A stretch of 64,000 bases of DNA from Naegleria gruberi (Eukaryota). The position numbers and the translations under genes are program-made. Where the stretch lies: the NCBI GenBank assembly GCA_000004985.1, contig GG738845.1; one strand, written 5' to 3'. Below, piece by piece: positions 1 through 64,000 of this stretch (position 1 is its first letter; each line of letters starts with the position of its first letter). Under the pieces are notes generated by a model. The model was not told where the DNA came from and did no database searches. It saw only the letters and a list, made by a program, of their open reading frames with translations.

Positions 1-3000
1 NNNNNNNNNNNNNNNNNNNNNNNNNNNNNNNNNNNNNNNNNNNNNNNNNNNNNNNNNNNNNNNNNNNNNNNNNNNNNNNNNNNNNNNNNNNNNNNNNNNN
101 NNNNNNNNNNNNNNNNNNNNNNNNNNNNNNNNNNNNNNNNNNNNNNNNNNNNNNNNNNNNNNNNNNNNNNNNNNNNNNNNNNNNNNNNNNNNNNNNNNNN
201 NNNNNNNNNNNNNNNNNNNNNNNNNNNNNNNNNNNNNNNNNNNNNNNNNNNNNNNNNNNNNNNNNNNNNNNNNNNNNNNNNNNNNNNNNNNNNNNNNNNN
301 NNNNNNNNNNNNNNNNNNNNNNNNNNNNNNNNNNNNNNNNNNNNNNNNNNNNNNNNNNNNNNNNNNNNNNNNNNNNNNNNNNNNNNNNNNNNNNNNNNNN
401 NNNNNNNNNNNNNNNNNNNNNNNNNNNNNNNNNNNNNNNNNNNNNNNNNNNNNNNNNNNNNNNNNNNNNNNNNNNNNNNNNNNNNNNNNNNNNNNNNNNN
501 NNNNNNNNNNNNNNNNNNNNNNNNNNNNNNNNNNNNNNNNNNNNNNNNNNNNNNNNNNNNNNNNNNNNNNNNNNNNNNNNNNNNNNNNNNNNNNNNNNNN
601 NNNNNNNNNNNNNNNNNNNNNNNNNNNNNNNNNNNNNNNNNNNNNNNNNNNNNNNNNNNNNNNNNNNNNNNNNNNNNNNNNNNNNNNNNNNNNNNNNNNN
701 NNNNNNNNNNNNNNNNNNNNNNNNNNNNNNNNNNNNNNNNNNNNNNNNNNNNNNNNNNNNNNNNNNNNNNNNNNNNNNNNNNNNNNNNNNNNNNNNNNNN
801 NNNNNNNNNNNNNNNNNNNNNNNNNNNNNNNNNNNNNNNNNNNNNNNNNNNNNNNNNNNNNNNNNNNNNNNNNNNNNNNNNNNNNNNNNNNNNNNNNNNN
901 NNNNNNNNNNNNNNNNNNNNNNNNNNNNNNNNNNNNNNNNNNNNNNNNNNNNNNNNNNNNNNNNNNNNNNNNNNNNNNNNNNNNNNNNNNNNNNNNNNNN
1001 NNNNNNNNNNNNNNNNNNNNNNNNNNNNNNNNNNNNNNNNNNNNNNNNNNNNNNNNNNNNNNNNNNNNNNNNNNNNNNNNNNNNNNNNNNNNNNNNNNNN
1101 NNNNNNNNNNNNNNNNNNNNNNNNNNNNNNNNNNNNNNNNNNNNNNNNNNNNNNNNNNNNNNNNNNNNNNNNNNNNNNNNNNNNNNNNNNNNNNNNNNNN
1201 NNNNNNNNNNNNNNNNNNNNNNNNNNNNNNNNNNNNNNNNNNNNNNNNNNNNNNNNNNNNNNNNNNNNNNNNNNNNNNNNNNNNNNNNNNNNNNNNNNNN
1301 NNNNNNNNNNNNNNNNNNNNNNNNNNNNNNNNNNNNNNNNNNNNNNNNNNNNNNNNNNNNNNNNNNNNNNNNNNNNNNNNNNNNNNNNNNNNNNNNNNNN
1401 NNNNNNNNNNNNNNNNNNNNNNNNNNNNNNNNNNNNNNNNNNNNNNNNNNNNNNNNNNNNNNNNNNNNNNNNNNNNNNNNNNNNNNNNNNNNNNNNNNNN
1501 NNNNNNNNNNNNNNNNNNNNNNNNNNNNNNNNNNNNNNNNNNNNNNNNNNNNNNNNNNNNNNNNNNNNNNNNNNNNNNNNNNNNNNNNNNNNNNNNNNNN
1601 NNNNNNNNNNNNNNNNNNNNNNNNNNNNNNNNNNNNNNNNNNNNNNNNNNNNNNNNNNNNNNNNNNNNNNNNNNNNNNNNNNNNNNNNNNNNNNNNNNNN
1701 NNNNNNNNNNNNNNNNNNNNNNNNNNNNNNNNNNNNNNNNNNNNNNNNNNNNNNNNNNNNNNNNNNNNNNNNNNNNNNNNNNNNNNNNNNNNNNNNNNNN
1801 NNNNNNNNNNNNNNNNNNNNNNNNNNNNNNNNNNNNNNNNNNNNNNNNNNNNNNNNNNNNNNNNNNNNNNNNNNNNNNNNNNNNNNNNNNNNNNNNNNNN
1901 NNNNNNNNNNNNNNNNNNNNNNNNNNNNNNNNNNNNNNNNNNNNNNNNNNNNNNNNNNNNNNNNNNNNNNNNNNNNNNNNNNNNNNNNNNNNNNNNNNNN
2001 NNNNNNNNNNNNNNNNNNNNNNNNNNNNNNNNNNNNNNNNNNNNNNNNNNNNNNNNNNNNNNNNNNNNNNNNNNNNNNNNNNNNNNNNNNNNNNNNNNNN
2101 NNNNNNNNNNNNNNNNNNNNNNNNNNNNNNNNNNNNNNNNNNNNNNNNNNNNNNNNNNNNNNNNNNNNNNNNNNNNNNNNNNNNNNNNNNNNNNNNNNNN
2201 NNNNNNNNNNNNNNNNNNNNNNNNNNNNNNNNNNNNNNNNNNNNNNNNNNNNNNNNNNNNNNNNNNNNNNNNNNNNNNNNNNNNNNNNNNNNNNNNNNNN
2301 NNNNNNNNNNNNNNNNNNNNNNNNNNNNNNNNNNNNNNNNNNNNNNNNNNNNNNNNNNNNNNNNNNNNNNNNNNNNNNNNNNNNNNNNNNNNNNNNNNNN
2401 NNNNNNNNNNNNNNNNNNNNNNNNNNNNNNNNNNNNNNNNNNNNNNNNNNNNNNNNNNNNNNNNNNNNNNNNNNNNNNNNNNNNNNNNNNNNNNNNNNNN
2501 NNNNNNNNNNNNNNNNNNNNNNNNNNNNNNNNNNNNNNNNNNNNNNNNNNNNNNNNNNNNNNNNNNNNNNNNNNNNNNNNNNNNNNNNNNNNNNNNNNNN
2601 NNNNNNNNNNNNNNNNNNNNNNNNNNNNNNNNNNNNNNNNNNNNNNNNNNNNNNNNNNNNNNNNNNNNNNNNNNNNNNNNNNNNNNNNNNNNNNNNNNNN
2701 NNNNNNNNNNNNNNNNNNNNNNNNNNNNNNNNNNNNNNNNNNNNNNNNNNNNNNNNNNNNNNNNNNNNNNNNNNNNNNNNNNNNNNNNNNNNNNNNNNNN
2801 NNNNNNNNNNNNNNNNNNNNNNNNNNNNNNNNNNNNNNNNNNNNNNNNNNNNNNNNNNNNNNNNNNNNNNNNNNNNNNNNNNNNNNNNNNNNNNNNNNNN
2901 NNNNNNNNNNNNNNNNNNNNNNNNNNNNNNNNNNNNNNNNNNNNNNNNNNNNNNNNNNNNNNNNNNNNNNNNNNNNNNNNNNNNNNNNNNNNNNNNNNNN

Positions 3001-6000
3001 NNNNNNNNNNNNNNNNNNNNNNNNNNNNNNNNNNNNNNNNNNNNNNNNNNNNNNNNNNNNNNNNNNNNNNNNNNNNNNNNNNNNNNNNNNNNNNNNNNNN
3101 NNNNNNNNNNNNNNNNNNNNNNNNNNNNNNNNNNNNNNNNNNNNNNNNNNNNNNNNNNNNNNNNNNNNNNNNNNNNNNNNNNNNNNNNNNNNNNNNNNNN
3201 NNNNNNNNNNNNNNNNNNNNNNNNNNNNNNNNNNNNNNNNNNNNNNNNNNNNNNNNNNNNNNNNNNNNNNNNNNNNNNNNNNNNNNNNNNNNNNNNNNNN
3301 NNNNNNNNNNNNNNNNNNNNNNNNNNNNNNNNNNNNNNNNNNNNNNNNNNNNNNNNNNNNNNNNNNNNNNNNNNNNNNNNNNNNNNNNNNNNNNNNNNNN
3401 NNNNNNNNNNNNNNNNNNNNNNNNNNNNNNNNNNNNNNNNNNNNNNNNNNNNNNNNNNNNNNNNNNNNNNNNNNNNNNNNNNNNNNNNNNNNNNNNNNNN
3501 NNNNNNNNNNNNNNNNNNNNNNNNNNNNNNNNNNNNNNNNNNNNNNNNNNNNNNNNNNNNNNNNNNNNNNNNNNNNNNNNNNNNNNNNNNNNNNNNNNNN
3601 NNNNNNNNNNNNNNNNNNNNNNNNNNNNNNNNNNNNNNNNNNNNNNNNNNNNNNNNNNNNNNNNNNNNNNNNNNNNNNNNNNNNNNNNNNNNNNNNNNNN
3701 NNNNNNNNNNNNNNNNNNNNNNNNNNNNNNNNNNNNNNNNNNNNNNNNNNNNNNNNNNNNNNNNNNNNNNNNNNNNNNNNNNNNNNNNNNNNNNNNNNNN
3801 NNNNNNNNNNNNNNNNNNNNNNNNNNNNNNNNNNNNNNNNNNNNNNNNNNNNNNNNNNNNNNNNNNNNNNNNNNNNNNNNNNNNNNNNNNNNNNNNNNNN
3901 NNNNNNNNNNNNNNNNNNNNNNNNNNNNNNNNNNNNNNNNNNNNNNNNNNNNNNNNNNNNNNNNNNNNNNNNNNNNNNNNNNNNNNNNNNNNNNNNNNNN
4001 NNNNNNNNNNNNNNNNNNNNNNNNNNNNNNNNNNNNNNNNNNNNNNNNNNNNNNNNNNNNNNNNNNNNNNNNNNNNNNNNNNNNNNNNNNNNNNNNNNNN
4101 NNNNNNNNNNNNNNNNNNNNNNNNNNNNNNNNNNNNNNNNNNNNNNNNNNNNNNNNNNNNNNNNNNNNNNNNNNNNNNNNNNNNNNNNNNNNNNNNNNNN
4201 NNNNNNNNNNNNNNNNNNNNNNNNNNNNNNNNNNNNNNNNNNNNNNNNNNNNNNNNNNNNNNNNNNNNNNNNNNNNNNNNNNNNNNNNNNNNNNNNNNNN
4301 NNNNNNNNNNNNNNNNNNNNNNNNNNNNNNNNNNNNNNNNNNNNNNNNNNNNNNNNNNNNNNNNNNNNNNNNNNNNNNNNNNNNNNNNNNNNNNNNNNNN
4401 NNNNNNNNNNNNNNNNNNNNNNNNNNNNNNNNNNNNNNNNNNNNNNNNNNNNNNNNNNNNNNNNNNNNNNNNNNNNNNNNNNNNNNNNNNNNNNNNNNNN
4501 NNNNNNNNNNNNNNNNNNNNNNNNNNNNNNNNNNNNNNNNNNNNNNNNNNNNNNNNNNNNNNNNNNNNNNNNNNNNNNNNNNNNNNNNNNNNNNNNNNNN
4601 NNNNNNNNNNNNNNNNNNNNNNNNNNNNNNNNNNNNNNNNNNNNNNNNNNNNNNNNNNNNNNNNNNNNNNNNNNNNNNNNNNNNNNNNNNNNNNNNNNNN
4701 NNNNNNNNNNNNNNNNNNNNNNNNNNNNNNNNNNNNNNNNNNNNNNNNNNNNNNNNNNNNNNNNNNNNNNNNNNNNNNNNNNNNNNNNNNNNNNNNNNNN
4801 NNNNNNNNNNNNNNNNNNNNNNNNNNNNNNNNNNNNNNNNNNNNNNNNNNNNNNNNNNNNNNNNNNNNNNNNNNNNNNNNNNNNNNNNNNNNNNNNNNNN
4901 NNNNNNNNNNNNNNNNNNNNNNNNNNNNNNNNNNNNNNNNNNNNNNNNNNNNNNNNNNNNNNNNNNNNNNNNNNNNNNNNNNNNNNNNNNNNNNNNNNNN
5001 NNNNNNNNNNNNNNNNNNNNNNNNNNNNNNNNNNNNNNNNNNNNNNNNNNNNNNNNNNNNNNNNNNNNNNNNNNNNNNNNNNNNNNNNNNNNNNNNNNNN
5101 NNNNNNNNNNNNNNNNNNNNNNNNNNNNNNNNNNNNNNNNNNNNNNNNNNNNNNNNNNNNNNNNNNNNNNNNNNNNNNNNNNNNNNNNNNNNNNNNNNNN
5201 NNNNNNNNNNNNNNNNNNNNNNNNNNNNNNNNNNNNNNNNNNNNNNNNNNNNNNNNNNNNNNNNNNNNNNNNNNNNNNNNNNNNNNNNNNNNNNNNNNNN
5301 NNNNNNNNNNNNNNNNNNNNNNNNNNNNNNNNNNNNNNNNNNNNNNNNNNNNNNNNNNNNNNNNNNNNNNNNNNNNNNNNNNNNNNNNNNNNNNNNNNNN
5401 NNNNNNNNNNNNNNNNNNNNNNNNNNNNNNNNNNNNNNNNNNNNNNNNNNNNNNNNNNNNNNNNNNNNNNNNNNNNNNNNNNNNNNNNNNNNNNNNNNNN
5501 NNNNNNNNNNNNNNNNNNNNNNNNNNNNNNNNNNNNNNNNNNNNNNNNNNNNNNNNNNNNNNNNNNNNNNNNNNNNNNNNNNNNNNNNNNNNNNNNNNNN
5601 NNNNNNNNNNNNNNNNNNNNNNNNNNNNNNNNNNNNNNNNNNNNNNNNNNNNNNNNNNNNNNNNNNNNNNNNNNNNNNNNNNNNNNNNNNNNNNNNNNNN
5701 NNNNNNNNNNNNNNNNNNNNNNNNNNNNNNNNNNNNNNNNNNNNNNNNNNNNNNNNNNNNNNNNNNNNNNNNNNNNNNNNNNNNNNNNNNNNNNNNNNNN
5801 NNNNNNNNNNNNNNNNNNNNNNNNNNNNNNNNNNNNNNNNNNNNNNNNNNNNNNNNNNNNNNNNNNNNNNNNNNNNNNNNNNNNNNNNNNNNNNNNNNNN
5901 NNNNNNNNNNNNNNNNNNNNNNNNNNNNNNNNNNNNNNNNNNNNNNNNNNNNNNNNNNNNNNNNNNNNNNNNNNNNNNNNNNNNNNNNNNNNNNNNNNNN

Positions 6001-9000
6001 NNNNNNNNNNNNNNNNNNNNNNNNNNNNNNNNNNNNNNNNNNNNNNNNNNNNNNNNNNNNNNNNNNNNNNNNNNNNNNNNNNNNNNNNNNNNNNNNNNNN
6101 NNNNNNNNNNNNNNNNNNNNNNNNNNNNNNNNNNNNNNNNNNNNNNNNNNNNNNNNNNNNNNNNNNNNNNNNNNNNNNNNNNNNNNNNNNNNNNNNNNNN
6201 NNNNNNNNNNNNNNNNNNNNNNNNNNNNNNNNNNNNNNNNNNNNNNNNNNNNNNNNNNNNNNNNNNNNNNNNNNNNNNNNNNNNNNNNNNNNNNNNNNNN
6301 NNNNNNNNNNNNNNNNNNNNNNNNNNNNNNNNNNNNNNNNNNNNNNNNNNNNNNNNNNNNNNNNNNNNNNNNNNNNNNNNNNNNNNNNNNNNNNNNNNNN
6401 NNNNNNNNNNNNNNNNNNNNNNNNNNNNNNNNNNNNNNNNNNNNNNNNNNNNNNNNNNNNNNNNNNNNNNNNNNNNNNNNNNNNNNNNNNNNNNNNNNNN
6501 NNNNNNNNNNNNNNNNNNNNNNNNNNNNNNNNNNNNNNNNNNNNNNNNNNNNNNNNNNNNNNNNNNNNNNNNNNNNNNNNNNNNNNNNNNNNNNNNNNNN
6601 NNNNNNNNNNNNNNNNNNNNNNNNNNNNNNNNNNNNNNNNNNNNNNNNNNNNNNNNNNNNNNNNNNNNNNNNNNNNNNNNNNNNNNNNNNNNNNNNNNNN
6701 NNNNNNNNNNNNNNNNNNNNNNNNNNNNNNNNNNNNNNNNNNNNNNNNNNNNNNNNNNNNNNNNNNNNNNNNNNNNNNNNNNNNNNNNNNNNNNNNNNNN
6801 NNNNNNNNNNNNNNNNNNNNNNNNNNNNNNNNNNNNNNNNNNNNNNNNNNNNNNNNNNNNNNNNNNNNNNNNNNNNNNNNNNNNNNNNNNNNNNNNNNNN
6901 NNNNNNNNNNNNNNNNNNNNNNNNNNNNNNNNNNNNNNNNNNNNNNNNNNNNNNNNNNNNNNNNNNNNNNNNNNNNNNNNNNNNNNNNNNNNNNNNNNNN
7001 NNNNNNNNNNNNNNNNNNNNNNNNNNNNNNNNNNNNNNNNNNNNNNNNNNNNNNNNNNNNNNNNNNNNNNNNNNNNNNNNNNNNNNNNNNNNNNNNNNNN
7101 NNNNNNNNNNNNNNNNNNNNNNNNNNNNNNNNNNNNNNNNNNNNNNNNNNNNNNNNNNNNNNNNNNNNNNNNNNNNNNNNNNNNNNNNNNNNNNNNNNNN
7201 NNNNNNNNNNNNNNNNNNNNNNNNNNNNNNNNNNNNNNNNNNNNNNNNNNNNNNNNNNNNNNNNNNNNNNNNNNNNNNNNNNNNNNNNNNNNNNNNNNNN
7301 NNNNNNNNNNNNNNNNNNNNNNNNNNNNNNNNNNNNNNNNNNNNNNNNNNNNNNNNNNNNNNNNNNNNNNNNNNNNNNNNNNNNNNNNNNNNNNNNNNNN
7401 NNNNNNNNNNNNNNNNNNNNNNNNNNNNNNNNNNNNNNNNNNNNNNNNNNNNNNNNNNNNNNNNNNNNNNNNNNNNNNNNNNNNNNNNNNNNNNNNNNNN
7501 NNNNNNNNNNNNNNNNNNNNNNNNNNNNNNNNNNNNNNNNNNNNNNNNNNNNNNNNNNNNNNNNNNNNNNNNNNNNNNNNNNNNNNNNNNNNNNNNNNNN
7601 NNNNNNNNNNNNNNNNNNNNNNNNNNNNNNNNNNNNNNNNNNNNNNNNNNNNNNNNNNNNNNNNNNNNNNNNNNNNNNNNNNNNNNNNNNNNNNNNNNNN
7701 NNNNNNNNNNNNNNNNNNNNNNNNNNNNNNNNNNNNNNNNNNNNNNNNNNNNNNNNNNNNNNNNNNNNNNNNNNNNNNNNNNNNNNNNNNNNNNNNNNNN
7801 NNNNNNNNNNNNNNNNNNNNNNNNNNNNNNNNNNNNNNNNNNNNNNNNNNNNNNNNNNNNNNNNNNNNNNNNNNNNNNNNNNNNNNNNNNNNNNNNNNNN
7901 NNNNNNNNNNNNNNNNNNNNNNNNNNNNNNNNNNNNNNNNNNNNNNNNNNNNNNNNNNNNNNNNNNNNNNNNNNNNNNNNNNNNNNNNNNNNNNNNNNNN
8001 NNNNNNNNNNNNNNNNNNNNNNNNNNNNNNNNNNNNNNNNNNNNNNNNNNNNNNNNNNNNNNNNNNNNNNNNNNNNNNNNNNNNNNNNNNNNNNNNNNNN
8101 NNNNNNNNNNNNNNNNNNNNNNNNNNNNNNNNNNNNNNNNNNNNNNNNNNNNNNNNNNNNNNNNNNNNNNNNNNNNNNNNNNNNNNNNNNNNNNNNNNNN
8201 NNNNNNNNNNNNNNNNNNNNNNNNNNNNNNNNNNNNNNNNNNNNNNNNNNNNNNNNNNNNNNNNNNNNNNNNNNNNNNNNNNNNNNNNNNNNNNNNNNNN
8301 NNNNNNNNNNNNNNNNNNNNNNNNNNNNNNNNNNNNNNNNNNNNNNNNNNNNNNNNNNNNNNNNNNNNNNNNNNNNNNNNNNNNNNNNNNNNNNNNNNNN
8401 NNNNNNNNNNNNNNNNNNNNNNNNNNNNNNNNNNNNNNNNNNNNNNNNNNNNNNNNNNNNNNNNNNNNNNNNNNNNNNNNNNNNNNNNNNNNNNNNNNNN
8501 NNNNNNNNNNNNNNNNNNNNNNNNNNNNNNNNNNNNNNNNNNNNNNNNNNNNNNNNNNNNNNNNNNNNNNNNNNNNNNNNNNNNNNNNNNNNNNNNNNNN
8601 NNNNNNNNNNNNNNNNNNNNNNNNNNNNNNNNNNNNNNNNNNNNNNNNNNNNNNNNNNNNNNNNNNNNNNNNNNNNNNNNNNNNNNNNNNNNNNNNNNNN
8701 NNNNNNNNNNNNNNNNNNNNNNNNNNNNNNNNNNNNNNNNNNNNNNNNNNNNNNNNNNNNNNNNNNNNNNNNNNNNNNNNNNNNNNNNNNNNNNNNNNNN
8801 NNNNNNNNNNNNNNNNNNNNNNNNNNNNNNNNNNNNNNNNNNNNNNNNNNNNNNNNNNNNNNNNNNNNNNNNNNNNNNNNNNNNNNNNNNNNNNNNNNNN
8901 NNNNNNNNNNNNNNNNNNNNNNNNNNNNNNNNNNNNNNNNNNNNNNNNNNNNNNNNNNNNNNNNNNNNNNNNNNNNNNNNNNNNNNNNNNNNNNNNNNNN

Positions 9001-12000
9001 NNNNNNNNNNNNNNNNNNNNNNNNNNNNNNNNNNNNNNNNNNNNNNNNNNNNNNNNNNNNNNNNNNNNNNNNNNNNNNNNNNNNNNNNNNNNNNNNNNNN
9101 NNNNNNNNNNNNNNNNNNNNNNNNNNNNNNNNNNNNNNNNNNNNNNNNNNNNNNNNNNNNNNNNNNNNNNNNNNNNNNNNNNNNNNNNNNNNNNNNNNNN
9201 NNNNNNNNNNNNNNNNNNNNNNNNNNNNNNNNNNNNNNNNNNNNNNNNNNNNNNNNNNNNNNNNNNNNNNNNNNNNNNNNNNNNNNNNNNNNNNNNNNNN
9301 NNNNNNNNNNNNNNNNNNNNNNNNNNNNNNNNNNNNNNNNNNNNNNNNNNNNNNNNNNNNNNNNNNNNNNNNNNNNNNNNNNNNNNNNNNNNNNNNNNNN
9401 NNNNNNNNNNNNNNNNNNNNNNNNNNNNNNNNNNNNNNNNNNNNNNNNNNNNNNNNNNNNNNNNNNNNNNNNNNNNNNNNNNNNNNNNNNNNNNNNNNNN
9501 NNNNNNNNNNNNNNNNNNNNNNNNNNNNNNNNNNNNNNNNNNNNNNNNNNNNNNNNNNNNNNNNNNNNNNNNNNNNNNNNNNNNNNNNNNNNNNNNNNNN
9601 NNNNNNNNNNNNNNNNNNNNNNNNNNNNNNNNNNNNNNNNNNNNNNNNNNNNNNNNNNNNNNNNNNNNNNNNNNNNNNNNNNNNNNNNNNNNNNNNNNNN
9701 NNNNNNNNNNNNNNNNNNNNNNNNNNNNNNNNNNNNNNNNNNNNNNNNNNNNNNNNNNNNNNNNNNNNNNNNNNNNNNNNNNNNNNNNNNNNNNNNNNNN
9801 NNNNNNNNNNNNNNNNNNNNNNNNNNNNNNNNNNNNNNNNNNNNNNNNNNNNNNNNNNNNNNNNNNNNNNNNNNNNNNNNNNNNNNNNNNNNNNNNNNNN
9901 NNNNNNNNNNNNNNNNNNNNNNNNNNNNNNNNNNNNNNNNNNNNNNNNNNNNNNNNNNNNNNNNNNNNNNNNNNNNNNNNNNNNNNNNNNNNNNNNNNNN
10001 NNNNNNNNNNNNNNNNNNNNNNNNNNNNNNNNNNNNNNNNNNNNNNNNNNNNNNNNNNNNNNNNNNNNNNNNNNNNNNNNNNNNNNNNNNNNNNNNNNNN
10101 NNNNNNNNNNNNNNNNNNNNNNNNNNNNNNNNNNNNNNNNNNNNNNNNNNNNNNNNNNNNNNNNNNNNNNNNNNNNNNNNNNNNNNNNNNNNNNNNNNNN
10201 NNNNNNNNNNNNNNNNNNNNNNNNNNNNNNNNNNNNNNNNNNNNNNNNNNNNNNNNNNNNNNNNNNNNNNNNNNNNNNNNNNNNNNNNNNNNNNNNNNNN
10301 NNNNNNNNNNNNNNNNNNNNNNNNNNNNNNNNNNNNNNNNNNNNNNNNNNNNNNNNNNNNNNNNNNNNNNNNNNNNNNNNNNNNNNNNNNNNNNNNNNNN
10401 NNNNNNNNNNNNNNNNNNNNNNNNNNNNNNNNNNNNNNNNNNNNNNNNNNNNNNNNNNNNNNNNNNNNNNNNNNNNNNNNNNNNNNNNNNNNNNNNNNNN
10501 NNNNNNNNNNNNNNNNNNNNNNNNNNNNNNNNNNNNNNNNNNNNNNNNNNNNNNNNNNNNNNNNNNNNNNNNNNNNNNNNNNNNNNNNNNNNNNNNNNNN
10601 NNNNNNNNNNNNNNNNNNNNNNNNNNNNNNNNNNNNNNNNNNNNNNNNNNNNNNNNNNNNNNNNNNNNNNNNNNNNNNNNNNNNNNNNNNNNNNNNNNNN
10701 NNNNNNNNNNNNNNNNNNNNNNNNNNNNNNNNNNNNNNNNNNNNNNNNNNNNNNNNNNNNNNNNNNNNNNNNNNNNNNNNNNNNNNNNNNNNNNNNNNNN
10801 NNNNNNNNNNNNNNNNNNNNNNNNNNNNNNNNNNNNNNNNNNNNNNNNNNNNNNNNNNNNNNNNNNNNNNNNNNNNNNNNNNNNNNNNNNNNNNNNNNNN
10901 NNNNNNNNNNNNNNNNNNNNNNNNNNNNNNNNNNNNNNNNNNNNNNNNNNNNNNNNNNNNNNNNNNNNNNNNNNNNNNNNNNNNNNNNNNNNNNNNNNNN
11001 NNNNNNNNNNNNNNNNNNNNNNNNNNNNNNNNNNNNNNNNNNNNNNNNNNNNNNNNNNNNNNNNNNNNNNNNNNNNNNNNNNNNNNNNNNNNNNNNNNNN
11101 NNNNNNNNNNNNNNNNNNNNNNNNNNNNNNNNNNNNNNNNNNNNNNNNNNNNNNNNNNNNNNNNNNNNNNNNNNNNNNNNNNNNNNNNNNNNNNNNNNNN
11201 NNNNNNNNNNNNNNNNNNNNNNNNNNNNNNNNNNNNNNNNNNNNNNNNNNNNNNNNNNNNNNNNNNNNNNNNNNNNNNNNNNNNNNNNNNNNNNNNNNNN
11301 NNNNNNNNNNNNNNNNNNNNNNNNNNNNNNNNNNNNNNNNNNNNNNNNNNNNNNNNNNNNNNNNNNNNNNNNNNNNNNNNNNNNNNNNNNNNNNNNNNNN
11401 NNNNNNNNNNNNNNNNNNNNNNNNNNNNNNNNNNNNNNNNNNNNNNNNNNNNNNNNNNNNNNNNNNNNNNNNNNNNNNNNNNNNNNNNNNNNNNNNNNNN
11501 NNNNNNNNNNNNNNNNNNNNNNNNNNNNNNNNNNNNNNNNNNNNNNNNNNNNNNNNNNNNNNNNNNNNNNNNNNNNNNNNNNNNNNNNNNNNNNNNNNNN
11601 NNNNNNNNNNNNNNNNNNNNNNNNNNNNNNNNNNNNNNNNNNNNNNNNNNNNNNNNNNNNNNNNNNNNNNNNNNNNNNNNNNNNNNNNNNNNNNNNNNNN
11701 NNNNNNNNNNNNNNNNNNNNNNNNNNNNNNNNNNNNNNNNNNNNNNNNNNNNNNNNNNNNNNNNNNNNNNNNNNNNNNNNNNNNNNNNNNNNNNNNNNNN
11801 NNNNNNNNNNNNNNNNNNNNNNNNNNNNNNNNNNNNNNNNNNNNNNNNNNNNNNNNNNNNNNNNNNNNNNNNNNNNNNNNNNNNNNNNNNNNNNNNNNNN
11901 NNNNNNNNNNNNNNNNNNNNNNNNNNNNNNNNNNNNNNNNNNNNNNNNNNNNNNNNNNNNNNNNNNNNNNNNNNNNNNNNNNNNNNNNNNNNNNNNNNNN

Positions 12001-15000
12001 NNNNNNNNNNNNNNNNNNNNNNNNNNNNNNNNNNNNNNNNNNNNNNNNNNNNNNNNNNNNNNNNNNNNNNNNNNNNNNNNNNNNNNNNNNNNNNNNNNNN
12101 NNNNNNNNNNNNNNNNNNNNNNNNNNNNNNNNNNNNNNNNNNNNNNNNNNNNNNNNNNNNNNNNNNNNNNNNNNNNNNNNNNNNNNNNNNNNNNNNNNNN
12201 NNNNNNNNNNNNNNNNNNNNNNNNNNNNNNNNNNNNNNNNNNNNNNNNNNNNNNNNNNNNNNNNNNNNNNNNNNNNNNNNNNNNNNNNNNNNNNNNNNNN
12301 NNNNNNNNNNNNNNNNNNNNNNNNNNNNNNNNNNNNNNNNNNNNNNNNNNNNNNNNNNNNNNNNNNNNNNNNNNNNNNNNNNNNNNNNNNNNNNNNNNNN
12401 NNNNNNNNNNNNNNNNNNNNNNNNNNNNNNNNNNNNNNNNNNNNNNNNNNNNNNNNNNNNNNNNNNNNNNNNNNNNNNNNNNNNNNNNNNNNNNNNNNNN
12501 NNNNNNNNNNNNNNNNNNNNNNNNNNNNNNNNNNNNNNNNNNNNNNNNNNNNNNNNNNNNNNNNNNNNNNNNNNNNNNNNNNNNNNNNNNNNNNNNNNNN
12601 NNNNNNNNNNNNNNNNNNNNNNNNNNNNNNNNNNNNNNNNNNNNNNNNNNNNNNNNNNNNNNNNNNNNNNNNNNNNNNNNNNNNNNNNNNNNNNNNNNNN
12701 NNNNNNNNNNNNNNNNNNNNNNNNNNNNNNNNNNNNNNNNNNNNNNNNNNNNNNNNNNNNNNNNNNNNNNNNNNNNNNNNNNNNNNNNNNNNNNNNNNNN
12801 NNNNNNNNNNNNNNNNNNNNNNNNNNNNNNNNNNNNNNNNNNNNNNNNNNNNNNNNNNNNNNNNNNNNNNNNNNNNNNNNNNNNNNNNNNNNNNNNNNNN
12901 NNNNNNNNNNNNNNNNNNNNNNNNNNNNNNNNNNNNNNNNNNNNNNNNNNNNNNNNNNNNNNNNNNNNNNNNNNNNNNNNNNNNNNNNNNNNNNNNNNNN
13001 NNNNNNNNNNNNNNNNNNNNNNNNNNNNNNNNNNNNNNNNNNNNNNNNNNNNNNNNNNNNNNNNNNNNNNNNNNNNNNNNNNNNNNNNNNNNNNNNNNNN
13101 NNNNNNNNNNNNNNNNNNNNNNNNNNNNNNNNNNNNNNNNNNNNNNNNNNNNNNNNNNNNNNNNNNNNNNNNNNNNNNNNNNNNNNNNNNNNNNNNNNNN
13201 NNNNNNNNNNNNNNNNNNNNNNNNNNNNNNNNNNNNNNNNNNNNNNNNNNNNNNNNNNNNNNNNNNNNNNNNNNNNNNNNNNNNNNNNNNNNNNNNNNNN
13301 NNNNNNNNNNNNNNNNNNNNNNNNNNNNNNNNNNNNNNNNNNNNNNNNNNNNNNNNNNNNNNNNNNNNNNNNNNNNNNNNNNNNNNNNNNNNNNNNNNNN
13401 NNNNNNNNNNNNNNNNNNNNNNNNNNNNNNNNNNNNNNNNNNNNNNNNNNNNNNNNNNNNNNNNNNNNNNNNNNNNNNNNNNNNNNNNNNNNNNNNNNNN
13501 NNNNNNNNNNNNNNNNNNNNNNNNNNNNNNNNNNNNNNNNNNNNNNNNNNNNNNNNNNNNNNNNNNNNNNNNNNNNNNNNNNNNNNNNNNNNNNNNNNNN
13601 NNNNNNNNNNNNNNNNNNNNNNNNNNNNNNNNNNNNNNNNNNNNNNNNNNNNNNNNNNNNNNNNNNNNNNNNNNNNNNNNNNNNNNNNNNNNNNNNNNNN
13701 NNNNNNNNNNNNNNNNNNNNNNNNNNNNNNNNNNNNNNNNNNNNNNNNNNNNNNNNNNNNNNNNNNNNNNNNNNNNNNNNNNNNNNNNNNNNNNNNNNNN
13801 NNNNNNNNNNNNNNNNNNNNNNNNNNNNNNNNNNNNNNNNNNNNNNNNNNNNNNNNNNNNNNNNNNNNNNNNNNNNNNNNNNNNNNNNNNNNNNNNNNNN
13901 NNNNNNNNNNNNNNNNNNNNNNNNNNNNNNNNNNNNNNNNNNNNNNNNNNNNNNNNNNNNNNNNNNNNNNNNNNNNNNNNNNNNNNNNNNNNNNNNNNNN
14001 NNNNNNNNNNNNNNNNNNNNNNNNNNNNNNNNNNNNNNNNNNNNNNNNNNNNNNNNNNNNNNNNNNNNNNNNNNNNNNNNNNNNNNNNNNNNNNNNNNNN
14101 NNNNNNNNNNNNNNNNNNNNNNNNNNNNNNNNNNNNNNNNNNNNNNNNNNNNNNNNNNNNNNNNNNNNNNNNNNNNNNNNNNNNNNNNNNNNNNNNNNNN
14201 NNNNNNNNNNNNNNNNNNNNNNNNNNNNNNNNNNNNNNNNNNNNNNNNNNNNNNNNNNNNNNNNNNNNNNNNNNNNNNNNNNNNNNNNNNNNNNNNNNNN
14301 NNNNNNNNNNNNNNNNNNNNNNNNNNNNNNNNNNNNNNNNNNNNNNNNNNNNNNNNNNNNNNNNNNNNNNNNNNNNNNNNNNNNNNNNNNNNNNNNNNNN
14401 NNNNNNNNNNNNNNNNNNNNNNNNNNNNNNNNNNNNNNNNNNNNNNNNNNNNNNNNNNNNNNNNNNNNNNNNNNNNNNNNNNNNNNNNNNNNNNNNNNNN
14501 NNNNNNNNNNNNNNNNNNNNNNNNNNNNNNNNNNNNNNNNNNNNNNNNNNNNNNNNNNNNNNNNNNNNNNNNNNNNNNNNNNNNNNNNNNNNNNNNNNNN
14601 NNNNNNNNNNNNNNNNNNNNNNNNNNNNNNNNNNNNNNNNNNNNNNNNNNNNNNNNNNNNNNNNNNNNNNNNNNNNNNNNNNNNNNNNNNNNNNNNNNNN
14701 NNNNNNNNNNNNNNNNNNNNNNNNNNNNNNNNNNNNNNNNNNNNNNNNNNNNNNNNNNNNNNNNNNNNNNNNNNNNNNNNNNNNNNNNNNNNNNNNNNNN
14801 NNNNNNNNNNNNNNNNNNNNNNNNNNNNNNNNNNNNNNNNNNNNNNNNNNNNNNNNNNNNNNNNNNNNNNNNNNNNNNNNNNNNNNNNNNNNNNNNNNNN
14901 NNNNNNNNNNNNNNNNNNNNNNNNNNNNNNNNNNNNNNNNNNNNNNNNNNNNNNNNNNNNNNNNNNNNNNNNNNNNNNNNNNNNNNNNNNNNNNNNNNNN

Positions 15001-18000
15001 NNNNNNNNNNNNNNNNNNNNNNNNNNNNNNNNNNNNNNNNNNNNNNNNNNNNNNNNNNNNNNNNNNNNNNNNNNNNNNNNNNNNNNNNNNNNNNNNNNNN
15101 NNNNNNNNNNNNNNNNNNNNNNNNNNNNNNNNNNNNNNNNNNNNNNNNNNNNNNNNNNNNNNNNNNNNNNNNNNNNNNNNNNNNNNNNNNNNNNNNNNNN
15201 NNNNNNNNNNNNNNNNNNNNNNNNNNNNNNNNNNNNNNNNNNNNNNNNNNNNNNNNNNNNNNNNNNNNNNNNNNNNNNNNNNNNNNNNNNNNNNNNNNNN
15301 NNNNNNNNNNNNNNNNNNNNNNNNNNNNNNNNNNNNNNNNNNNNNNNNNNNNNNNNNNNNNNNNNNNNNNNNNNNNNNNNNNNNNNNNNNNNNNNNNNNN
15401 NNNNNNNNNNNNNNNNNNNNNNNNNNNNNNNNNNNNNNNNNNNNNNNNNNNNNNNNNNNNNNNNNNNNNNNNNNNNNNNNNNNNNNNNNNNNNNNNNNNN
15501 NNNNNNNNNNNNNNNNNNNNNNNNNNNNNNNNNNNNNNNNNNNNNNNNNNNNNNNNNNNNNNNNNNNNNNNNNNNNNNNNNNNNNNNNNNNNNNNNNNNN
15601 NNNNNNNNNNNNNNNNNNNNNNNNNNNNNNNNNNNNNNNNNNNNNNNNNNNNNNNNNNNNNNNNNNNNNNNNNNNNNNNNNNNNNNNNNNNNNNNNNNNN
15701 NNNNNNNNNNNNNNNNNNNNNNNNNNNNNNNNNNNNNNNNNNNNNNNNNNNNNNNNNNNNNNNNNNNNNNNNNNNNNNNNNNNNNNNNNNNNNNNNNNNN
15801 NNNNNNNNNNNNNNNNNNNNNNNNNNNNNNNNNNNNNNNNNNNNNNNNNNNNNNNNNNNNNNNNNNNNNNNNNNNNNNNNNNNNNNNNNNNNNNNNNNNN
15901 NNNNNNNNNNNNNNNNNNNNNNNNNNNNNNNNNNNNNNNNNNNNNNNNNNNNNNNNNNNNNNNNNNNNNNNNNNNNNNNNNNNNNNNNNNNNNNNNNNNN
16001 NNNNNNNNNNNNNNNNNNNNNNNNNNNNNNNNNNNNNNNNNNNNNNNNNNNNNNNNNNNNNNNNNNNNNNNNNNNNNNNNNNNNNNNNNNNNNNNNNNNN
16101 NNNNNNNNNNNNNNNNNNNNNNNNNNNNNNNNNNNNNNNNNNNNNNNNNNNNNNNNNNNNNNNNNNNNNNNNNNNNNNNNNNNNNNNNNNNNNNNNNNNN
16201 NNNNNNNNNNNNNNNNNNNNNNNNNNNNNNNNNNNNNNNNNNNNNNNNNNNNNNNNNNNNNNNNNNNNNNNNNNNNNNNNNNNNNNNNNNNNNNNNNNNN
16301 NNNNNNNNNNNNNNNNNNNNNNNNNNNNNNNNNNNNNNNNNNNNNNNNNNNNNNNNNNNNNNNNNNNNNNNNNNNNNNNNNNNNNNNNNNNNNNNNNNNN
16401 NNNNNNNNNNNNNNNNNNNNNNNNNNNNNNNNNNNNNNNNNNNNNNNNNNNNNNNNNNNNNNNNNNNNNNNNNNNNNNNNNNNNNNNNNNNNNNNNNNNN
16501 NNNNNNNNNNNNNNNNNNNNNNNNNNNNNNNNNNNNNNNNNNNNNNNNNNNNNNNNNNNNNNNNNNNNNNNNNNNNNNNNNNNNNNNNNNNNNNNNNNNN
16601 NNNNNNNNNNNNNNNNNNNNNNNNNNNNNNNNNNNNNNNNNNNNNNNNNNNNNNNNNNNNNNNNNNNNNNNNNNNNNNNNNNNNNNNNNNNNNNNNNNNN
16701 NNNNNNNNNNNNNNNNNNNNNNNNNNNNNNNNNNNNNNNNNNNNNNNNNNNNNNNNNNNNNNNNNNNNNNNNNNNNNNNNNNNNNNNNNNNNNNNNNNNN
16801 NNNNNNNNNNNNNNNNNNNNNNNNNNNNNNNNNNNNNNNNNNNNNNNNNNNNNNNNNNNNNNNNNNNNNNNNNNNNNNNNNNNNNNNNNNNNNNNNNNNN
16901 NNNNNNNNNNNNNNNNNNNNNNNNNNNNNNNNNNNNNNNNNNNNNNNNNNNNNNNNNNNNNNNNNNNNNNNNNNNNNNNNNNNNNNNNNNNNNNNNNNNN
17001 NNNNNNNNNNNNNNNNNNNNNNNNNNNNNNNNNNNNNNNNNNNNNNNNNNNNNNNNNNNNNNNNNNNNNNNNNNNNNNNNNNNNNNNNNNNNNNNNNNNN
17101 NNNNNNNNNNNNNNNNNNNNNNNNNNNNNNNNNNNNNNNNNNNNNNNNNNNNNNNNNNNNNNNNNNNNNNNNNNNNNNNNNNNNNNNNNNNNNNNNNNNN
17201 NNNNNNNNNNNNNNNNNNNNNNNNNNNNNNNNNNNNNNNNNNNNNNNNNNNNNNNNNNNNNNNNNNNNNNNNNNNNNNNNNNNNNNNNNNNNNNNNNNNN
17301 NNNNNNNNNNNNNNNNNNNNNNNNNNNNNNNNNNNNNNNNNNNNNNNNNNNNNNNNNNNNNNNNNNNNNNNNNNNNNNNNNNNNNNNNNNNNNNNNNNNN
17401 NNNNNNNNNNNNNNNNNNNNNNNNNNNNNNNNNNNNNNNNNNNNNNNNNNNNNNNNNNNNNNNNNNNNNNNNNNNNNNNNNNNNNNNNNNNNNNNNNNNN
17501 NNNNNNNNNNNNNNNNNNNNNNNNNNNNNNNNNNNNNNNNNNNNNNNNNNNNNNNNNNNNNNNNNNNNNNNNNNNNNNNNNNNNNNNNNNNNNNNNNNNN
17601 NNNNNNNNNNNNNNNNNNNNNNNNNNNNNNNNNNNNNNNNNNNNNNNNNNNNNNNNNNNNNNNNNNNNNNNNNNNNNNNNNNNNNNNNNNNNNNNNNNNN
17701 NNNNNNNNNNNNNNNNNNNNNNNNNNNNNNNNNNNNNNNNNNNNNNNNNNNNNNNNNNNNNNNNNNNNNNNNNNNNNNNNNNNNNNNNNNNNNNNNNNNN
17801 NNNNNNNNNNNNNNNNNNNNNNNNNNNNNNNNNNNNNNNNNNNNNNNNNNNNNNNNNNNNNNNNNNNNNNNNNNNNNNNNNNNNNNNNNNNNNNNNNNNN
17901 NNNNNNNNNNNNNNNNNNNNNNNNNNNNNNNNNNNNNNNNNNNNNNNNNNNNNNNNNNNNNNNNNNNNNNNNNNNNNNNNNNNNNNNNNNNNNNNNNNNN

Positions 18001-21000
18001 NNNNNNNNNNNNNNNNNNNNNNNNNNNNNNNNNNNNNNNNNNNNNNNNNNNNNNNNNNNNNNNNNNNNNNNNNNNNNNNNNNNNNNNNNNNNNNNNNNNN
18101 NNNNNNNNNNNNNNNNNNNNNNNNNNNNNNNNNNNNNNNNNNNNNNNNNNNNNNNNNNNNNNNNNNNNNNNNNNNNNNNNNNNNNNNNNNNNNNNNNNNN
18201 NNNNNNNNNNNNNNNNNNNNNNNNNNNNNNNNNNNNNNNNNNNNNNNNNNNNNNNNNNNNNNNNNNNNNNNNNNNNNNNNNNNNNNNNNNNNNNNNNNNN
18301 NNNNNNNNNNNNNNNNNNNNNNNNNNNNNNNNNNNNNNNNNNNNNNNNNNNNNNNNNNNNNNNNNNNNNNNNNNNNNNNNNNNNNNNNNNNNNNNNNNNN
18401 NNNNNNNNNNNNNNNNNNNNNNNNNNNNNNNNNNNNNNNNNNNNNNNNNNNNNNNNNNNNNNNNNNNNNNNNNNNNNNNNNNNNNNNNNNNNNNNNNNNN
18501 NNNNNNNNNNNNNNNNNNNNNNNNNNNNNNNNNNNNNNNNNNNNNNNNNNNNNNNNNNNNNNNNNNNNNNNNNNNNNNNNNNNNNNNNNNNNNNNNNNNN
18601 NNNNNNNNNNNNNNNNNNNNNNNNNNNNNNNNNNNNNNNNNNNNNNNNNNNNNNNNNNNNNNNNNNNNNNNNNNNNNNNNNNNNNNNNNNNNNNNNNNNN
18701 NNNNNNNNNNNNNNNNNNNNNNNNNNNNNNNNNNNNNNNNNNNNNNNNNNNNNNNNNNNNNNNNNNNNNNNNNNNNNNNNNNNNNNNNNNNNNNNNNNNN
18801 NNNNNNNNNNNNNNNNNNNNNNNNNNNNNNNNNNNNNNNNNNNNNNNNNNNNNNNNNNNNNNNNNNNNNNNNNNNNNNNNNNNNNNNNNNNNNNNNNNNN
18901 NNNNNNNNNNNNNNNNNNNNNNNNNNNNNNNNNNNNNNNNNNNNNNNNNNNNNNNNNNNNNNNNNNNNNNNNNNNNNNNNNNNNNNNNNNNNNNNNNNNN
19001 NNNNNNNNNNNNNNNNNNNNNNNNNNNNNNNNNNNNNNNNNNNNNNNNNNNNNNNNNNNNNNNNNNNNNNNNNNNNNNNNNNNNNNNNNNNNNNNNNNNN
19101 NNNNNNNNNNNNNNNNNNNNNNNNNNNNNNNNNNNNNNNNNNNNNNNNNNNNNNNNNNNNNNNNNNNNNNNNNNNNNNNNNNNNNNNNNNNNNNNNNNNN
19201 NNNNNNNNNNNNNNNNNNNNNNNNNNNNNNNNNNNNNNNNNNNNNNNNNNNNNNNNNNNNNNNNNNNNNNNNNNNNNNNNNNNNNNNNNNNNNNNNNNNN
19301 NNNNNNNNNNNNNNNNNNNNNNNNNNNNNNNNNNNNNNNNNNNNNNNNNNNNNNNNNNNNNNNNNNNNNNNNNNNNNNNNNNNNNNNNNNNNNNNNNNNN
19401 NNNNNNNNNNNNNNNNNNNNNNNNNNNNNNNNNNNNNNNNNNNNNNNNNNNNNNNNNNNNNNNNNNNNNNNNNNNNNNNNNNNNNNNNNNNNNNNNNNNN
19501 NNNNNNNNNNNNNNNNNNNNNNNNNNNNNNNNNNNNNNNNNNNNNNNNNNNNNNNNNNNNNNNNNNNNNNNNNNNNNNNNNNNNNNNNNNNNNNNNNNNN
19601 NNNNNNNNNNNNNNNNNNNNNNNNNNNNNNNNNNNNNNNNNNNNNNNNNNNNNNNNNNNNNNNNNNNNNNNNNNNNNNNNNNNNNNNNNNNNNNNNNNNN
19701 NNNNNNNNNNNNNNNNNNNNNNNNNNNNNNNNNNNNNNNNNNNNNNNNNNNNNNNNNNNNNNNNNNNNNNNNNNNNNNNNNNNNNNNNNNNNNNNNNNNN
19801 NNNNNNNNNNNNNNNNNNNNNNNNNNNNNNNNNNNNNNNNNNNNNNNNNNNNNNNNNNNNNNNNNNNNNNNNNNNNNNNNNNNNNNNNNNNNNNNNNNNN
19901 NNNNNNNNNNNNNNNNNNNNNNNNNNNNNNNNNNNNNNNNNNNNNNNNNNNNNNNNNNNNNNNNNNNNNNNNNNNNNNNNNNNNNNNNNNNNNNNNNNNN
20001 NNNNNNNNNNNNNNNNNNNNNNNNNNNNNNNNNNNNNNNNNNNNNNNNNNNNNNNNNNNNNNNNNNNNNNNNNNNNNNNNNNNNNNNNNNNNNNNNNNNN
20101 NNNNNNNNNNNNNNNNNNNNNNNNNNNNNNNNNNNNNNNNNNNNNNNNNNNNNNNNNNNNNNNNNNNNNNNNNNNNNNNNNNNNNNNNNNNNNNNNNNNN
20201 NNNNNNNNNNNNNNNNNNNNNNNNNNNNNNNNNNNNNNNNNNNNNNNNNNNNNNNNNNNNNNNNNNNNNNNNNNNNNNNNNNNNNNNNNNNNNNNNNNNN
20301 NNNNNNNNNNNNNNNNNNNNNNNNNNNNNNNNNNNNNNNNNNNNNNNNNNNNNNNNNNNNNNNNNNNNNNNNNNNNNNNNNNNNNNNNNNNNNNNNNNNN
20401 NNNNNNNNNNNNNNNNNNNNNNNNNNNNNNNNNNNNNNNNNNNNNNNNNNNNNNNNNNNNNNNNNNNNNNNNNNNNNNNNNNNNNNNNNNNNNNNNNNNN
20501 NNNNNNNNNNNNNNNNNNNNNNNNNNNNNNNNNNNNNNNNNNNNNNNNNNNNNNNNNNNNNNNNNNNNNNNNNNNNNNNNNNNNNNNNNNNNNNNNNNNN
20601 NNNNNNNNNNNNNNNNNNNNNNNNNNNNNNNNNNNNNNNNNNNNNNNNNNNNNNNNNNNNNNNNNNNNNNNNNNNNNNNNNNNNNNNNNNNNNNNNNNNN
20701 NNNNNNNNNNNNNNNNNNNNNNNNNNNNNNNNNNNNNNNNNNNNNNNNNNNNNNNNNNNNNNNNNNNNNNNNNNNNNNNNNNNNNNNNNNNNNNNNNNNN
20801 NNNNNNNNNNNNNNNNNNNNNNNNNNNNNNNNNNNNNNNNNNNNNNNNNNNNNNNNNNNNNNNNNNNNNNNNNNNNNNNNNNNNNNNNNNNNNNNNNNNN
20901 NNNNNNNNNNNNNNNNNNNNNNNNNNNNNNNNNNNNNNNNNNNNNNNNNNNNNNNNNNNNNNNNNNNNNNNNNNNNNNNNNNNNNNNNNNNNNNNNNNNN

Positions 21001-24000
21001 NNNNNNNNNNNNNNNNNNNNNNNNNNNNNNNNNNNNNNNNNNNNNNNNNNNNNNNNNNNNNNNNNNNNNNNNNNNNNNNNNNNNNNNNNNNNNNNNNNNN
21101 NNNNNNNNNNNNNNNNNNNNNNNNNNNNNNNNNNNNNNNNNNNNNNNNNNNNNNNNNNNNNNNNNNNNNNNNNNNNNNNNNNNNNNNNNNNNNNNNNNNN
21201 NNNNNNNNNNNNNNNNNNNNNNNNNNNNNNNNNNNNNNNNNNNNNNNNNNNNNNNNNNNNNNNNNNNNNNNNNNNNNNNNNNNNNNNNNNNNNNNNNNNN
21301 NNNNNNNNNNNNNNNNNNNNNNNNNNNNNNNNNNNNNNNNNNNNNNNNNNNNNNNNNNNNNNNNNNNNNNNNNNNNNNNNNNNNNNNNNNNNNNNNNNNN
21401 NNNNNNNNNNNNNNNNNNNNNNNNNNNNNNNNNNNNNNNNNNNNNNNNNNNNNNNNNNNNNNNNNNNNNNNNNNNNNNNNNNNNNNNNNNNNNNNNNNNN
21501 NNNNNNNNNNNNNNNNNNNNNNNNNNNNNNNNNNNNNNNNNNNNNNNNNNNNNNNNNNNNNNNNNNNNNNNNNNNNNNNNNNNNNNNNNNNNNNNNNNNN
21601 NNNNNNNNNNNNNNNNNNNNNNNNNNNNNNNNNNNNNNNNNNNNNNNNNNNNNNNNNNNNNNNNNNNNNNNNNNNNNNNNNNNNNNNNNNNNNNNNNNNN
21701 NNNNNNNNNNNNNNNNNNNNNNNNNNNNNNNNNNNNNNNNNNNNNNNNNNNNNNNNNNNNNNNNNNNNNNNNNNNNNNNNNNNNNNNNNNNNNNNNNNNN
21801 NNNNNNNNNNNNNNNNNNNNNNNNNNNNNNNNNNNNNNNNNNNNNNNNNNNNNNNNNNNNNNNNNNNNNNNNNNNNNNNNNNNNNNNNNNNNNNNNNNNN
21901 NNNNNNNNNNNNNNNNNNNNNNNNNNNNNNNNNNNNNNNNNNNNNNNNNNNNNNNNNNNNNNNNNNNNNNNNNNNNNNNNNNNNNNNNNNNNNNNNNNNN
22001 NNNNNNNNNNNNNNNNNNNNNNNNNNNNNNNNNNNNNNNNNNNNNNNNNNNNNNNNNNNNNNNNNNNNNNNNNNNNNNNNNNNNNNNNNNNNNNNNNNNN
22101 NNNNNNNNNNNNNNNNNNNNNNNNNNNNNNNNNNNNNNNNNNNNNNNNNNNNNNNNNNNNNNNNNNNNNNNNNNNNNNNNNNNNNNNNNNNNNNNNNNNN
22201 NNNNNNNNNNNNNNNNNNNNNNNNNNNNNNNNNNNNNNNNNNNNNNNNNNNNNNNNNNNNNNNNNNNNNNNNNNNNNNNNNNNNNNNNNNNNNNNNNNNN
22301 NNNNNNNNNNNNNNNNNNNNNNNNNNNNNNNNNNNNNNNNNNNNNNNNNNNNNNNNNNNNNNNNNNNNNNNNNNNNNNNNNNNNNNNNNNNNNNNNNNNN
22401 NNNNNNNNNNNNNNNNNNNNNNNNNNNNNNNNNNNNNNNNNNNNNNNNNNNNNNNNNNNNNNNNNNNNNNNNNNNNNNNNNNNNNNNNNNNNNNNNNNNN
22501 NNNNNNNNNNNNNNNNNNNNNNNNNNNNNNNNNNNNNNNNNNNNNNNNNNNNNNNNNNNNNNNNNNNNNNNNNNNNNNNNNNNNNNNNNNNNNNNNNNNN
22601 NNNNNNNNNNNNNNNNNNNNNNNNNNNNNNNNNNNNNNNNNNNNNNNNNNNNNNNNNNNNNNNNNNNNNNNNNNNNNNNNNNNNNNNNNNNNNNNNNNNN
22701 NNNNNNNNNNNNNNNNNNNNNNNNNNNNNNNNNNNNNNNNNNNNNNNNNNNNNNNNNNNNNNNNNNNNNNNNNNNNNNNNNNNNNNNNNNNNNNNNNNNN
22801 NNNNNNNNNNNNNNNNNNNNNNNNNNNNNNNNNNNNNNNNNNNNNNNNNNNNNNNNNNNNNNNNNNNNNNNNNNNNNNNNNNNNNNNNNNNNNNNNNNNN
22901 NNNNNNNNNNNNNNNNNNNNNNNNNNNNNNNNNNNNNNNNNNNNNNNNNNNNNNNNNNNNNNNNNNNNNNNNNNNNNNNNNNNNNNNNNNNNNNNNNNNN
23001 NNNNNNNNNNNNNNNNNNNNNNNNNNNNNNNNNNNNNNNNNNNNNNNNNNNNNNNNNNNNNNNNNNNNNNNNNNNNNNNNNNNNNNNNNNNNNNNNNNNN
23101 NNNNNNNNNNNNNNNNNNNNNNNNNNNNNNNNNNNNNNNNNNNNNNNNNNNNNNNNNNNNNNNNNNNNNNNNNNNNNNNNNNNNNNNNNNNNNNNNNNNN
23201 NNNNNNNNNNNNNNNNNNNNNNNNNNNNNNNNNNNNNNNNNNNNNNNNNNNNNNNNNNNNNNNNNNNNNNNNNNNNNNNNNNNNNNNNNNNNNNNNNNNN
23301 NNNNNNNNNNNNNNNNNNNNNNNNNNNNNNNNNNNNNNNNNNNNNNNNNNNNNNNNNNNNNNNNNNNNNNNNNNNNNNNNNNNNNNNNNNNNNNNNNNNN
23401 NNNNNNNNNNNNNNNNNNNNNNNNNNNNNNNNNNNNNNNNNNNNNNNNNNNNNNNNNNNNNNNNNNNNNNNNNNNNNNNNNNNNNNNNNNNNNNNNNNNN
23501 NNNNNNNNNNNNNNNNNNNNNNNNNNNNNNNNNNNNNNNNNNNNNNNNNNNNNNNNNNNNNNNNNNNNNNNNNNNNNNNNNNNNNNNNNNNNNNNNNNNN
23601 NNNNNNNNNNNNNNNNNNNNNNNNNNNNNNNNNNNNNNNNNNNNNNNNNNNNNNNNNNNNNNNNNNNNNNNNNNNNNNNNNNNNNNNNNNNNNNNNNNNN
23701 NNNNNNNNNNNNNNNNNNNNNNNNNNNNNNNNNNNNNNNNNNNNNNNNNNNNNNNNNNNNNNNNNNNNNNNNNNNNNNNNNNNNNNNNNNNNNNNNNNNN
23801 NNNNNNNNNNNNNNNNNNNNNNNNNNNNNNNNNNNNNNNNNNNNNNNNNNNNNNNNNNNNNNNNNNNNNNNNNNNNNNNNNNNNNNNNNNNNNNNNNNNN
23901 NNNNNNNNNNNNNNNNNNNNNNNNNNNNNNNNNNNNNNNNNNNNNNNNNNNNNNNNNNNNNNNNNNNNNNNNNNNNNNNNNNNNNNNNNNNNNNNNNNNN

Positions 24001-27000
24001 NNNNNNNNNNNNNNNNNNNNNNNNNNNNNNNNNNNNNNNNNNNNNNNNNNNNNNNNNNNNNNNNNNNNNNNNNNNNNNNNNNNNNNNNNNNNNNNNNNNN
24101 NNNNNNNNNNNNNNNNNNNNNNNNNNNNNNNNNNNNNNNNNNNNNNNNNNNNNNNNNNNNNNNNNNNNNNNNNNNNNNNNNNNNNNNNNNNNNNNNNNNN
24201 NNNNNNNNNNNNNNNNNNNNNNNNNNNNNNNNNNNNNNNNNNNNNNNNNNNNNNNNNNNNNNNNNNNNNNNNNNNNNNNNNNNNNNNNNNNNNNNNNNNN
24301 NNNNNNNNNNNNNNNNNNNNNNNNNNNNNNNNNNNNNNNNNNNNNNNNNNNNNNNNNNNNNNNNNNNNNNNNNNNNNNNNNNNNNNNNNNNNNNNNNNNN
24401 NNNNNNNNNNNNNNNNNNNNNNNNNNNNNNNNNNNNNNNNNNNNNNNNNNNNNNNNNNNNNNNNNNNNNNNNNNNNNNNNNNNNNNNNNNNNNNNNNNNN
24501 NNNNNNNNNNNNNNNNNNNNNNNNNNNNNNNNNNNNNNNNNNNNNNNNNNNNNNNNNNNNNNNNNNNNNNNNNNNNNNNNNNNNNNNNNNNNNNNNNNNN
24601 NNNNNNNNNNNNNNNNNNNNNNNNNNNNNNNNNNNNNNNNNNNNNNNNNNNNNNNNNNNNNNNNNNNNNNNNNNNNNNNNNNNNNNNNNNNNNNNNNNNN
24701 NNNNNNNNNNNNNNNNNNNNNNNNNNNNNNNNNNNNNNNNNNNNNNNNNNNNNNNNNNNNNNNNNNNNNNNNNNNNNNNNNNNNNNNNNNNNNNNNNNNN
24801 NNNNNNNNNNNNNNNNNNNNNNNNNNNNNNNNNNNNNNNNNNNNNNNNNNNNNNNNNNNNNNNNNNNNNNNNNNNNNNNNNNNNNNNNNNNNNNNNNNNN
24901 NNNNNNNNNNNNNNNNNNNNNNNNNNNNNNNNNNNNNNNNNNNNNNNNNNNNNNNNNNNNNNNNNNNNNNNNNNNNNNNNNNNNNNNNNNNNNNNNNNNN
25001 NNNNNNNNNNNNNNNNNNNNNNNNNNNNNNNNNNNNNNNNNNNNNNNNNNNNNNNNNNNNNNNNNNNNNNNNNNNNNNNNNNNNNNNNNNNNNNNNNNNN
25101 NNNNNNNNNNNNNNNNNNNNNNNNNNNNNNNNNNNNNNNNNNNNNNNNNNNNNNNNNNNNNNNNNNNNNNNNNNNNNNNNNNNNNNNNNNNNNNNNNNNN
25201 NNNNNNNNNNNNNNNNNNNNNNNNNNNNNNNNNNNNNNNNNNNNNNNNNNNNNNNNNNNNNNNNNNNNNNNNNNNNNNNNNNNNNNNNNNNNNNNNNNNN
25301 NNNNNNNNNNNNNNNNNNNNNNNNNNNNNNNNNNNNNNNNNNNNNNNNNNNNNNNNNNNNNNNNNNNNNNNNNNNNNNNNNNNNNNNNNNNNNNNNNNNN
25401 NNNNNNNNNNNNNNNNNNNNNNNNNNNNNNNNNNNNNNNNNNNNNNNNNNNNNNNNNNNNNNNNNNNNNNNNNNNNNNNNNNNNNNNNNNNNNNNNNNNN
25501 NNNNNNNNNNNNNNNNNNNNNNNNNNNNNNNNNNNNNNNNNNNNNNNNNNNNNNNNNNNNNNNNNNNNNNNNNNNNNNNNNNNNNNNNNNNNNNNNNNNN
25601 NNNNNNNNNNNNNNNNNNNNNNNNNNNNNNNNNNNNNNNNNNNNNNNNNNNNNNNNNNNNNNNNNNNNNNNNNNNNNNNNNNNNNNNNNNNNNNNNNNNN
25701 NNNNNNNNNNNNNNNNNNNNNNNNNNNNNNNNNNNNNNNNNNNNNNNNNNNNNNNNNNNNNNNNNNNNNNNNNNNNNNNNNNNNNNNNNNNNNNNNNNNN
25801 NNNNNNNNNNNNNNNNNNNNNNNNNNNNNNNNNNNNNNNNNNNNNNNNNNNNNNNNNNNNNNNNNNNNNNNNNNNNNNNNNNNNNNNNNNNNNNNNNNNN
25901 NNNNNNNNNNNNNNNNNNNNNNNNNNNNNNNNNNNNNNNNNNNNNNNNNNNNNNNNNNNNNNNNNNNNNNNNNNNNNNNNNNNNNNNNNNNNNNNNNNNN
26001 NNNNNNNNNNNNNNNNNNNNNNNNNNNNNNNNNNNNNNNNNNNNNNNNNNNNNNNNNNNNNNNNNNNNNNNNNNNNNNNNNNNNNNNNNNNNNNNNNNNN
26101 NNNNNNNNNNNNNNNNNNNNNNNNNNNNNNNNNNNNNNNNNNNNNNNNNNNNNNNNNNNNNNNNNNNNNNNNNNNNNNNNNNNNNNNNNNNNNNNNNNNN
26201 NNNNNNNNNNNNNNNNNNNNNNNNNNNNNNNNNNNNNNNNNNNNNNNNNNNNNNNNNNNNNNNNNNNNNNNNNNNNNNNNNNNNNNNNNNNNNNNNNNNN
26301 NNNNNNNNNNNNNNNNNNNNNNNNNNNNNNNNNNNNNNNNNNNNNNNNNNNNNNNNNNNNNNNNNNNNNNNNNNNNNNNNNNNNNNNNNNNNNNNNNNNN
26401 NNNNNNNNNNNNNNNNNNNNNNNNNNNNNNNNNNNNNNNNNNNNNNNNNNNNNNNNNNNNNNNNNNNNNNNNNNNNNNNNNNNNNNNNNNNNNNNNNNNN
26501 NNNNNNNNNNNNNNNNNNNNNNNNNNNNNNNNNNNNNNNNNNNNNNNNNNNNNNNNNNNNNNNNNNNNNNNNNNNNNNNNNNNNNNNNNNNNNNNNNNNN
26601 NNNNNNNNNNNNNNNNNNNNNNNNNNNNNNNNNNNNNNNNNNNNNNNNNNNNNNNNNNNNNNNNNNNNNNNNNNNNNNNNNNNNNNNNNNNNNNNNNNNN
26701 NNNNNNNNNNNNNNNNNNNNNNNNNNNNNNNNNNNNNNNNNNNNNNNNNNNNNNNNNNNNNNNNNNNNNNNNNNNNNNNNNNNNNNNNNNNNNNNNNNNN
26801 NNNNNNNNNNNNNNNNNNNNNNNNNNNNNNNNNNNNNNNNNNNNNNNNNNNNNNNNNNNNNNNNNNNNNNNNNNNNNNNNNNNNNNNNNNNNNNNNNNNN
26901 NNNNNNNNNNNNNNNNNNNNNNNNNNNNNNNNNNNNNNNNNNNNNNNNNNNNNNNNNNNNNNNNNNNNNNNNNNNNNNNNNNNNNNNNNNNNNNNNNNNN

Positions 27001-30000
27001 NNNNNNNNNNNNNNNNNNNNNNNNNNNNNNNNNNNNNNNNNNNNNNNNNNNNNNNNNNNNNNNNNNNNNNNNNNNNNNNNNNNNNNNNNNNNNNNNNNNN
27101 NNNNNNNNNNNNNNNNNNNNNNNNNNNNNNNNNNNNNNNNNNNNNNNNNNNNNNNNNNNNNNNNNNNNNNNNNNNNNNNNNNNNNNNNNNNNNNNNNNNN
27201 NNNNNNNNNNNNNNNNNNNNNNNNNNNNNNNNNNNNNNNNNNNNNNNNNNNNNNNNNNNNNNNNNNNNNNNNNNNNNNNNNNNNNNNNNNNNNNNNNNNN
27301 NNNNNNNNNNNNNNNNNNNNNNNNNNNNNNNNNNNNNNNNNNNNNNNNNNNNNNNNNNNNNNNNNNNNNNNNNNNNNNNNNNNNNNNNNNNNNNNNNNNN
27401 NNNNNNNNNNNNNNNNNNNNNNNNNNNNNNNNNNNNNNNNNNNNNNNNNNNNNNNNNNNNNNNNNNNNNNNNNNNNNNNNNNNNNNNNNNNNNNNNNNNN
27501 NNNNNNNNNNNNNNNNNNNNNNNNNNNNNNNNNNNNNNNNNNNNNNNNNNNNNNNNNNNNNNNNNNNNNNNNNNNNNNNNNNNNNNNNNNNNNNNNNNNN
27601 NNNNNNNNNNNNNNNNNNNNNNNNNNNNNNNNNNNNNNNNNNNNNNNNNNNNNNNNNNNNNNNNNNNNNNNNNNNNNNNNNNNNNNNNNNNNNNNNNNNN
27701 NNNNNNNNNNNNNNNNNNNNNNNNNNNNNNNNNNNNNNNNNNNNNNNNNNNNNNNNNNNNNNNNNNNNNNNNNNNNNNNNNNNNNNNNNNNNNNNNNNNN
27801 NNNNNNNNNNNNNNNNNNNNNNNNNNNNNNNNNNNNNNNNNNNNNNNNNNNNNNNNNNNNNNNNNNNNNNNNNNNNNNNNNNNNNNNNNNNNNNNNNNNN
27901 NNNNNNNNNNNNNNNNNNNNNNNNNNNNNNNNNNNNNNNNNNNNNNNNNNNNNNNNNNNNNNNNNNNNNNNNNNNNNNNNNNNNNNNNNNNNNNNNNNNN
28001 NNNNNNNNNNNNNNNNNNNNNNNNNNNNNNNNNNNNNNNNNNNNNNNNNNNNNNNNNNNNNNNNNNNNNNNNNNNNNNNNNNNNNNNNNNNNNNNNNNNN
28101 NNNNNNNNNNNNNNNNNNNNNNNNNNNNNNNNNNNNNNNNNNNNNNNNNNNNNNNNNNNNNNNNNNNNNNNNNNNNNNNNNNNNNNNNNNNNNNNNNNNN
28201 NNNNNNNNNNNNNNNNNNNNNNNNNNNNNNNNNNNNNNNNNNNNNNNNNNNNNNNNNNNNNNNNNNNNNNNNNNNNNNNNNNNNNNNNNNNNNNNNNNNN
28301 NNNNNNNNNNNNNNNNNNNNNNNNNNNNNNNNNNNNNNNNNNNNNNNNNNNNNNNNNNNNNNNNNNNNNNNNNNNNNNNNNNNNNNNNNNNNNNNNNNNN
28401 NNNNNNNNNNNNNNNNNNNNNNNNNNNNNNNNNNNNNNNNNNNNNNNNNNNNNNNNNNNNNNNNNNNNNNNNNNNNNNNNNNNNNNNNNNNNNNNNNNNN
28501 NNNNNNNNNNNNNNNNNNNNNNNNNNNNNNNNNNNNNNNNNNNNNNNNNNNNNNNNNNNNNNNNNNNNNNNNNNNNNNNNNNNNNNNNNNNNNNNNNNNN
28601 NNNNNNNNNNNNNNNNNNNNNNNNNNNNNNNNNNNNNNNNNNNNNNNNNNNNNNNNNNNNNNNNNNNNNNNNNNNNNNNNNNNNNNNNNNNNNNNNNNNN
28701 NNNNNNNNNNNNNNNNNNNNNNNNNNNNNNNNNNNNNNNNNNNNNNNNNNNNNNNNNNNNNNNNNNNNNNNNNNNNNNNNNNNNNNNNNNNNNNNNNNNN
28801 NNNNNNNNNNNNNNNNNNNNNNNNNNNNNNNNNNNNNNNNNNNNNNNNNNNNNNNNNNNNNNNNNNNNNNNNNNNNNNNNNNNNNNNNNNNNNNNNNNNN
28901 NNNNNNNNNNNNNNNNNNNNNNNNNNNNNNNNNNNNNNNNNNNNNNNNNNNNNNNNNNNNNNNNNNNNNNNNNNNNNNNNNNNNNNNNNNNNNNNNNNNN
29001 NNNNNNNNNNNNNNNNNNNNNNNNNNNNNNNNNNNNNNNNNNNNNNNNNNNNNNNNNNNNNNNNNNNNNNNNNNNNNNNNNNNNNNNNNNNNNNNNNNNN
29101 NNNNNNNNNNNNNNNNNNNNNNNNNNNNNNNNNNNNNNNNNNNNNNNNNNNNNNNNNNNNNNNNNNNNNNNNNNNNNNNNNNNNNNNNNNNNNNNNNNNN
29201 NNNNNNNNNNNNNNNNNNNNNNNNNNNNNNNNNNNNNNNNNNNNNNNNNNNNNNNNNNNNNNNNNNNNNNNNNNNNNNNNNNNNNNNNNNNNNNNNNNNN
29301 NNNNNNNNNNNNNNNNNNNNNNNNNNNNNNNNNNNNNNNNNNNNNNNNNNNNNNNNNNNNNNNNNNNNNNNNNNNNNNNNNNNNNNNNNNNNNNNNNNNN
29401 NNNNNNNNNNNNNNNNNNNNNNNNNNNNNNNNNNNNNNNNNNNNNNNNNNNNNNNNNNNNNNNNNNNNNNNNNNNNNNNNNNNNNNNNNNNNNNNNNNNN
29501 NNNNNNNNNNNNNNNNNNNNNNNNNNNNNNNNNNNNNNNNNNNNNNNNNNNNNNNNNNNNNNNNNNNNNNNNNNNNNNNNNNNNNNNNNNNNNNNNNNNN
29601 NNNNNNNNNNNNNNNNNNNNNNNNNNNNNNNNNNNNNNNNNNNNNNNNNNNNNNNNNNNNNNNNNNNNNNNNNNNNNNNNNNNNNNNNNNNNNNNNNNNN
29701 NNNNNNNNNNNNNNNNNNNNNNNNNNNNNNNNNNNNNNNNNNNNNNNNNNNNNNNNNNNNNNNNNNNNNNNNNNNNNNNNNNNNNNNNNNNNNNNNNNNN
29801 NNNNNNNNNNNNNNNNNNNNNNNNNNNNNNNNNNNNNNNNNNNNNNNNNNNNNNNNNNNNNNNNNNNNNNNNNNNNNNNNNNNNNNNNNNNNNNNNNNNN
29901 NNNNNNNNNNNNNNNNNNNNNNNNNNNNNNNNNNNNNNNNNNNNNNNNNNNNNNNNNNNNNNNNNNNNNNNNNNNNNNNNNNNNNNNNNNNNNNNNNNNN

Positions 30001-33000
30001 NNNNNNNNNNNNNNNNNNNNNNNNNNNNNNNNNNNNNNNNNNNNNNNNNNNNNNNNNNNNNNNNNNNNNNNNNNNNNNNNNNNNNNNNNNNNNNNNNNNN
30101 NNNNNNNNNNNNNNNNNNNNNNNNNNNNNNNNNNNNNNNNNNNNNNNNNNNNNNNNNNNNNNNNNNNNNNNNNNNNNNNNNNNNNNNNNNNNNNNNNNNN
30201 NNNNNNNNNNNNNNNNNNNNNNNNNNNNNNNNNNNNNNNNNNNNNNNNNNNNNNNNNNNNNNNNNNNNNNNNNNNNNNNNNNNNNNNNNNNNNNNNNNNN
30301 NNNNNNNNNNNNNNNNNNNNNNNNNNNNNNNNNNNNNNNNNNNNNNNNNNNNNNNNNNNNNNNNNNNNNNNNNNNNNNNNNNNNNNNNNNNNNNNNNNNN
30401 NNNNNNNNNNNNNNNNNNNNNNNNNNNNNNNNNNNNNNNNNNNNNNNNNNNNNNNNNNNNNNNNNNNNNNNNNNNNNNNNNNNNNNNNNNNNNNNNNNNN
30501 NNNNNNNNNNNNNNNNNNNNNNNNNNNNNNNNNNNNNNNNNNNNNNNNNNNNNNNNNNNNNNNNNNNNNNNNNNNNNNNNNNNNNNNNNNNNNNNNNNNN
30601 NNNNNNNNNNNNNNNNNNNNNNNNNNNNNNNNNNNNNNNNNNNNNNNNNNNNNNNNNNNNNNNNNNNNNNNNNNNNNNNNNNNNNNNNNNNNNNNNNNNN
30701 NNNNNNNNNNNNNNNNNNNNNNNNNNNNNNNNNNNNNNNNNNNNNNNNNNNNNNNNNNNNNNNNNNNNNNNNNNNNNNNNNNNNNNNNNNNNNNNNNNNN
30801 NNNNNNNNNNNNNNNNNNNNNNNNNNNNNNNNNNNNNNNNNNNNNNNNNNNNNNNNNNNNNNNNNNNNNNNNNNNNNNNNNNNNNNNNNNNNNNNNNNNN
30901 NNNNNNNNNNNNNNNNNNNNNNNNNNNNNNNNNNNNNNNNNNNNNNNNNNNNNNNNNNNNNNNNNNNNNNNNNNNNNNNNNNNNNNNNNNNNNNNNNNNN
31001 NNNNNNNNNNNNNNNNNNNNNNNNNNNNNNNNNNNNNNNNNNNNNNNNNNNNNNNNNNNNNNNNNNNNNNNNNNNNNNNNNNNNNNNNNNNNNNNNNNNN
31101 NNNNNNNNNNNNNNNNNNNNNNNNNNNNNNNNNNNNNNNNNNNNNNNNNNNNNNNNNNNNNNNNNNNNNNNNNNNNNNNNNNNNNNNNNNNNNNNNNNNN
31201 NNNNNNNNNNNNNNNNNNNNNNNNNNNNNNNNNNNNNNNNNNNNNNNNNNNNNNNNNNNNNNNNNNNNNNNNNNNNNNNNNNNNNNNNNNNNNNNNNNNN
31301 NNNNNNNNNNNNNNNNNNNNNNNNNNNNNNNNNNNNNNNNNNNNNNNNNNNNNNNNNNNNNNNNNNNNNNNNNNNNNNNNNNNNNNNNNNNNNNNNNNNN
31401 NNNNNNNNNNNNNNNNNNNNNNNNNNNNNNNNNNNNNNNNNNNNNNNNNNNNNNNNNNNNNNNNNNNNNNNNNNNNNNNNNNNNNNNNNNNNNNNNNNNN
31501 NNNNNNNNNNNNNNNNNNNNNNNNNNNNNNNNNNNNNNNNNNNNNNNNNNNNNNNNNNNNNNNNNNNNNNNNNNNNNNNNNNNNNNNNNNNNNNNNNNNN
31601 NNNNNNNNNNNNNNNNNNNNNNNNNNNNNNNNNNNNNNNNNNNNNNNNNNNNNNNNNNNNNNNNNNNNNNNNNNNNNNNNNNNNNNNNNNNNNNNNNNNN
31701 NNNNNNNNNNNNNNNNNNNNNNNNNNNNNNNNNNNNNNNNNNNNNNNNNNNNNNNNNNNNNNNNNNNNNNNNNNNNNNNNNNNNNNNNNNNNNNNNNNNN
31801 NNNNNNNNNNNNNNNNNNNNNNNNNNNNNNNNNNNNNNNNNNNNNNNNNNNNNNNNNNNNNNNNNNNNNNNNNNNNNNNNNNNNNNNNNNNNNNNNNNNN
31901 NNNNNNNNNNNNNNNNNNNNNNNNNNNNNNNNNNNNNNNNNNNNNNNNNNNNNNNNNNNNNNNNNNNNNNNNNNNNNNNNNNNNNNNNNNNNNNNNNNNN
32001 NNNNNNNNNNNNNNNNNNNNNNNNNNNNNNNNNNNNNNNNNNNNNNNNNNNNNNNNNNNNNNNNNNNNNNNNNNNNNNNNNNNNNNNNNNNNNNNNNNNN
32101 NNNNNNNNNNNNNNNNNNNNNNNNNNNNNNNNNNNNNNNNNNNNNNNNNNNNNNNNNNNNNNNNNNNNNNNNNNNNNNNNNNNNNNNNNNNNNNNNNNNN
32201 NNNNNNNNNNNNNNNNNNNNNNNNNNNNNNNNNNNNNNNNNNNNNNNNNNNNNNNNNNNNNNNNNNNNNNNNNNNNNNNNNNNNNNNNNNNNNNNNNNNN
32301 NNNNNNNNNNNNNNNNNNNNNNNNNNNNNNNNNNNNNNNNNNNNNNNNNNNNNNNNNNNNNNNNNNNNNNNNNNNNNNNNNNNNNNNNNNNNNNNNNNNN
32401 NNNNNNNNNNNNNNNNNNNNNNNNNNNNNNNNNNNNNNNNNNNNNNNNNNNNNNNNNNNNNNNNNNNNNNNNNNNNNNNNNNNNNNNNNNNNNNNNNNNN
32501 NNNNNNNNNNNNNNNNNNNNNNNNNNNNNNNNNNNNNNNNNNNNNNNNNNNNNNNNNNNNNNNNNNNNNNNNNNNNNNNNNNNNNNNNNNNNNNNNNNNN
32601 NNNNNNNNNNNNNNNNNNNNNNNNNNNNNNNNNNNNNNNNNNNNNNNNNNNNNNNNNNNNNNNNNNNNNNNNNNNNNNNNNNNNNNNNNNNNNNNNNNNN
32701 NNNNNNNNNNNNNNNNNNNNNNNNNNNNNNNNNNNNNNNNNNNNNNNNNNNNNNNNNNNNNNNNNNNNNNNNNNNNNNNNNNNNNNNNNNNNNNNNNNNN
32801 NNNNNNNNNNNNNNNNNNNNNNNNNNNNNNNNNNNNNNNNNNNNNNNNNNNNNNNNNNNNNNNNNNNNNNNNNNNNNNNNNNNNNNNNNNNNNNNNNNNN
32901 NNNNNNNNNNNNNNNNNNNNNNNNNNNNNNNNNNNNNNNNNNNNNNNNNNNNNNNNNNNNNNNNNNNNNNNNNNNNNNNNNNNNNNNNNNNNNNNNNNNN

Positions 33001-36000
33001 NNNNNNNNNNNNNNNNNNNNNNNNNNNNNNNNNNNNNNNNNNNNNNNNNNNNNNNNNNNNNNNNNNNNNNNNNNNNNNNNNNNNNNNNNNNNNNNNNNNN
33101 NNNNNNNNNNNNNNNNNNNNNNNNNNNNNNNNNNNNNNNNNNNNNNNNNNNNNNNNNNNNNNNNNNNNNNNNNNNNNNNNNNNNNNNNNNNNNNNNNNNN
33201 NNNNNNNNNNNNNNNNNNNNNNNNNNNNNNNNNNNNNNNNNNNNNNNNNNNNNNNNNNNNNNNNNNNNNNNNNNNNNNNNNNNNNNNNNNNNNNNNNNNN
33301 NNNNNNNNNNNNNNNNNNNNNNNNNNNNNNNNNNNNNNNNNNNNNNNNNNNNNNNNNNNNNNNNNNNNNNNNNNNNNNNNNNNNNNNNNNNNNNNNNNNN
33401 NNNNNNNNNNNNNNNNNNNNNNNNNNNNNNNNNNNNNNNNNNNNNNNNNNNNNNNNNNNNNNNNNNNNNNNNNNNNNNNNNNNNNNNNNNNNNNNNNNNN
33501 NNNNNNNNNNNNNNNNNNNNNNNNNNNNNNNNNNNNNNNNNNNNNNNNNNNNNNNNNNNNNNNNNNNNNNNNNNNNNNNNNNNNNNNNNNNNNNNNNNNN
33601 NNNNNNNNNNNNNNNNNNNNNNNNNNNNNNNNNNNNNNNNNNNNNNNNNNNNNNNNNNNNNNNNNNNNNNNNNNNNNNNNNNNNNNNNNNNNNNNNNNNN
33701 NNNNNNNNNNNNNNNNNNNNNNNNNNNNNNNNNNNNNNNNNNNNNNNNNNNNNNNNNNNNNNNNNNNNNNNNNNNNNNNNNNNNNNNNNNNNNNNNNNNN
33801 NNNNNNNNNNNNNNNNNNNNNNNNNNNNNNNNNNNNNNNNNNNNNNNNNNNNNNNNNNNNNNNNNNNNNNNNNNNNNNNNNNNNNNNNNNNNNNNNNNNN
33901 NNNNNNNNNNNNNNNNNNNNNNNNNNNNNNNNNNNNNNNNNNNNNNNNNNNNNNNNNNNNNNNNNNNNNNNNNNNNNNNNNNNNNNNNNNNNNNNNNNNN
34001 NNNNNNNNNNNNNNNNNNNNNNNNNNNNNNNNNNNNNNNNNNNNNNNNNNNNNNNNNNNNNNNNNNNNNNNNNNNNNNNNNNNNNNNNNNNNNNNNNNNN
34101 NNNNNNNNNNNNNNNNNNNNNNNNNNNNNNNNNNNNNNNNNNNNNNNNNNNNNNNNNNNNNNNNNNNNNNNNNNNNNNNNNNNNNNNNNNNNNNNNNNNN
34201 NNNNNNNNNNNNNNNNNNNNNNNNNNNNNNNNNNNNNNNNNNNNNNNNNNNNNNNNNNNNNNNNNNNNNNNNNNNNNNNNNNNNNNNNNNNNNNNNNNNN
34301 NNNNNNNNNNNNNNNNNNNNNNNNNNNNNNNNNNNNNNNNNNNNNNNNNNNNNNNNNNNNNNNNNNNNNNNNNNNNNNNNNNNNNNNNNNNNNNNNNNNN
34401 NNNNNNNNNNNNNNNNNNNNNNNNNNNNNNNNNNNNNNNNNNNNNNNNNNNNNNNNNNNNNNNNNNNNNNNNNNNNNNNNNNNNNNNNNNNNNNNNNNNN
34501 NNNNNNNNNNNNNNNNNNNNNNNNNNNNNNNNNNNNNNNNNNNNNNNNNNNNNNNNNNNNNNNNNNNNNNNNNNNNNNNNNNNNNNNNNNNNNNNNNNNN
34601 NNNNNNNNNNNNNNNNNNNNNNNNNNNNNNNNNNNNNNNNNNNNNNNNNNNNNNNNNNNNNNNNNNNNNNNNNNNNNNNNNNNNNNNNNNNNNNNNNNNN
34701 NNNNNNNNNNNNNNNNNNNNNNNNNNNNNNNNNNNNNNNNNNNNNNNNNNNNNNNNNNNNNNNNNNNNNNNNNNNNNNNNNNNNNNNNNNNNNNNNNNNN
34801 NNNNNNNNNNNNNNNNNNNNNNNNNNNNNNNNNNNNNNNNNNNNNNNNNNNNNNNNNNNNNNNNNNNNNNNNNNNNNNNNNNNNNNNNNNNNNNNNNNNN
34901 NNNNNNNNNNNNNNNNNNNNNNNNNNNNNNNNNNNNNNNNNNNNNNNNNNNNNNNNNNNNNNNNNNNNNNNNNNNNNNNNNNNNNNNNNNNNNNNNNNNN
35001 NNNNNNNNNNNNNNNNNNNNNNNNNNNNNNNNNNNNNNNNNNNNNNNNNNNNNNNNNNNNNNNNNNNNNNNNNNNNNNNNNNNNNNNNNNNNNNNNNNNN
35101 NNNNNNNNNNNNNNNNNNNNNNNNNNNNNNNNNNNNNNNNNNNNNNNNNNNNNNNNNNNNNNNNNNNNNNNNNNNNNNNNNNNNNNNNNNNNNNNNNNNN
35201 NNNNNNNNNNNNNNNNNNNNNNNNNNNNNNNNNNNNNNNNNNNNNNNNNNNNNNNNNNNNNNNNNNNNNNNNNNNNNNNNNNNNNNNNNNNNNNNNNNNN
35301 NNNNNNNNNNNNNNNNNNNNNNNNNNNNNNNNNNNNNNNNNNNNNNNNNNNNNNNNNNNNNNNNNNNNNNNNNNNNNNNNNNNNNNNNNNNNNNNNNNNN
35401 NNNNNNNNNNNNNNNNNNNNNNNNNNNNNNNNNNNNNNNNNNNNNNNNNNNNNNNNNNNNNNNNNNNNNNNNNNNNNNNNNNNNNNNNNNNNNNNNNNNN
35501 NNNNNNNNNNNNNNNNNNNNNNNNNNNNNNNNNNNNNNNNNNNNNNNNNNNNNNNNNNNNNNNNNNNNNNNNNNNNNNNNNNNNNNNNNNNNNNNNNNNN
35601 NNNNNNNNNNNNNNNNNNNNNNNNNNNNNNNNNNNNNNNNNNNNNNNNNNNNNNNNNNNNNNNNNNNNNNNNNNNNNNNNNNNNNNNNNNNNNNNNNNNN
35701 NNNNNNNNNNNNNNNNNNNNNNNNNNNNNNNNNNNNNNNNNNNNNNNNNNNNNNNNNNNNNNNNNNNNNNNNNNNNNNNNNNNNNNNNNNNNNNNNNNNN
35801 NNNNNNNNNNNNNNNNNNNNNNNNNNNNNNNNNNNNNNNNNNNNNNNNNNNNNNNNNNNNNNNNNNNNNNNNNNNNNNNNNNNNNNNNNNNNNNNNNNNN
35901 NNNNNNNNNNNNNNNNNNNNNNNNNNNNNNNNNNNNNNNNNNNNNNNNNNNNNNNNNNNNNNNNNNNNNNNNNNNNNNNNNNNNNNNNNNNNNNNNNNNN

Positions 36001-39000
36001 NNNNNNNNNNNNNNNNNNNNNNNNNNNNNNNNNNNNNNNNNNNNNNNNNNNNNNNNNNNNNNNNNNNNNNNNNNNNNNNNNNNNNNNNNNNNNNNNNNNN
36101 NNNNNNNNNNNNNNNNNNNNNNNNNNNNNNNNNNNNNNNNNNNNNNNNNNNNNNNNNNNNNNNNNNNNNNNNNNNNNNNNNNNNNNNNNNNNNNNNNNNN
36201 NNNNNNNNNNNNNNNNNNNNNNNNNNNNNNNNNNNNNNNNNNNNNNNNNNNNNNNNNNNNNNNNNNNNNNNNNNNNNNNNNNNNNNNNNNNNNNNNNNNN
36301 NNNNNNNNNNNNNNNNNNNNNNNNNNNNNNNNNNNNNNNNNNNNNNNNNNNNNNNNNNNNNNNNNNNNNNNNNNNNNNNNNNNNNNNNNNNNNNNNNNNN
36401 NNNNNNNNNNNNNNNNNNNNNNNNNNNNNNNNNNNNNNNNNNNNNNNNNNNNNNNNNNNNNNNNNNNNNNNNNNNNNNNNNNNNNNNNNNNNNNNNNNNN
36501 NNNNNNNNNNNNNNNNNNNNNNNNNNNNNNNNNNNNNNNNNNNNNNNNNNNNNNNNNNNNNNNNNNNNNNNNNNNNNNNNNNNNNNNNNNNNNNNNNNNN
36601 NNNNNNNNNNNNNNNNNNNNNNNNNNNNNNNNNNNNNNNNNNNNNNNNNNNNNNNNNNNNNNNNNNNNNNNNNNNNNNNNNNNNNNNNNNNNNNNNNNNN
36701 NNNNNNNNNNNNNNNNNNNNNNNNNNNNNNNNNNNNNNNNNNNNNNNNNNNNNNNNNNNNNNNNNNNNNNNNNNNNNNNNNNNNNNNNNNNNNNNNNNNN
36801 NNNNNNNNNNNNNNNNNNNNNNNNNNNNNNNNNNNNNNNNNNNNNNNNNNNNNNNNNNNNNNNNNNNNNNNNNNNNNNNNNNNNNNNNNNNNNNNNNNNN
36901 NNNNNNNNNNNNNNNNNNNNNNNNNNNNNNNNNNNNNNNNNNNNNNNNNNNNNNNNNNNNNNNNNNNNNNNNNNNNNNNNNNNNNNNNNNNNNNNNNNNN
37001 NNNNNNNNNNNNNNNNNNNNNNNNNNNNNNNNNNNNNNNNNNNNNNNNNNNNNNNNNNNNNNNNNNNNNNNNNNNNNNNNNNNNNNNNNNNNNNNNNNNN
37101 NNNNNNNNNNNNNNNNNNNNNNNNNNNNNNNNNNNNNNNNNNNNNNNNNNNNNNNNNNNNNNNNNNNNNNNNNNNNNNNNNNNNNNNNNNNNNNNNNNNN
37201 NNNNNNNNNNNNNNNNNNNNNNNNNNNNNNNNNNNNNNNNNNNNNNNNNNNNNNNNNNNNNNNNNNNNNNNNNNNNNNNNNNNNNNNNNNNNNNNNNNNN
37301 NNNNNNNNNNNNNNNNNNNNNNNNNNNNNNNNNNNNNNNNNNNNNNNNNNNNNNNNNNNNNNNNNNNNNNNNNNNNNNNNNNNNNNNNNNNNNNNNNNNN
37401 NNNNNNNNNNNNNNNNNNNNNNNNNNNNNNNNNNNNNNNNNNNNNNNNNNNNNNNNNNNNNNNNNNNNNNNNNNNNNNNNNNNNNNNNNNNNNNNNNNNN
37501 NNNNNNNNNNNNNNNNNNNNNNNNNNNNNNNNNNNNNNNNNNNNNNNNNNNNNNNNNNNNNNNNNNNNNNNNNNNNNNNNNNNNNNNNNNNNNNNNNNNN
37601 NNNNNNNNNNNNNNNNNNNNNNNNNNNNNNNNNNNNNNNNNNNNNNNNNNNNNNNNNNNNNNNNNNNNNNNNNNNNNNNNNNNNNNNNNNNNNNNNNNNN
37701 NNNNNNNNNNNNNNNNNNNNNNNNNNNNNNNNNNNNNNNNNNNNNNNNNNNNNNNNNNNNNNNNNNNNNNNNNNNNNNNNNNNNNNNNNNNNNNNNNNNN
37801 NNNNNNNNNNNNNNNNNNNNNNNNNNNNNNNNNNNNNNNNNNNNNNNNNNNNNNNNNNNNNNNNNNNNNNNNNNNNNNNNNNNNNNNNNNNNNNNNNNNN
37901 NNNNNNNNNNNNNNNNNNNNNNNNNNNNNNNNNNNNNNNNNNNNNNNNNNNNNNNNNNNNNNNNNNNNNNNNNNNNNNNNNNNNNNNNNNNNNNNNNNNN
38001 NNNNNNNNNNNNNNNNNNNNNNNNNNNNNNNNNNNNNNNNNNNNNNNNNNNNNNNNNNNNNNNNNNNNNNNNNNNNNNNNNNNNNNNNNNNNNNNNNNNN
38101 NNNNNNNNNNNNNNNNNNNNNNNNNNNNNNNNNNNNNNNNNNNNNNNNNNNNNNNNNNNNNNNNNNNNNNNNNNNNNNNNNNNNNNNNNNNNNNNNNNNN
38201 NNNNNNNNNNNNNNNNNNNNNNNNNNNNNNNNNNNNNNNNNNNNNNNNNNNNNNNNNNNNNNNNNNNNNNNNNNNNNNNNNNNNNNNNNNNNNNNNNNNN
38301 NNNNNNNNNNNNNNNNNNNNNNNNNNNNNNNNNNNNNNNNNNNNNNNNNNNNNNNNNNNNNNNNNNNNNNNNNNNNNNNNNNNNNNNNNNNNNNNNNNNN
38401 NNNNNNNNNNNNNNNNNNNNNNNNNNNNNNNNNNNNNNNNNNNNNNNNNNNNNNNNNNNNNNNNNNNNNNNNNNNNNNNNNNNNNNNNNNNNNNNNNNNN
38501 NNNNNNNNNNNNNNNNNNNNNNNNNNNNNNNNNNNNNNNNNNNNNNNNNNNNNNNNNNNNNNNNNNNNNNNNNNNNNNNNNNNNNNNNNNNNNNNNNNNN
38601 NNNNNNNNNNNNNNNNNNNNNNNNNNNNNNNNNNNNNNNNNNNNNNNNNNNNNNNNNNNNNNNNNNNNNNNNNNNNNNNNNNNNNNNNNNNNNNNNNNNN
38701 NNNNNNNNNNNNNNNNNNNNNNNNNNNNNNNNNNNNNNNNNNNNNNNNNNNNNNNNNNNNNNNNNNNNNNNNNNNNNNNNNNNNNNNNNNNNNNNNNNNN
38801 NNNNNNNNNNNNNNNNNNNNNNNNNNNNNNNNNNNNNNNNNNNNNNNNNNNNNNNNNNNNNNNNNNNNNNNNNNNNNNNNNNNNNNNNNNNNNNNNNNNN
38901 NNNNNNNNNNNNNNNNNNNNNNNNNNNNNNNNNNNNNNNNNNNNNNNNNNNNNNNNNNNNNNNNNNNNNNNNNNNNNNNNNNNNNNNNNNNNNNNNNNNN

Positions 39001-42000
39001 NNNNNNNNNNNNNNNNNNNNNNNNNNNNNNNNNNNNNNNNNNNNNNNNNNNNNNNNNNNNNNNNNNNNNNNNNNNNNNNNNNNNNNNNNNNNNNNNNNNN
39101 NNNNNNNNNNNNNNNNNNNNNNNNNNNNNNNNNNNNNNNNNNNNNNNNNNNNNNNNNNNNNNNNNNNNNNNNNNNNNNNNNNNNNNNNNNNNNNNNNNNN
39201 NNNNNNNNNNNNNNNNNNNNNNNNNNNNNNNNNNNNNNNNNNNNNNNNNNNNNNNNNNNNNNNNNNNNNNNNNNNNNNNNNNNNNNNNNNNNNNNNNNNN
39301 NNNNNNNNNNNNNNNNNNNNNNNNNNNNNNNNNNNNNNNNNNNNNNNNNNNNNNNNNNNNNNNNNNNNNNNNNNNNNNNNNNNNNNNNNNNNNNNNNNNN
39401 NNNNNNNNNNNNNNNNNNNNNNNNNNNNNNNNNNNNNNNNNNNNNNNNNNNNNNNNNNNNNNNNNNNNNNNNNNNNNNNNNNNNNNNNNNNNNNNNNNNN
39501 NNNNNNNNNNNNNNNNNNNNNNNNNNNNNNNNNNNNNNNNNNNNNNNNNNNNNNNNNNNNNNNNNNNNNNNNNNNNNNNNNNNNNNNNNNNNNNNNNNNN
39601 NNNNNNNNNNNNNNNNNNNNNNNNNNNNNNNNNNNNNNNNNNNNNNNNNNNNNNNNNNNNNNNNNNNNNNNNNNNNNNNNNNNNNNNNNNNNNNNNNNNN
39701 NNNNNNNNNNNNNNNNNNNNNNNNNNNNNNNNNNNNNNNNNNNNNNNNNNNNNNNNNNNNNNNNNNNNNNNNNNNNNNNNNNNNNNNNNNNNNNNNNNNN
39801 NNNNNNNNNNNNNNNNNNNNNNNNNNNNNNNNNNNNNNNNNNNNNNNNNNNNNNNNNNNNNNNNNNNNNNNNNNNNNNNNNNNNNNNNNNNNNNNNNNNN
39901 NNNNNNNNNNNNNNNNNNNNNNNNNNNNNNNNNNNNNNNNNNNNNNNNNNNNNNNNNNNNNNNNNNNNNNNNNNNNNNNNNNNNNNNNNNNNNNNNNNNN
40001 NNNNNNNNNNNNNNNNNNNNNNNNNNNNNNNNNNNNNNNNNNNNNNNNNNNNNNNNNNNNNNNNNNNNNNNNNNNNNNNNNNNNNNNNNNNNNNNNNNNN
40101 NNNNNNNNNNNNNNNNNNNNNNNNNNNNNNNNNNNNNNNNNNNNNNNNNNNNNNNNNNNNNNNNNNNNNNNNNNNNNNNNNNNNNNNNNNNNNNNNNNNN
40201 NNNNNNNNNNNNNNNNNNNNNNNNNNNNNNNNNNNNNNNNNNNNNNNNNNNNNNNNNNNNNNNNNNNNNNNNNNNNNNNNNNNNNNNNNNNNNNNNNNNN
40301 NNNNNNNNNNNNNNNNNNNNNNNNNNNNNNNNNNNNNNNNNNNNNNNNNNNNNNNNNNNNNNNNNNNNNNNNNNNNNNNNNNNNNNNNNNNNNNNNNNNN
40401 NNNNNNNNNNNNNNNNNNNNNNNNNNNNNNNNNNNNNNNNNNNNNNNNNNNNNNNNNNNNNNNNNNNNNNNNNNNNNNNNNNNNNNNNNNNNNNNNNNNN
40501 NNNNNNNNNNNNNNNNNNNNNNNNNNNNNNNNNNNNNNNNNNNNNNNNNNNNNNNNNNNNNNNNNNNNNNNNNNNNNNNNNNNNNNNNNNNNNNNNNNNN
40601 NNNNNNNNNNNNNNNNNNNNNNNNNNNNNNNNNNNNNNNNNNNNNNNNNNNNNNNNNNNNNNNNNNNNNNNNNNNNNNNNNNNNNNNNNNNNNNNNNNNN
40701 NNNNNNNNNNNNNNNNNNNNNNNNNNNNNNNNNNNNNNNNNNNNNNNNNNNNNNNNNNNNNNNNNNNNNNNNNNNNNNNNNNNNNNNNNNNNNNNNNNNN
40801 NNNNNNNNNNNNNNNNNNNNNNNNNNNNNNNNNNNNNNNNNNNNNNNNNNNNNNNNNNNNNNNNNNNNNNNNNNNNNNNNNNNNNNNNNNNNNNNNNNNN
40901 NNNNNNNNNNNNNNNNNNNNNNNNNNNNNNNNNNNNNNNNNNNNNNNNNNNNNNNNNNNNNNNNNNNNNNNNNNNNNNNNNNNNNNNNNNNNNNNNNNNN
41001 NNNNNNNNNNNNNNNNNNNNNNNNNNNNNNNNNNNNNNNNNNNNNNNNNNNNNNNNNNNNNNNNNNNNNNNNNNNNNNNNNNNNNNNNNNNNNNNNNNNN
41101 NNNNNNNNNNNNNNNNNNNNNNNNNNNNNNNNNNNNNNNNNNNNNNNNNNNNNNNNNNNNNNNNNNNNNNNNNNNNNNNNNNNNNNNNNNNNNNNNNNNN
41201 NNNNNNNNNNNNNNNNNNNNNNNNNNNNNNNNNNNNNNNNNNNNNNNNNNNNNNNNNNNNNNNNNNNNNNNNNNNNNNNNNNNNNNNNNNNNNNNNNNNN
41301 NNNNNNNNNNNNNNNNNNNNNNNNNNNNNNNNNNNNNNNNNNNNNNNNNNNNNNNNNNNNNNNNNNNNNNNNNNNNNNNNNNNNNNNNNNNNNNNNNNNN
41401 NNNNNNNNNNNNNNNNNNNNNNNNNNNNNNNNNNNNNNNNNNNNNNNNNNNNNNNNNNNNNNNNNNNNNNNNNNNNNNNNNNNNNNNNNNNNNNNNNNNN
41501 NNNNNNNNNNNNNNNNNNNNNNNNNNNNNNNNNNNNNNNNNNNNNNNNNNNNNNNNNNNNNNNNNNNNNNNNNNNNNNNNNNNNNNNNNNNNNNNNNNNN
41601 NNNNNNNNNNNNNNNNNNNNNNNNNNNNNNNNNNNNNNNNNNNNNNNNNNNNNNNNNNNNNNNNNNNNNNNNNNNNNNNNNNNNNNNNNNNNNNNNNNNN
41701 NNNNNNNNNNNNNNNNNNNNNNNNNNNNNNNNNNNNNNNNNNNNNNNNNNNNNNNNNNNNNNNNNNNNNNNNNNNNNNNNNNNNNNNNNNNNNNNNNNNN
41801 NNNNNNNNNNNNNNNNNNNNNNNNNNNNNNNNNNNNNNNNNNNNNNNNNNNNNNNNNNNNNNNNNNNNNNNNNNNNNNNNNNNNNNNNNNNNNNNNNNNN
41901 NNNNNNNNNNNNNNNNNNNNNNNNNNNNNNNNNNNNNNNNNNNNNNNNNNNNNNNNNNNNNNNNNNNNNNNNNNNNNNNNNNNNNNNNNNNNNNNNNNNN

Positions 42001-45000
42001 NNNNNNNNNNNNNNNNNNNNNNNNNNNNNNNNNNNNNNNNNNNNNNNNNNNNNNNNNNNNNNNNNNNNNNNNNNNNNNNNNNNNNNNNNNNNNNNNNNNN
42101 NNNNNNNNNNNNNNNNNNNNNNNNNNNNNNNNNNNNNNNNNNNNNNNNNNNNNNNNNNNNNNNNNNNNNNNNNNNNNNNNNNNNNNNNNNNNNNNNNNNN
42201 NNNNNNNNNNNNNNNNNNNNNNNNNNNNNNNNNNNNNNNNNNNNNNNNNNNNNNNNNNNNNNNNNNNNNNNNNNNNNNNNNNNNNNNNNNNNNNNNNNNN
42301 NNNNNNNNNNNNNNNNNNNNNNNNNNNNNNNNNNNNNNNNNNNNNNNNNNNNNNNNNNNNNNNNNNNNNNNNNNNNNNNNNNNNNNNNNNNNNNNNNNNN
42401 NNNNNNNNNNNNNNNNNNNNNNNNNNNNNNNNNNNNNNNNNNNNNNNNNNNNNNNNNNNNNNNNNNNNNNNNNNNNNNNNNNNNNNNNNNNNNNNNNNNN
42501 NNNNNNNNNNNNNNNNNNNNNNNNNNNNNNNNNNNNNNNNNNNNNNNNNNNNNNNNNNNNNNNNNNNNNNNNNNNNNNNNNNNNNNNNNNNNNNNNNNNN
42601 NNNNNNNNNNNNNNNNNNNNNNNNNNNNNNNNNNNNNNNNNNNNNNNNNNNNNNNNNNNNNNNNNNNNNNNNNNNNNNNNNNNNNNNNNNNNNNNNNNNN
42701 NNNNNNNNNNNNNNNNNNNNNNNNNNNNNNNNNNNNNNNNNNNNNNNNNNNNNNNNNNNNNNNNNNNNNNNNNNNNNNNNNNNNNNNNNNNNNNNNNNNN
42801 NNNNNNNNNNNNNNNNNNNNNNNNNNNNNNNNNNNNNNNNNNNNNNNNNNNNNNNNNNNNNNNNNNNNNNNNNNNNNNNNNNNNNNNNNNNNNNNNNNNN
42901 NNNNNNNNNNNNNNNNNNNNNNNNNNNNNNNNNNNNNNNNNNNNNNNNNNNNNNNNNNNNNNNNNNNNNNNNNNNNNNNNNNNNNNNNNNNNNNNNNNNN
43001 NNNNNNNNNNNNNNNNNNNNNNNNNNNNNNNNNNNNNNNNNNNNNNNNNNNNNNNNNNNNNNNNNNNNNNNNNNNNNNNNNNNNNNNNNNNNNNNNNNNN
43101 NNNNNNNNNNNNNNNNNNNNNNNNNNNNNNNNNNNNNNNNNNNNNNNNNNNNNNNNNNNNNNNNNNNNNNNNNNNNNNNNNNNNNNNNNNNNNNNNNNNN
43201 NNNNNNNNNNNNNNNNNNNNNNNNNNNNNNNNNNNNNNNNNNNNNNNNNNNNNNNNNNNNNNNNNNNNNNNNNNNNNNNNNNNNNNNNNNNNNNNNNNNN
43301 NNNNNNNNNNNNNNNNNNNNNNNNNNNNNNNNNNNNNNNNNNNNNNNNNNNNNNNNNNNNNNNNNNNNNNNNNNNNNNNNNNNNNNNNNNNNNNNNNNNN
43401 NNNNNNNNNNNNNNNNNNNNNNNNNNNNNNNNNNNNNNNNNNNNNNNNNNNNNNNNNNNNNNNNNNNNNNNNNNNNNNNNNNNNNNNNNNNNNNNNNNNN
43501 NNNNNNNNNNNNNNNNNNNNNNNNNNNNNNNNNNNNNNNNNNNNNNNNNNNNNNNNNNNNNNNNNNNNNNNNNNNNNNNNNNNNNNNNNNNNNNNNNNNN
43601 NNNNNNNNNNNNNNNNNNNNNNNNNNNNNNNNNNNNNNNNNNNNNNNNNNNNNNNNNNNNNNNNNNNNNNNNNNNNNNNNNNNNNNNNNNNNNNNNNNNN
43701 NNNNNNNNNNNNNNNNNNNNNNNNNNNNNNNNNNNNNNNNNNNNNNNNNNNNNNNNNNNNNNNNNNNNNNNNNNNNNNNNNNNNNNNNNNNNNNNNNNNN
43801 NNNNNNNNNNNNNNNNNNNNNNNNNNNNNNNNNNNNNNNNNNNNNNNNNNNNNNNNNNNNNNNNNNNNNNNNNNNNNNNNNNNNNNNNNNNNNNNNNNNN
43901 NNNNNNNNNNNNNNNNNNNNNNNNNNNNNNNNNNNNNNNNNNNNNNNNNNNNNNNNNNNNNNNNNNNNNNNNNNNNNNNNNNNNNNNNNNNNNNNNNNNN
44001 NNNNNNNNNNNNNNNNNNNNNNNNNNNNNNNNNNNNNNNNNNNNNNNNNNNNNNNNNNNNNNNNNNNNNNNNNNNNNNNNNNNNNNNNNNNNNNNNNNNN
44101 NNNNNNNNNNNNNNNNNNNNNNNNNNNNNNNNNNNNNNNNNNNNNNNNNNNNNNNNNNNNNNNNNNNNNNNNNNNNNNNNNNNNNNNNNNNNNNNNNNNN
44201 NNNNNNNNNNNNNNNNNNNNNNNNNNNNNNNNNNNNNNNNNNNNNNNNNNNNNNNNNNNNNNNNNNNNNNNNNNNNNNNNNNNNNNNNNNNNNNNNNNNN
44301 NNNNNNNNNNNNNNNNNNNNNNNNNNNNNNNNNNNNNNNNNNNNNNNNNNNNNNNNNNNNNNNNNNNNNNNNNNNNNNNNNNNNNNNNNNNNNNNNNNNN
44401 NNNNNNNNNNNNNNNNNNNNNNNNNNNNNNNNNNNNNNNNNNNNNNNNNNNNNNNNNNNNNNNNNNNNNNNNNNNNNNNNNNNNNNNNNNNNNNNNNNNN
44501 NNNNNNNNNNNNNNNNNNNNNNNNNNNNNNNNNNNNNNNNNNNNNNNNNNNNNNNNNNNNNNNNNNNNNNNNNNNNNNNNNNNNNNNNNNNNNNNNNNNN
44601 NNNNNNNNNNNNNNNNNNNNNNNNNNNNNNNNNNNNNNNNNNNNNNNNNNNNNNNNNNNNNNNNNNNNNNNNNNNNNNNNNNNNNNNNNNNNNNNNNNNN
44701 NNNNNNNNNNNNNNNNNNNNNNNNNNNNNNNNNNNNNNNNNNNNNNNNNNNNNNNNNNNNNNNNNNNNNNNNNNNNNNNNNNNNNNNNNNNNNNNNNNNN
44801 NNNNNNNNNNNNNNNNNNNNNNNNNNNNNNNNNNNNNNNNNNNNNNNNNNNNNNNNNNNNNNNNNNNNNNNNNNNNNNNNNNNNNNNNNNNNNNNNNNNN
44901 NNNNNNNNNNNNNNNNNNNNNNNNNNNNNNNNNNNNNNNNNNNNNNNNNNNNNNNNNNNNNNNNNNNNNNNNNNNNNNNNNNNNNNNNNNNNNNNNNNNN

Positions 45001-48000
45001 NNNNNNNNNNNNNNNNNNNNNNNNNNNNNNNNNNNNNNNNNNNNNNNNNNNNNNNNNNNNNNNNNNNNNNNNNNNNNNNNNNNNNNNNNNNNNNNNNNNN
45101 NNNNNNNNNNNNNNNNNNNNNNNNNNNNNNNNNNNNNNNNNNNNNNNNNNNNNNNNNNNNNNNNNNNNNNNNNNNNNNNNNNNNNNNNNNNNNNNNNNNN
45201 NNNNNNNNNNNNNNNNNNNNNNNNNNNNNNNNNNNNNNNNNNNNNNNNNNNNNNNNNNNNNNNNNNNNNNNNNNNNNNNNNNNNNNNNNNNNNNNNNNNN
45301 NNNNNNNNNNNNNNNNNNNNNNNNNNNNNNNNNNNNNNNNNNNNNNNNNNNNNNNNNNNNNNNNNNNNNNNNNNNNNNNNNNNNNNNNNNNNNNNNNNNN
45401 NNNNNNNNNNNNNNNNNNNNNNNNNNNNNNNNNNNNNNNNNNNNNNNNNNNNNNNNNNNNNNNNNNNNNNNNNNNNNNNNNNNNNNNNNNNNNNNNNNNN
45501 NNNNNNNNNNNNNNNNNNNNNNNNNNNNNNNNNNNNNNNNNNNNNNNNNNNNNNNNNNNNNNNNNNNNNNNNNNNNNNNNNNNNNNNNNNNNNNNNNNNN
45601 NNNNNNNNNNNNNNNNNNNNNNNNNNNNNNNNNNNNNNNNNNNNNNNNNNNNNNNNNNNNNNNNNNNNNNNNNNNNNNNNNNNNNNNNNNNNNNNNNNNN
45701 NNNNNNNNNNNNNNNNNNNNNNNNNNNNNNNNNNNNNNNNNNNNNNNNNNNNNNNNNNNNNNNNNNNNNNNNNNNNNNNNNNNNNNNNNNNNNNNNNNNN
45801 NNNNNNNNNNNNNNNNNNNNNNNNNNNNNNNNNNNNNNNNNNNNNNNNNNNNNNNNNNNNNNNNNNNNNNNNNNNNNNNNNNNNNNNNNNNNNNNNNNNN
45901 NNNNNNNNNNNNNNNNNNNNNNNNNNNNNNNNNNNNNNNNNNNNNNNNNNNNNNNNNNNNNNNNNNNNNNNNNNNNNNNNNNNNNNNNNNNNNNNNNNNN
46001 NNNNNNNNNNNNNNNNNNNNNNNNNNNNNNNNNNNNNNNNNNNNNNNNNNNNNNNNNNNNNNNNNNNNNNNNNNNNNNNNNNNNNNNNNNNNNNNNNNNN
46101 NNNNNNNNNNNNNNNNNNNNNNNNNNNNNNNNNNNNNNNNNNNNNNNNNNNNNNNNNNNNNNNNNNNNNNNNNNNNNNNNNNNNNNNNNNNNNNNNNNNN
46201 NNNNNNNNNNNNNNNNNNNNNNNNNNNNNNNNNNNNNNNNNNNNNNNNNNNNNNNNNNNNNNNNNNNNNNNNNNNNNNNNNNNNNNNNNNNNNNNNNNNN
46301 NNNNNNNNNNNNNNNNNNNNNNNNNNNNNNNNNNNNNNNNNNNNNNNNNNNNNNNNNNNNNNNNNNNNNNNNNNNNNNNNNNNNNNNNNNNNNNNNNNNN
46401 NNNNNNNNNNNNNNNNNNNNNNNNNNNNNNNNNNNNNNNNNNNNNNNNNNNNNNNNNNNNNNNNNNNNNNNNNNNNNNNNNNNNNNNNNNNNNNNNNNNN
46501 NNNNNNNNNNNNNNNNNNNNNNNNNNNNNNNNNNNNNNNNNNNNNNNNNNNNNNNNNNNNNNNNNNNNNNNNNNNNNNNNNNNNNNNNNNNNNNNNNNNN
46601 NNNNNNNNNNNNNNNNNNNNNNNNNNNNNNNNNNNNNNNNNNNNNNNNNNNNNNNNNNNNNNNNNNNNNNNNNNNNNNNNNNNNNNNNNNNNNNNNNNNN
46701 NNNNNNNNNNNNNNNNNNNNNNNNNNNNNNNNNNNNNNNNNNNNNNNNNNNNNNNNNNNNNNNNNNNNNNNNNNNNNNNNNNNNNNNNNNNNNNNNNNNN
46801 NNNNNNNNNNNNNNNNNNNNNNNNNNNNNNNNNNNNNNNNNNNNNNNNNNNNNNNNNNNNNNNNNNNNNNNNNNNNNNNNNNNNNNNNNNNNNNNNNNNN
46901 NNNNNNNNNNNNNNNNNNNNNNNNNNNNNNNNNNNNNNNNNNNNNNNNNNNNNNNNNNNNNNNNNNNNNNNNNNNNNNNNNNNNNNNNNNNNNNNNNNNN
47001 NNNNNNNNNNNNNNNNNNNNNNNNNNNNNNNNNNNNNNNNNNNNNNNNNNNNNNNNNNNNNNNNNNNNNNNNNNNNNNNNNNNNNNNNNNNNNNNNNNNN
47101 NNNNNNNNNNNNNNNNNNNNNNNNNNNNNNNNNNNNNNNNNNNNNNNNNNNNNNNNNNNNNNNNNNNNNNNNNNNNNNNNNNNNNNNNNNNNNNNNNNNN
47201 NNNNNNNNNNNNNNNNNNNNNNNNNNNNNNNNNNNNNNNNNNNNNNNNNNNNNNNNNNNNNNNNNNNNNNNNNNNNNNNNNNNNNNNNNNNNNNNNNNNN
47301 NNNNNNNNNNNNNNNNNNNNNNNNNNNNNNNNNNNNNNNNNNNNNNNNNNNNNNNNNNNNNNNNNNNNNNNNNNNNNNNNNNNNNNNNNNNNNNNNNNNN
47401 NNNNNNNNNNNNNNNNNNNNNNNNNNNNNNNNNNNNNNNNNNNNNNNNNNNNNNNNNNNNNNNNNNNNNNNNNNNNNNNNNNNNNNNNNNNNNNNNNNNN
47501 NNNNNNNNNNNNNNNNNNNNNNNNNNNNNNNNNNNNNNNNNNNNNNNNNNNNNNNNNNNNNNNNNNNNNNNNNNNNNNNNNNNNNNNNNNNNNNNNNNNN
47601 NNNNNNNNNNNNNNNNNNNNNNNNNNNNNNNNNNNNNNNNNNNNNNNNNNNNNNNNNNNNNNNNNNNNNNNNNNNNNNNNNNNNNNNNNNNNNNNNNNNN
47701 NNNNNNNNNNNNNNNNNNNNNNNNNNNNNNNNNNNNNNNNNNNNNNNNNNNNNNNNNNNNNNNNNNNNNNNNNNNNNNNNNNNNNNNNNNNNNNNNNNNN
47801 NNNNNNNNNNNNNNNNNNNNNNNNNNNNNNNNNNNNNNNNNNNNNNNNNNNNNNNNNNNNNNNNNNNNNNNNNNNNNNNNNNNNNNNNNNNNNNNNNNNN
47901 NNNNNNNNNNNNNNNNNNNNNNNNNNNNNNNNNNNNNNNNNNNNNNNNNNNNNNNNNNNNNNNNNNNNNNNNNNNNNNNNNNNNNNNNNNNNNNNNNNNN

Positions 48001-51000
48001 NNNNNNNNNNNNNNNNNNNNNNNNNNNNNNNNNNNNNNNNNNNNNNNNNNNNNNNNNNNNNNNNNNNNNNNNNNNNNNNNNNNNNNNNNNNNNNNNNNNN
48101 NNNNNNNNNNNNNNNNNNNNNNNNNNNNNNNNNNNNNNNNNNNNNNNNNNNNNNNNNNNNNNNNNNNNNNNNNNNNNNNNNNNNNNNNNNNNNNNNNNNN
48201 NNNNNNNNNNNNNNNNNNNNNNNNNNNNNNNNNNNNNNNNNNNNNNNNNNNNNNNNNNNNNNNNNNNNNNNNNNNNNNNNNNNNNNNNNNNNNNNNNNNN
48301 NNNNNNNNNNNNNNNNNNNNNNNNNNNNNNNNNNNNNNNNNNNNNNNNNNNNNNNNNNNNNNNNNNNNNNNNNNNNNNNNNNNNNNNNNNNNNNNNNNNN
48401 NNNNNNNNNNNNNNNNNNNNNNNNNNNNNNNNNNNNNNNNNNNNNNNNNNNNNNNNNNNNNNNNNNNNNNNNNNNNNNNNNNNNNNNNNNNNNNNNNNNN
48501 NNNNNNNNNNNNNNNNNNNNNNNNNNNNNNNNNNNNNNNNNNNNNNNNNNNNNNNNNNNNNNNNNNNNNNNNNNNNNNNNNNNNNNNNNNNNNNNNNNNN
48601 NNNNNNNNNNNNNNNNNNNNNNNNNNNNNNNNNNNNNNNNNNNNNNNNNNNNNNNNNNNNNNNNNNNNNNNNNNNNNNNNNNNNNNNNNNNNNNNNNNNN
48701 NNNNNNNNNNNNNNNNNNNNNNNNNNNNNNNNNNNNNNNNNNNNNNNNNNNNNNNNNNNNNNNNNNNNNNNNNNNNNNNNNNNNNNNNNNNNNNNNNNNN
48801 NNNNNNNNNNNNNNNNNNNNNNNNNNNNNNNNNNNNNNNNNNNNNNNNNNNNNNNNNNNNNNNNNNNNNNNNNNNNNNNNNNNNNNNNNNNNNNNNNNNN
48901 NNNNNNNNNNNNNNNNNNNNNNNNNNNNNNNNNNNNNNNNNNNNNNNNNNNNNNNNNNNNNNNNNNNNNNNNNNNNNNNNNNNNNNNNNNNNNNNNNNNN
49001 NNNNNNNNNNNNNNNNNNNNNNNNNNNNNNNNNNNNNNNNNNNNNNNNNNNNNNNNNNNNNNNNNNNNNNNNNNNNNNNNNNNNNNNNNNNNNNNNNNNN
49101 NNNNNNNNNNNNNNNNNNNNNNNNNNNNNNNNNNNNNNNNNNNNNNNNNNNNNNNNNNNNNNNNNNNNNNNNNNNNNNNNNNNNNNNNNNNNNNNNNNNN
49201 NNNNNNNNNNNNNNNNNNNNNNNNNNNNNNNNNNNNNNNNNNNNNNNNNNNNNNNNNNNNNNNNNNNNNNNNNNNNNNNNNNNNNNNNNNNNNNNNNNNN
49301 NNNNNNNNNNNNNNNNNNNNNNNNNNNNNNNNNNNNNNNNNNNNNNNNNNNNNNNNNNNNNNNNNNNNNNNNNNNNNNNNNNNNNNNNNNNNNNNNNNNN
49401 NNNNNNNNNNNNNNNNNNNNNNNNNNNNNNNNNNNNNNNNNNNNNNNNNNNNNNNNNNNNNNNNNNNNNNNNNNNNNNNNNNNNNNNNNNNNNNNNNNNN
49501 NNNNNNNNNNNNNNNNNNNNNNNNNNNNNNNNNNNNNNNNNNNNNNNNNNNNNNNNNNNNNNNNNNNNNNNNNNNNNNNNNNNNNNNNNNNNNNNNNNNN
49601 NNNNNNNNNNNNNNNNNNNNNNNNNNNNNNNNNNNNNNNNNNNNNNNNNNNNNNNNNNNNNNNNNNNNNNNNNNNNNNNNNNNNNNNNNNNNNNNNNNNN
49701 NNNNNNNNNNNNNNNNNNNNNNNNNNNNNNNNNNNNNNNNNNNNNNNNNNNNNNNNNNNNNNNNNNNNNNNNNNNNNNNNNNNNNNNNNNNNNNNNNNNN
49801 NNNNNNNNNNNNNNNNNNNNNNNNNNNNNNNNNNNNNNNNNNNNNNNNNNNNNNNNNNNNNNNNNNNNNNNNNNNNNNNNNNNNNNNNNNNNNNNNNNNN
49901 NNNNNNNNNNNNNNNNNNNNNNNNNNNNNNNNNNNNNNNNNNNNNNNNNNNNNNNNNNNNNNNNNNNNNNNNNNNNNNNNNNNNNNNNNNNNNNNNNNNN
50001 NNNNNNNNNNNNNNNNNNNNNNNNNNNNNNNNNNNNNNNNNNNNNNNNNNNNNNNNNNNNNNNNNNNNNNNNNNNNNNNNNNNNNNNNNNNNNNNNNNNN
50101 NNNNNNNNNNNNNNNNNNNNNNNNNNNNNNNNNNNNNNNNNNNNNNNNNNNNNNNNNNNNNNNNNNNNNNNNNNNNNNNNNNNNNNNNNNNNNNNNNNNN
50201 NNNNNNNNNNNNNNNNNNNNNNNNNNNNNNNNNNNNNNNNNNNNNNNNNNNNNNNNNNNNNNNNNNNNNNNNNNNNNNNNNNNNNNNNNNNNNNNNNNNN
50301 NNNNNNNNNNNNNNNNNNNNNNNNNNNNNNNNNNNNNNNNNNNNNNNNNNNNNNNNNNNNNNNNNNNNNNNNNNNNNNNNNNNNNNNNNNNNNNNNNNNN
50401 NNNNNNNNNNNNNNNNNNNNNNNNNNNNNNNNNNNNNNNNNNNNNNNNNNNNNNNNNNNNNNNNNNNNNNNNNNNNNNNNNNNNNNNNNNNNNNNNNNNN
50501 NNNNNNNNNNNNNNNNNNNNNNNNNNNNNNNNNNNNNNNNNNNNNNNNNNNNNNNNNNNNNNNNNNNNNNNNNNNNNNNNNNNNNNNNNNNNNNNNNNNN
50601 NNNNNNNNNNNNNNNNNNNNNNNNNNNNNNNNNNNNNNNNNNNNNNNNNNNNNNNNNNNNNNNNNNNNNNNNNNNNNNNNNNNNNNNNNNNNNNNNNNNN
50701 NNNNNNNNNNNNNNNNNNNNNNNNNNNNNNNNNNNNNNNNNNNNNNNNNNNNNNNNNNNNNNNNNNNNNNNNNNNNNNNNNNNNNNNNNNNNNNNNNNNN
50801 NNNNNNNNNNNNNNNNNNNNNNNNNNNNNNNNNNNNNNNNNNNNNNNNNNNNNNNNNNNNNNNNNNNNNNNNNNNNNNNNNNNNNNNNNNNNNNNNNNNN
50901 NNNNNNNNNNNNNNNNNNNNNNNNNNNNNNNNNNNNNNNNNNNNNNNNNNNNNNNNNNNNNNNNNNNNNNNNNNNNNNNNNNNNNNNNNNNNNNNNNNNN

Positions 51001-54000
51001 NNNNNNNNNNNNNNNNNNNNNNNNNNNNNNNNNNNNNNNNNNNNNNNNNNNNNNNNNNNNNNNNNNNNNNNNNNNNNNNNNNNNNNNNNNNNNNNNNNNN
51101 NNNNNNNNNNNNNNNNNNNNNNNNNNNNNNNNNNNNNNNNNNNNNNNNNNNNNNNNNNNNNNNNNNNNNNNNNNNNNNNNNNNNNNNNNNNNNNNNNNNN
51201 NNNNNNNNNNNNNNNNNNNNNNNNNNNNNNNNNNNNNNNNNNNNNNNNNNNNNNNNNNNNNNNNNNNNNNNNNNNNNNNNNNNNNNNNNNNNNNNNNNNN
51301 NNNNNNNNNNNNNNNNNNNNNNNNNNNNNNNNNNNNNNNNNNNNNNNNNNNNNNNNNNNNNNNNNNNNNNNNNNNNNNNNNNNNNNNNNNNNNNNNNNNN
51401 NNNNNNNNNNNNNNNNNNNNNNNNNNNNNNNNNNNNNNNNNNNNNNNNNNNNNNNNNNNNNNNNNNNNNNNNNNNNNNNNNNNNNNNNNNNNNNNNNNNN
51501 NNNNNNNNNNNNNNNNNNNNNNNNNNNNNNNNNNNNNNNNNNNNNNNNNNNNNNNNNNNNNNNNNNNNNNNNNNNNNNNNNNNNNNNNNNNNNNNNNNNN
51601 NNNNNNNNNNNNNNNNNNNNNNNNNNNNNNNNNNNNNNNNNNNNNNNNNNNNNNNNNNNNNNNNNNNNNNNNNNNNNNNNNNNNNNNNNNNNNNNNNNNN
51701 NNNNNNNNNNNNNNNNNNNNNNNNNNNNNNNNNNNNNNNNNNNNNNNNNNNNNNNNNNNNNNNNNNNNNNNNNNNNNNNNNNNNNNNNNNNNNNNNNNNN
51801 NNNNNNNNNNNNNNNNNNNNNNNNNNNNNNNNNNNNNNNNNNNNNNNNNNNNNNNNNNNNNNNNNNNNNNNNNNNNNNNNNNNNNNNNNNNNNNNNNNNN
51901 NNNNNNNNNNNNNNNNNNNNNNNNNNNNNNNNNNNNNNNNNNNNNNNNNNNNNNNNNNNNNNNNNNNNNNNNNNNNNNNNNNNNNNNNNNNNNNNNNNNN
52001 NNNNNNNNNNNNNNNNNNNNNNNNNNNNNNNNNNNNNNNNNNNNNNNNNNNNNNNNNNNNNNNNNNNNNNNNNNNNNNNNNNNNNNNNNNNNNNNNNNNN
52101 NNNNNNNNNNNNNNNNNNNNNNNNNNNNNNNNNNNNNNNNNNNNNNNNNNNNNNNNNNNNNNNNNNNNNNNNNNNNNNNNNNNNNNNNNNNNNNNNNNNN
52201 NNNNNNNNNNNNNNNNNNNNNNNNNNNNNNNNNNNNNNNNNNNNNNNNNNNNNNNNNNNNNNNNNNNNNNNNNNNNNNNNNNNNNNNNNNNNNNNNNNNN
52301 NNNNNNNNNNNNNNNNNNNNNNNNNNNNNNNNNNNNNNNNNNNNNNNNNNNNNNNNNNNNNNNNNNNNNNNNNNNNNNNNNNNNNNNNNNNNNNNNNNNN
52401 NNNNNNNNNNNNNNNNNNNNNNNNNNNNNNNNNNNNNNNNNNNNNNNNNNNNNNNNNNNNNNNNNNNNNNNNNNNNNNNNNNNNNNNNNNNNNNNNNNNN
52501 NNNNNNNNNNNNNNNNNNNNNNNNNNNNNNNNNNNNNNNNNNNNNNNNNNNNNNNNNNNNNNNNNNNNNNNNNNNNNNNNNNNNNNNNNNNNNNNNNNNN
52601 NNNNNNNNNNNNNNNNNNNNNNNNNNNNNNNNNNNNNNNNNNNNNNNNNNNNNNNNNNNNNNNNNNNNNNNNNNNNNNNNNNNNNNNNNNNNNNNNNNNN
52701 NNNNNNNNNNNNNNNNNNNNNNNNNNNNNNNNNNNNNNNNNNNNNNNNNNNNNNNNNNNNNNNNNNNNNNNNNNNNNNNNNNNNNNNNNNNNNNNNNNNN
52801 NNNNNNNNNNNNNNNNNNNNNNNNNNNNNNNNNNNNNNNNNNNNNNNNNNNNNNNNNNNNNNNNNNNNNNNNNNNNNNNNNNNNNNNNNNNNNNNNNNNN
52901 NNNNNNNNNNNNNNNNNNNNNNNNNNNNNNNNNNNNNNNNNNNNNNNNNNNNNNNNNNNNNNNNNNNNNNNNNNNNNNNNNNNNNNNNNNNNNNNNNNNN
53001 NNNNNNNNNNNNNNNNNNNNNNNNNNNNNNNNNNNNNNNNNNNNNNNNNNNNNNNNNNNNNNNNNNNNNNNNNNNNNNNNNNNNNNNNNNNNNNNNNNNN
53101 NNNNNNNNNNNNNNNNNNNNNNNNNNNNNNNNNNNNNNNNNNNNNNNNNNNNNNNNNNNNNNNNNNNNNNNNNNNNNNNNNNNNNNNNNNNNNNNNNNNN
53201 NNNNNNNNNNNNNNNNNNNNNNNNNNNNNNNNNNNNNNNNNNNNNNNNNNNNNNNNNNNNNNNNNNNNNNNNNNNNNNNNNNNNNNNNNNNNNNNNNNNN
53301 NNNNNNNNNNNNNNNNNNNNNNNNNNNNNNNNNNNNNNNNNNNNNNNNNNNNNNNNNNNNNNNNNNNNNNNNNNNNNNNNNNNNNNNNNNNNNNNNNNNN
53401 NNNNNNNNNNNNNNNNNNNNNNNNNNNNNNNNNNNNNNNNNNNNNNNNNNNNNNNNNNNNNNNNNNNNNNNNNNNNNNNNNNNNNNNNNNNNNNNNNNNN
53501 NNNNNNNNNNNNNNNNNNNNNNNNNNNNNNNNNNNNNNNNNNNNNNNNNNNNNNNNNNNNNNNNNNNNNNNNNNNNNNNNNNNNNNNNNNNNNNNNNNNN
53601 NNNNNNNNNNNNNNNNNNNNNNNNNNNNNNNNNNNNNNNNNNNNNNNNNNNNNNNNNNNNNNNNNNNNNNNNNNNNNNNNNNNNNNNNNNNNNNNNNNNN
53701 NNNNNNNNNNNNNNNNNNNNNNNNNNNNNNNNNNNNNNNNNNNNNNNNNNNNNNNNNNNNNNNNNNNNNNNNNNNNNNNNNNNNNNNNNNNNNNNNNNNN
53801 NNNNNNNNNNNNNNNNNNNNNNNNNNNNNNNNNNNNNNNNNNNNNNNNNNNNNNNNNNNNNNNNNNNNNNNNNNNNNNNNNNNNNNNNNNNNNNNNNNNN
53901 NNNNNNNNNNNNNNNNNNNNNNNNNNNNNNNNNNNNNNNNNNNNNNNNNNNNNNNNNNNNNNNNNNNNNNNNNNNNNNNNNNNNNNNNNNNNNNNNNNNN

Positions 54001-57000
54001 NNNNNNNNNNNNNNNNNNNNNNNNNNNNNNNNNNNNNNNNNNNNNNNNNNNNNNNNNNNNNNNNNNNNNNNNNNNNNNNNNNNNNNNNNNNNNNNNNNNN
54101 NNNNNNNNNNNNNNNNNNNNNNNNNNNNNNNNNNNNNNNNNNNNNNNNNNNNNNNNNNNNNNNNNNNNNNNNNNNNNNNNNNNNNNNNNNNNNNNNNNNN
54201 NNNNNNNNNNNNNNNNNNNNNNNNNNNNNNNNNNNNNNNNNNNNNNNNNNNNNNNNNNNNNNNNNNNNNNNNNNNNNNNNNNNNNNNNNNNNNNNNNNNN
54301 NNNNNNNNNNNNNNNNNNNNNNNNNNNNNNNNNNNNNNNNNNNNNNNNNNNNNNNNNNNNNNNNNNNNNNNNNNNNNNNNNNNNNNNNNNNNNNNNNNNN
54401 NNNNNNNNNNNNNNNNNNNNNNNNNNNNNNNNNNNNNNNNNNNNNNNNNNNNNNNNNNNNNNNNNNNNNNNNNNNNNNNNNNNNNNNNNNNNNNNNNNNN
54501 NNNNNNNNNNNNNNNNNNNNNNNNNNNNNNNNNNNNNNNNNNNNNNNNNNNNNNNNNNNNNNNNNNNNNNNNNNNNNNNNNNNNNNNNNNNNNNNNNNNN
54601 NNNNNNNNNNNNNNNNNNNNNNNNNNNNNNNNNNNNNNNNNNNNNNNNNNNNNNNNNNNNNNNNNNNNNNNNNNNNNNNNNNNNNNNNNNNNNNNNNNNN
54701 NNNNNNNNNNNNNNNNNNNNNNNNNNNNNNNNNNNNNNNNNNNNNNNNNNNNNNNNNNNNNNNNNNNNNNNNNNNNNNNNNNNNNNNNNNNNNNNNNNNN
54801 NNNNNNNNNNNNNNNNNNNNNNNNNNNNNNNNNNNNNNNNNNNNNNNNNNNNNNNNNNNNNNNNNNNNNNNNNNNNNNNNNNNNNNNNNNNNNNNNNNNN
54901 NNNNNNNNNNNNNNNNNNNNNNNNNNNNNNNNNNNNNNNNNNNNNNNNNNNNNNNNNNNNNNNNNNNNNNNNNNNNNNNNNNNNNNNNNNNNNNNNNNNN
55001 NNNNNNNNNNNNNNNNNNNNNNNNNNNNNNNNNNNNNNNNNNNNNNNNNNNNNNNNNNNNNNNNNNNNNNNNNNNNNNNNNNNNNNNNNNNNNNNNNNNN
55101 NNNNNNNNNNNNNNNNNNNNNNNNNNNNNNNNNNNNNNNNNNNNNNNNNNNNNNNNNNNNNNNNNNNNNNNNNNNNNNNNNNNNNNNNNNNNNNNNNNNN
55201 NNNNNNNNNNNNNNNNNNNNNNNNNNNNNNNNNNNNNNNNNNNNNNNNNNNNNNNNNNNNNNNNNNNNNNNNNNNNNNNNNNNNNNNNNNNNNNNNNNNN
55301 NNNNNNNNNNNNNNNNNNNNNNNNNNNNNNNNNNNNNNNNNNNNNNNNNNNNNNNNNNNNNNNNNNNNNNNNNNNNNNNNNNNNNNNNNNNNNNNNNNNN
55401 NNNNNNNNNNNNNNNNNNNNNNNNNNNNNNNNNNNNNNNNNNNNNNNNNNNNNNNNNNNNNNNNNNNNNNNNNNNNNNNNNNNNNNNNNNNNNNNNNNNN
55501 NNNNNNNNNNNNNNNNNNNNNNNNNNNNNNNNNNNNNNNNNNNNNNNNNNNNNNNNNNNNNNNNNNNNNNNNNNNNNNNNNNNNNNNNNNNNNNNNNNNN
55601 NNNNNNNNNNNNNNNNNNNNNNNNNNNNNNNNNNNNNNNNNNNNNNNNNNNNNNNNNNNNNNNNNNNNNNNNNNNNNNNNNNNNNNNNNNNNNNNNNNNN
55701 NNNNNNNNNNNNNNNNNNNNNNNNNNNNNNNNNNNNNNNNNNNNNNNNNNNNNNNNNNNNNNNNNNNNNNNNNNNNNNNNNNNNNNNNNNNNNNNNNNNN
55801 NNNNNNNNNNNNNNNNNNNNNNNNNNNNNNNNNNNNNNNNNNNNNNNNNNNNNNNNNNNNNNNNNNNNNNNNNNNNNNNNNNNNNNNNNNNNNNNNNNNN
55901 NNNNNNNNNNNNNNNNNNNNNNNNNNNNNNNNNNNNNNNNNNNNNNNNNNNNNNNNNNNNNNNNNNNNNNNNNNNNNNNNNNNNNNNNNNNNNNNNNNNN
56001 NNNNNNNNNNNNNNNNNNNNNNNNNNNNNNNNNNNNNNNNNNNNNNNNNNNNNNNNNNNNNNNNNNNNNNNNNNNNNNNNNNNNNNNNNNNNNNNNNNNN
56101 NNNNNNNNNNNNNNNNNNNNNNNNNNNNNNNNNNNNNNNNNNNNNNNNNNNNNNNNNNNNNNNNNNNNNNNNNNNNNNNNNNNNNNNNNNNNNNNNNNNN
56201 NNNNNNNNNNNNNNNNNNNNNNNNNNNNNNNNNNNNNNNNNNNNNNNNNNNNNNNNNNNNNNNNNNNNNNNNNNNNNNNNNNNNNNNNNNNNNNNNNNNN
56301 NNNNNNNNNNNNNNNNNNNNNNNNNNNNNNNNNNNNNNNNNNNNNNNNNNNNNNNNNNNNNNNNNNNNNNNNNNNNNNNNNNNNNNNNNNNNNNNNNNNN
56401 NNNNNNNNNNNNNNNNNNNNNNNNNNNNNNNNNNNNNNNNNNNNNNNNNNNNNNNNNNNNNNNNNNNNNNNNNNNNNNNNNNNNNNNNNNNNNNNNNNNN
56501 NNNNNNNNNNNNNNNNNNNNNNNNNNNNNNNNNNNNNNNNNNNNNNNNNNNNNNNNNNNNNNNNNNNNNNNNNNNNNNNNNNNNNNNNNNNNNNNNNNNN
56601 NNNNNNNNNNNNNNNNNNNNNNNNNNNNNNNNNNNNNNNNNNNNNNNNNNNNNNNNNNNNNNNNNNNNNNNNNNNNNNNNNNNNNNNNNNNNNNNNNNNN
56701 NNNNNNNNNNNNNNNNNNNNNNNNNNNNNNNNNNNNNNNNNNNNNNNNNNNNNNNNNNNNNNNNNNNNNNNNNNNNNNNNNNNNNNNNNNNNNNNNNNNN
56801 NNNNNNNNNNNNNNNNNNNNNNNNNNNNNNNNNNNNNNNNNNNNNNNNNNNNNNNNNNNNNNNNNNNNNNNNNNNNNNNNNNNNNNNNNNNNNNNNNNNN
56901 NNNNNNNNNNNNNNNNNNNNNNNNNNNNNNNNNNNNNNNNNNNNNNNNNNNNNNNNNNNNNNNNNNNNNNNNNNNNNNNNNNNNNNNNNNNNNNNNNNNN

Positions 57001-60000
57001 NNNNNNNNNNNNNNNNNNNNNNNNNNNNNNNNNNNNNNNNNNNNNNNNNNNNNNNNNNNNNNNNNNNNNNNNNNNNNNNNNNNNNNNNNNNNNNNNNNNN
57101 NNNNNNNNNNNNNNNNNNNNNNNNNNNNNNNNNNNNNNNNNNNNNNNNNNNNNNNNNNNNNNNNNNNNNNNNNNNNNNNNNNNNNNNNNNNNNNNNNNNN
57201 NNNNNNNNNNNNNNNNNNNNNNNNNNNNNNNNNNNNNNNNNNNNNNNNNNNNNNNNNNNNNNNNNNNNNNNNNNNNNNNNNNNNNNNNNNNNNNNNNNNN
57301 NNNNNNNNNNNNNNNNNNNNNNNNNNNNNNNNNNNNNNNNNNNNNNNNNNNNNNNNNNNNNNNNNNNNNNNNNNNNNNNNNNNNNNNNNNNNNNNNNNNN
57401 NNNNNNNNNNNNNNNNNNNNNNNNNNNNNNNNNNNNNNNNNNNNNNNNNNNNNNNNNNNNNNNNNNNNNNNNNNNNNNNNNNNNNNNNNNNNNNNNNNNN
57501 NNNNNNNNNNNNNNNNNNNNNNNNNNNNNNNNNNNNNNNNNNNNNNNNNNNNNNNNNNNNNNNNNNNNNNNNNNNNNNNNNNNNNNNNNNNNNNNNNNNN
57601 NNNNNNNNNNNNNNNNNNNNNNNNNNNNNNNNNNNNNNNNNNNNNNNNNNNNNNNNNNNNNNNNNNNNNNNNNNNNNNNNNNNNNNNNNNNNNNNNNNNN
57701 NNNNNNNNNNNNNNNNNNNNNNNNNNNNNNNNNNNNNNNNNNNNNNNNNNNNNNNNNNNNNNNNNNNNNNNNNNNNNNNNNNNNNNNNNNNNNNNNNNNN
57801 NNNNNNNNNNNNNNNNNNNNNNNNNNNNNNNNNNNNNNNNNNNNNNNNNNNNNNNNNNNNNNNNNNNNNNNNNNNNNNNNNNNNNNNNNNNNNNNNNNNN
57901 NNNNNNNNNNNNNNNNNNNNNNNNNNNNNNNNNNNNNNNNNNNNNNNNNNNNNNNNNNNNNNNNNNNNNNNNNNNNNNNNNNNNNNNNNNNNNNNNNNNN
58001 NNNNNNNNNNNNNNNNNNNNNNNNNNNNNNNNNNNNNNNNNNNNNNNNNNNNNNNNNNNNNNNNNNNNNNNNNNNNNNNNNNNNNNNNNNNNNNNNNNNN
58101 NNNNNNNNNNNNNNNNNNNNNNNNNNNNNNNNNNNNNNNNNNNNNNNNNNNNNNNNNNNNNNNNNNNNNNNNNNNNNNNNNNNNNNNNNNNNNNNNNNNN
58201 NNNNNNNNNNNNNNNNNNNNNNNNNNNNNNNNNNNNNNNNNNNNNNNNNNNNNNNNNNNNNNNNNNNNNNNNNNNNNNNNNNNNNNNNNNNNNNNNNNNN
58301 NNNNNNNNNNNNNNNNNNNNNNNNNNNNNNNNNNNNNNNNNNNNNNNNNNNNNNNNNNNNNNNNNNNNNNNNNNNNNNNNNNNNNNNNNNNNNNNNNNNN
58401 NNNNNNNNNNNNNNNNNNNNNNNNNNNNNNNNNNNNNNNNNNNNNNNNNNNNNNNNNNNNNNNNNNNNNNNNNNNNNNNNNNNNNNNNNNNNNNNNNNNN
58501 NNNNNNNNNNNNNNNNNNNNNNNNNNNNNNNNNNNNNNNNNNNNNNNNNNNNNNNNNNNNNNNNNNNNNNNNNNNNNNNNNNNNNNNNNNNNNNNNNNNN
58601 NNNNNNNNNNNNNNNNNNNNNNNNNNNNNNNNNNNNNNNNNNNNNNNNNNNNNNNNNNNNNNNNNNNNNNNNNNNNNNNNNNNNNNNNNNNNNNNNNNNN
58701 NNNNNNNNNNNNNNNNNNNNNNNNNNNNNNNNNNNNNNNNNNNNNNNNNNNNNNNNNNNNNNNNNNNNNNNNNNNNNNNNNNNNNNNNNNNNNNNNNNNN
58801 NNNNNNNNNNNNNNNNNNNNNNNNNNNNNNNNNNNNNNNNNNNNNNNNNNNNNNNNNNNNNNNNNNNNNNNNNNNNNNNNNNNNNNNNNNNNNNNNNNNN
58901 NNNNNNNNNNNNNNNNNNNNNNNNNNNNNNNNNNNNNNNNNNNNNNNNNNNNNNNNNNNNNNNNNNNNNNNNNNNNNNNNNNNNNNNNNNNNNNNNNNNN
59001 NNNNNNNNNNNNNNNNNNNNNNNNNNNNNNNNNNNNNNNNNNNNNNNNNNNNNNNNNNNNNNNNNNNNNNNNNNNNNNNNNNNNNNNNNNNNNNNNNNNN
59101 NNNNNNNNNNNNNNNNNNNNNNNNNNNNNNNNNNNNNNNNNNNNNNNNNNNNNNNNNNNNNNNNNNNNNNNNNNNNNNNNNNNNNNNNNNNNNNNNNNNN
59201 NNNNNNNNNNNNNNNNNNNNNNNNNNNNNNNNNNNNNNNNNNNNNNNNNNNNNNNNNNNNNNNNNNNNNNNNNNNNNNNNNNNNNNNNNNNNNNNNNNNN
59301 NNNNNNNNNNNNNNNNNNNNNNNNNNNNNNNNNNNNNNNNNNNNNNNNNNNNNNNNNNNNNNNNNNNNNNNNNNNNNNNNNNNNNNNNNNNNNNNNNNNN
59401 NNNNNNNNNNNNNNNNNNNNNNNNNNNNNNNNNNNNNNNNNNNNNNNNNNNNNNNNNNNNNNNNNNNNNNNNNNNNNNNNNNNNNNNNNNNNNNNNNNNN
59501 NNNNNNNNNNNNNNNNNNNNNNNNNNNNNNNNNNNNNNNNNNNNNNNNNNNNNNNNNNNNNNNNNNNNNNNNNNNNNNNNNNNNNNNNNNNNNNNNNNNN
59601 NNNNNNNNNNNNNNNNNNNNNNNNNNNNNNNNNNNNNNNNNNNNNNNNNNNNNNNNNNNNNNNNNNNNNNNNNNNNNNNNNNNNNNNNNNNNNNNNNNNN
59701 NNNNNNNNNNNNNNNNNNNNNNNNNNNNNNNNNNNNNNNNNNNNNNNNNNNNNNNNNNNNNNNNNNNNNNNNNNNNNNNNNNNNNNNNNNNNNNNNNNNN
59801 NNNNNNNNNNNNNNNNNNNNNNNNNNNNNNNNNNNNNNNNNNNNNNNNNNNNNNNNNNNNNNNNNNNNNNNNNNNNNNNNNNNNNNNNNNNNNNNNNNNN
59901 NNNNNNNNNNNNNNNNNNNNNNNNNNNNNNNNNNNNNNNNNNNNNNNNNNNNNNNNNNNNNNNNNNNNNNNNNNNNNNNNNNNNNNNNNNNNNNNNNNNN

Positions 60001-60103
60001 NNNNNNNNNNNNNNNNNNNNNNNNNNNNNNNNNNNNNNNNNNNNNNNNNNNNNNNNNNNNNNNNNNNNNNNNNNNNNNNNNNNNNNNNNNNNNNNNNNNN
60101 NNN
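1..60103. other. Run of N: assembly gap or hard-masked sequence with no base information
   Basis: Every position 1..60103 is 'n'. The first called base is t at 60104. Confidence 0.99.
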
Positions 60104-60104
60104 T

Positions 60105-61022
60105 GAAAAAGAATTACTACAAGCAAAGATTGAGAATGACAATCTTATATCTCAAATCAATCAGAAAAACGAAAAGATTGAAGTTGTGCAATCAGAGGCT
60201 GCCCGCTTAAAGCAAAGTATGGATGACAAAACAAGAGTTTTAGTTCTTTTGATTCAAGAACTTTCAAATTTGACAAGTAATGGAGATTCTAAATTAACCA
60301 ATGTTCATTTGAAGAAGATTGTTTCAAGATACAATACAATTTTAACAAAAGGAATCAAGACAAACAATCAAGCAGAAAAGTTGAGAGATACAATAGAAGA
60401 ATTTGAAAGGCAAAGAGGATTTTTAGAACAAACCATAACAGGAATGAAAAGAACCCTATCGACAAGAGAAGAGCATCTAAAAAACGATCTTTTAAGAAAG
60501 AATAATGAAAATTCCATTTTAGTAGAAGAAATCAATCAATTAAGAAAAGATCAAAAGCAGTACAAACAAAGAATAATATCTTTAGAATACCAGCTCAAGA
60601 ATGCTCTTCATTTCCAACAGCAAGCACAAAGAGAATTGAACTCCTCGGCCTCCAATCCTGCATCGACTATATCTTCTGCGAGATCAAGACGAGTTGGAAG
60701 TGCCACATCTGCAAGTAGATCTTCCCTTAATAGAATACGAACTCCGGATGCATTCTTTGGAAATAGTGACATTACAGGTTTGGACAGACGAAAGGTTGCT
60801 GAATTTGTGGACTCTCTAGAAAAGAATAACAAACGATTCGAACAACAACAGCAGGATATTGACAAACTAAAGAACTATGTTCAAAACTTGTTGGAAGATG
60901 AGGGTTCGAAATCTCCTTCATCACAAAGTGACGATAATAACATTTCGTTTGGCGATTCTCCTCTTCTGGTTTCATCAGAAAAGCAAAAACCAAAATTGGC
61001 TCCGATTAAGATAAATAAATAA
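60105..61022 (+). CDS. 3' part (305 codons plus TAA) of a gene for a long coiled-coil protein with a Ser/Thr-rich C-terminal tail. The 5' end is lost in the N run.
   Basis: The frame is open from the first full codon after the gap (60105 gaa) to TAA at 61020..61022. The ORF-track start at 60186 is GTG inside an uninterrupted frame; I translated 27 further sense codons upstream of it (EKELLQAKIENDNLISQINQKNEKIEV...). The protein is rich in E/K/Q/L with heptad-like spacing (e.g. RIISLEYQLKNALHFQQQAQRELN), typical of coiled coils. It is followed by an S/T/R-rich segment and a short acidic/Ser tail. Codon usage matches the neighbouring ORFs. Confidence 0.8.
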   Translation, partial: EKELLQAKIENDNLISQINQKNEKIEVVQSEAARLKQSMDDKTRVLVLLIQELSNLTSNGDSKLTNVHLKKIVSRYNTILTKGIKTNNQAEKLRDTIEEFERQRGFLEQTITGMKRTLSTREEHLKNDLLRKNNENSILVEEINQLRKDQKQYKQRIISLEYQLKNALHFQQQAQRELNSSASNPASTISSARSRRVGSATSASRSSLNRIRTPDAFFGNSDITGLDRRKVAEFVDSLEKNNKRFEQQQQDIDKLKNYVQNLLEDEGSKSPSSQSDDNNISFGDSPLLVSSEKQKPKLAPIKINK

Positions 61023-61200
61023 TTTATTGTTTTTGTCGCAAGTTATGTACAAAGGTTGTTGATCTAGGGTCTGGTTTGTTTAGCTTGTGTTTGAACGTTA
61101 GGTTGTTGGTGATCGGCGATAGTTGCTAATTTAATTAGATTTTGTTGTAATTTCACTTGGAGTCTTTGTAAATCAATTCCATAATAAATTTTAGTATTGC
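61023..61200 (+). terminator. Putative 3' UTR / polyadenylation region of the coiled-coil gene, with yeast-type efficiency element TATGTA (61044..61049) and AATAAA (61183..61188)
   Basis: TATGTA lies 22 nt downstream of the TAA. The stop itself sits in ATAAATAAATAA, and a downstream AATAAA follows. These match the known yeast 3'-end processing elements (TATATA/TATGTA efficiency element, A-rich positioning element). The cleavage site cannot be determined from sequence. Confidence 0.3.
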
Positions 61201-61299
61201 CAGTCAAATATTGATAATAGTTAATATTTTGTGATGTAGATCAAACATACGGTTCACATTGATCGAATTGTCCTAGTTTTTGTCTTTCAATAATAGCAA

Positions 61300-61509
61300 A
61301 AATTAATTGTTGATTTTCGTCTAAATACTAATAAAGTTGTTGTTATTGTTGCGATATGAAACGTACATCCTGTATAGTTTTTGTGGTAATATTGCTGGCC
61401 GATGTATTCATATTGTCATTTGATGATGAAGCACGAGGTTGTGTGTTCATTTTTTGTTCCGACAAAAATTATTTTGATTTAAAAAAATGATACACAACAA
61501 AGTAATAAT
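61300..61509 (+). promoter_or_regulatory. Putative promoter / 5' leader of the 277-aa ORF: A7 tract at 61481..61487, T6 tract at 61450..61455, two short uORFs (61356..61490 and 61487..61525), no canonical TATAAA
   Basis: This 487-bp intergenic region lies between a convergent stop and the next start. Poly(dA:dT) tracts immediately upstream of the ATG are typical of yeast nucleosome-depleted promoters. A-rich -3 context (aataATGt). Confidence 0.25.
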
Positions 61510-62343
61510 ATGTATTCAAATATGAAAATGGAAAATTATTTTGAACAAGTGTTAAAACAACAACACCTAGTTAACGATGATTTAATTGGCTTTTCTGAGT
61601 ACTTAGACCGATTACTAGAATTAAAAGATTCCTATGAACCGCCATCAATTAGGAAGGATATTGATCAATCACCACTTATGAATGTATTCGGTTTAAAACG
61701 TTCCACGGTGAAGCCTTCTTTTTTATTTTCTCATACTCCAGATATTAAACGACTTTCAGAATTTAAAAACTACTACGTTGAAAAAACATTCAACAGACAA
61801 CCTGCTTTCAAAGCTTCTTTTAGAAACAAGAACAGGGATATTAATAATGATCATTCATTTATTGAAAAGTTGGAATTGTTATTTGGCGAGAATGAAAAGT
61901 ATTTGGATAAATTGACTGATTTGAAAACTCTCTATCACATAAAGCAACTCATTTCAAAATATGAAAGGAAAAATCAATTACAAAGTAATGAGGATTTTAA
62001 TATTTATAATAGGAAGGACAATAGTTTCAATTCTTCTTCATTTTATCATCAACCAAACAAGTCACTCACTGAAGAGAGTTCAACTATTATTCATAGACTG
62101 ATTTTAACAAGTGAACTATTTTCGCCCTACGAATTTTCAAGTGATACTAACCAAAGTGCTGCTTTGAAATCATTTCAGATAGTTTTACATGGTAGCTCTA
62201 AAATATTGAAGAAGAGGCTATCCTCTCTACCAATGTATAATGATATTTATTCATCCCTCATTGAACAATGCGATAAAAGATTCTCAACACTGAGAAGGGA
62301 AATATTTCCTCAAGTAGGTTTTTTATTTTACAAATTGTTGTAA
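61510..62343 (+). CDS. Hypothetical protein, 277 aa, no motif recognised. Possibly the 5' exon or N-terminal part of a larger gene continuing at 62401.
   Basis: ATG at 61510 with A-rich upstream context; open frame to TAA 62341..62343. Codon bias and amino-acid composition (K/N/S/L/F-rich) are the same as the flanking ORFs. Further in-frame ATGs at codons 5 and 7 (61522, 61528) leave the start choice ambiguous. Confidence 0.65.
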   Translation: MYSNMKMENYFEQVLKQQHLVNDDLIGFSEYLDRLLELKDSYEPPSIRKDIDQSPLMNVFGLKRSTVKPSFLFSHTPDIKRLSEFKNYYVEKTFNRQPAFKASFRNKNRDINNDHSFIEKLELLFGENEKYLDKLTDLKTLYHIKQLISKYERKNQLQSNEDFNIYNRKDNSFNSSSFYHQPNKSLTEESSTIIHRLILTSELFSPYEFSSDTNQSAALKSFQIVLHGSSKILKKRLSSLPMYNDIYSSLIEQCDKRFSTLRREIFPQVGFLFYKLL

Positions 62344-62400
62344 AAAACATGAAATCCTGATTAGCCACCTGACAGGTCAATCCCAACCAAGGAAATATCT

Positions 62401-64000
62401 ATGGAACAAATAGAATGGTTGAGTACAAAATATTTACCAAATATTTTCAGACATAGAGTTGATTGGGAAAATAGTCTCACAAAGAGATCAGAGCTGATTT
62501 ACAAACTCTTGTCCTATTTTTCAAAACAACCTGATCAAACAAACAAGGATTGGAGTTCTATAATTTGCTCCCAATACCCTGTTATGGTAAAAAGAAATGG
62601 GCAATATATGTTGATTTTCGGTATTCGTTGGAAGCCATTCACAAATATTAACAATACAATTCAATCTCTCAGGGAAAAGGGTTTATATGGTTTGGAATTT
62701 AATACAGAGCACTTCAACAACTTTCCATACTTTTTCAGGGATGGGAAAGAGTGTATTCCAACAGAAAGGCCAAATGTTACATCATCAACCCTTTTGAGAG
62801 ATTTTAAAAAACAATTGAAAACTCAAATAATAGACAGATCAGGAACAAACAAATACTCTTTTCCAAAACATCCACCATTCAGACATTGGGTATTCGATTT
62901 CTTCTTTAATCAGAGTATGTTAAGTAAGAATGATTTCCTAGCTGTTATGGAAGGAAGGAGATCCCTGCTGGAGATTATACTCAAGTATAGACCCGATCAA
63001 GTGTTGGAAAATCAAATTTATCAAACACTGATAACACAGATCGAGGAATGTTTGAAATCATCGAGAAGAGGTCATTCTTTTAAAAATACTATAGGCCACA
63101 GTGATTTGAAAAGTATACAGATTCCTGATTCCTCAAAATATCTCTCACTATTTCTTCCTTTTTACTTTCATATTGATGATAGTGAAATGTTAAGAGTTGA
63201 TCATTTATTTTCTATTAATTTGGAAGAATATATCAGATATTTTAGAAGAGTTTTAAGCGAATTGAGCGATTCTAATCTCTCCCAAGTGGGAATTTTGGAT
63301 ATATTCGAAATTAGAGAATCAATACAAGAAAACATAATGTACAACCACAAAAATCACATTAATAACTCTCTATTTAATGTTGTGGAAATTTCTAACCCTT
63401 CAAAAGGACATTATATCATTGACATTATTCCTAATCTAATTGAAACCATTCGCTCAAATGTGAAATTTTTAAGGTTGGATAATTTATATTGGAAACTCTA
63501 TTCGAGAGGACTTTACATCCCCGAAAATCCAATACTCCACCGAGATTTTATTCTACAAAGTATTAAAACCTTTCTGCATGATTTGAAAAATCGACAAGAT
63601 AAAACGGCAAGAAAATTCAATACCAAACAAGAGGACACTAATCTATTGCAAGATAACTTGACTCTAATGTCCAGATTTTTGAATTTGAAATGGAAGAGGC
63701 CTTTAGCATACGTTCAAGTTATGACCCCTTCTACAAGATTGGTCATTTCCAAATTGGTGAAAACCTATTTCCACCCCTTACACCAAGTTTTACAACACGA
63801 ACATGGCTCCCCAACTATTCCATCAAAATTGGTCAATACTATCATCCCATTCCAATCTAGAGTTAGCACTTTTGCGATAAAGCTGCTGGAAGTCACTCCT
63901 TCCCAGAACAACAATAATCAGGAAGACACTTTGGTAGATACTGTAAAGACCTTCATTGGAAAGTACAAACACGATGTACACAGATGCGAAAAGCAACTGT
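62401..64000 (+). CDS. Hypothetical protein, at least 533 aa, 3'-partial (open to the window end), no domain recognised. In the same frame as the upstream 277-aa ORF.
   Basis: I translated all 533 codons from ATG 62401 to the window edge by hand and found no stop. The ORF track omits it because no stop is reached. A-rich context before the ATG; consistent AT-rich third positions; short Asn run (NNNN at 63910..63921). Confidence 0.75.
   Translation, partial: MEQIEWLSTKYLPNIFRHRVDWENSLTKRSELIYKLLSYFSKQPDQTNKDWSSIICSQYPVMVKRNGQYMLIFGIRWKPFTNINNTIQSLREKGLYGLEFNTEHFNNFPYFFRDGKECIPTERPNVTSSTLLRDFKKQLKTQIIDRSGTNKYSFPKHPPFRHWVFDFFFNQSMLSKNDFLAVMEGRRSLLEIILKYRPDQVLENQIYQTLITQIEECLKSSRRGHSFKNTIGHSDLKSIQIPDSSKYLSLFLPFYFHIDDSEMLRVDHLFSINLEEYIRYFRRVLSELSDSNLSQVGILDIFEIRESIQENIMYNHKNHINNSLFNVVEISNPSKGHYIIDIIPNLIETIRSNVKFLRLDNLYWKLYSRGLYIPENPILHRDFILQSIKTFLHDLKNRQDKTARKFNTKQEDTNLLQDNLTLMSRFLNLKWKRPLAYVQVMTPSTRLVISKLVKTYFHPLHQVLQHEHGSPTIPSKLVNTIIPFQSRVSTFAIKLLEVTPSQNNNNQEDTLVDTVKTFIGKYKHDVHRCEKQL

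Follow-up and report, generated by a model that had tools for sequence, protein, structure and literature searches.

The introns closest to the one proposed here are the short U2-type introns in orthologous genes of the Naegleriidae. Like the Naegleria gruberi sequence, they begin with GT and end with AG, have a donor resembling GTAAGT, measure about 45-50 nt and are rich in AT or T. In the same gene, GT-AG introns of 48 nt are found in N. fowleri, of 45 nt in N. lovaniensis, and of 49 and 44 nt in Willaertia. The 48-nt intron of N. fowleri and the 45-nt intron of N. lovaniensis are multiples of three that carry an in-frame stop (..G TAA.. in both), as in N. gruberi. A TTGAC or TTTAC motif lies 8-13 nt before the acceptor in the introns of the relatives, whereas the N. 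gruberi intron has no such motif there. In short-intron eukaryotes, including Paramecium, introns divisible by three in length contain stops, and their retention leads to premature termination and nonsense-mediated decay. The N. gruberi sequence shares with this pattern its length of 51 nt, a multiple of three, and its three in-frame stops; it differs in being a single case, in which nonsense-mediated decay is hypothetical. The introns of Saccharomycotina (GTATGT...TACTAAC...YAG) are likewise GT-AG spliceosomal introns in genomes with few introns per gene, but their GTATGT and TACTAAC consensus is inapplicable to a heterolobosean amoeba and yeast rules of intergenic spacing are irrelevant to it. 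N. gruberi itself has 1.7 exons per gene (PMC8296547).

The window, that is, the whole stretch of DNA analysed, is 64,000 nt long; 60,103 of its positions are N, and real DNA is confined to 60104..64000. The ORF upstream of the pair in question is 100% identical to N. gruberi NAEGRDRAFT_77745 (XP_002683136.1), and the DNA is thus from N. gruberi (Heterolobosea) and not from a budding yeast, as the original prediction had supposed. This upstream ORF is followed by an intergenic spacer of 487 nt (61023..61509) and by ORF2 (61510..62343, 277 aa by ORF listing and translation), which ends at TAA 62341-62343, with further in-frame stops at TGA 62350-62352 and TAG 62362-62364. The frame is open again from 62365 (PPDRSIPTKEIS), and the first ATG there, at 62401, is the start of ORF3. 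The two ORFs share one frame (positions congruent to 1 mod 3), with a spacer of 57 nt between them. A CTGAC motif is present at 62369-62373, 3' of 62364. When the sequence was rechecked, the coordinates first reported for the ORFs, stops, ATG, spacer, GTAGGT and CTGAC all proved exact. The split appeared anomalous because the wrong organism had been assumed, a caution for readings made from sequence alone.

We interpret ORF2 and ORF3 as exons 1 and 2 of a single N. gruberi gene, parted by a 51-nt U2-type intron (Table 1), and give this reading a probability of about 0.88. The split between the two ORFs is real, yet it is most probably an ordinary short GT...AG intron and nothing unusual. An intron had already been among the explanations proposed, and was held weakly for its departure from the Saccharomycotina consensus; this ground is invalid, as the DNA is not from a yeast. 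The relatives' copies of the gene carry GT-AG introns of 44-49 nt.

Table 1. Features of the proposed two-exon gene, in window coordinates.
Feature	Position	Strand	Basis and remarks
Exon 1 (proposed)	61510..62313	+	ORF listing, translation, BLASTP, tblastn; 268 codons if the start is ATG 61510
Spliceosomal GT-AG intron (predicted)	62314..62364	+	51 nt, phase 0; removal gives collinearity with five homologues
Putative 5' splice site GTAGGT (exon side CAA)	62314..62319	+	Read off the sequence
Putative intron 3' end CTGATTAG	62357..62364	+	Acceptor AG 62363-62364; read off the sequence
Exon 2 (proposed)	62365..64000	+	545 codons in the window; open at the last base, runs on past the window

From the sequence, we infer that the spliceosome uses the donor at 62314 and the acceptor at 62364. 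Splicing would join 62313 to 62365 (CCT CAA / CCA CCT, i.e. TTTCCTCAA / CCACCTGACAGG), and the protein would read LRREIFPQ and then PPDRSIPTKEISMEQIEWL. All three in-frame stops (TAA 62341, TGA 62350 and TAG 62362) lie within the intron and, being intronic, would be absent from the mature mRNA. Because the intron is a multiple of three in length and contains these stops, an unspliced transcript would terminate early instead of giving a protein with a 17-residue insertion, and a failure of splicing could not yield a full-length aberrant protein.

Evidence for a single gene comes from its homologues. Single proteins collinear with ORF2 and then ORF3 occur in N. lovaniensis (1605 aa), N. fowleri (1386 aa) and Willaertia magna (1689 aa), which answers in the affirmative whether orthologues span both ORFs as one protein, the check suggested with the original prediction. 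By BLASTP, ORF2 aligns with residues 14-256 of W. magna KAL9652587.1 (E=1e-26), and this alignment stops at the P of FPQ, one residue short of the proposed exon end. ORF3 matches the same protein from residue 276 onward (E=1e-79), as well as N. fowleri CAG4716169.1 (E=7e-107), both in an exhaustive HMMER search, and in an alignment search N. lovaniensis C9374_000579 (1605 aa) spans 91% of the fused protein. A word-index search with the fused 813-aa protein returned nothing, which reflects a failure of index sensitivity; the exhaustive HMMER and alignment searches gave clear homologues. With tblastn, the fused protein gave one unbroken HSP over the junction in N. fowleri (contig L002, 94-2118) and in Willaertia (contig L001, 3040-5562), and exon 1 also has matches at both loci. 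The homologous junction site is uninterrupted coding DNA in N. fowleri (ORF 193-4353), N. lovaniensis and Willaertia.

In the alignment of the junction, the unspliced N. gruberi sequence is longer than five homologues by exactly 17 codons. The spliced FPQPPDRSIP equals in length FPPPPLYDLP of N. fowleri and FPPPPLHDLP of N. lovaniensis, and it has PQPP in common with the YPQPPNDIP of a metagenome homologue. Codons 62365-62400, 5' of ATG 62401, align with the conserved PP..D(L/I)P...K(D/E)(Y/I)S of the homologues.

The predicted intron begins with GT (62314-62315) and ends with AG (62363-62364). Its donor GTAGGT matches GTAAGT at five of six positions, differing at +4 (G for A), where the comparison set consists of five introns from relatives (four GTAAGT, one GTAAGA). 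A literature search for an N. gruberi splice-site consensus found summary statistics only (PMC8296547). GC content is 23.5% in the intron and 30-34% in the exons, and T makes up 41% of the intron. Introns from the relatives measure 44, 45, 48, 49 and 67 nt; a length of 51 nt is normal, since the same gene has GT-AG introns of 44-49 nt in these species. The one good candidate for the branch site, CTGAT at 62357-62361, fits yUrAy, but just 4 nt separate its A62360 from the end of the intron, which is unusually close; the A-run at 62352-62354 and the TTTAC of 62327-62331 are weaker candidates. JGI metagenome contigs scanned for exact copies of the spliced and unspliced junctions gave 0 matches, which carries no information because the locus itself is absent from that collection. 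N. gruberi RNA-seq exists under PRJEB23822 (PMC6142364). A self-splicing (group I/II) intron or a known structured RNA was rejected, as a search of 60104..64000 against Rfam gave nothing at E<=1. A length of 51 nt is far too short for a group I/II intron.

There are 21 possible GT/GC-AG introns that keep the frame and take out the stops, and we scored each of them against an HMM built from the homologues only. The intron 62314..62364 was the best of the 21 with 471.2 bits, the next options scoring 464, 463 and 450.6. Together with the orthologues, these profile scores support the first of the two acceptors in the original prediction (GTAGGT 62314 to TAG 62364, 51 nt, REIFPQ/PPDRSIPTKEISMEQIEWL). 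That the gene has one intron with other boundaries is unlikely, although the 36-, 39- and 78-nt options all keep the frame and remove the three stops. The two shorter ones, 62340 GTAAAA..CAG 62375 (36 nt) and 62337 GTTGTA..CAG 62375 (39 nt), would produce FPQVGFLFYKL(L)SIPTKEIS and score just about 7 bits below the best model. They would place the CTGAT branch site (A62360) 15 nt 5' of the acceptor, a more conventional distance than that from CTGAT to 62364; with A62360 as branch point, one would expect the following AG (62375) to serve as acceptor. In work on N. fowleri, the shortest intron allowed was set at 30 bp from predicted genes (PMC8296547). Against these two options, the donors GTAAAA and GTTGTA have no G at +5 and are far less like GTAAGT than GTAGGT is, nothing in the homologues corresponds to the peptide VGFLFYKLL, the conserved PP-D motif that 62365-62373 encodes would be lost, and the introns recovered in relatives are of 44-67 nt, none of 36. 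The 78-nt intron (62314..62391, giving FPQ/EISMEQ), which used the second of the acceptors first proposed, has a homologue-profile score 20 bits lower and would remove nine homologue-aligned residues, PPDRSIPTK, and with them the conserved PP-D-(I/L)P motif.

The alternatives to an intron are considerably weaker, and part of the evidence against them comes from a second contig, L003, of the ENA metagenome assembly ERZ929261 (run ERR1078381), which has 99.8% identity to the window over 61478..63859. Its spacer and intron are identical to those of the window, as is the whole 130-nt junction region, and both ORFs are open in it. It lacks the G of ATG 61510-61512 and keeps the downstream frame; because of this, the true translation start may be ATG 61522 or 61528 instead of ATG 61510.

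A pseudogene or a recently disabled gene is very improbable; on this reading, a stop-bearing insertion of 51 nt would have broken a continuous N. gruberi gene and the GT...AG ends would be coincidental. The 51 nt do resemble an insertion specific to N. gruberi, the relatives being continuous at this site, and no N. gruberi protein of the joined gene was found in the protein collections searched, as a disabled gene would have it. However, instead of scattered disabling mutations, all stops fall within one 51-nt GT..AG block, and outside it both frames are intact, one over 268 codons and the other over at least 545, in DNA whose GC content of about 32% lets stops arise easily. The supposed insertion has a donor hexamer matching at 5/6 positions, an AG end and a T-rich composition, and its removal restores the exact length of the orthologues. 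The second strain, represented by L003, also keeps both ORFs open. It differs from the window by four substitutions only, which are too few to estimate dN/dS. The orthologues and this independent contig thus contradict the proposal of a pseudogene or an assembly error.

Still less probable is the reading of two separate, tightly packed genes that arose by gene fission, ORF2 ending at TAA 62341 and ORF3 starting at ATG 62401. Both ORFs have an ATG start and ORF2 has a stop, and a prokaryote-style gene caller split L003 in the same manner. Nevertheless, one polypeptide spans both parts in all three sequenced relatives, which contradicts the idea that two packed genes share a frame by chance. Between TAG 62364 and ATG 62401 lie 12 open, in-frame codons that match conserved residues, the M at 62401 corresponds to an internal L or M of the homologues, and nothing aligns with VGFLFYKLL, the last nine residues of ORF2; moreover, a spacer of 57 nt is too small for a terminator and a promoter.

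An assembly or sequencing error, or recoding by stop-codon readthrough or by a frameshift via frame 2, is scarcely credible: the locus adjoins a very long N run in the window and frame 2 is open over 62318..62410, but a local assembly error is excluded by the identical spacer in L003, which was independently assembled from a different sequencing project, readthrough would need to pass three different stops within 24 nt and leave 17 codons without homologue counterpart, and the frame 2 route requires a pair of compensating shifts and yields a peptide that bears no relation to the homologues.

Taking the 51-nt sequence as an intron, its position differs from those of the introns in related species. 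The N. gruberi intron is in phase 0 at FPQ/PPD, a position common to none of the relatives, which have continuous coding sequence there. The relatives instead share a phase-2 intron at FQ(I/V)I/L(H/N)GH, 46 codons upstream, that N. gruberi does not have. We tentatively suggest, at somewhat less than even odds, that the N. gruberi lineage recently gained the 51-nt intron and, as a counterpart, lost the ancestral phase-2 intron shared by the three relatives. If Willaertia is taken as outgroup, parsimony favours a single gain over two independent losses; against a gain, intron loss is generally the commoner event. If true, this would be a clean example of intron turnover inside a single genus, and one that can be dated. 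For intron evolution, the locus is a further small instance of introns placed differently in different Naegleria species, and current understanding is unchallenged by it. Its main value lies in annotation: N. gruberi seems to be without a gene model for this gene, and ORF2 and ORF3 should be merged into one multi-exon model.

As predicted from the sequence, the gene encodes a large uncharacterised protein of about 1400-1700 aa (orthologues 1386-1689 aa). Pfam searches on the three window ORFs, three full-length homologues and all alignment members gave sub-threshold noise only, and a PDB profile search gave nothing meaningful. A transposase or repeat identity was rejected, the match to TNP-like_RNaseH_N (E=0.04) reaching 14.8 bits against a cut-off of 24.6. 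An AlphaFold2 model of the ORF3 part, built from a 10-sequence alignment, has a pLDDT of 43 and a pTM of 0.22, too poor for fold comparison. The family is conserved and has so far been found in Naegleria, Willaertia and a few environmental organisms. Among its members, the N. fowleri RefSeq model of the orthologue looks N-terminally truncated.

The two adjacent reading frames near the 3' end of the window are most probably parts of one Naegleria gene, separated by an ordinary short spliceosomal intron at 62314..62364 (we put this at about 88%, from sequence comparison). Bases other than N occur only at 60104..64000 (3,897 bases) and hold three plus-strand reading frames (see table); positions 1..60103, 94% of the window, are one unbroken stretch of N, which may be a true scaffold gap or masking. 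The coordinates in the original prediction held on re-reading: both ORFs share a frame, with stops TAA 62341, TGA 62350 and TAG 62362 and ATG 62401, GTAGGT lies at 62314 and CTGAC at 62369, and the spacers measure 57 and 487 nt.

Reading frames and candidate introns in the non-N part of the window
Feature	Position	Strand	Length	HMM score (bits)	Remark
Upstream ORF, coiled-coil	60104..61022	+			Open from first base after N run; TAA 61020-61022
ORF2	61510..62343	+	277 aa		From ORF listing
ORF3 frame	62365..window end	+			First ATG at 62401
Intron, acceptor 1	62314..62364	+	51 nt	471.2	
Intron	62337..62375	+	39 nt	464.0	
Intron	62340..62375	+	36 nt	463.0	
Intron, acceptor 2	62314..62391	+	78 nt	450.6	

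The premise of a budding-yeast-like genome proved wrong. Naegleria gruberi hypothetical protein NAEGRDRAFT_77745 (XP_002683136.1), encoded on a 1.56-Mb scaffold, matches the upstream ORF at 100% identity, and this organism, a member of the Naegleriidae, is a heterolobosean amoeboflagellate; the objection that the intron does not match GTATGT...TACTAAC is therefore void. N. gruberi NEG-M is listed in a comparative table with 33% GC, 1.7 exons per gene and a mean intron of 203 bp, and a minimum intron length of 30 bp was chosen for N. fowleri from predicted genes (PMC8296547). Because the upstream ORF is open from the first base past the N run and the deposited model (267 aa) begins at an internal Met (~60216), this gene is almost certainly cut off 5' by the N run and the deposited protein partial.

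An exhaustive HMMER search with the 62365..63999 translation found nine relatives, among them N. fowleri CAG4716169.1 (1386 aa, E=7e-107), Willaertia magna KAL9652587.1 (1689 aa, E=1e-79) and a metagenome protein of 1082 aa. A word-index protein search with the fused protein (ORF2 plus ORF3, the 51-nt intron removed) gave no match, a failure of sensitivity given the HMMER relatives. In the Willaertia protein the ORF3 match begins at residue 276, leaving an ORF2-sized N-terminal region, and BLASTP aligns ORF2 residues 10-267 with residues 14-256 (E=1e-26). This alignment ends at the P of ...FPQ, and the terminal VGFLFYKLL of ORF2 has no counterpart. N. lovaniensis C9374_000579 (1605 aa), added by profile search, gives 91% coverage of the fused protein. 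As the original prediction expected of a single gene, one polypeptide spans ORF2 and then ORF3 in the alignment for N. fowleri, N. lovaniensis and Willaertia, and tblastn with the fused protein gives one HSP through the junction in N. fowleri (ENA contig L002, 94-2118) and in Willaertia (locus L001, 3040-5562).

The N. fowleri ORF (193-4353) is unbroken at the homologous site (...LRSNIFPPPPLYDLP...), as are the N. lovaniensis and Willaertia coding sequences. In local alignment with all five homologues, the unspliced N. gruberi sequence has exactly 17 surplus codons (VGFLFYKLL*KT*NPD*) between FPQ and PPD; their removal leaves FPQPPDRSIP, equal in length to FPPPPLYDLP and FPPPPLHDLP and sharing PQPP with the homologue YPQPPNDIP. 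Since the 12 codons from TAG 62364 to ATG 62401 (PPDRSIPTKEIS) align with conserved residues, and Met 62401 aligns with an internal L or M, coding sequence clearly reaches upstream of this ATG.

All GT/GC...AG pairs that keep the frame and remove the three stops (n=21) were taken as candidate introns, and the protein of each was scored against an HMM made from the homologues alone. Among the readings in the original prediction, this favours one gene with an intron (explanation A) that uses acceptor 1, the TAG ending at 62364, over acceptor 2, the AAG ending at 62391. The GTAGGT of the 51-nt model is the sole candidate donor resembling the lineage's sites (GTAAGT in four of five introns reconstructed in relatives, GTAAGA in the fifth), and 51 nt is a typical length, since those introns span 44-67 nt. 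The intron has 23.5% GC and 41% T, the exons 30-34% GC. A single intron with other boundaries retains a slight probability, because the A of the best branch-like motif, CTGAT, lies only 4 nt before the proposed 3' end. If CTGAT were the branch point, the natural acceptor would be AG 62375, but this is in frame solely with the poor donors 62337 or 62340. A CCTGA(T/C)..AG motif occurs twice, almost in tandem (CCTGATTAG, CCACCTGACAG; 62357..62375), at and just past the 3' splice site, and provides close acceptors at 62364 and 62375, the latter giving a frameshift with donor 62314. Neither the spliced nor the unspliced junction sequence occurred in JGI metagenome contigs; with both forms missing, these negatives do not bear on splicing.

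A pseudogene disabled by its three stops is unlikely: all damage is confined to a T-rich stretch that begins with GT, ends with AG and, at 51 nt, is divisible by three. Its excision restores the exact length match with orthologues, and on either side the frames run open through AT-rich DNA for 268 and at least 545 codons in each of two strains. The reading as two tightly packed genes conflicts with the orthologues being single proteins and with the conservation of in-frame codons preceding ATG 62401. Against readthrough or frameshifting stand the 17 codons, which have no counterpart in any homologue; a search for structured RNA gave no Rfam match.

Assembly error, also proposed as a cause of the split, is excluded by an independent ENA metagenome contig (L003, run ERR1078381; 99.8% identity to 61478..63859), in which the junction region is identical. 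At its position 36, the G that completes the first ATG (window 61512) is missing from this contig, so that the start codon is lost and the frame shifted upstream of ATG 61522; initiation at ATG 61522 or 61528 thus seems more likely than at 61510. Beyond this the two strains differ at four sites: A>C at 61490, upstream; A>G at 62240, which turns Asn into Ser; C>A at 63574, in codon position 1; and T>C at 63684, in codon position 3.

A phase-2 intron at FQ(I/V)I|L(H/N)GH, where N. gruberi is uninterrupted (ALKSFQIVLHGSS), is common to N. fowleri (48 nt), N. lovaniensis (45 nt) and Willaertia (49 nt), and Willaertia has a second intron of 44 nt at IELS|GLKD. The N. gruberi intron lies 46 codons downstream of the shared site and is absent from the other species compared. 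Such differing positions are ordinary intron turnover, and the N. gruberi intron may be a gain or a retention with losses elsewhere.

Apart from a small number of environmental or Logan contigs, family members were found only in Naegleria and Willaertia. Pfam gave nothing above noise, whether for the ORFs in the window, for three full-length homologues or for members of the alignment, a PDB profile search had no match, and the AlphaFold2 model of the ORF3 part (pLDDT 43) was too poor for use. A C-terminal block outside the window, strongly conserved in the family (proteins P0002, P0003, P0007 and P0014) and without Pfam match (FGG.AGGECELLL ... GWMN..DI.G.G ... EYYPG.SLE.N ... HP ... IPLF.LEF), may have a catalytic or a binding role as a domain. 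The exhaustive HMMER search, which covered 50%-identity cluster representatives, found no protein above 40% identity to ORF3; because this collection holds other N. gruberi proteins, N. gruberi appears to lack a deposited model, and the gene is probably unannotated there.

The N. fowleri orthologue has an extra upstream exon (L002 1..182, reaching past the contig end), omitted from the ENA call and linked via a 48-nt intron, GTAAGT..TTCAG; exon and intron lie within L002 1..230. Its RefSeq model XP_044561537.1 (P0011, 1222 aa) begins at an internal MNDSVKSMKK and so appears short of the N-terminal ~380 residues relative to the 1605-aa N. lovaniensis protein. A convergent DNA topoisomerase I gene then follows in N. 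fowleri (L002 4379..6520, minus strand) and N. lovaniensis (locus L004 7904..10037, minus strand), a conserved synteny between the two species.
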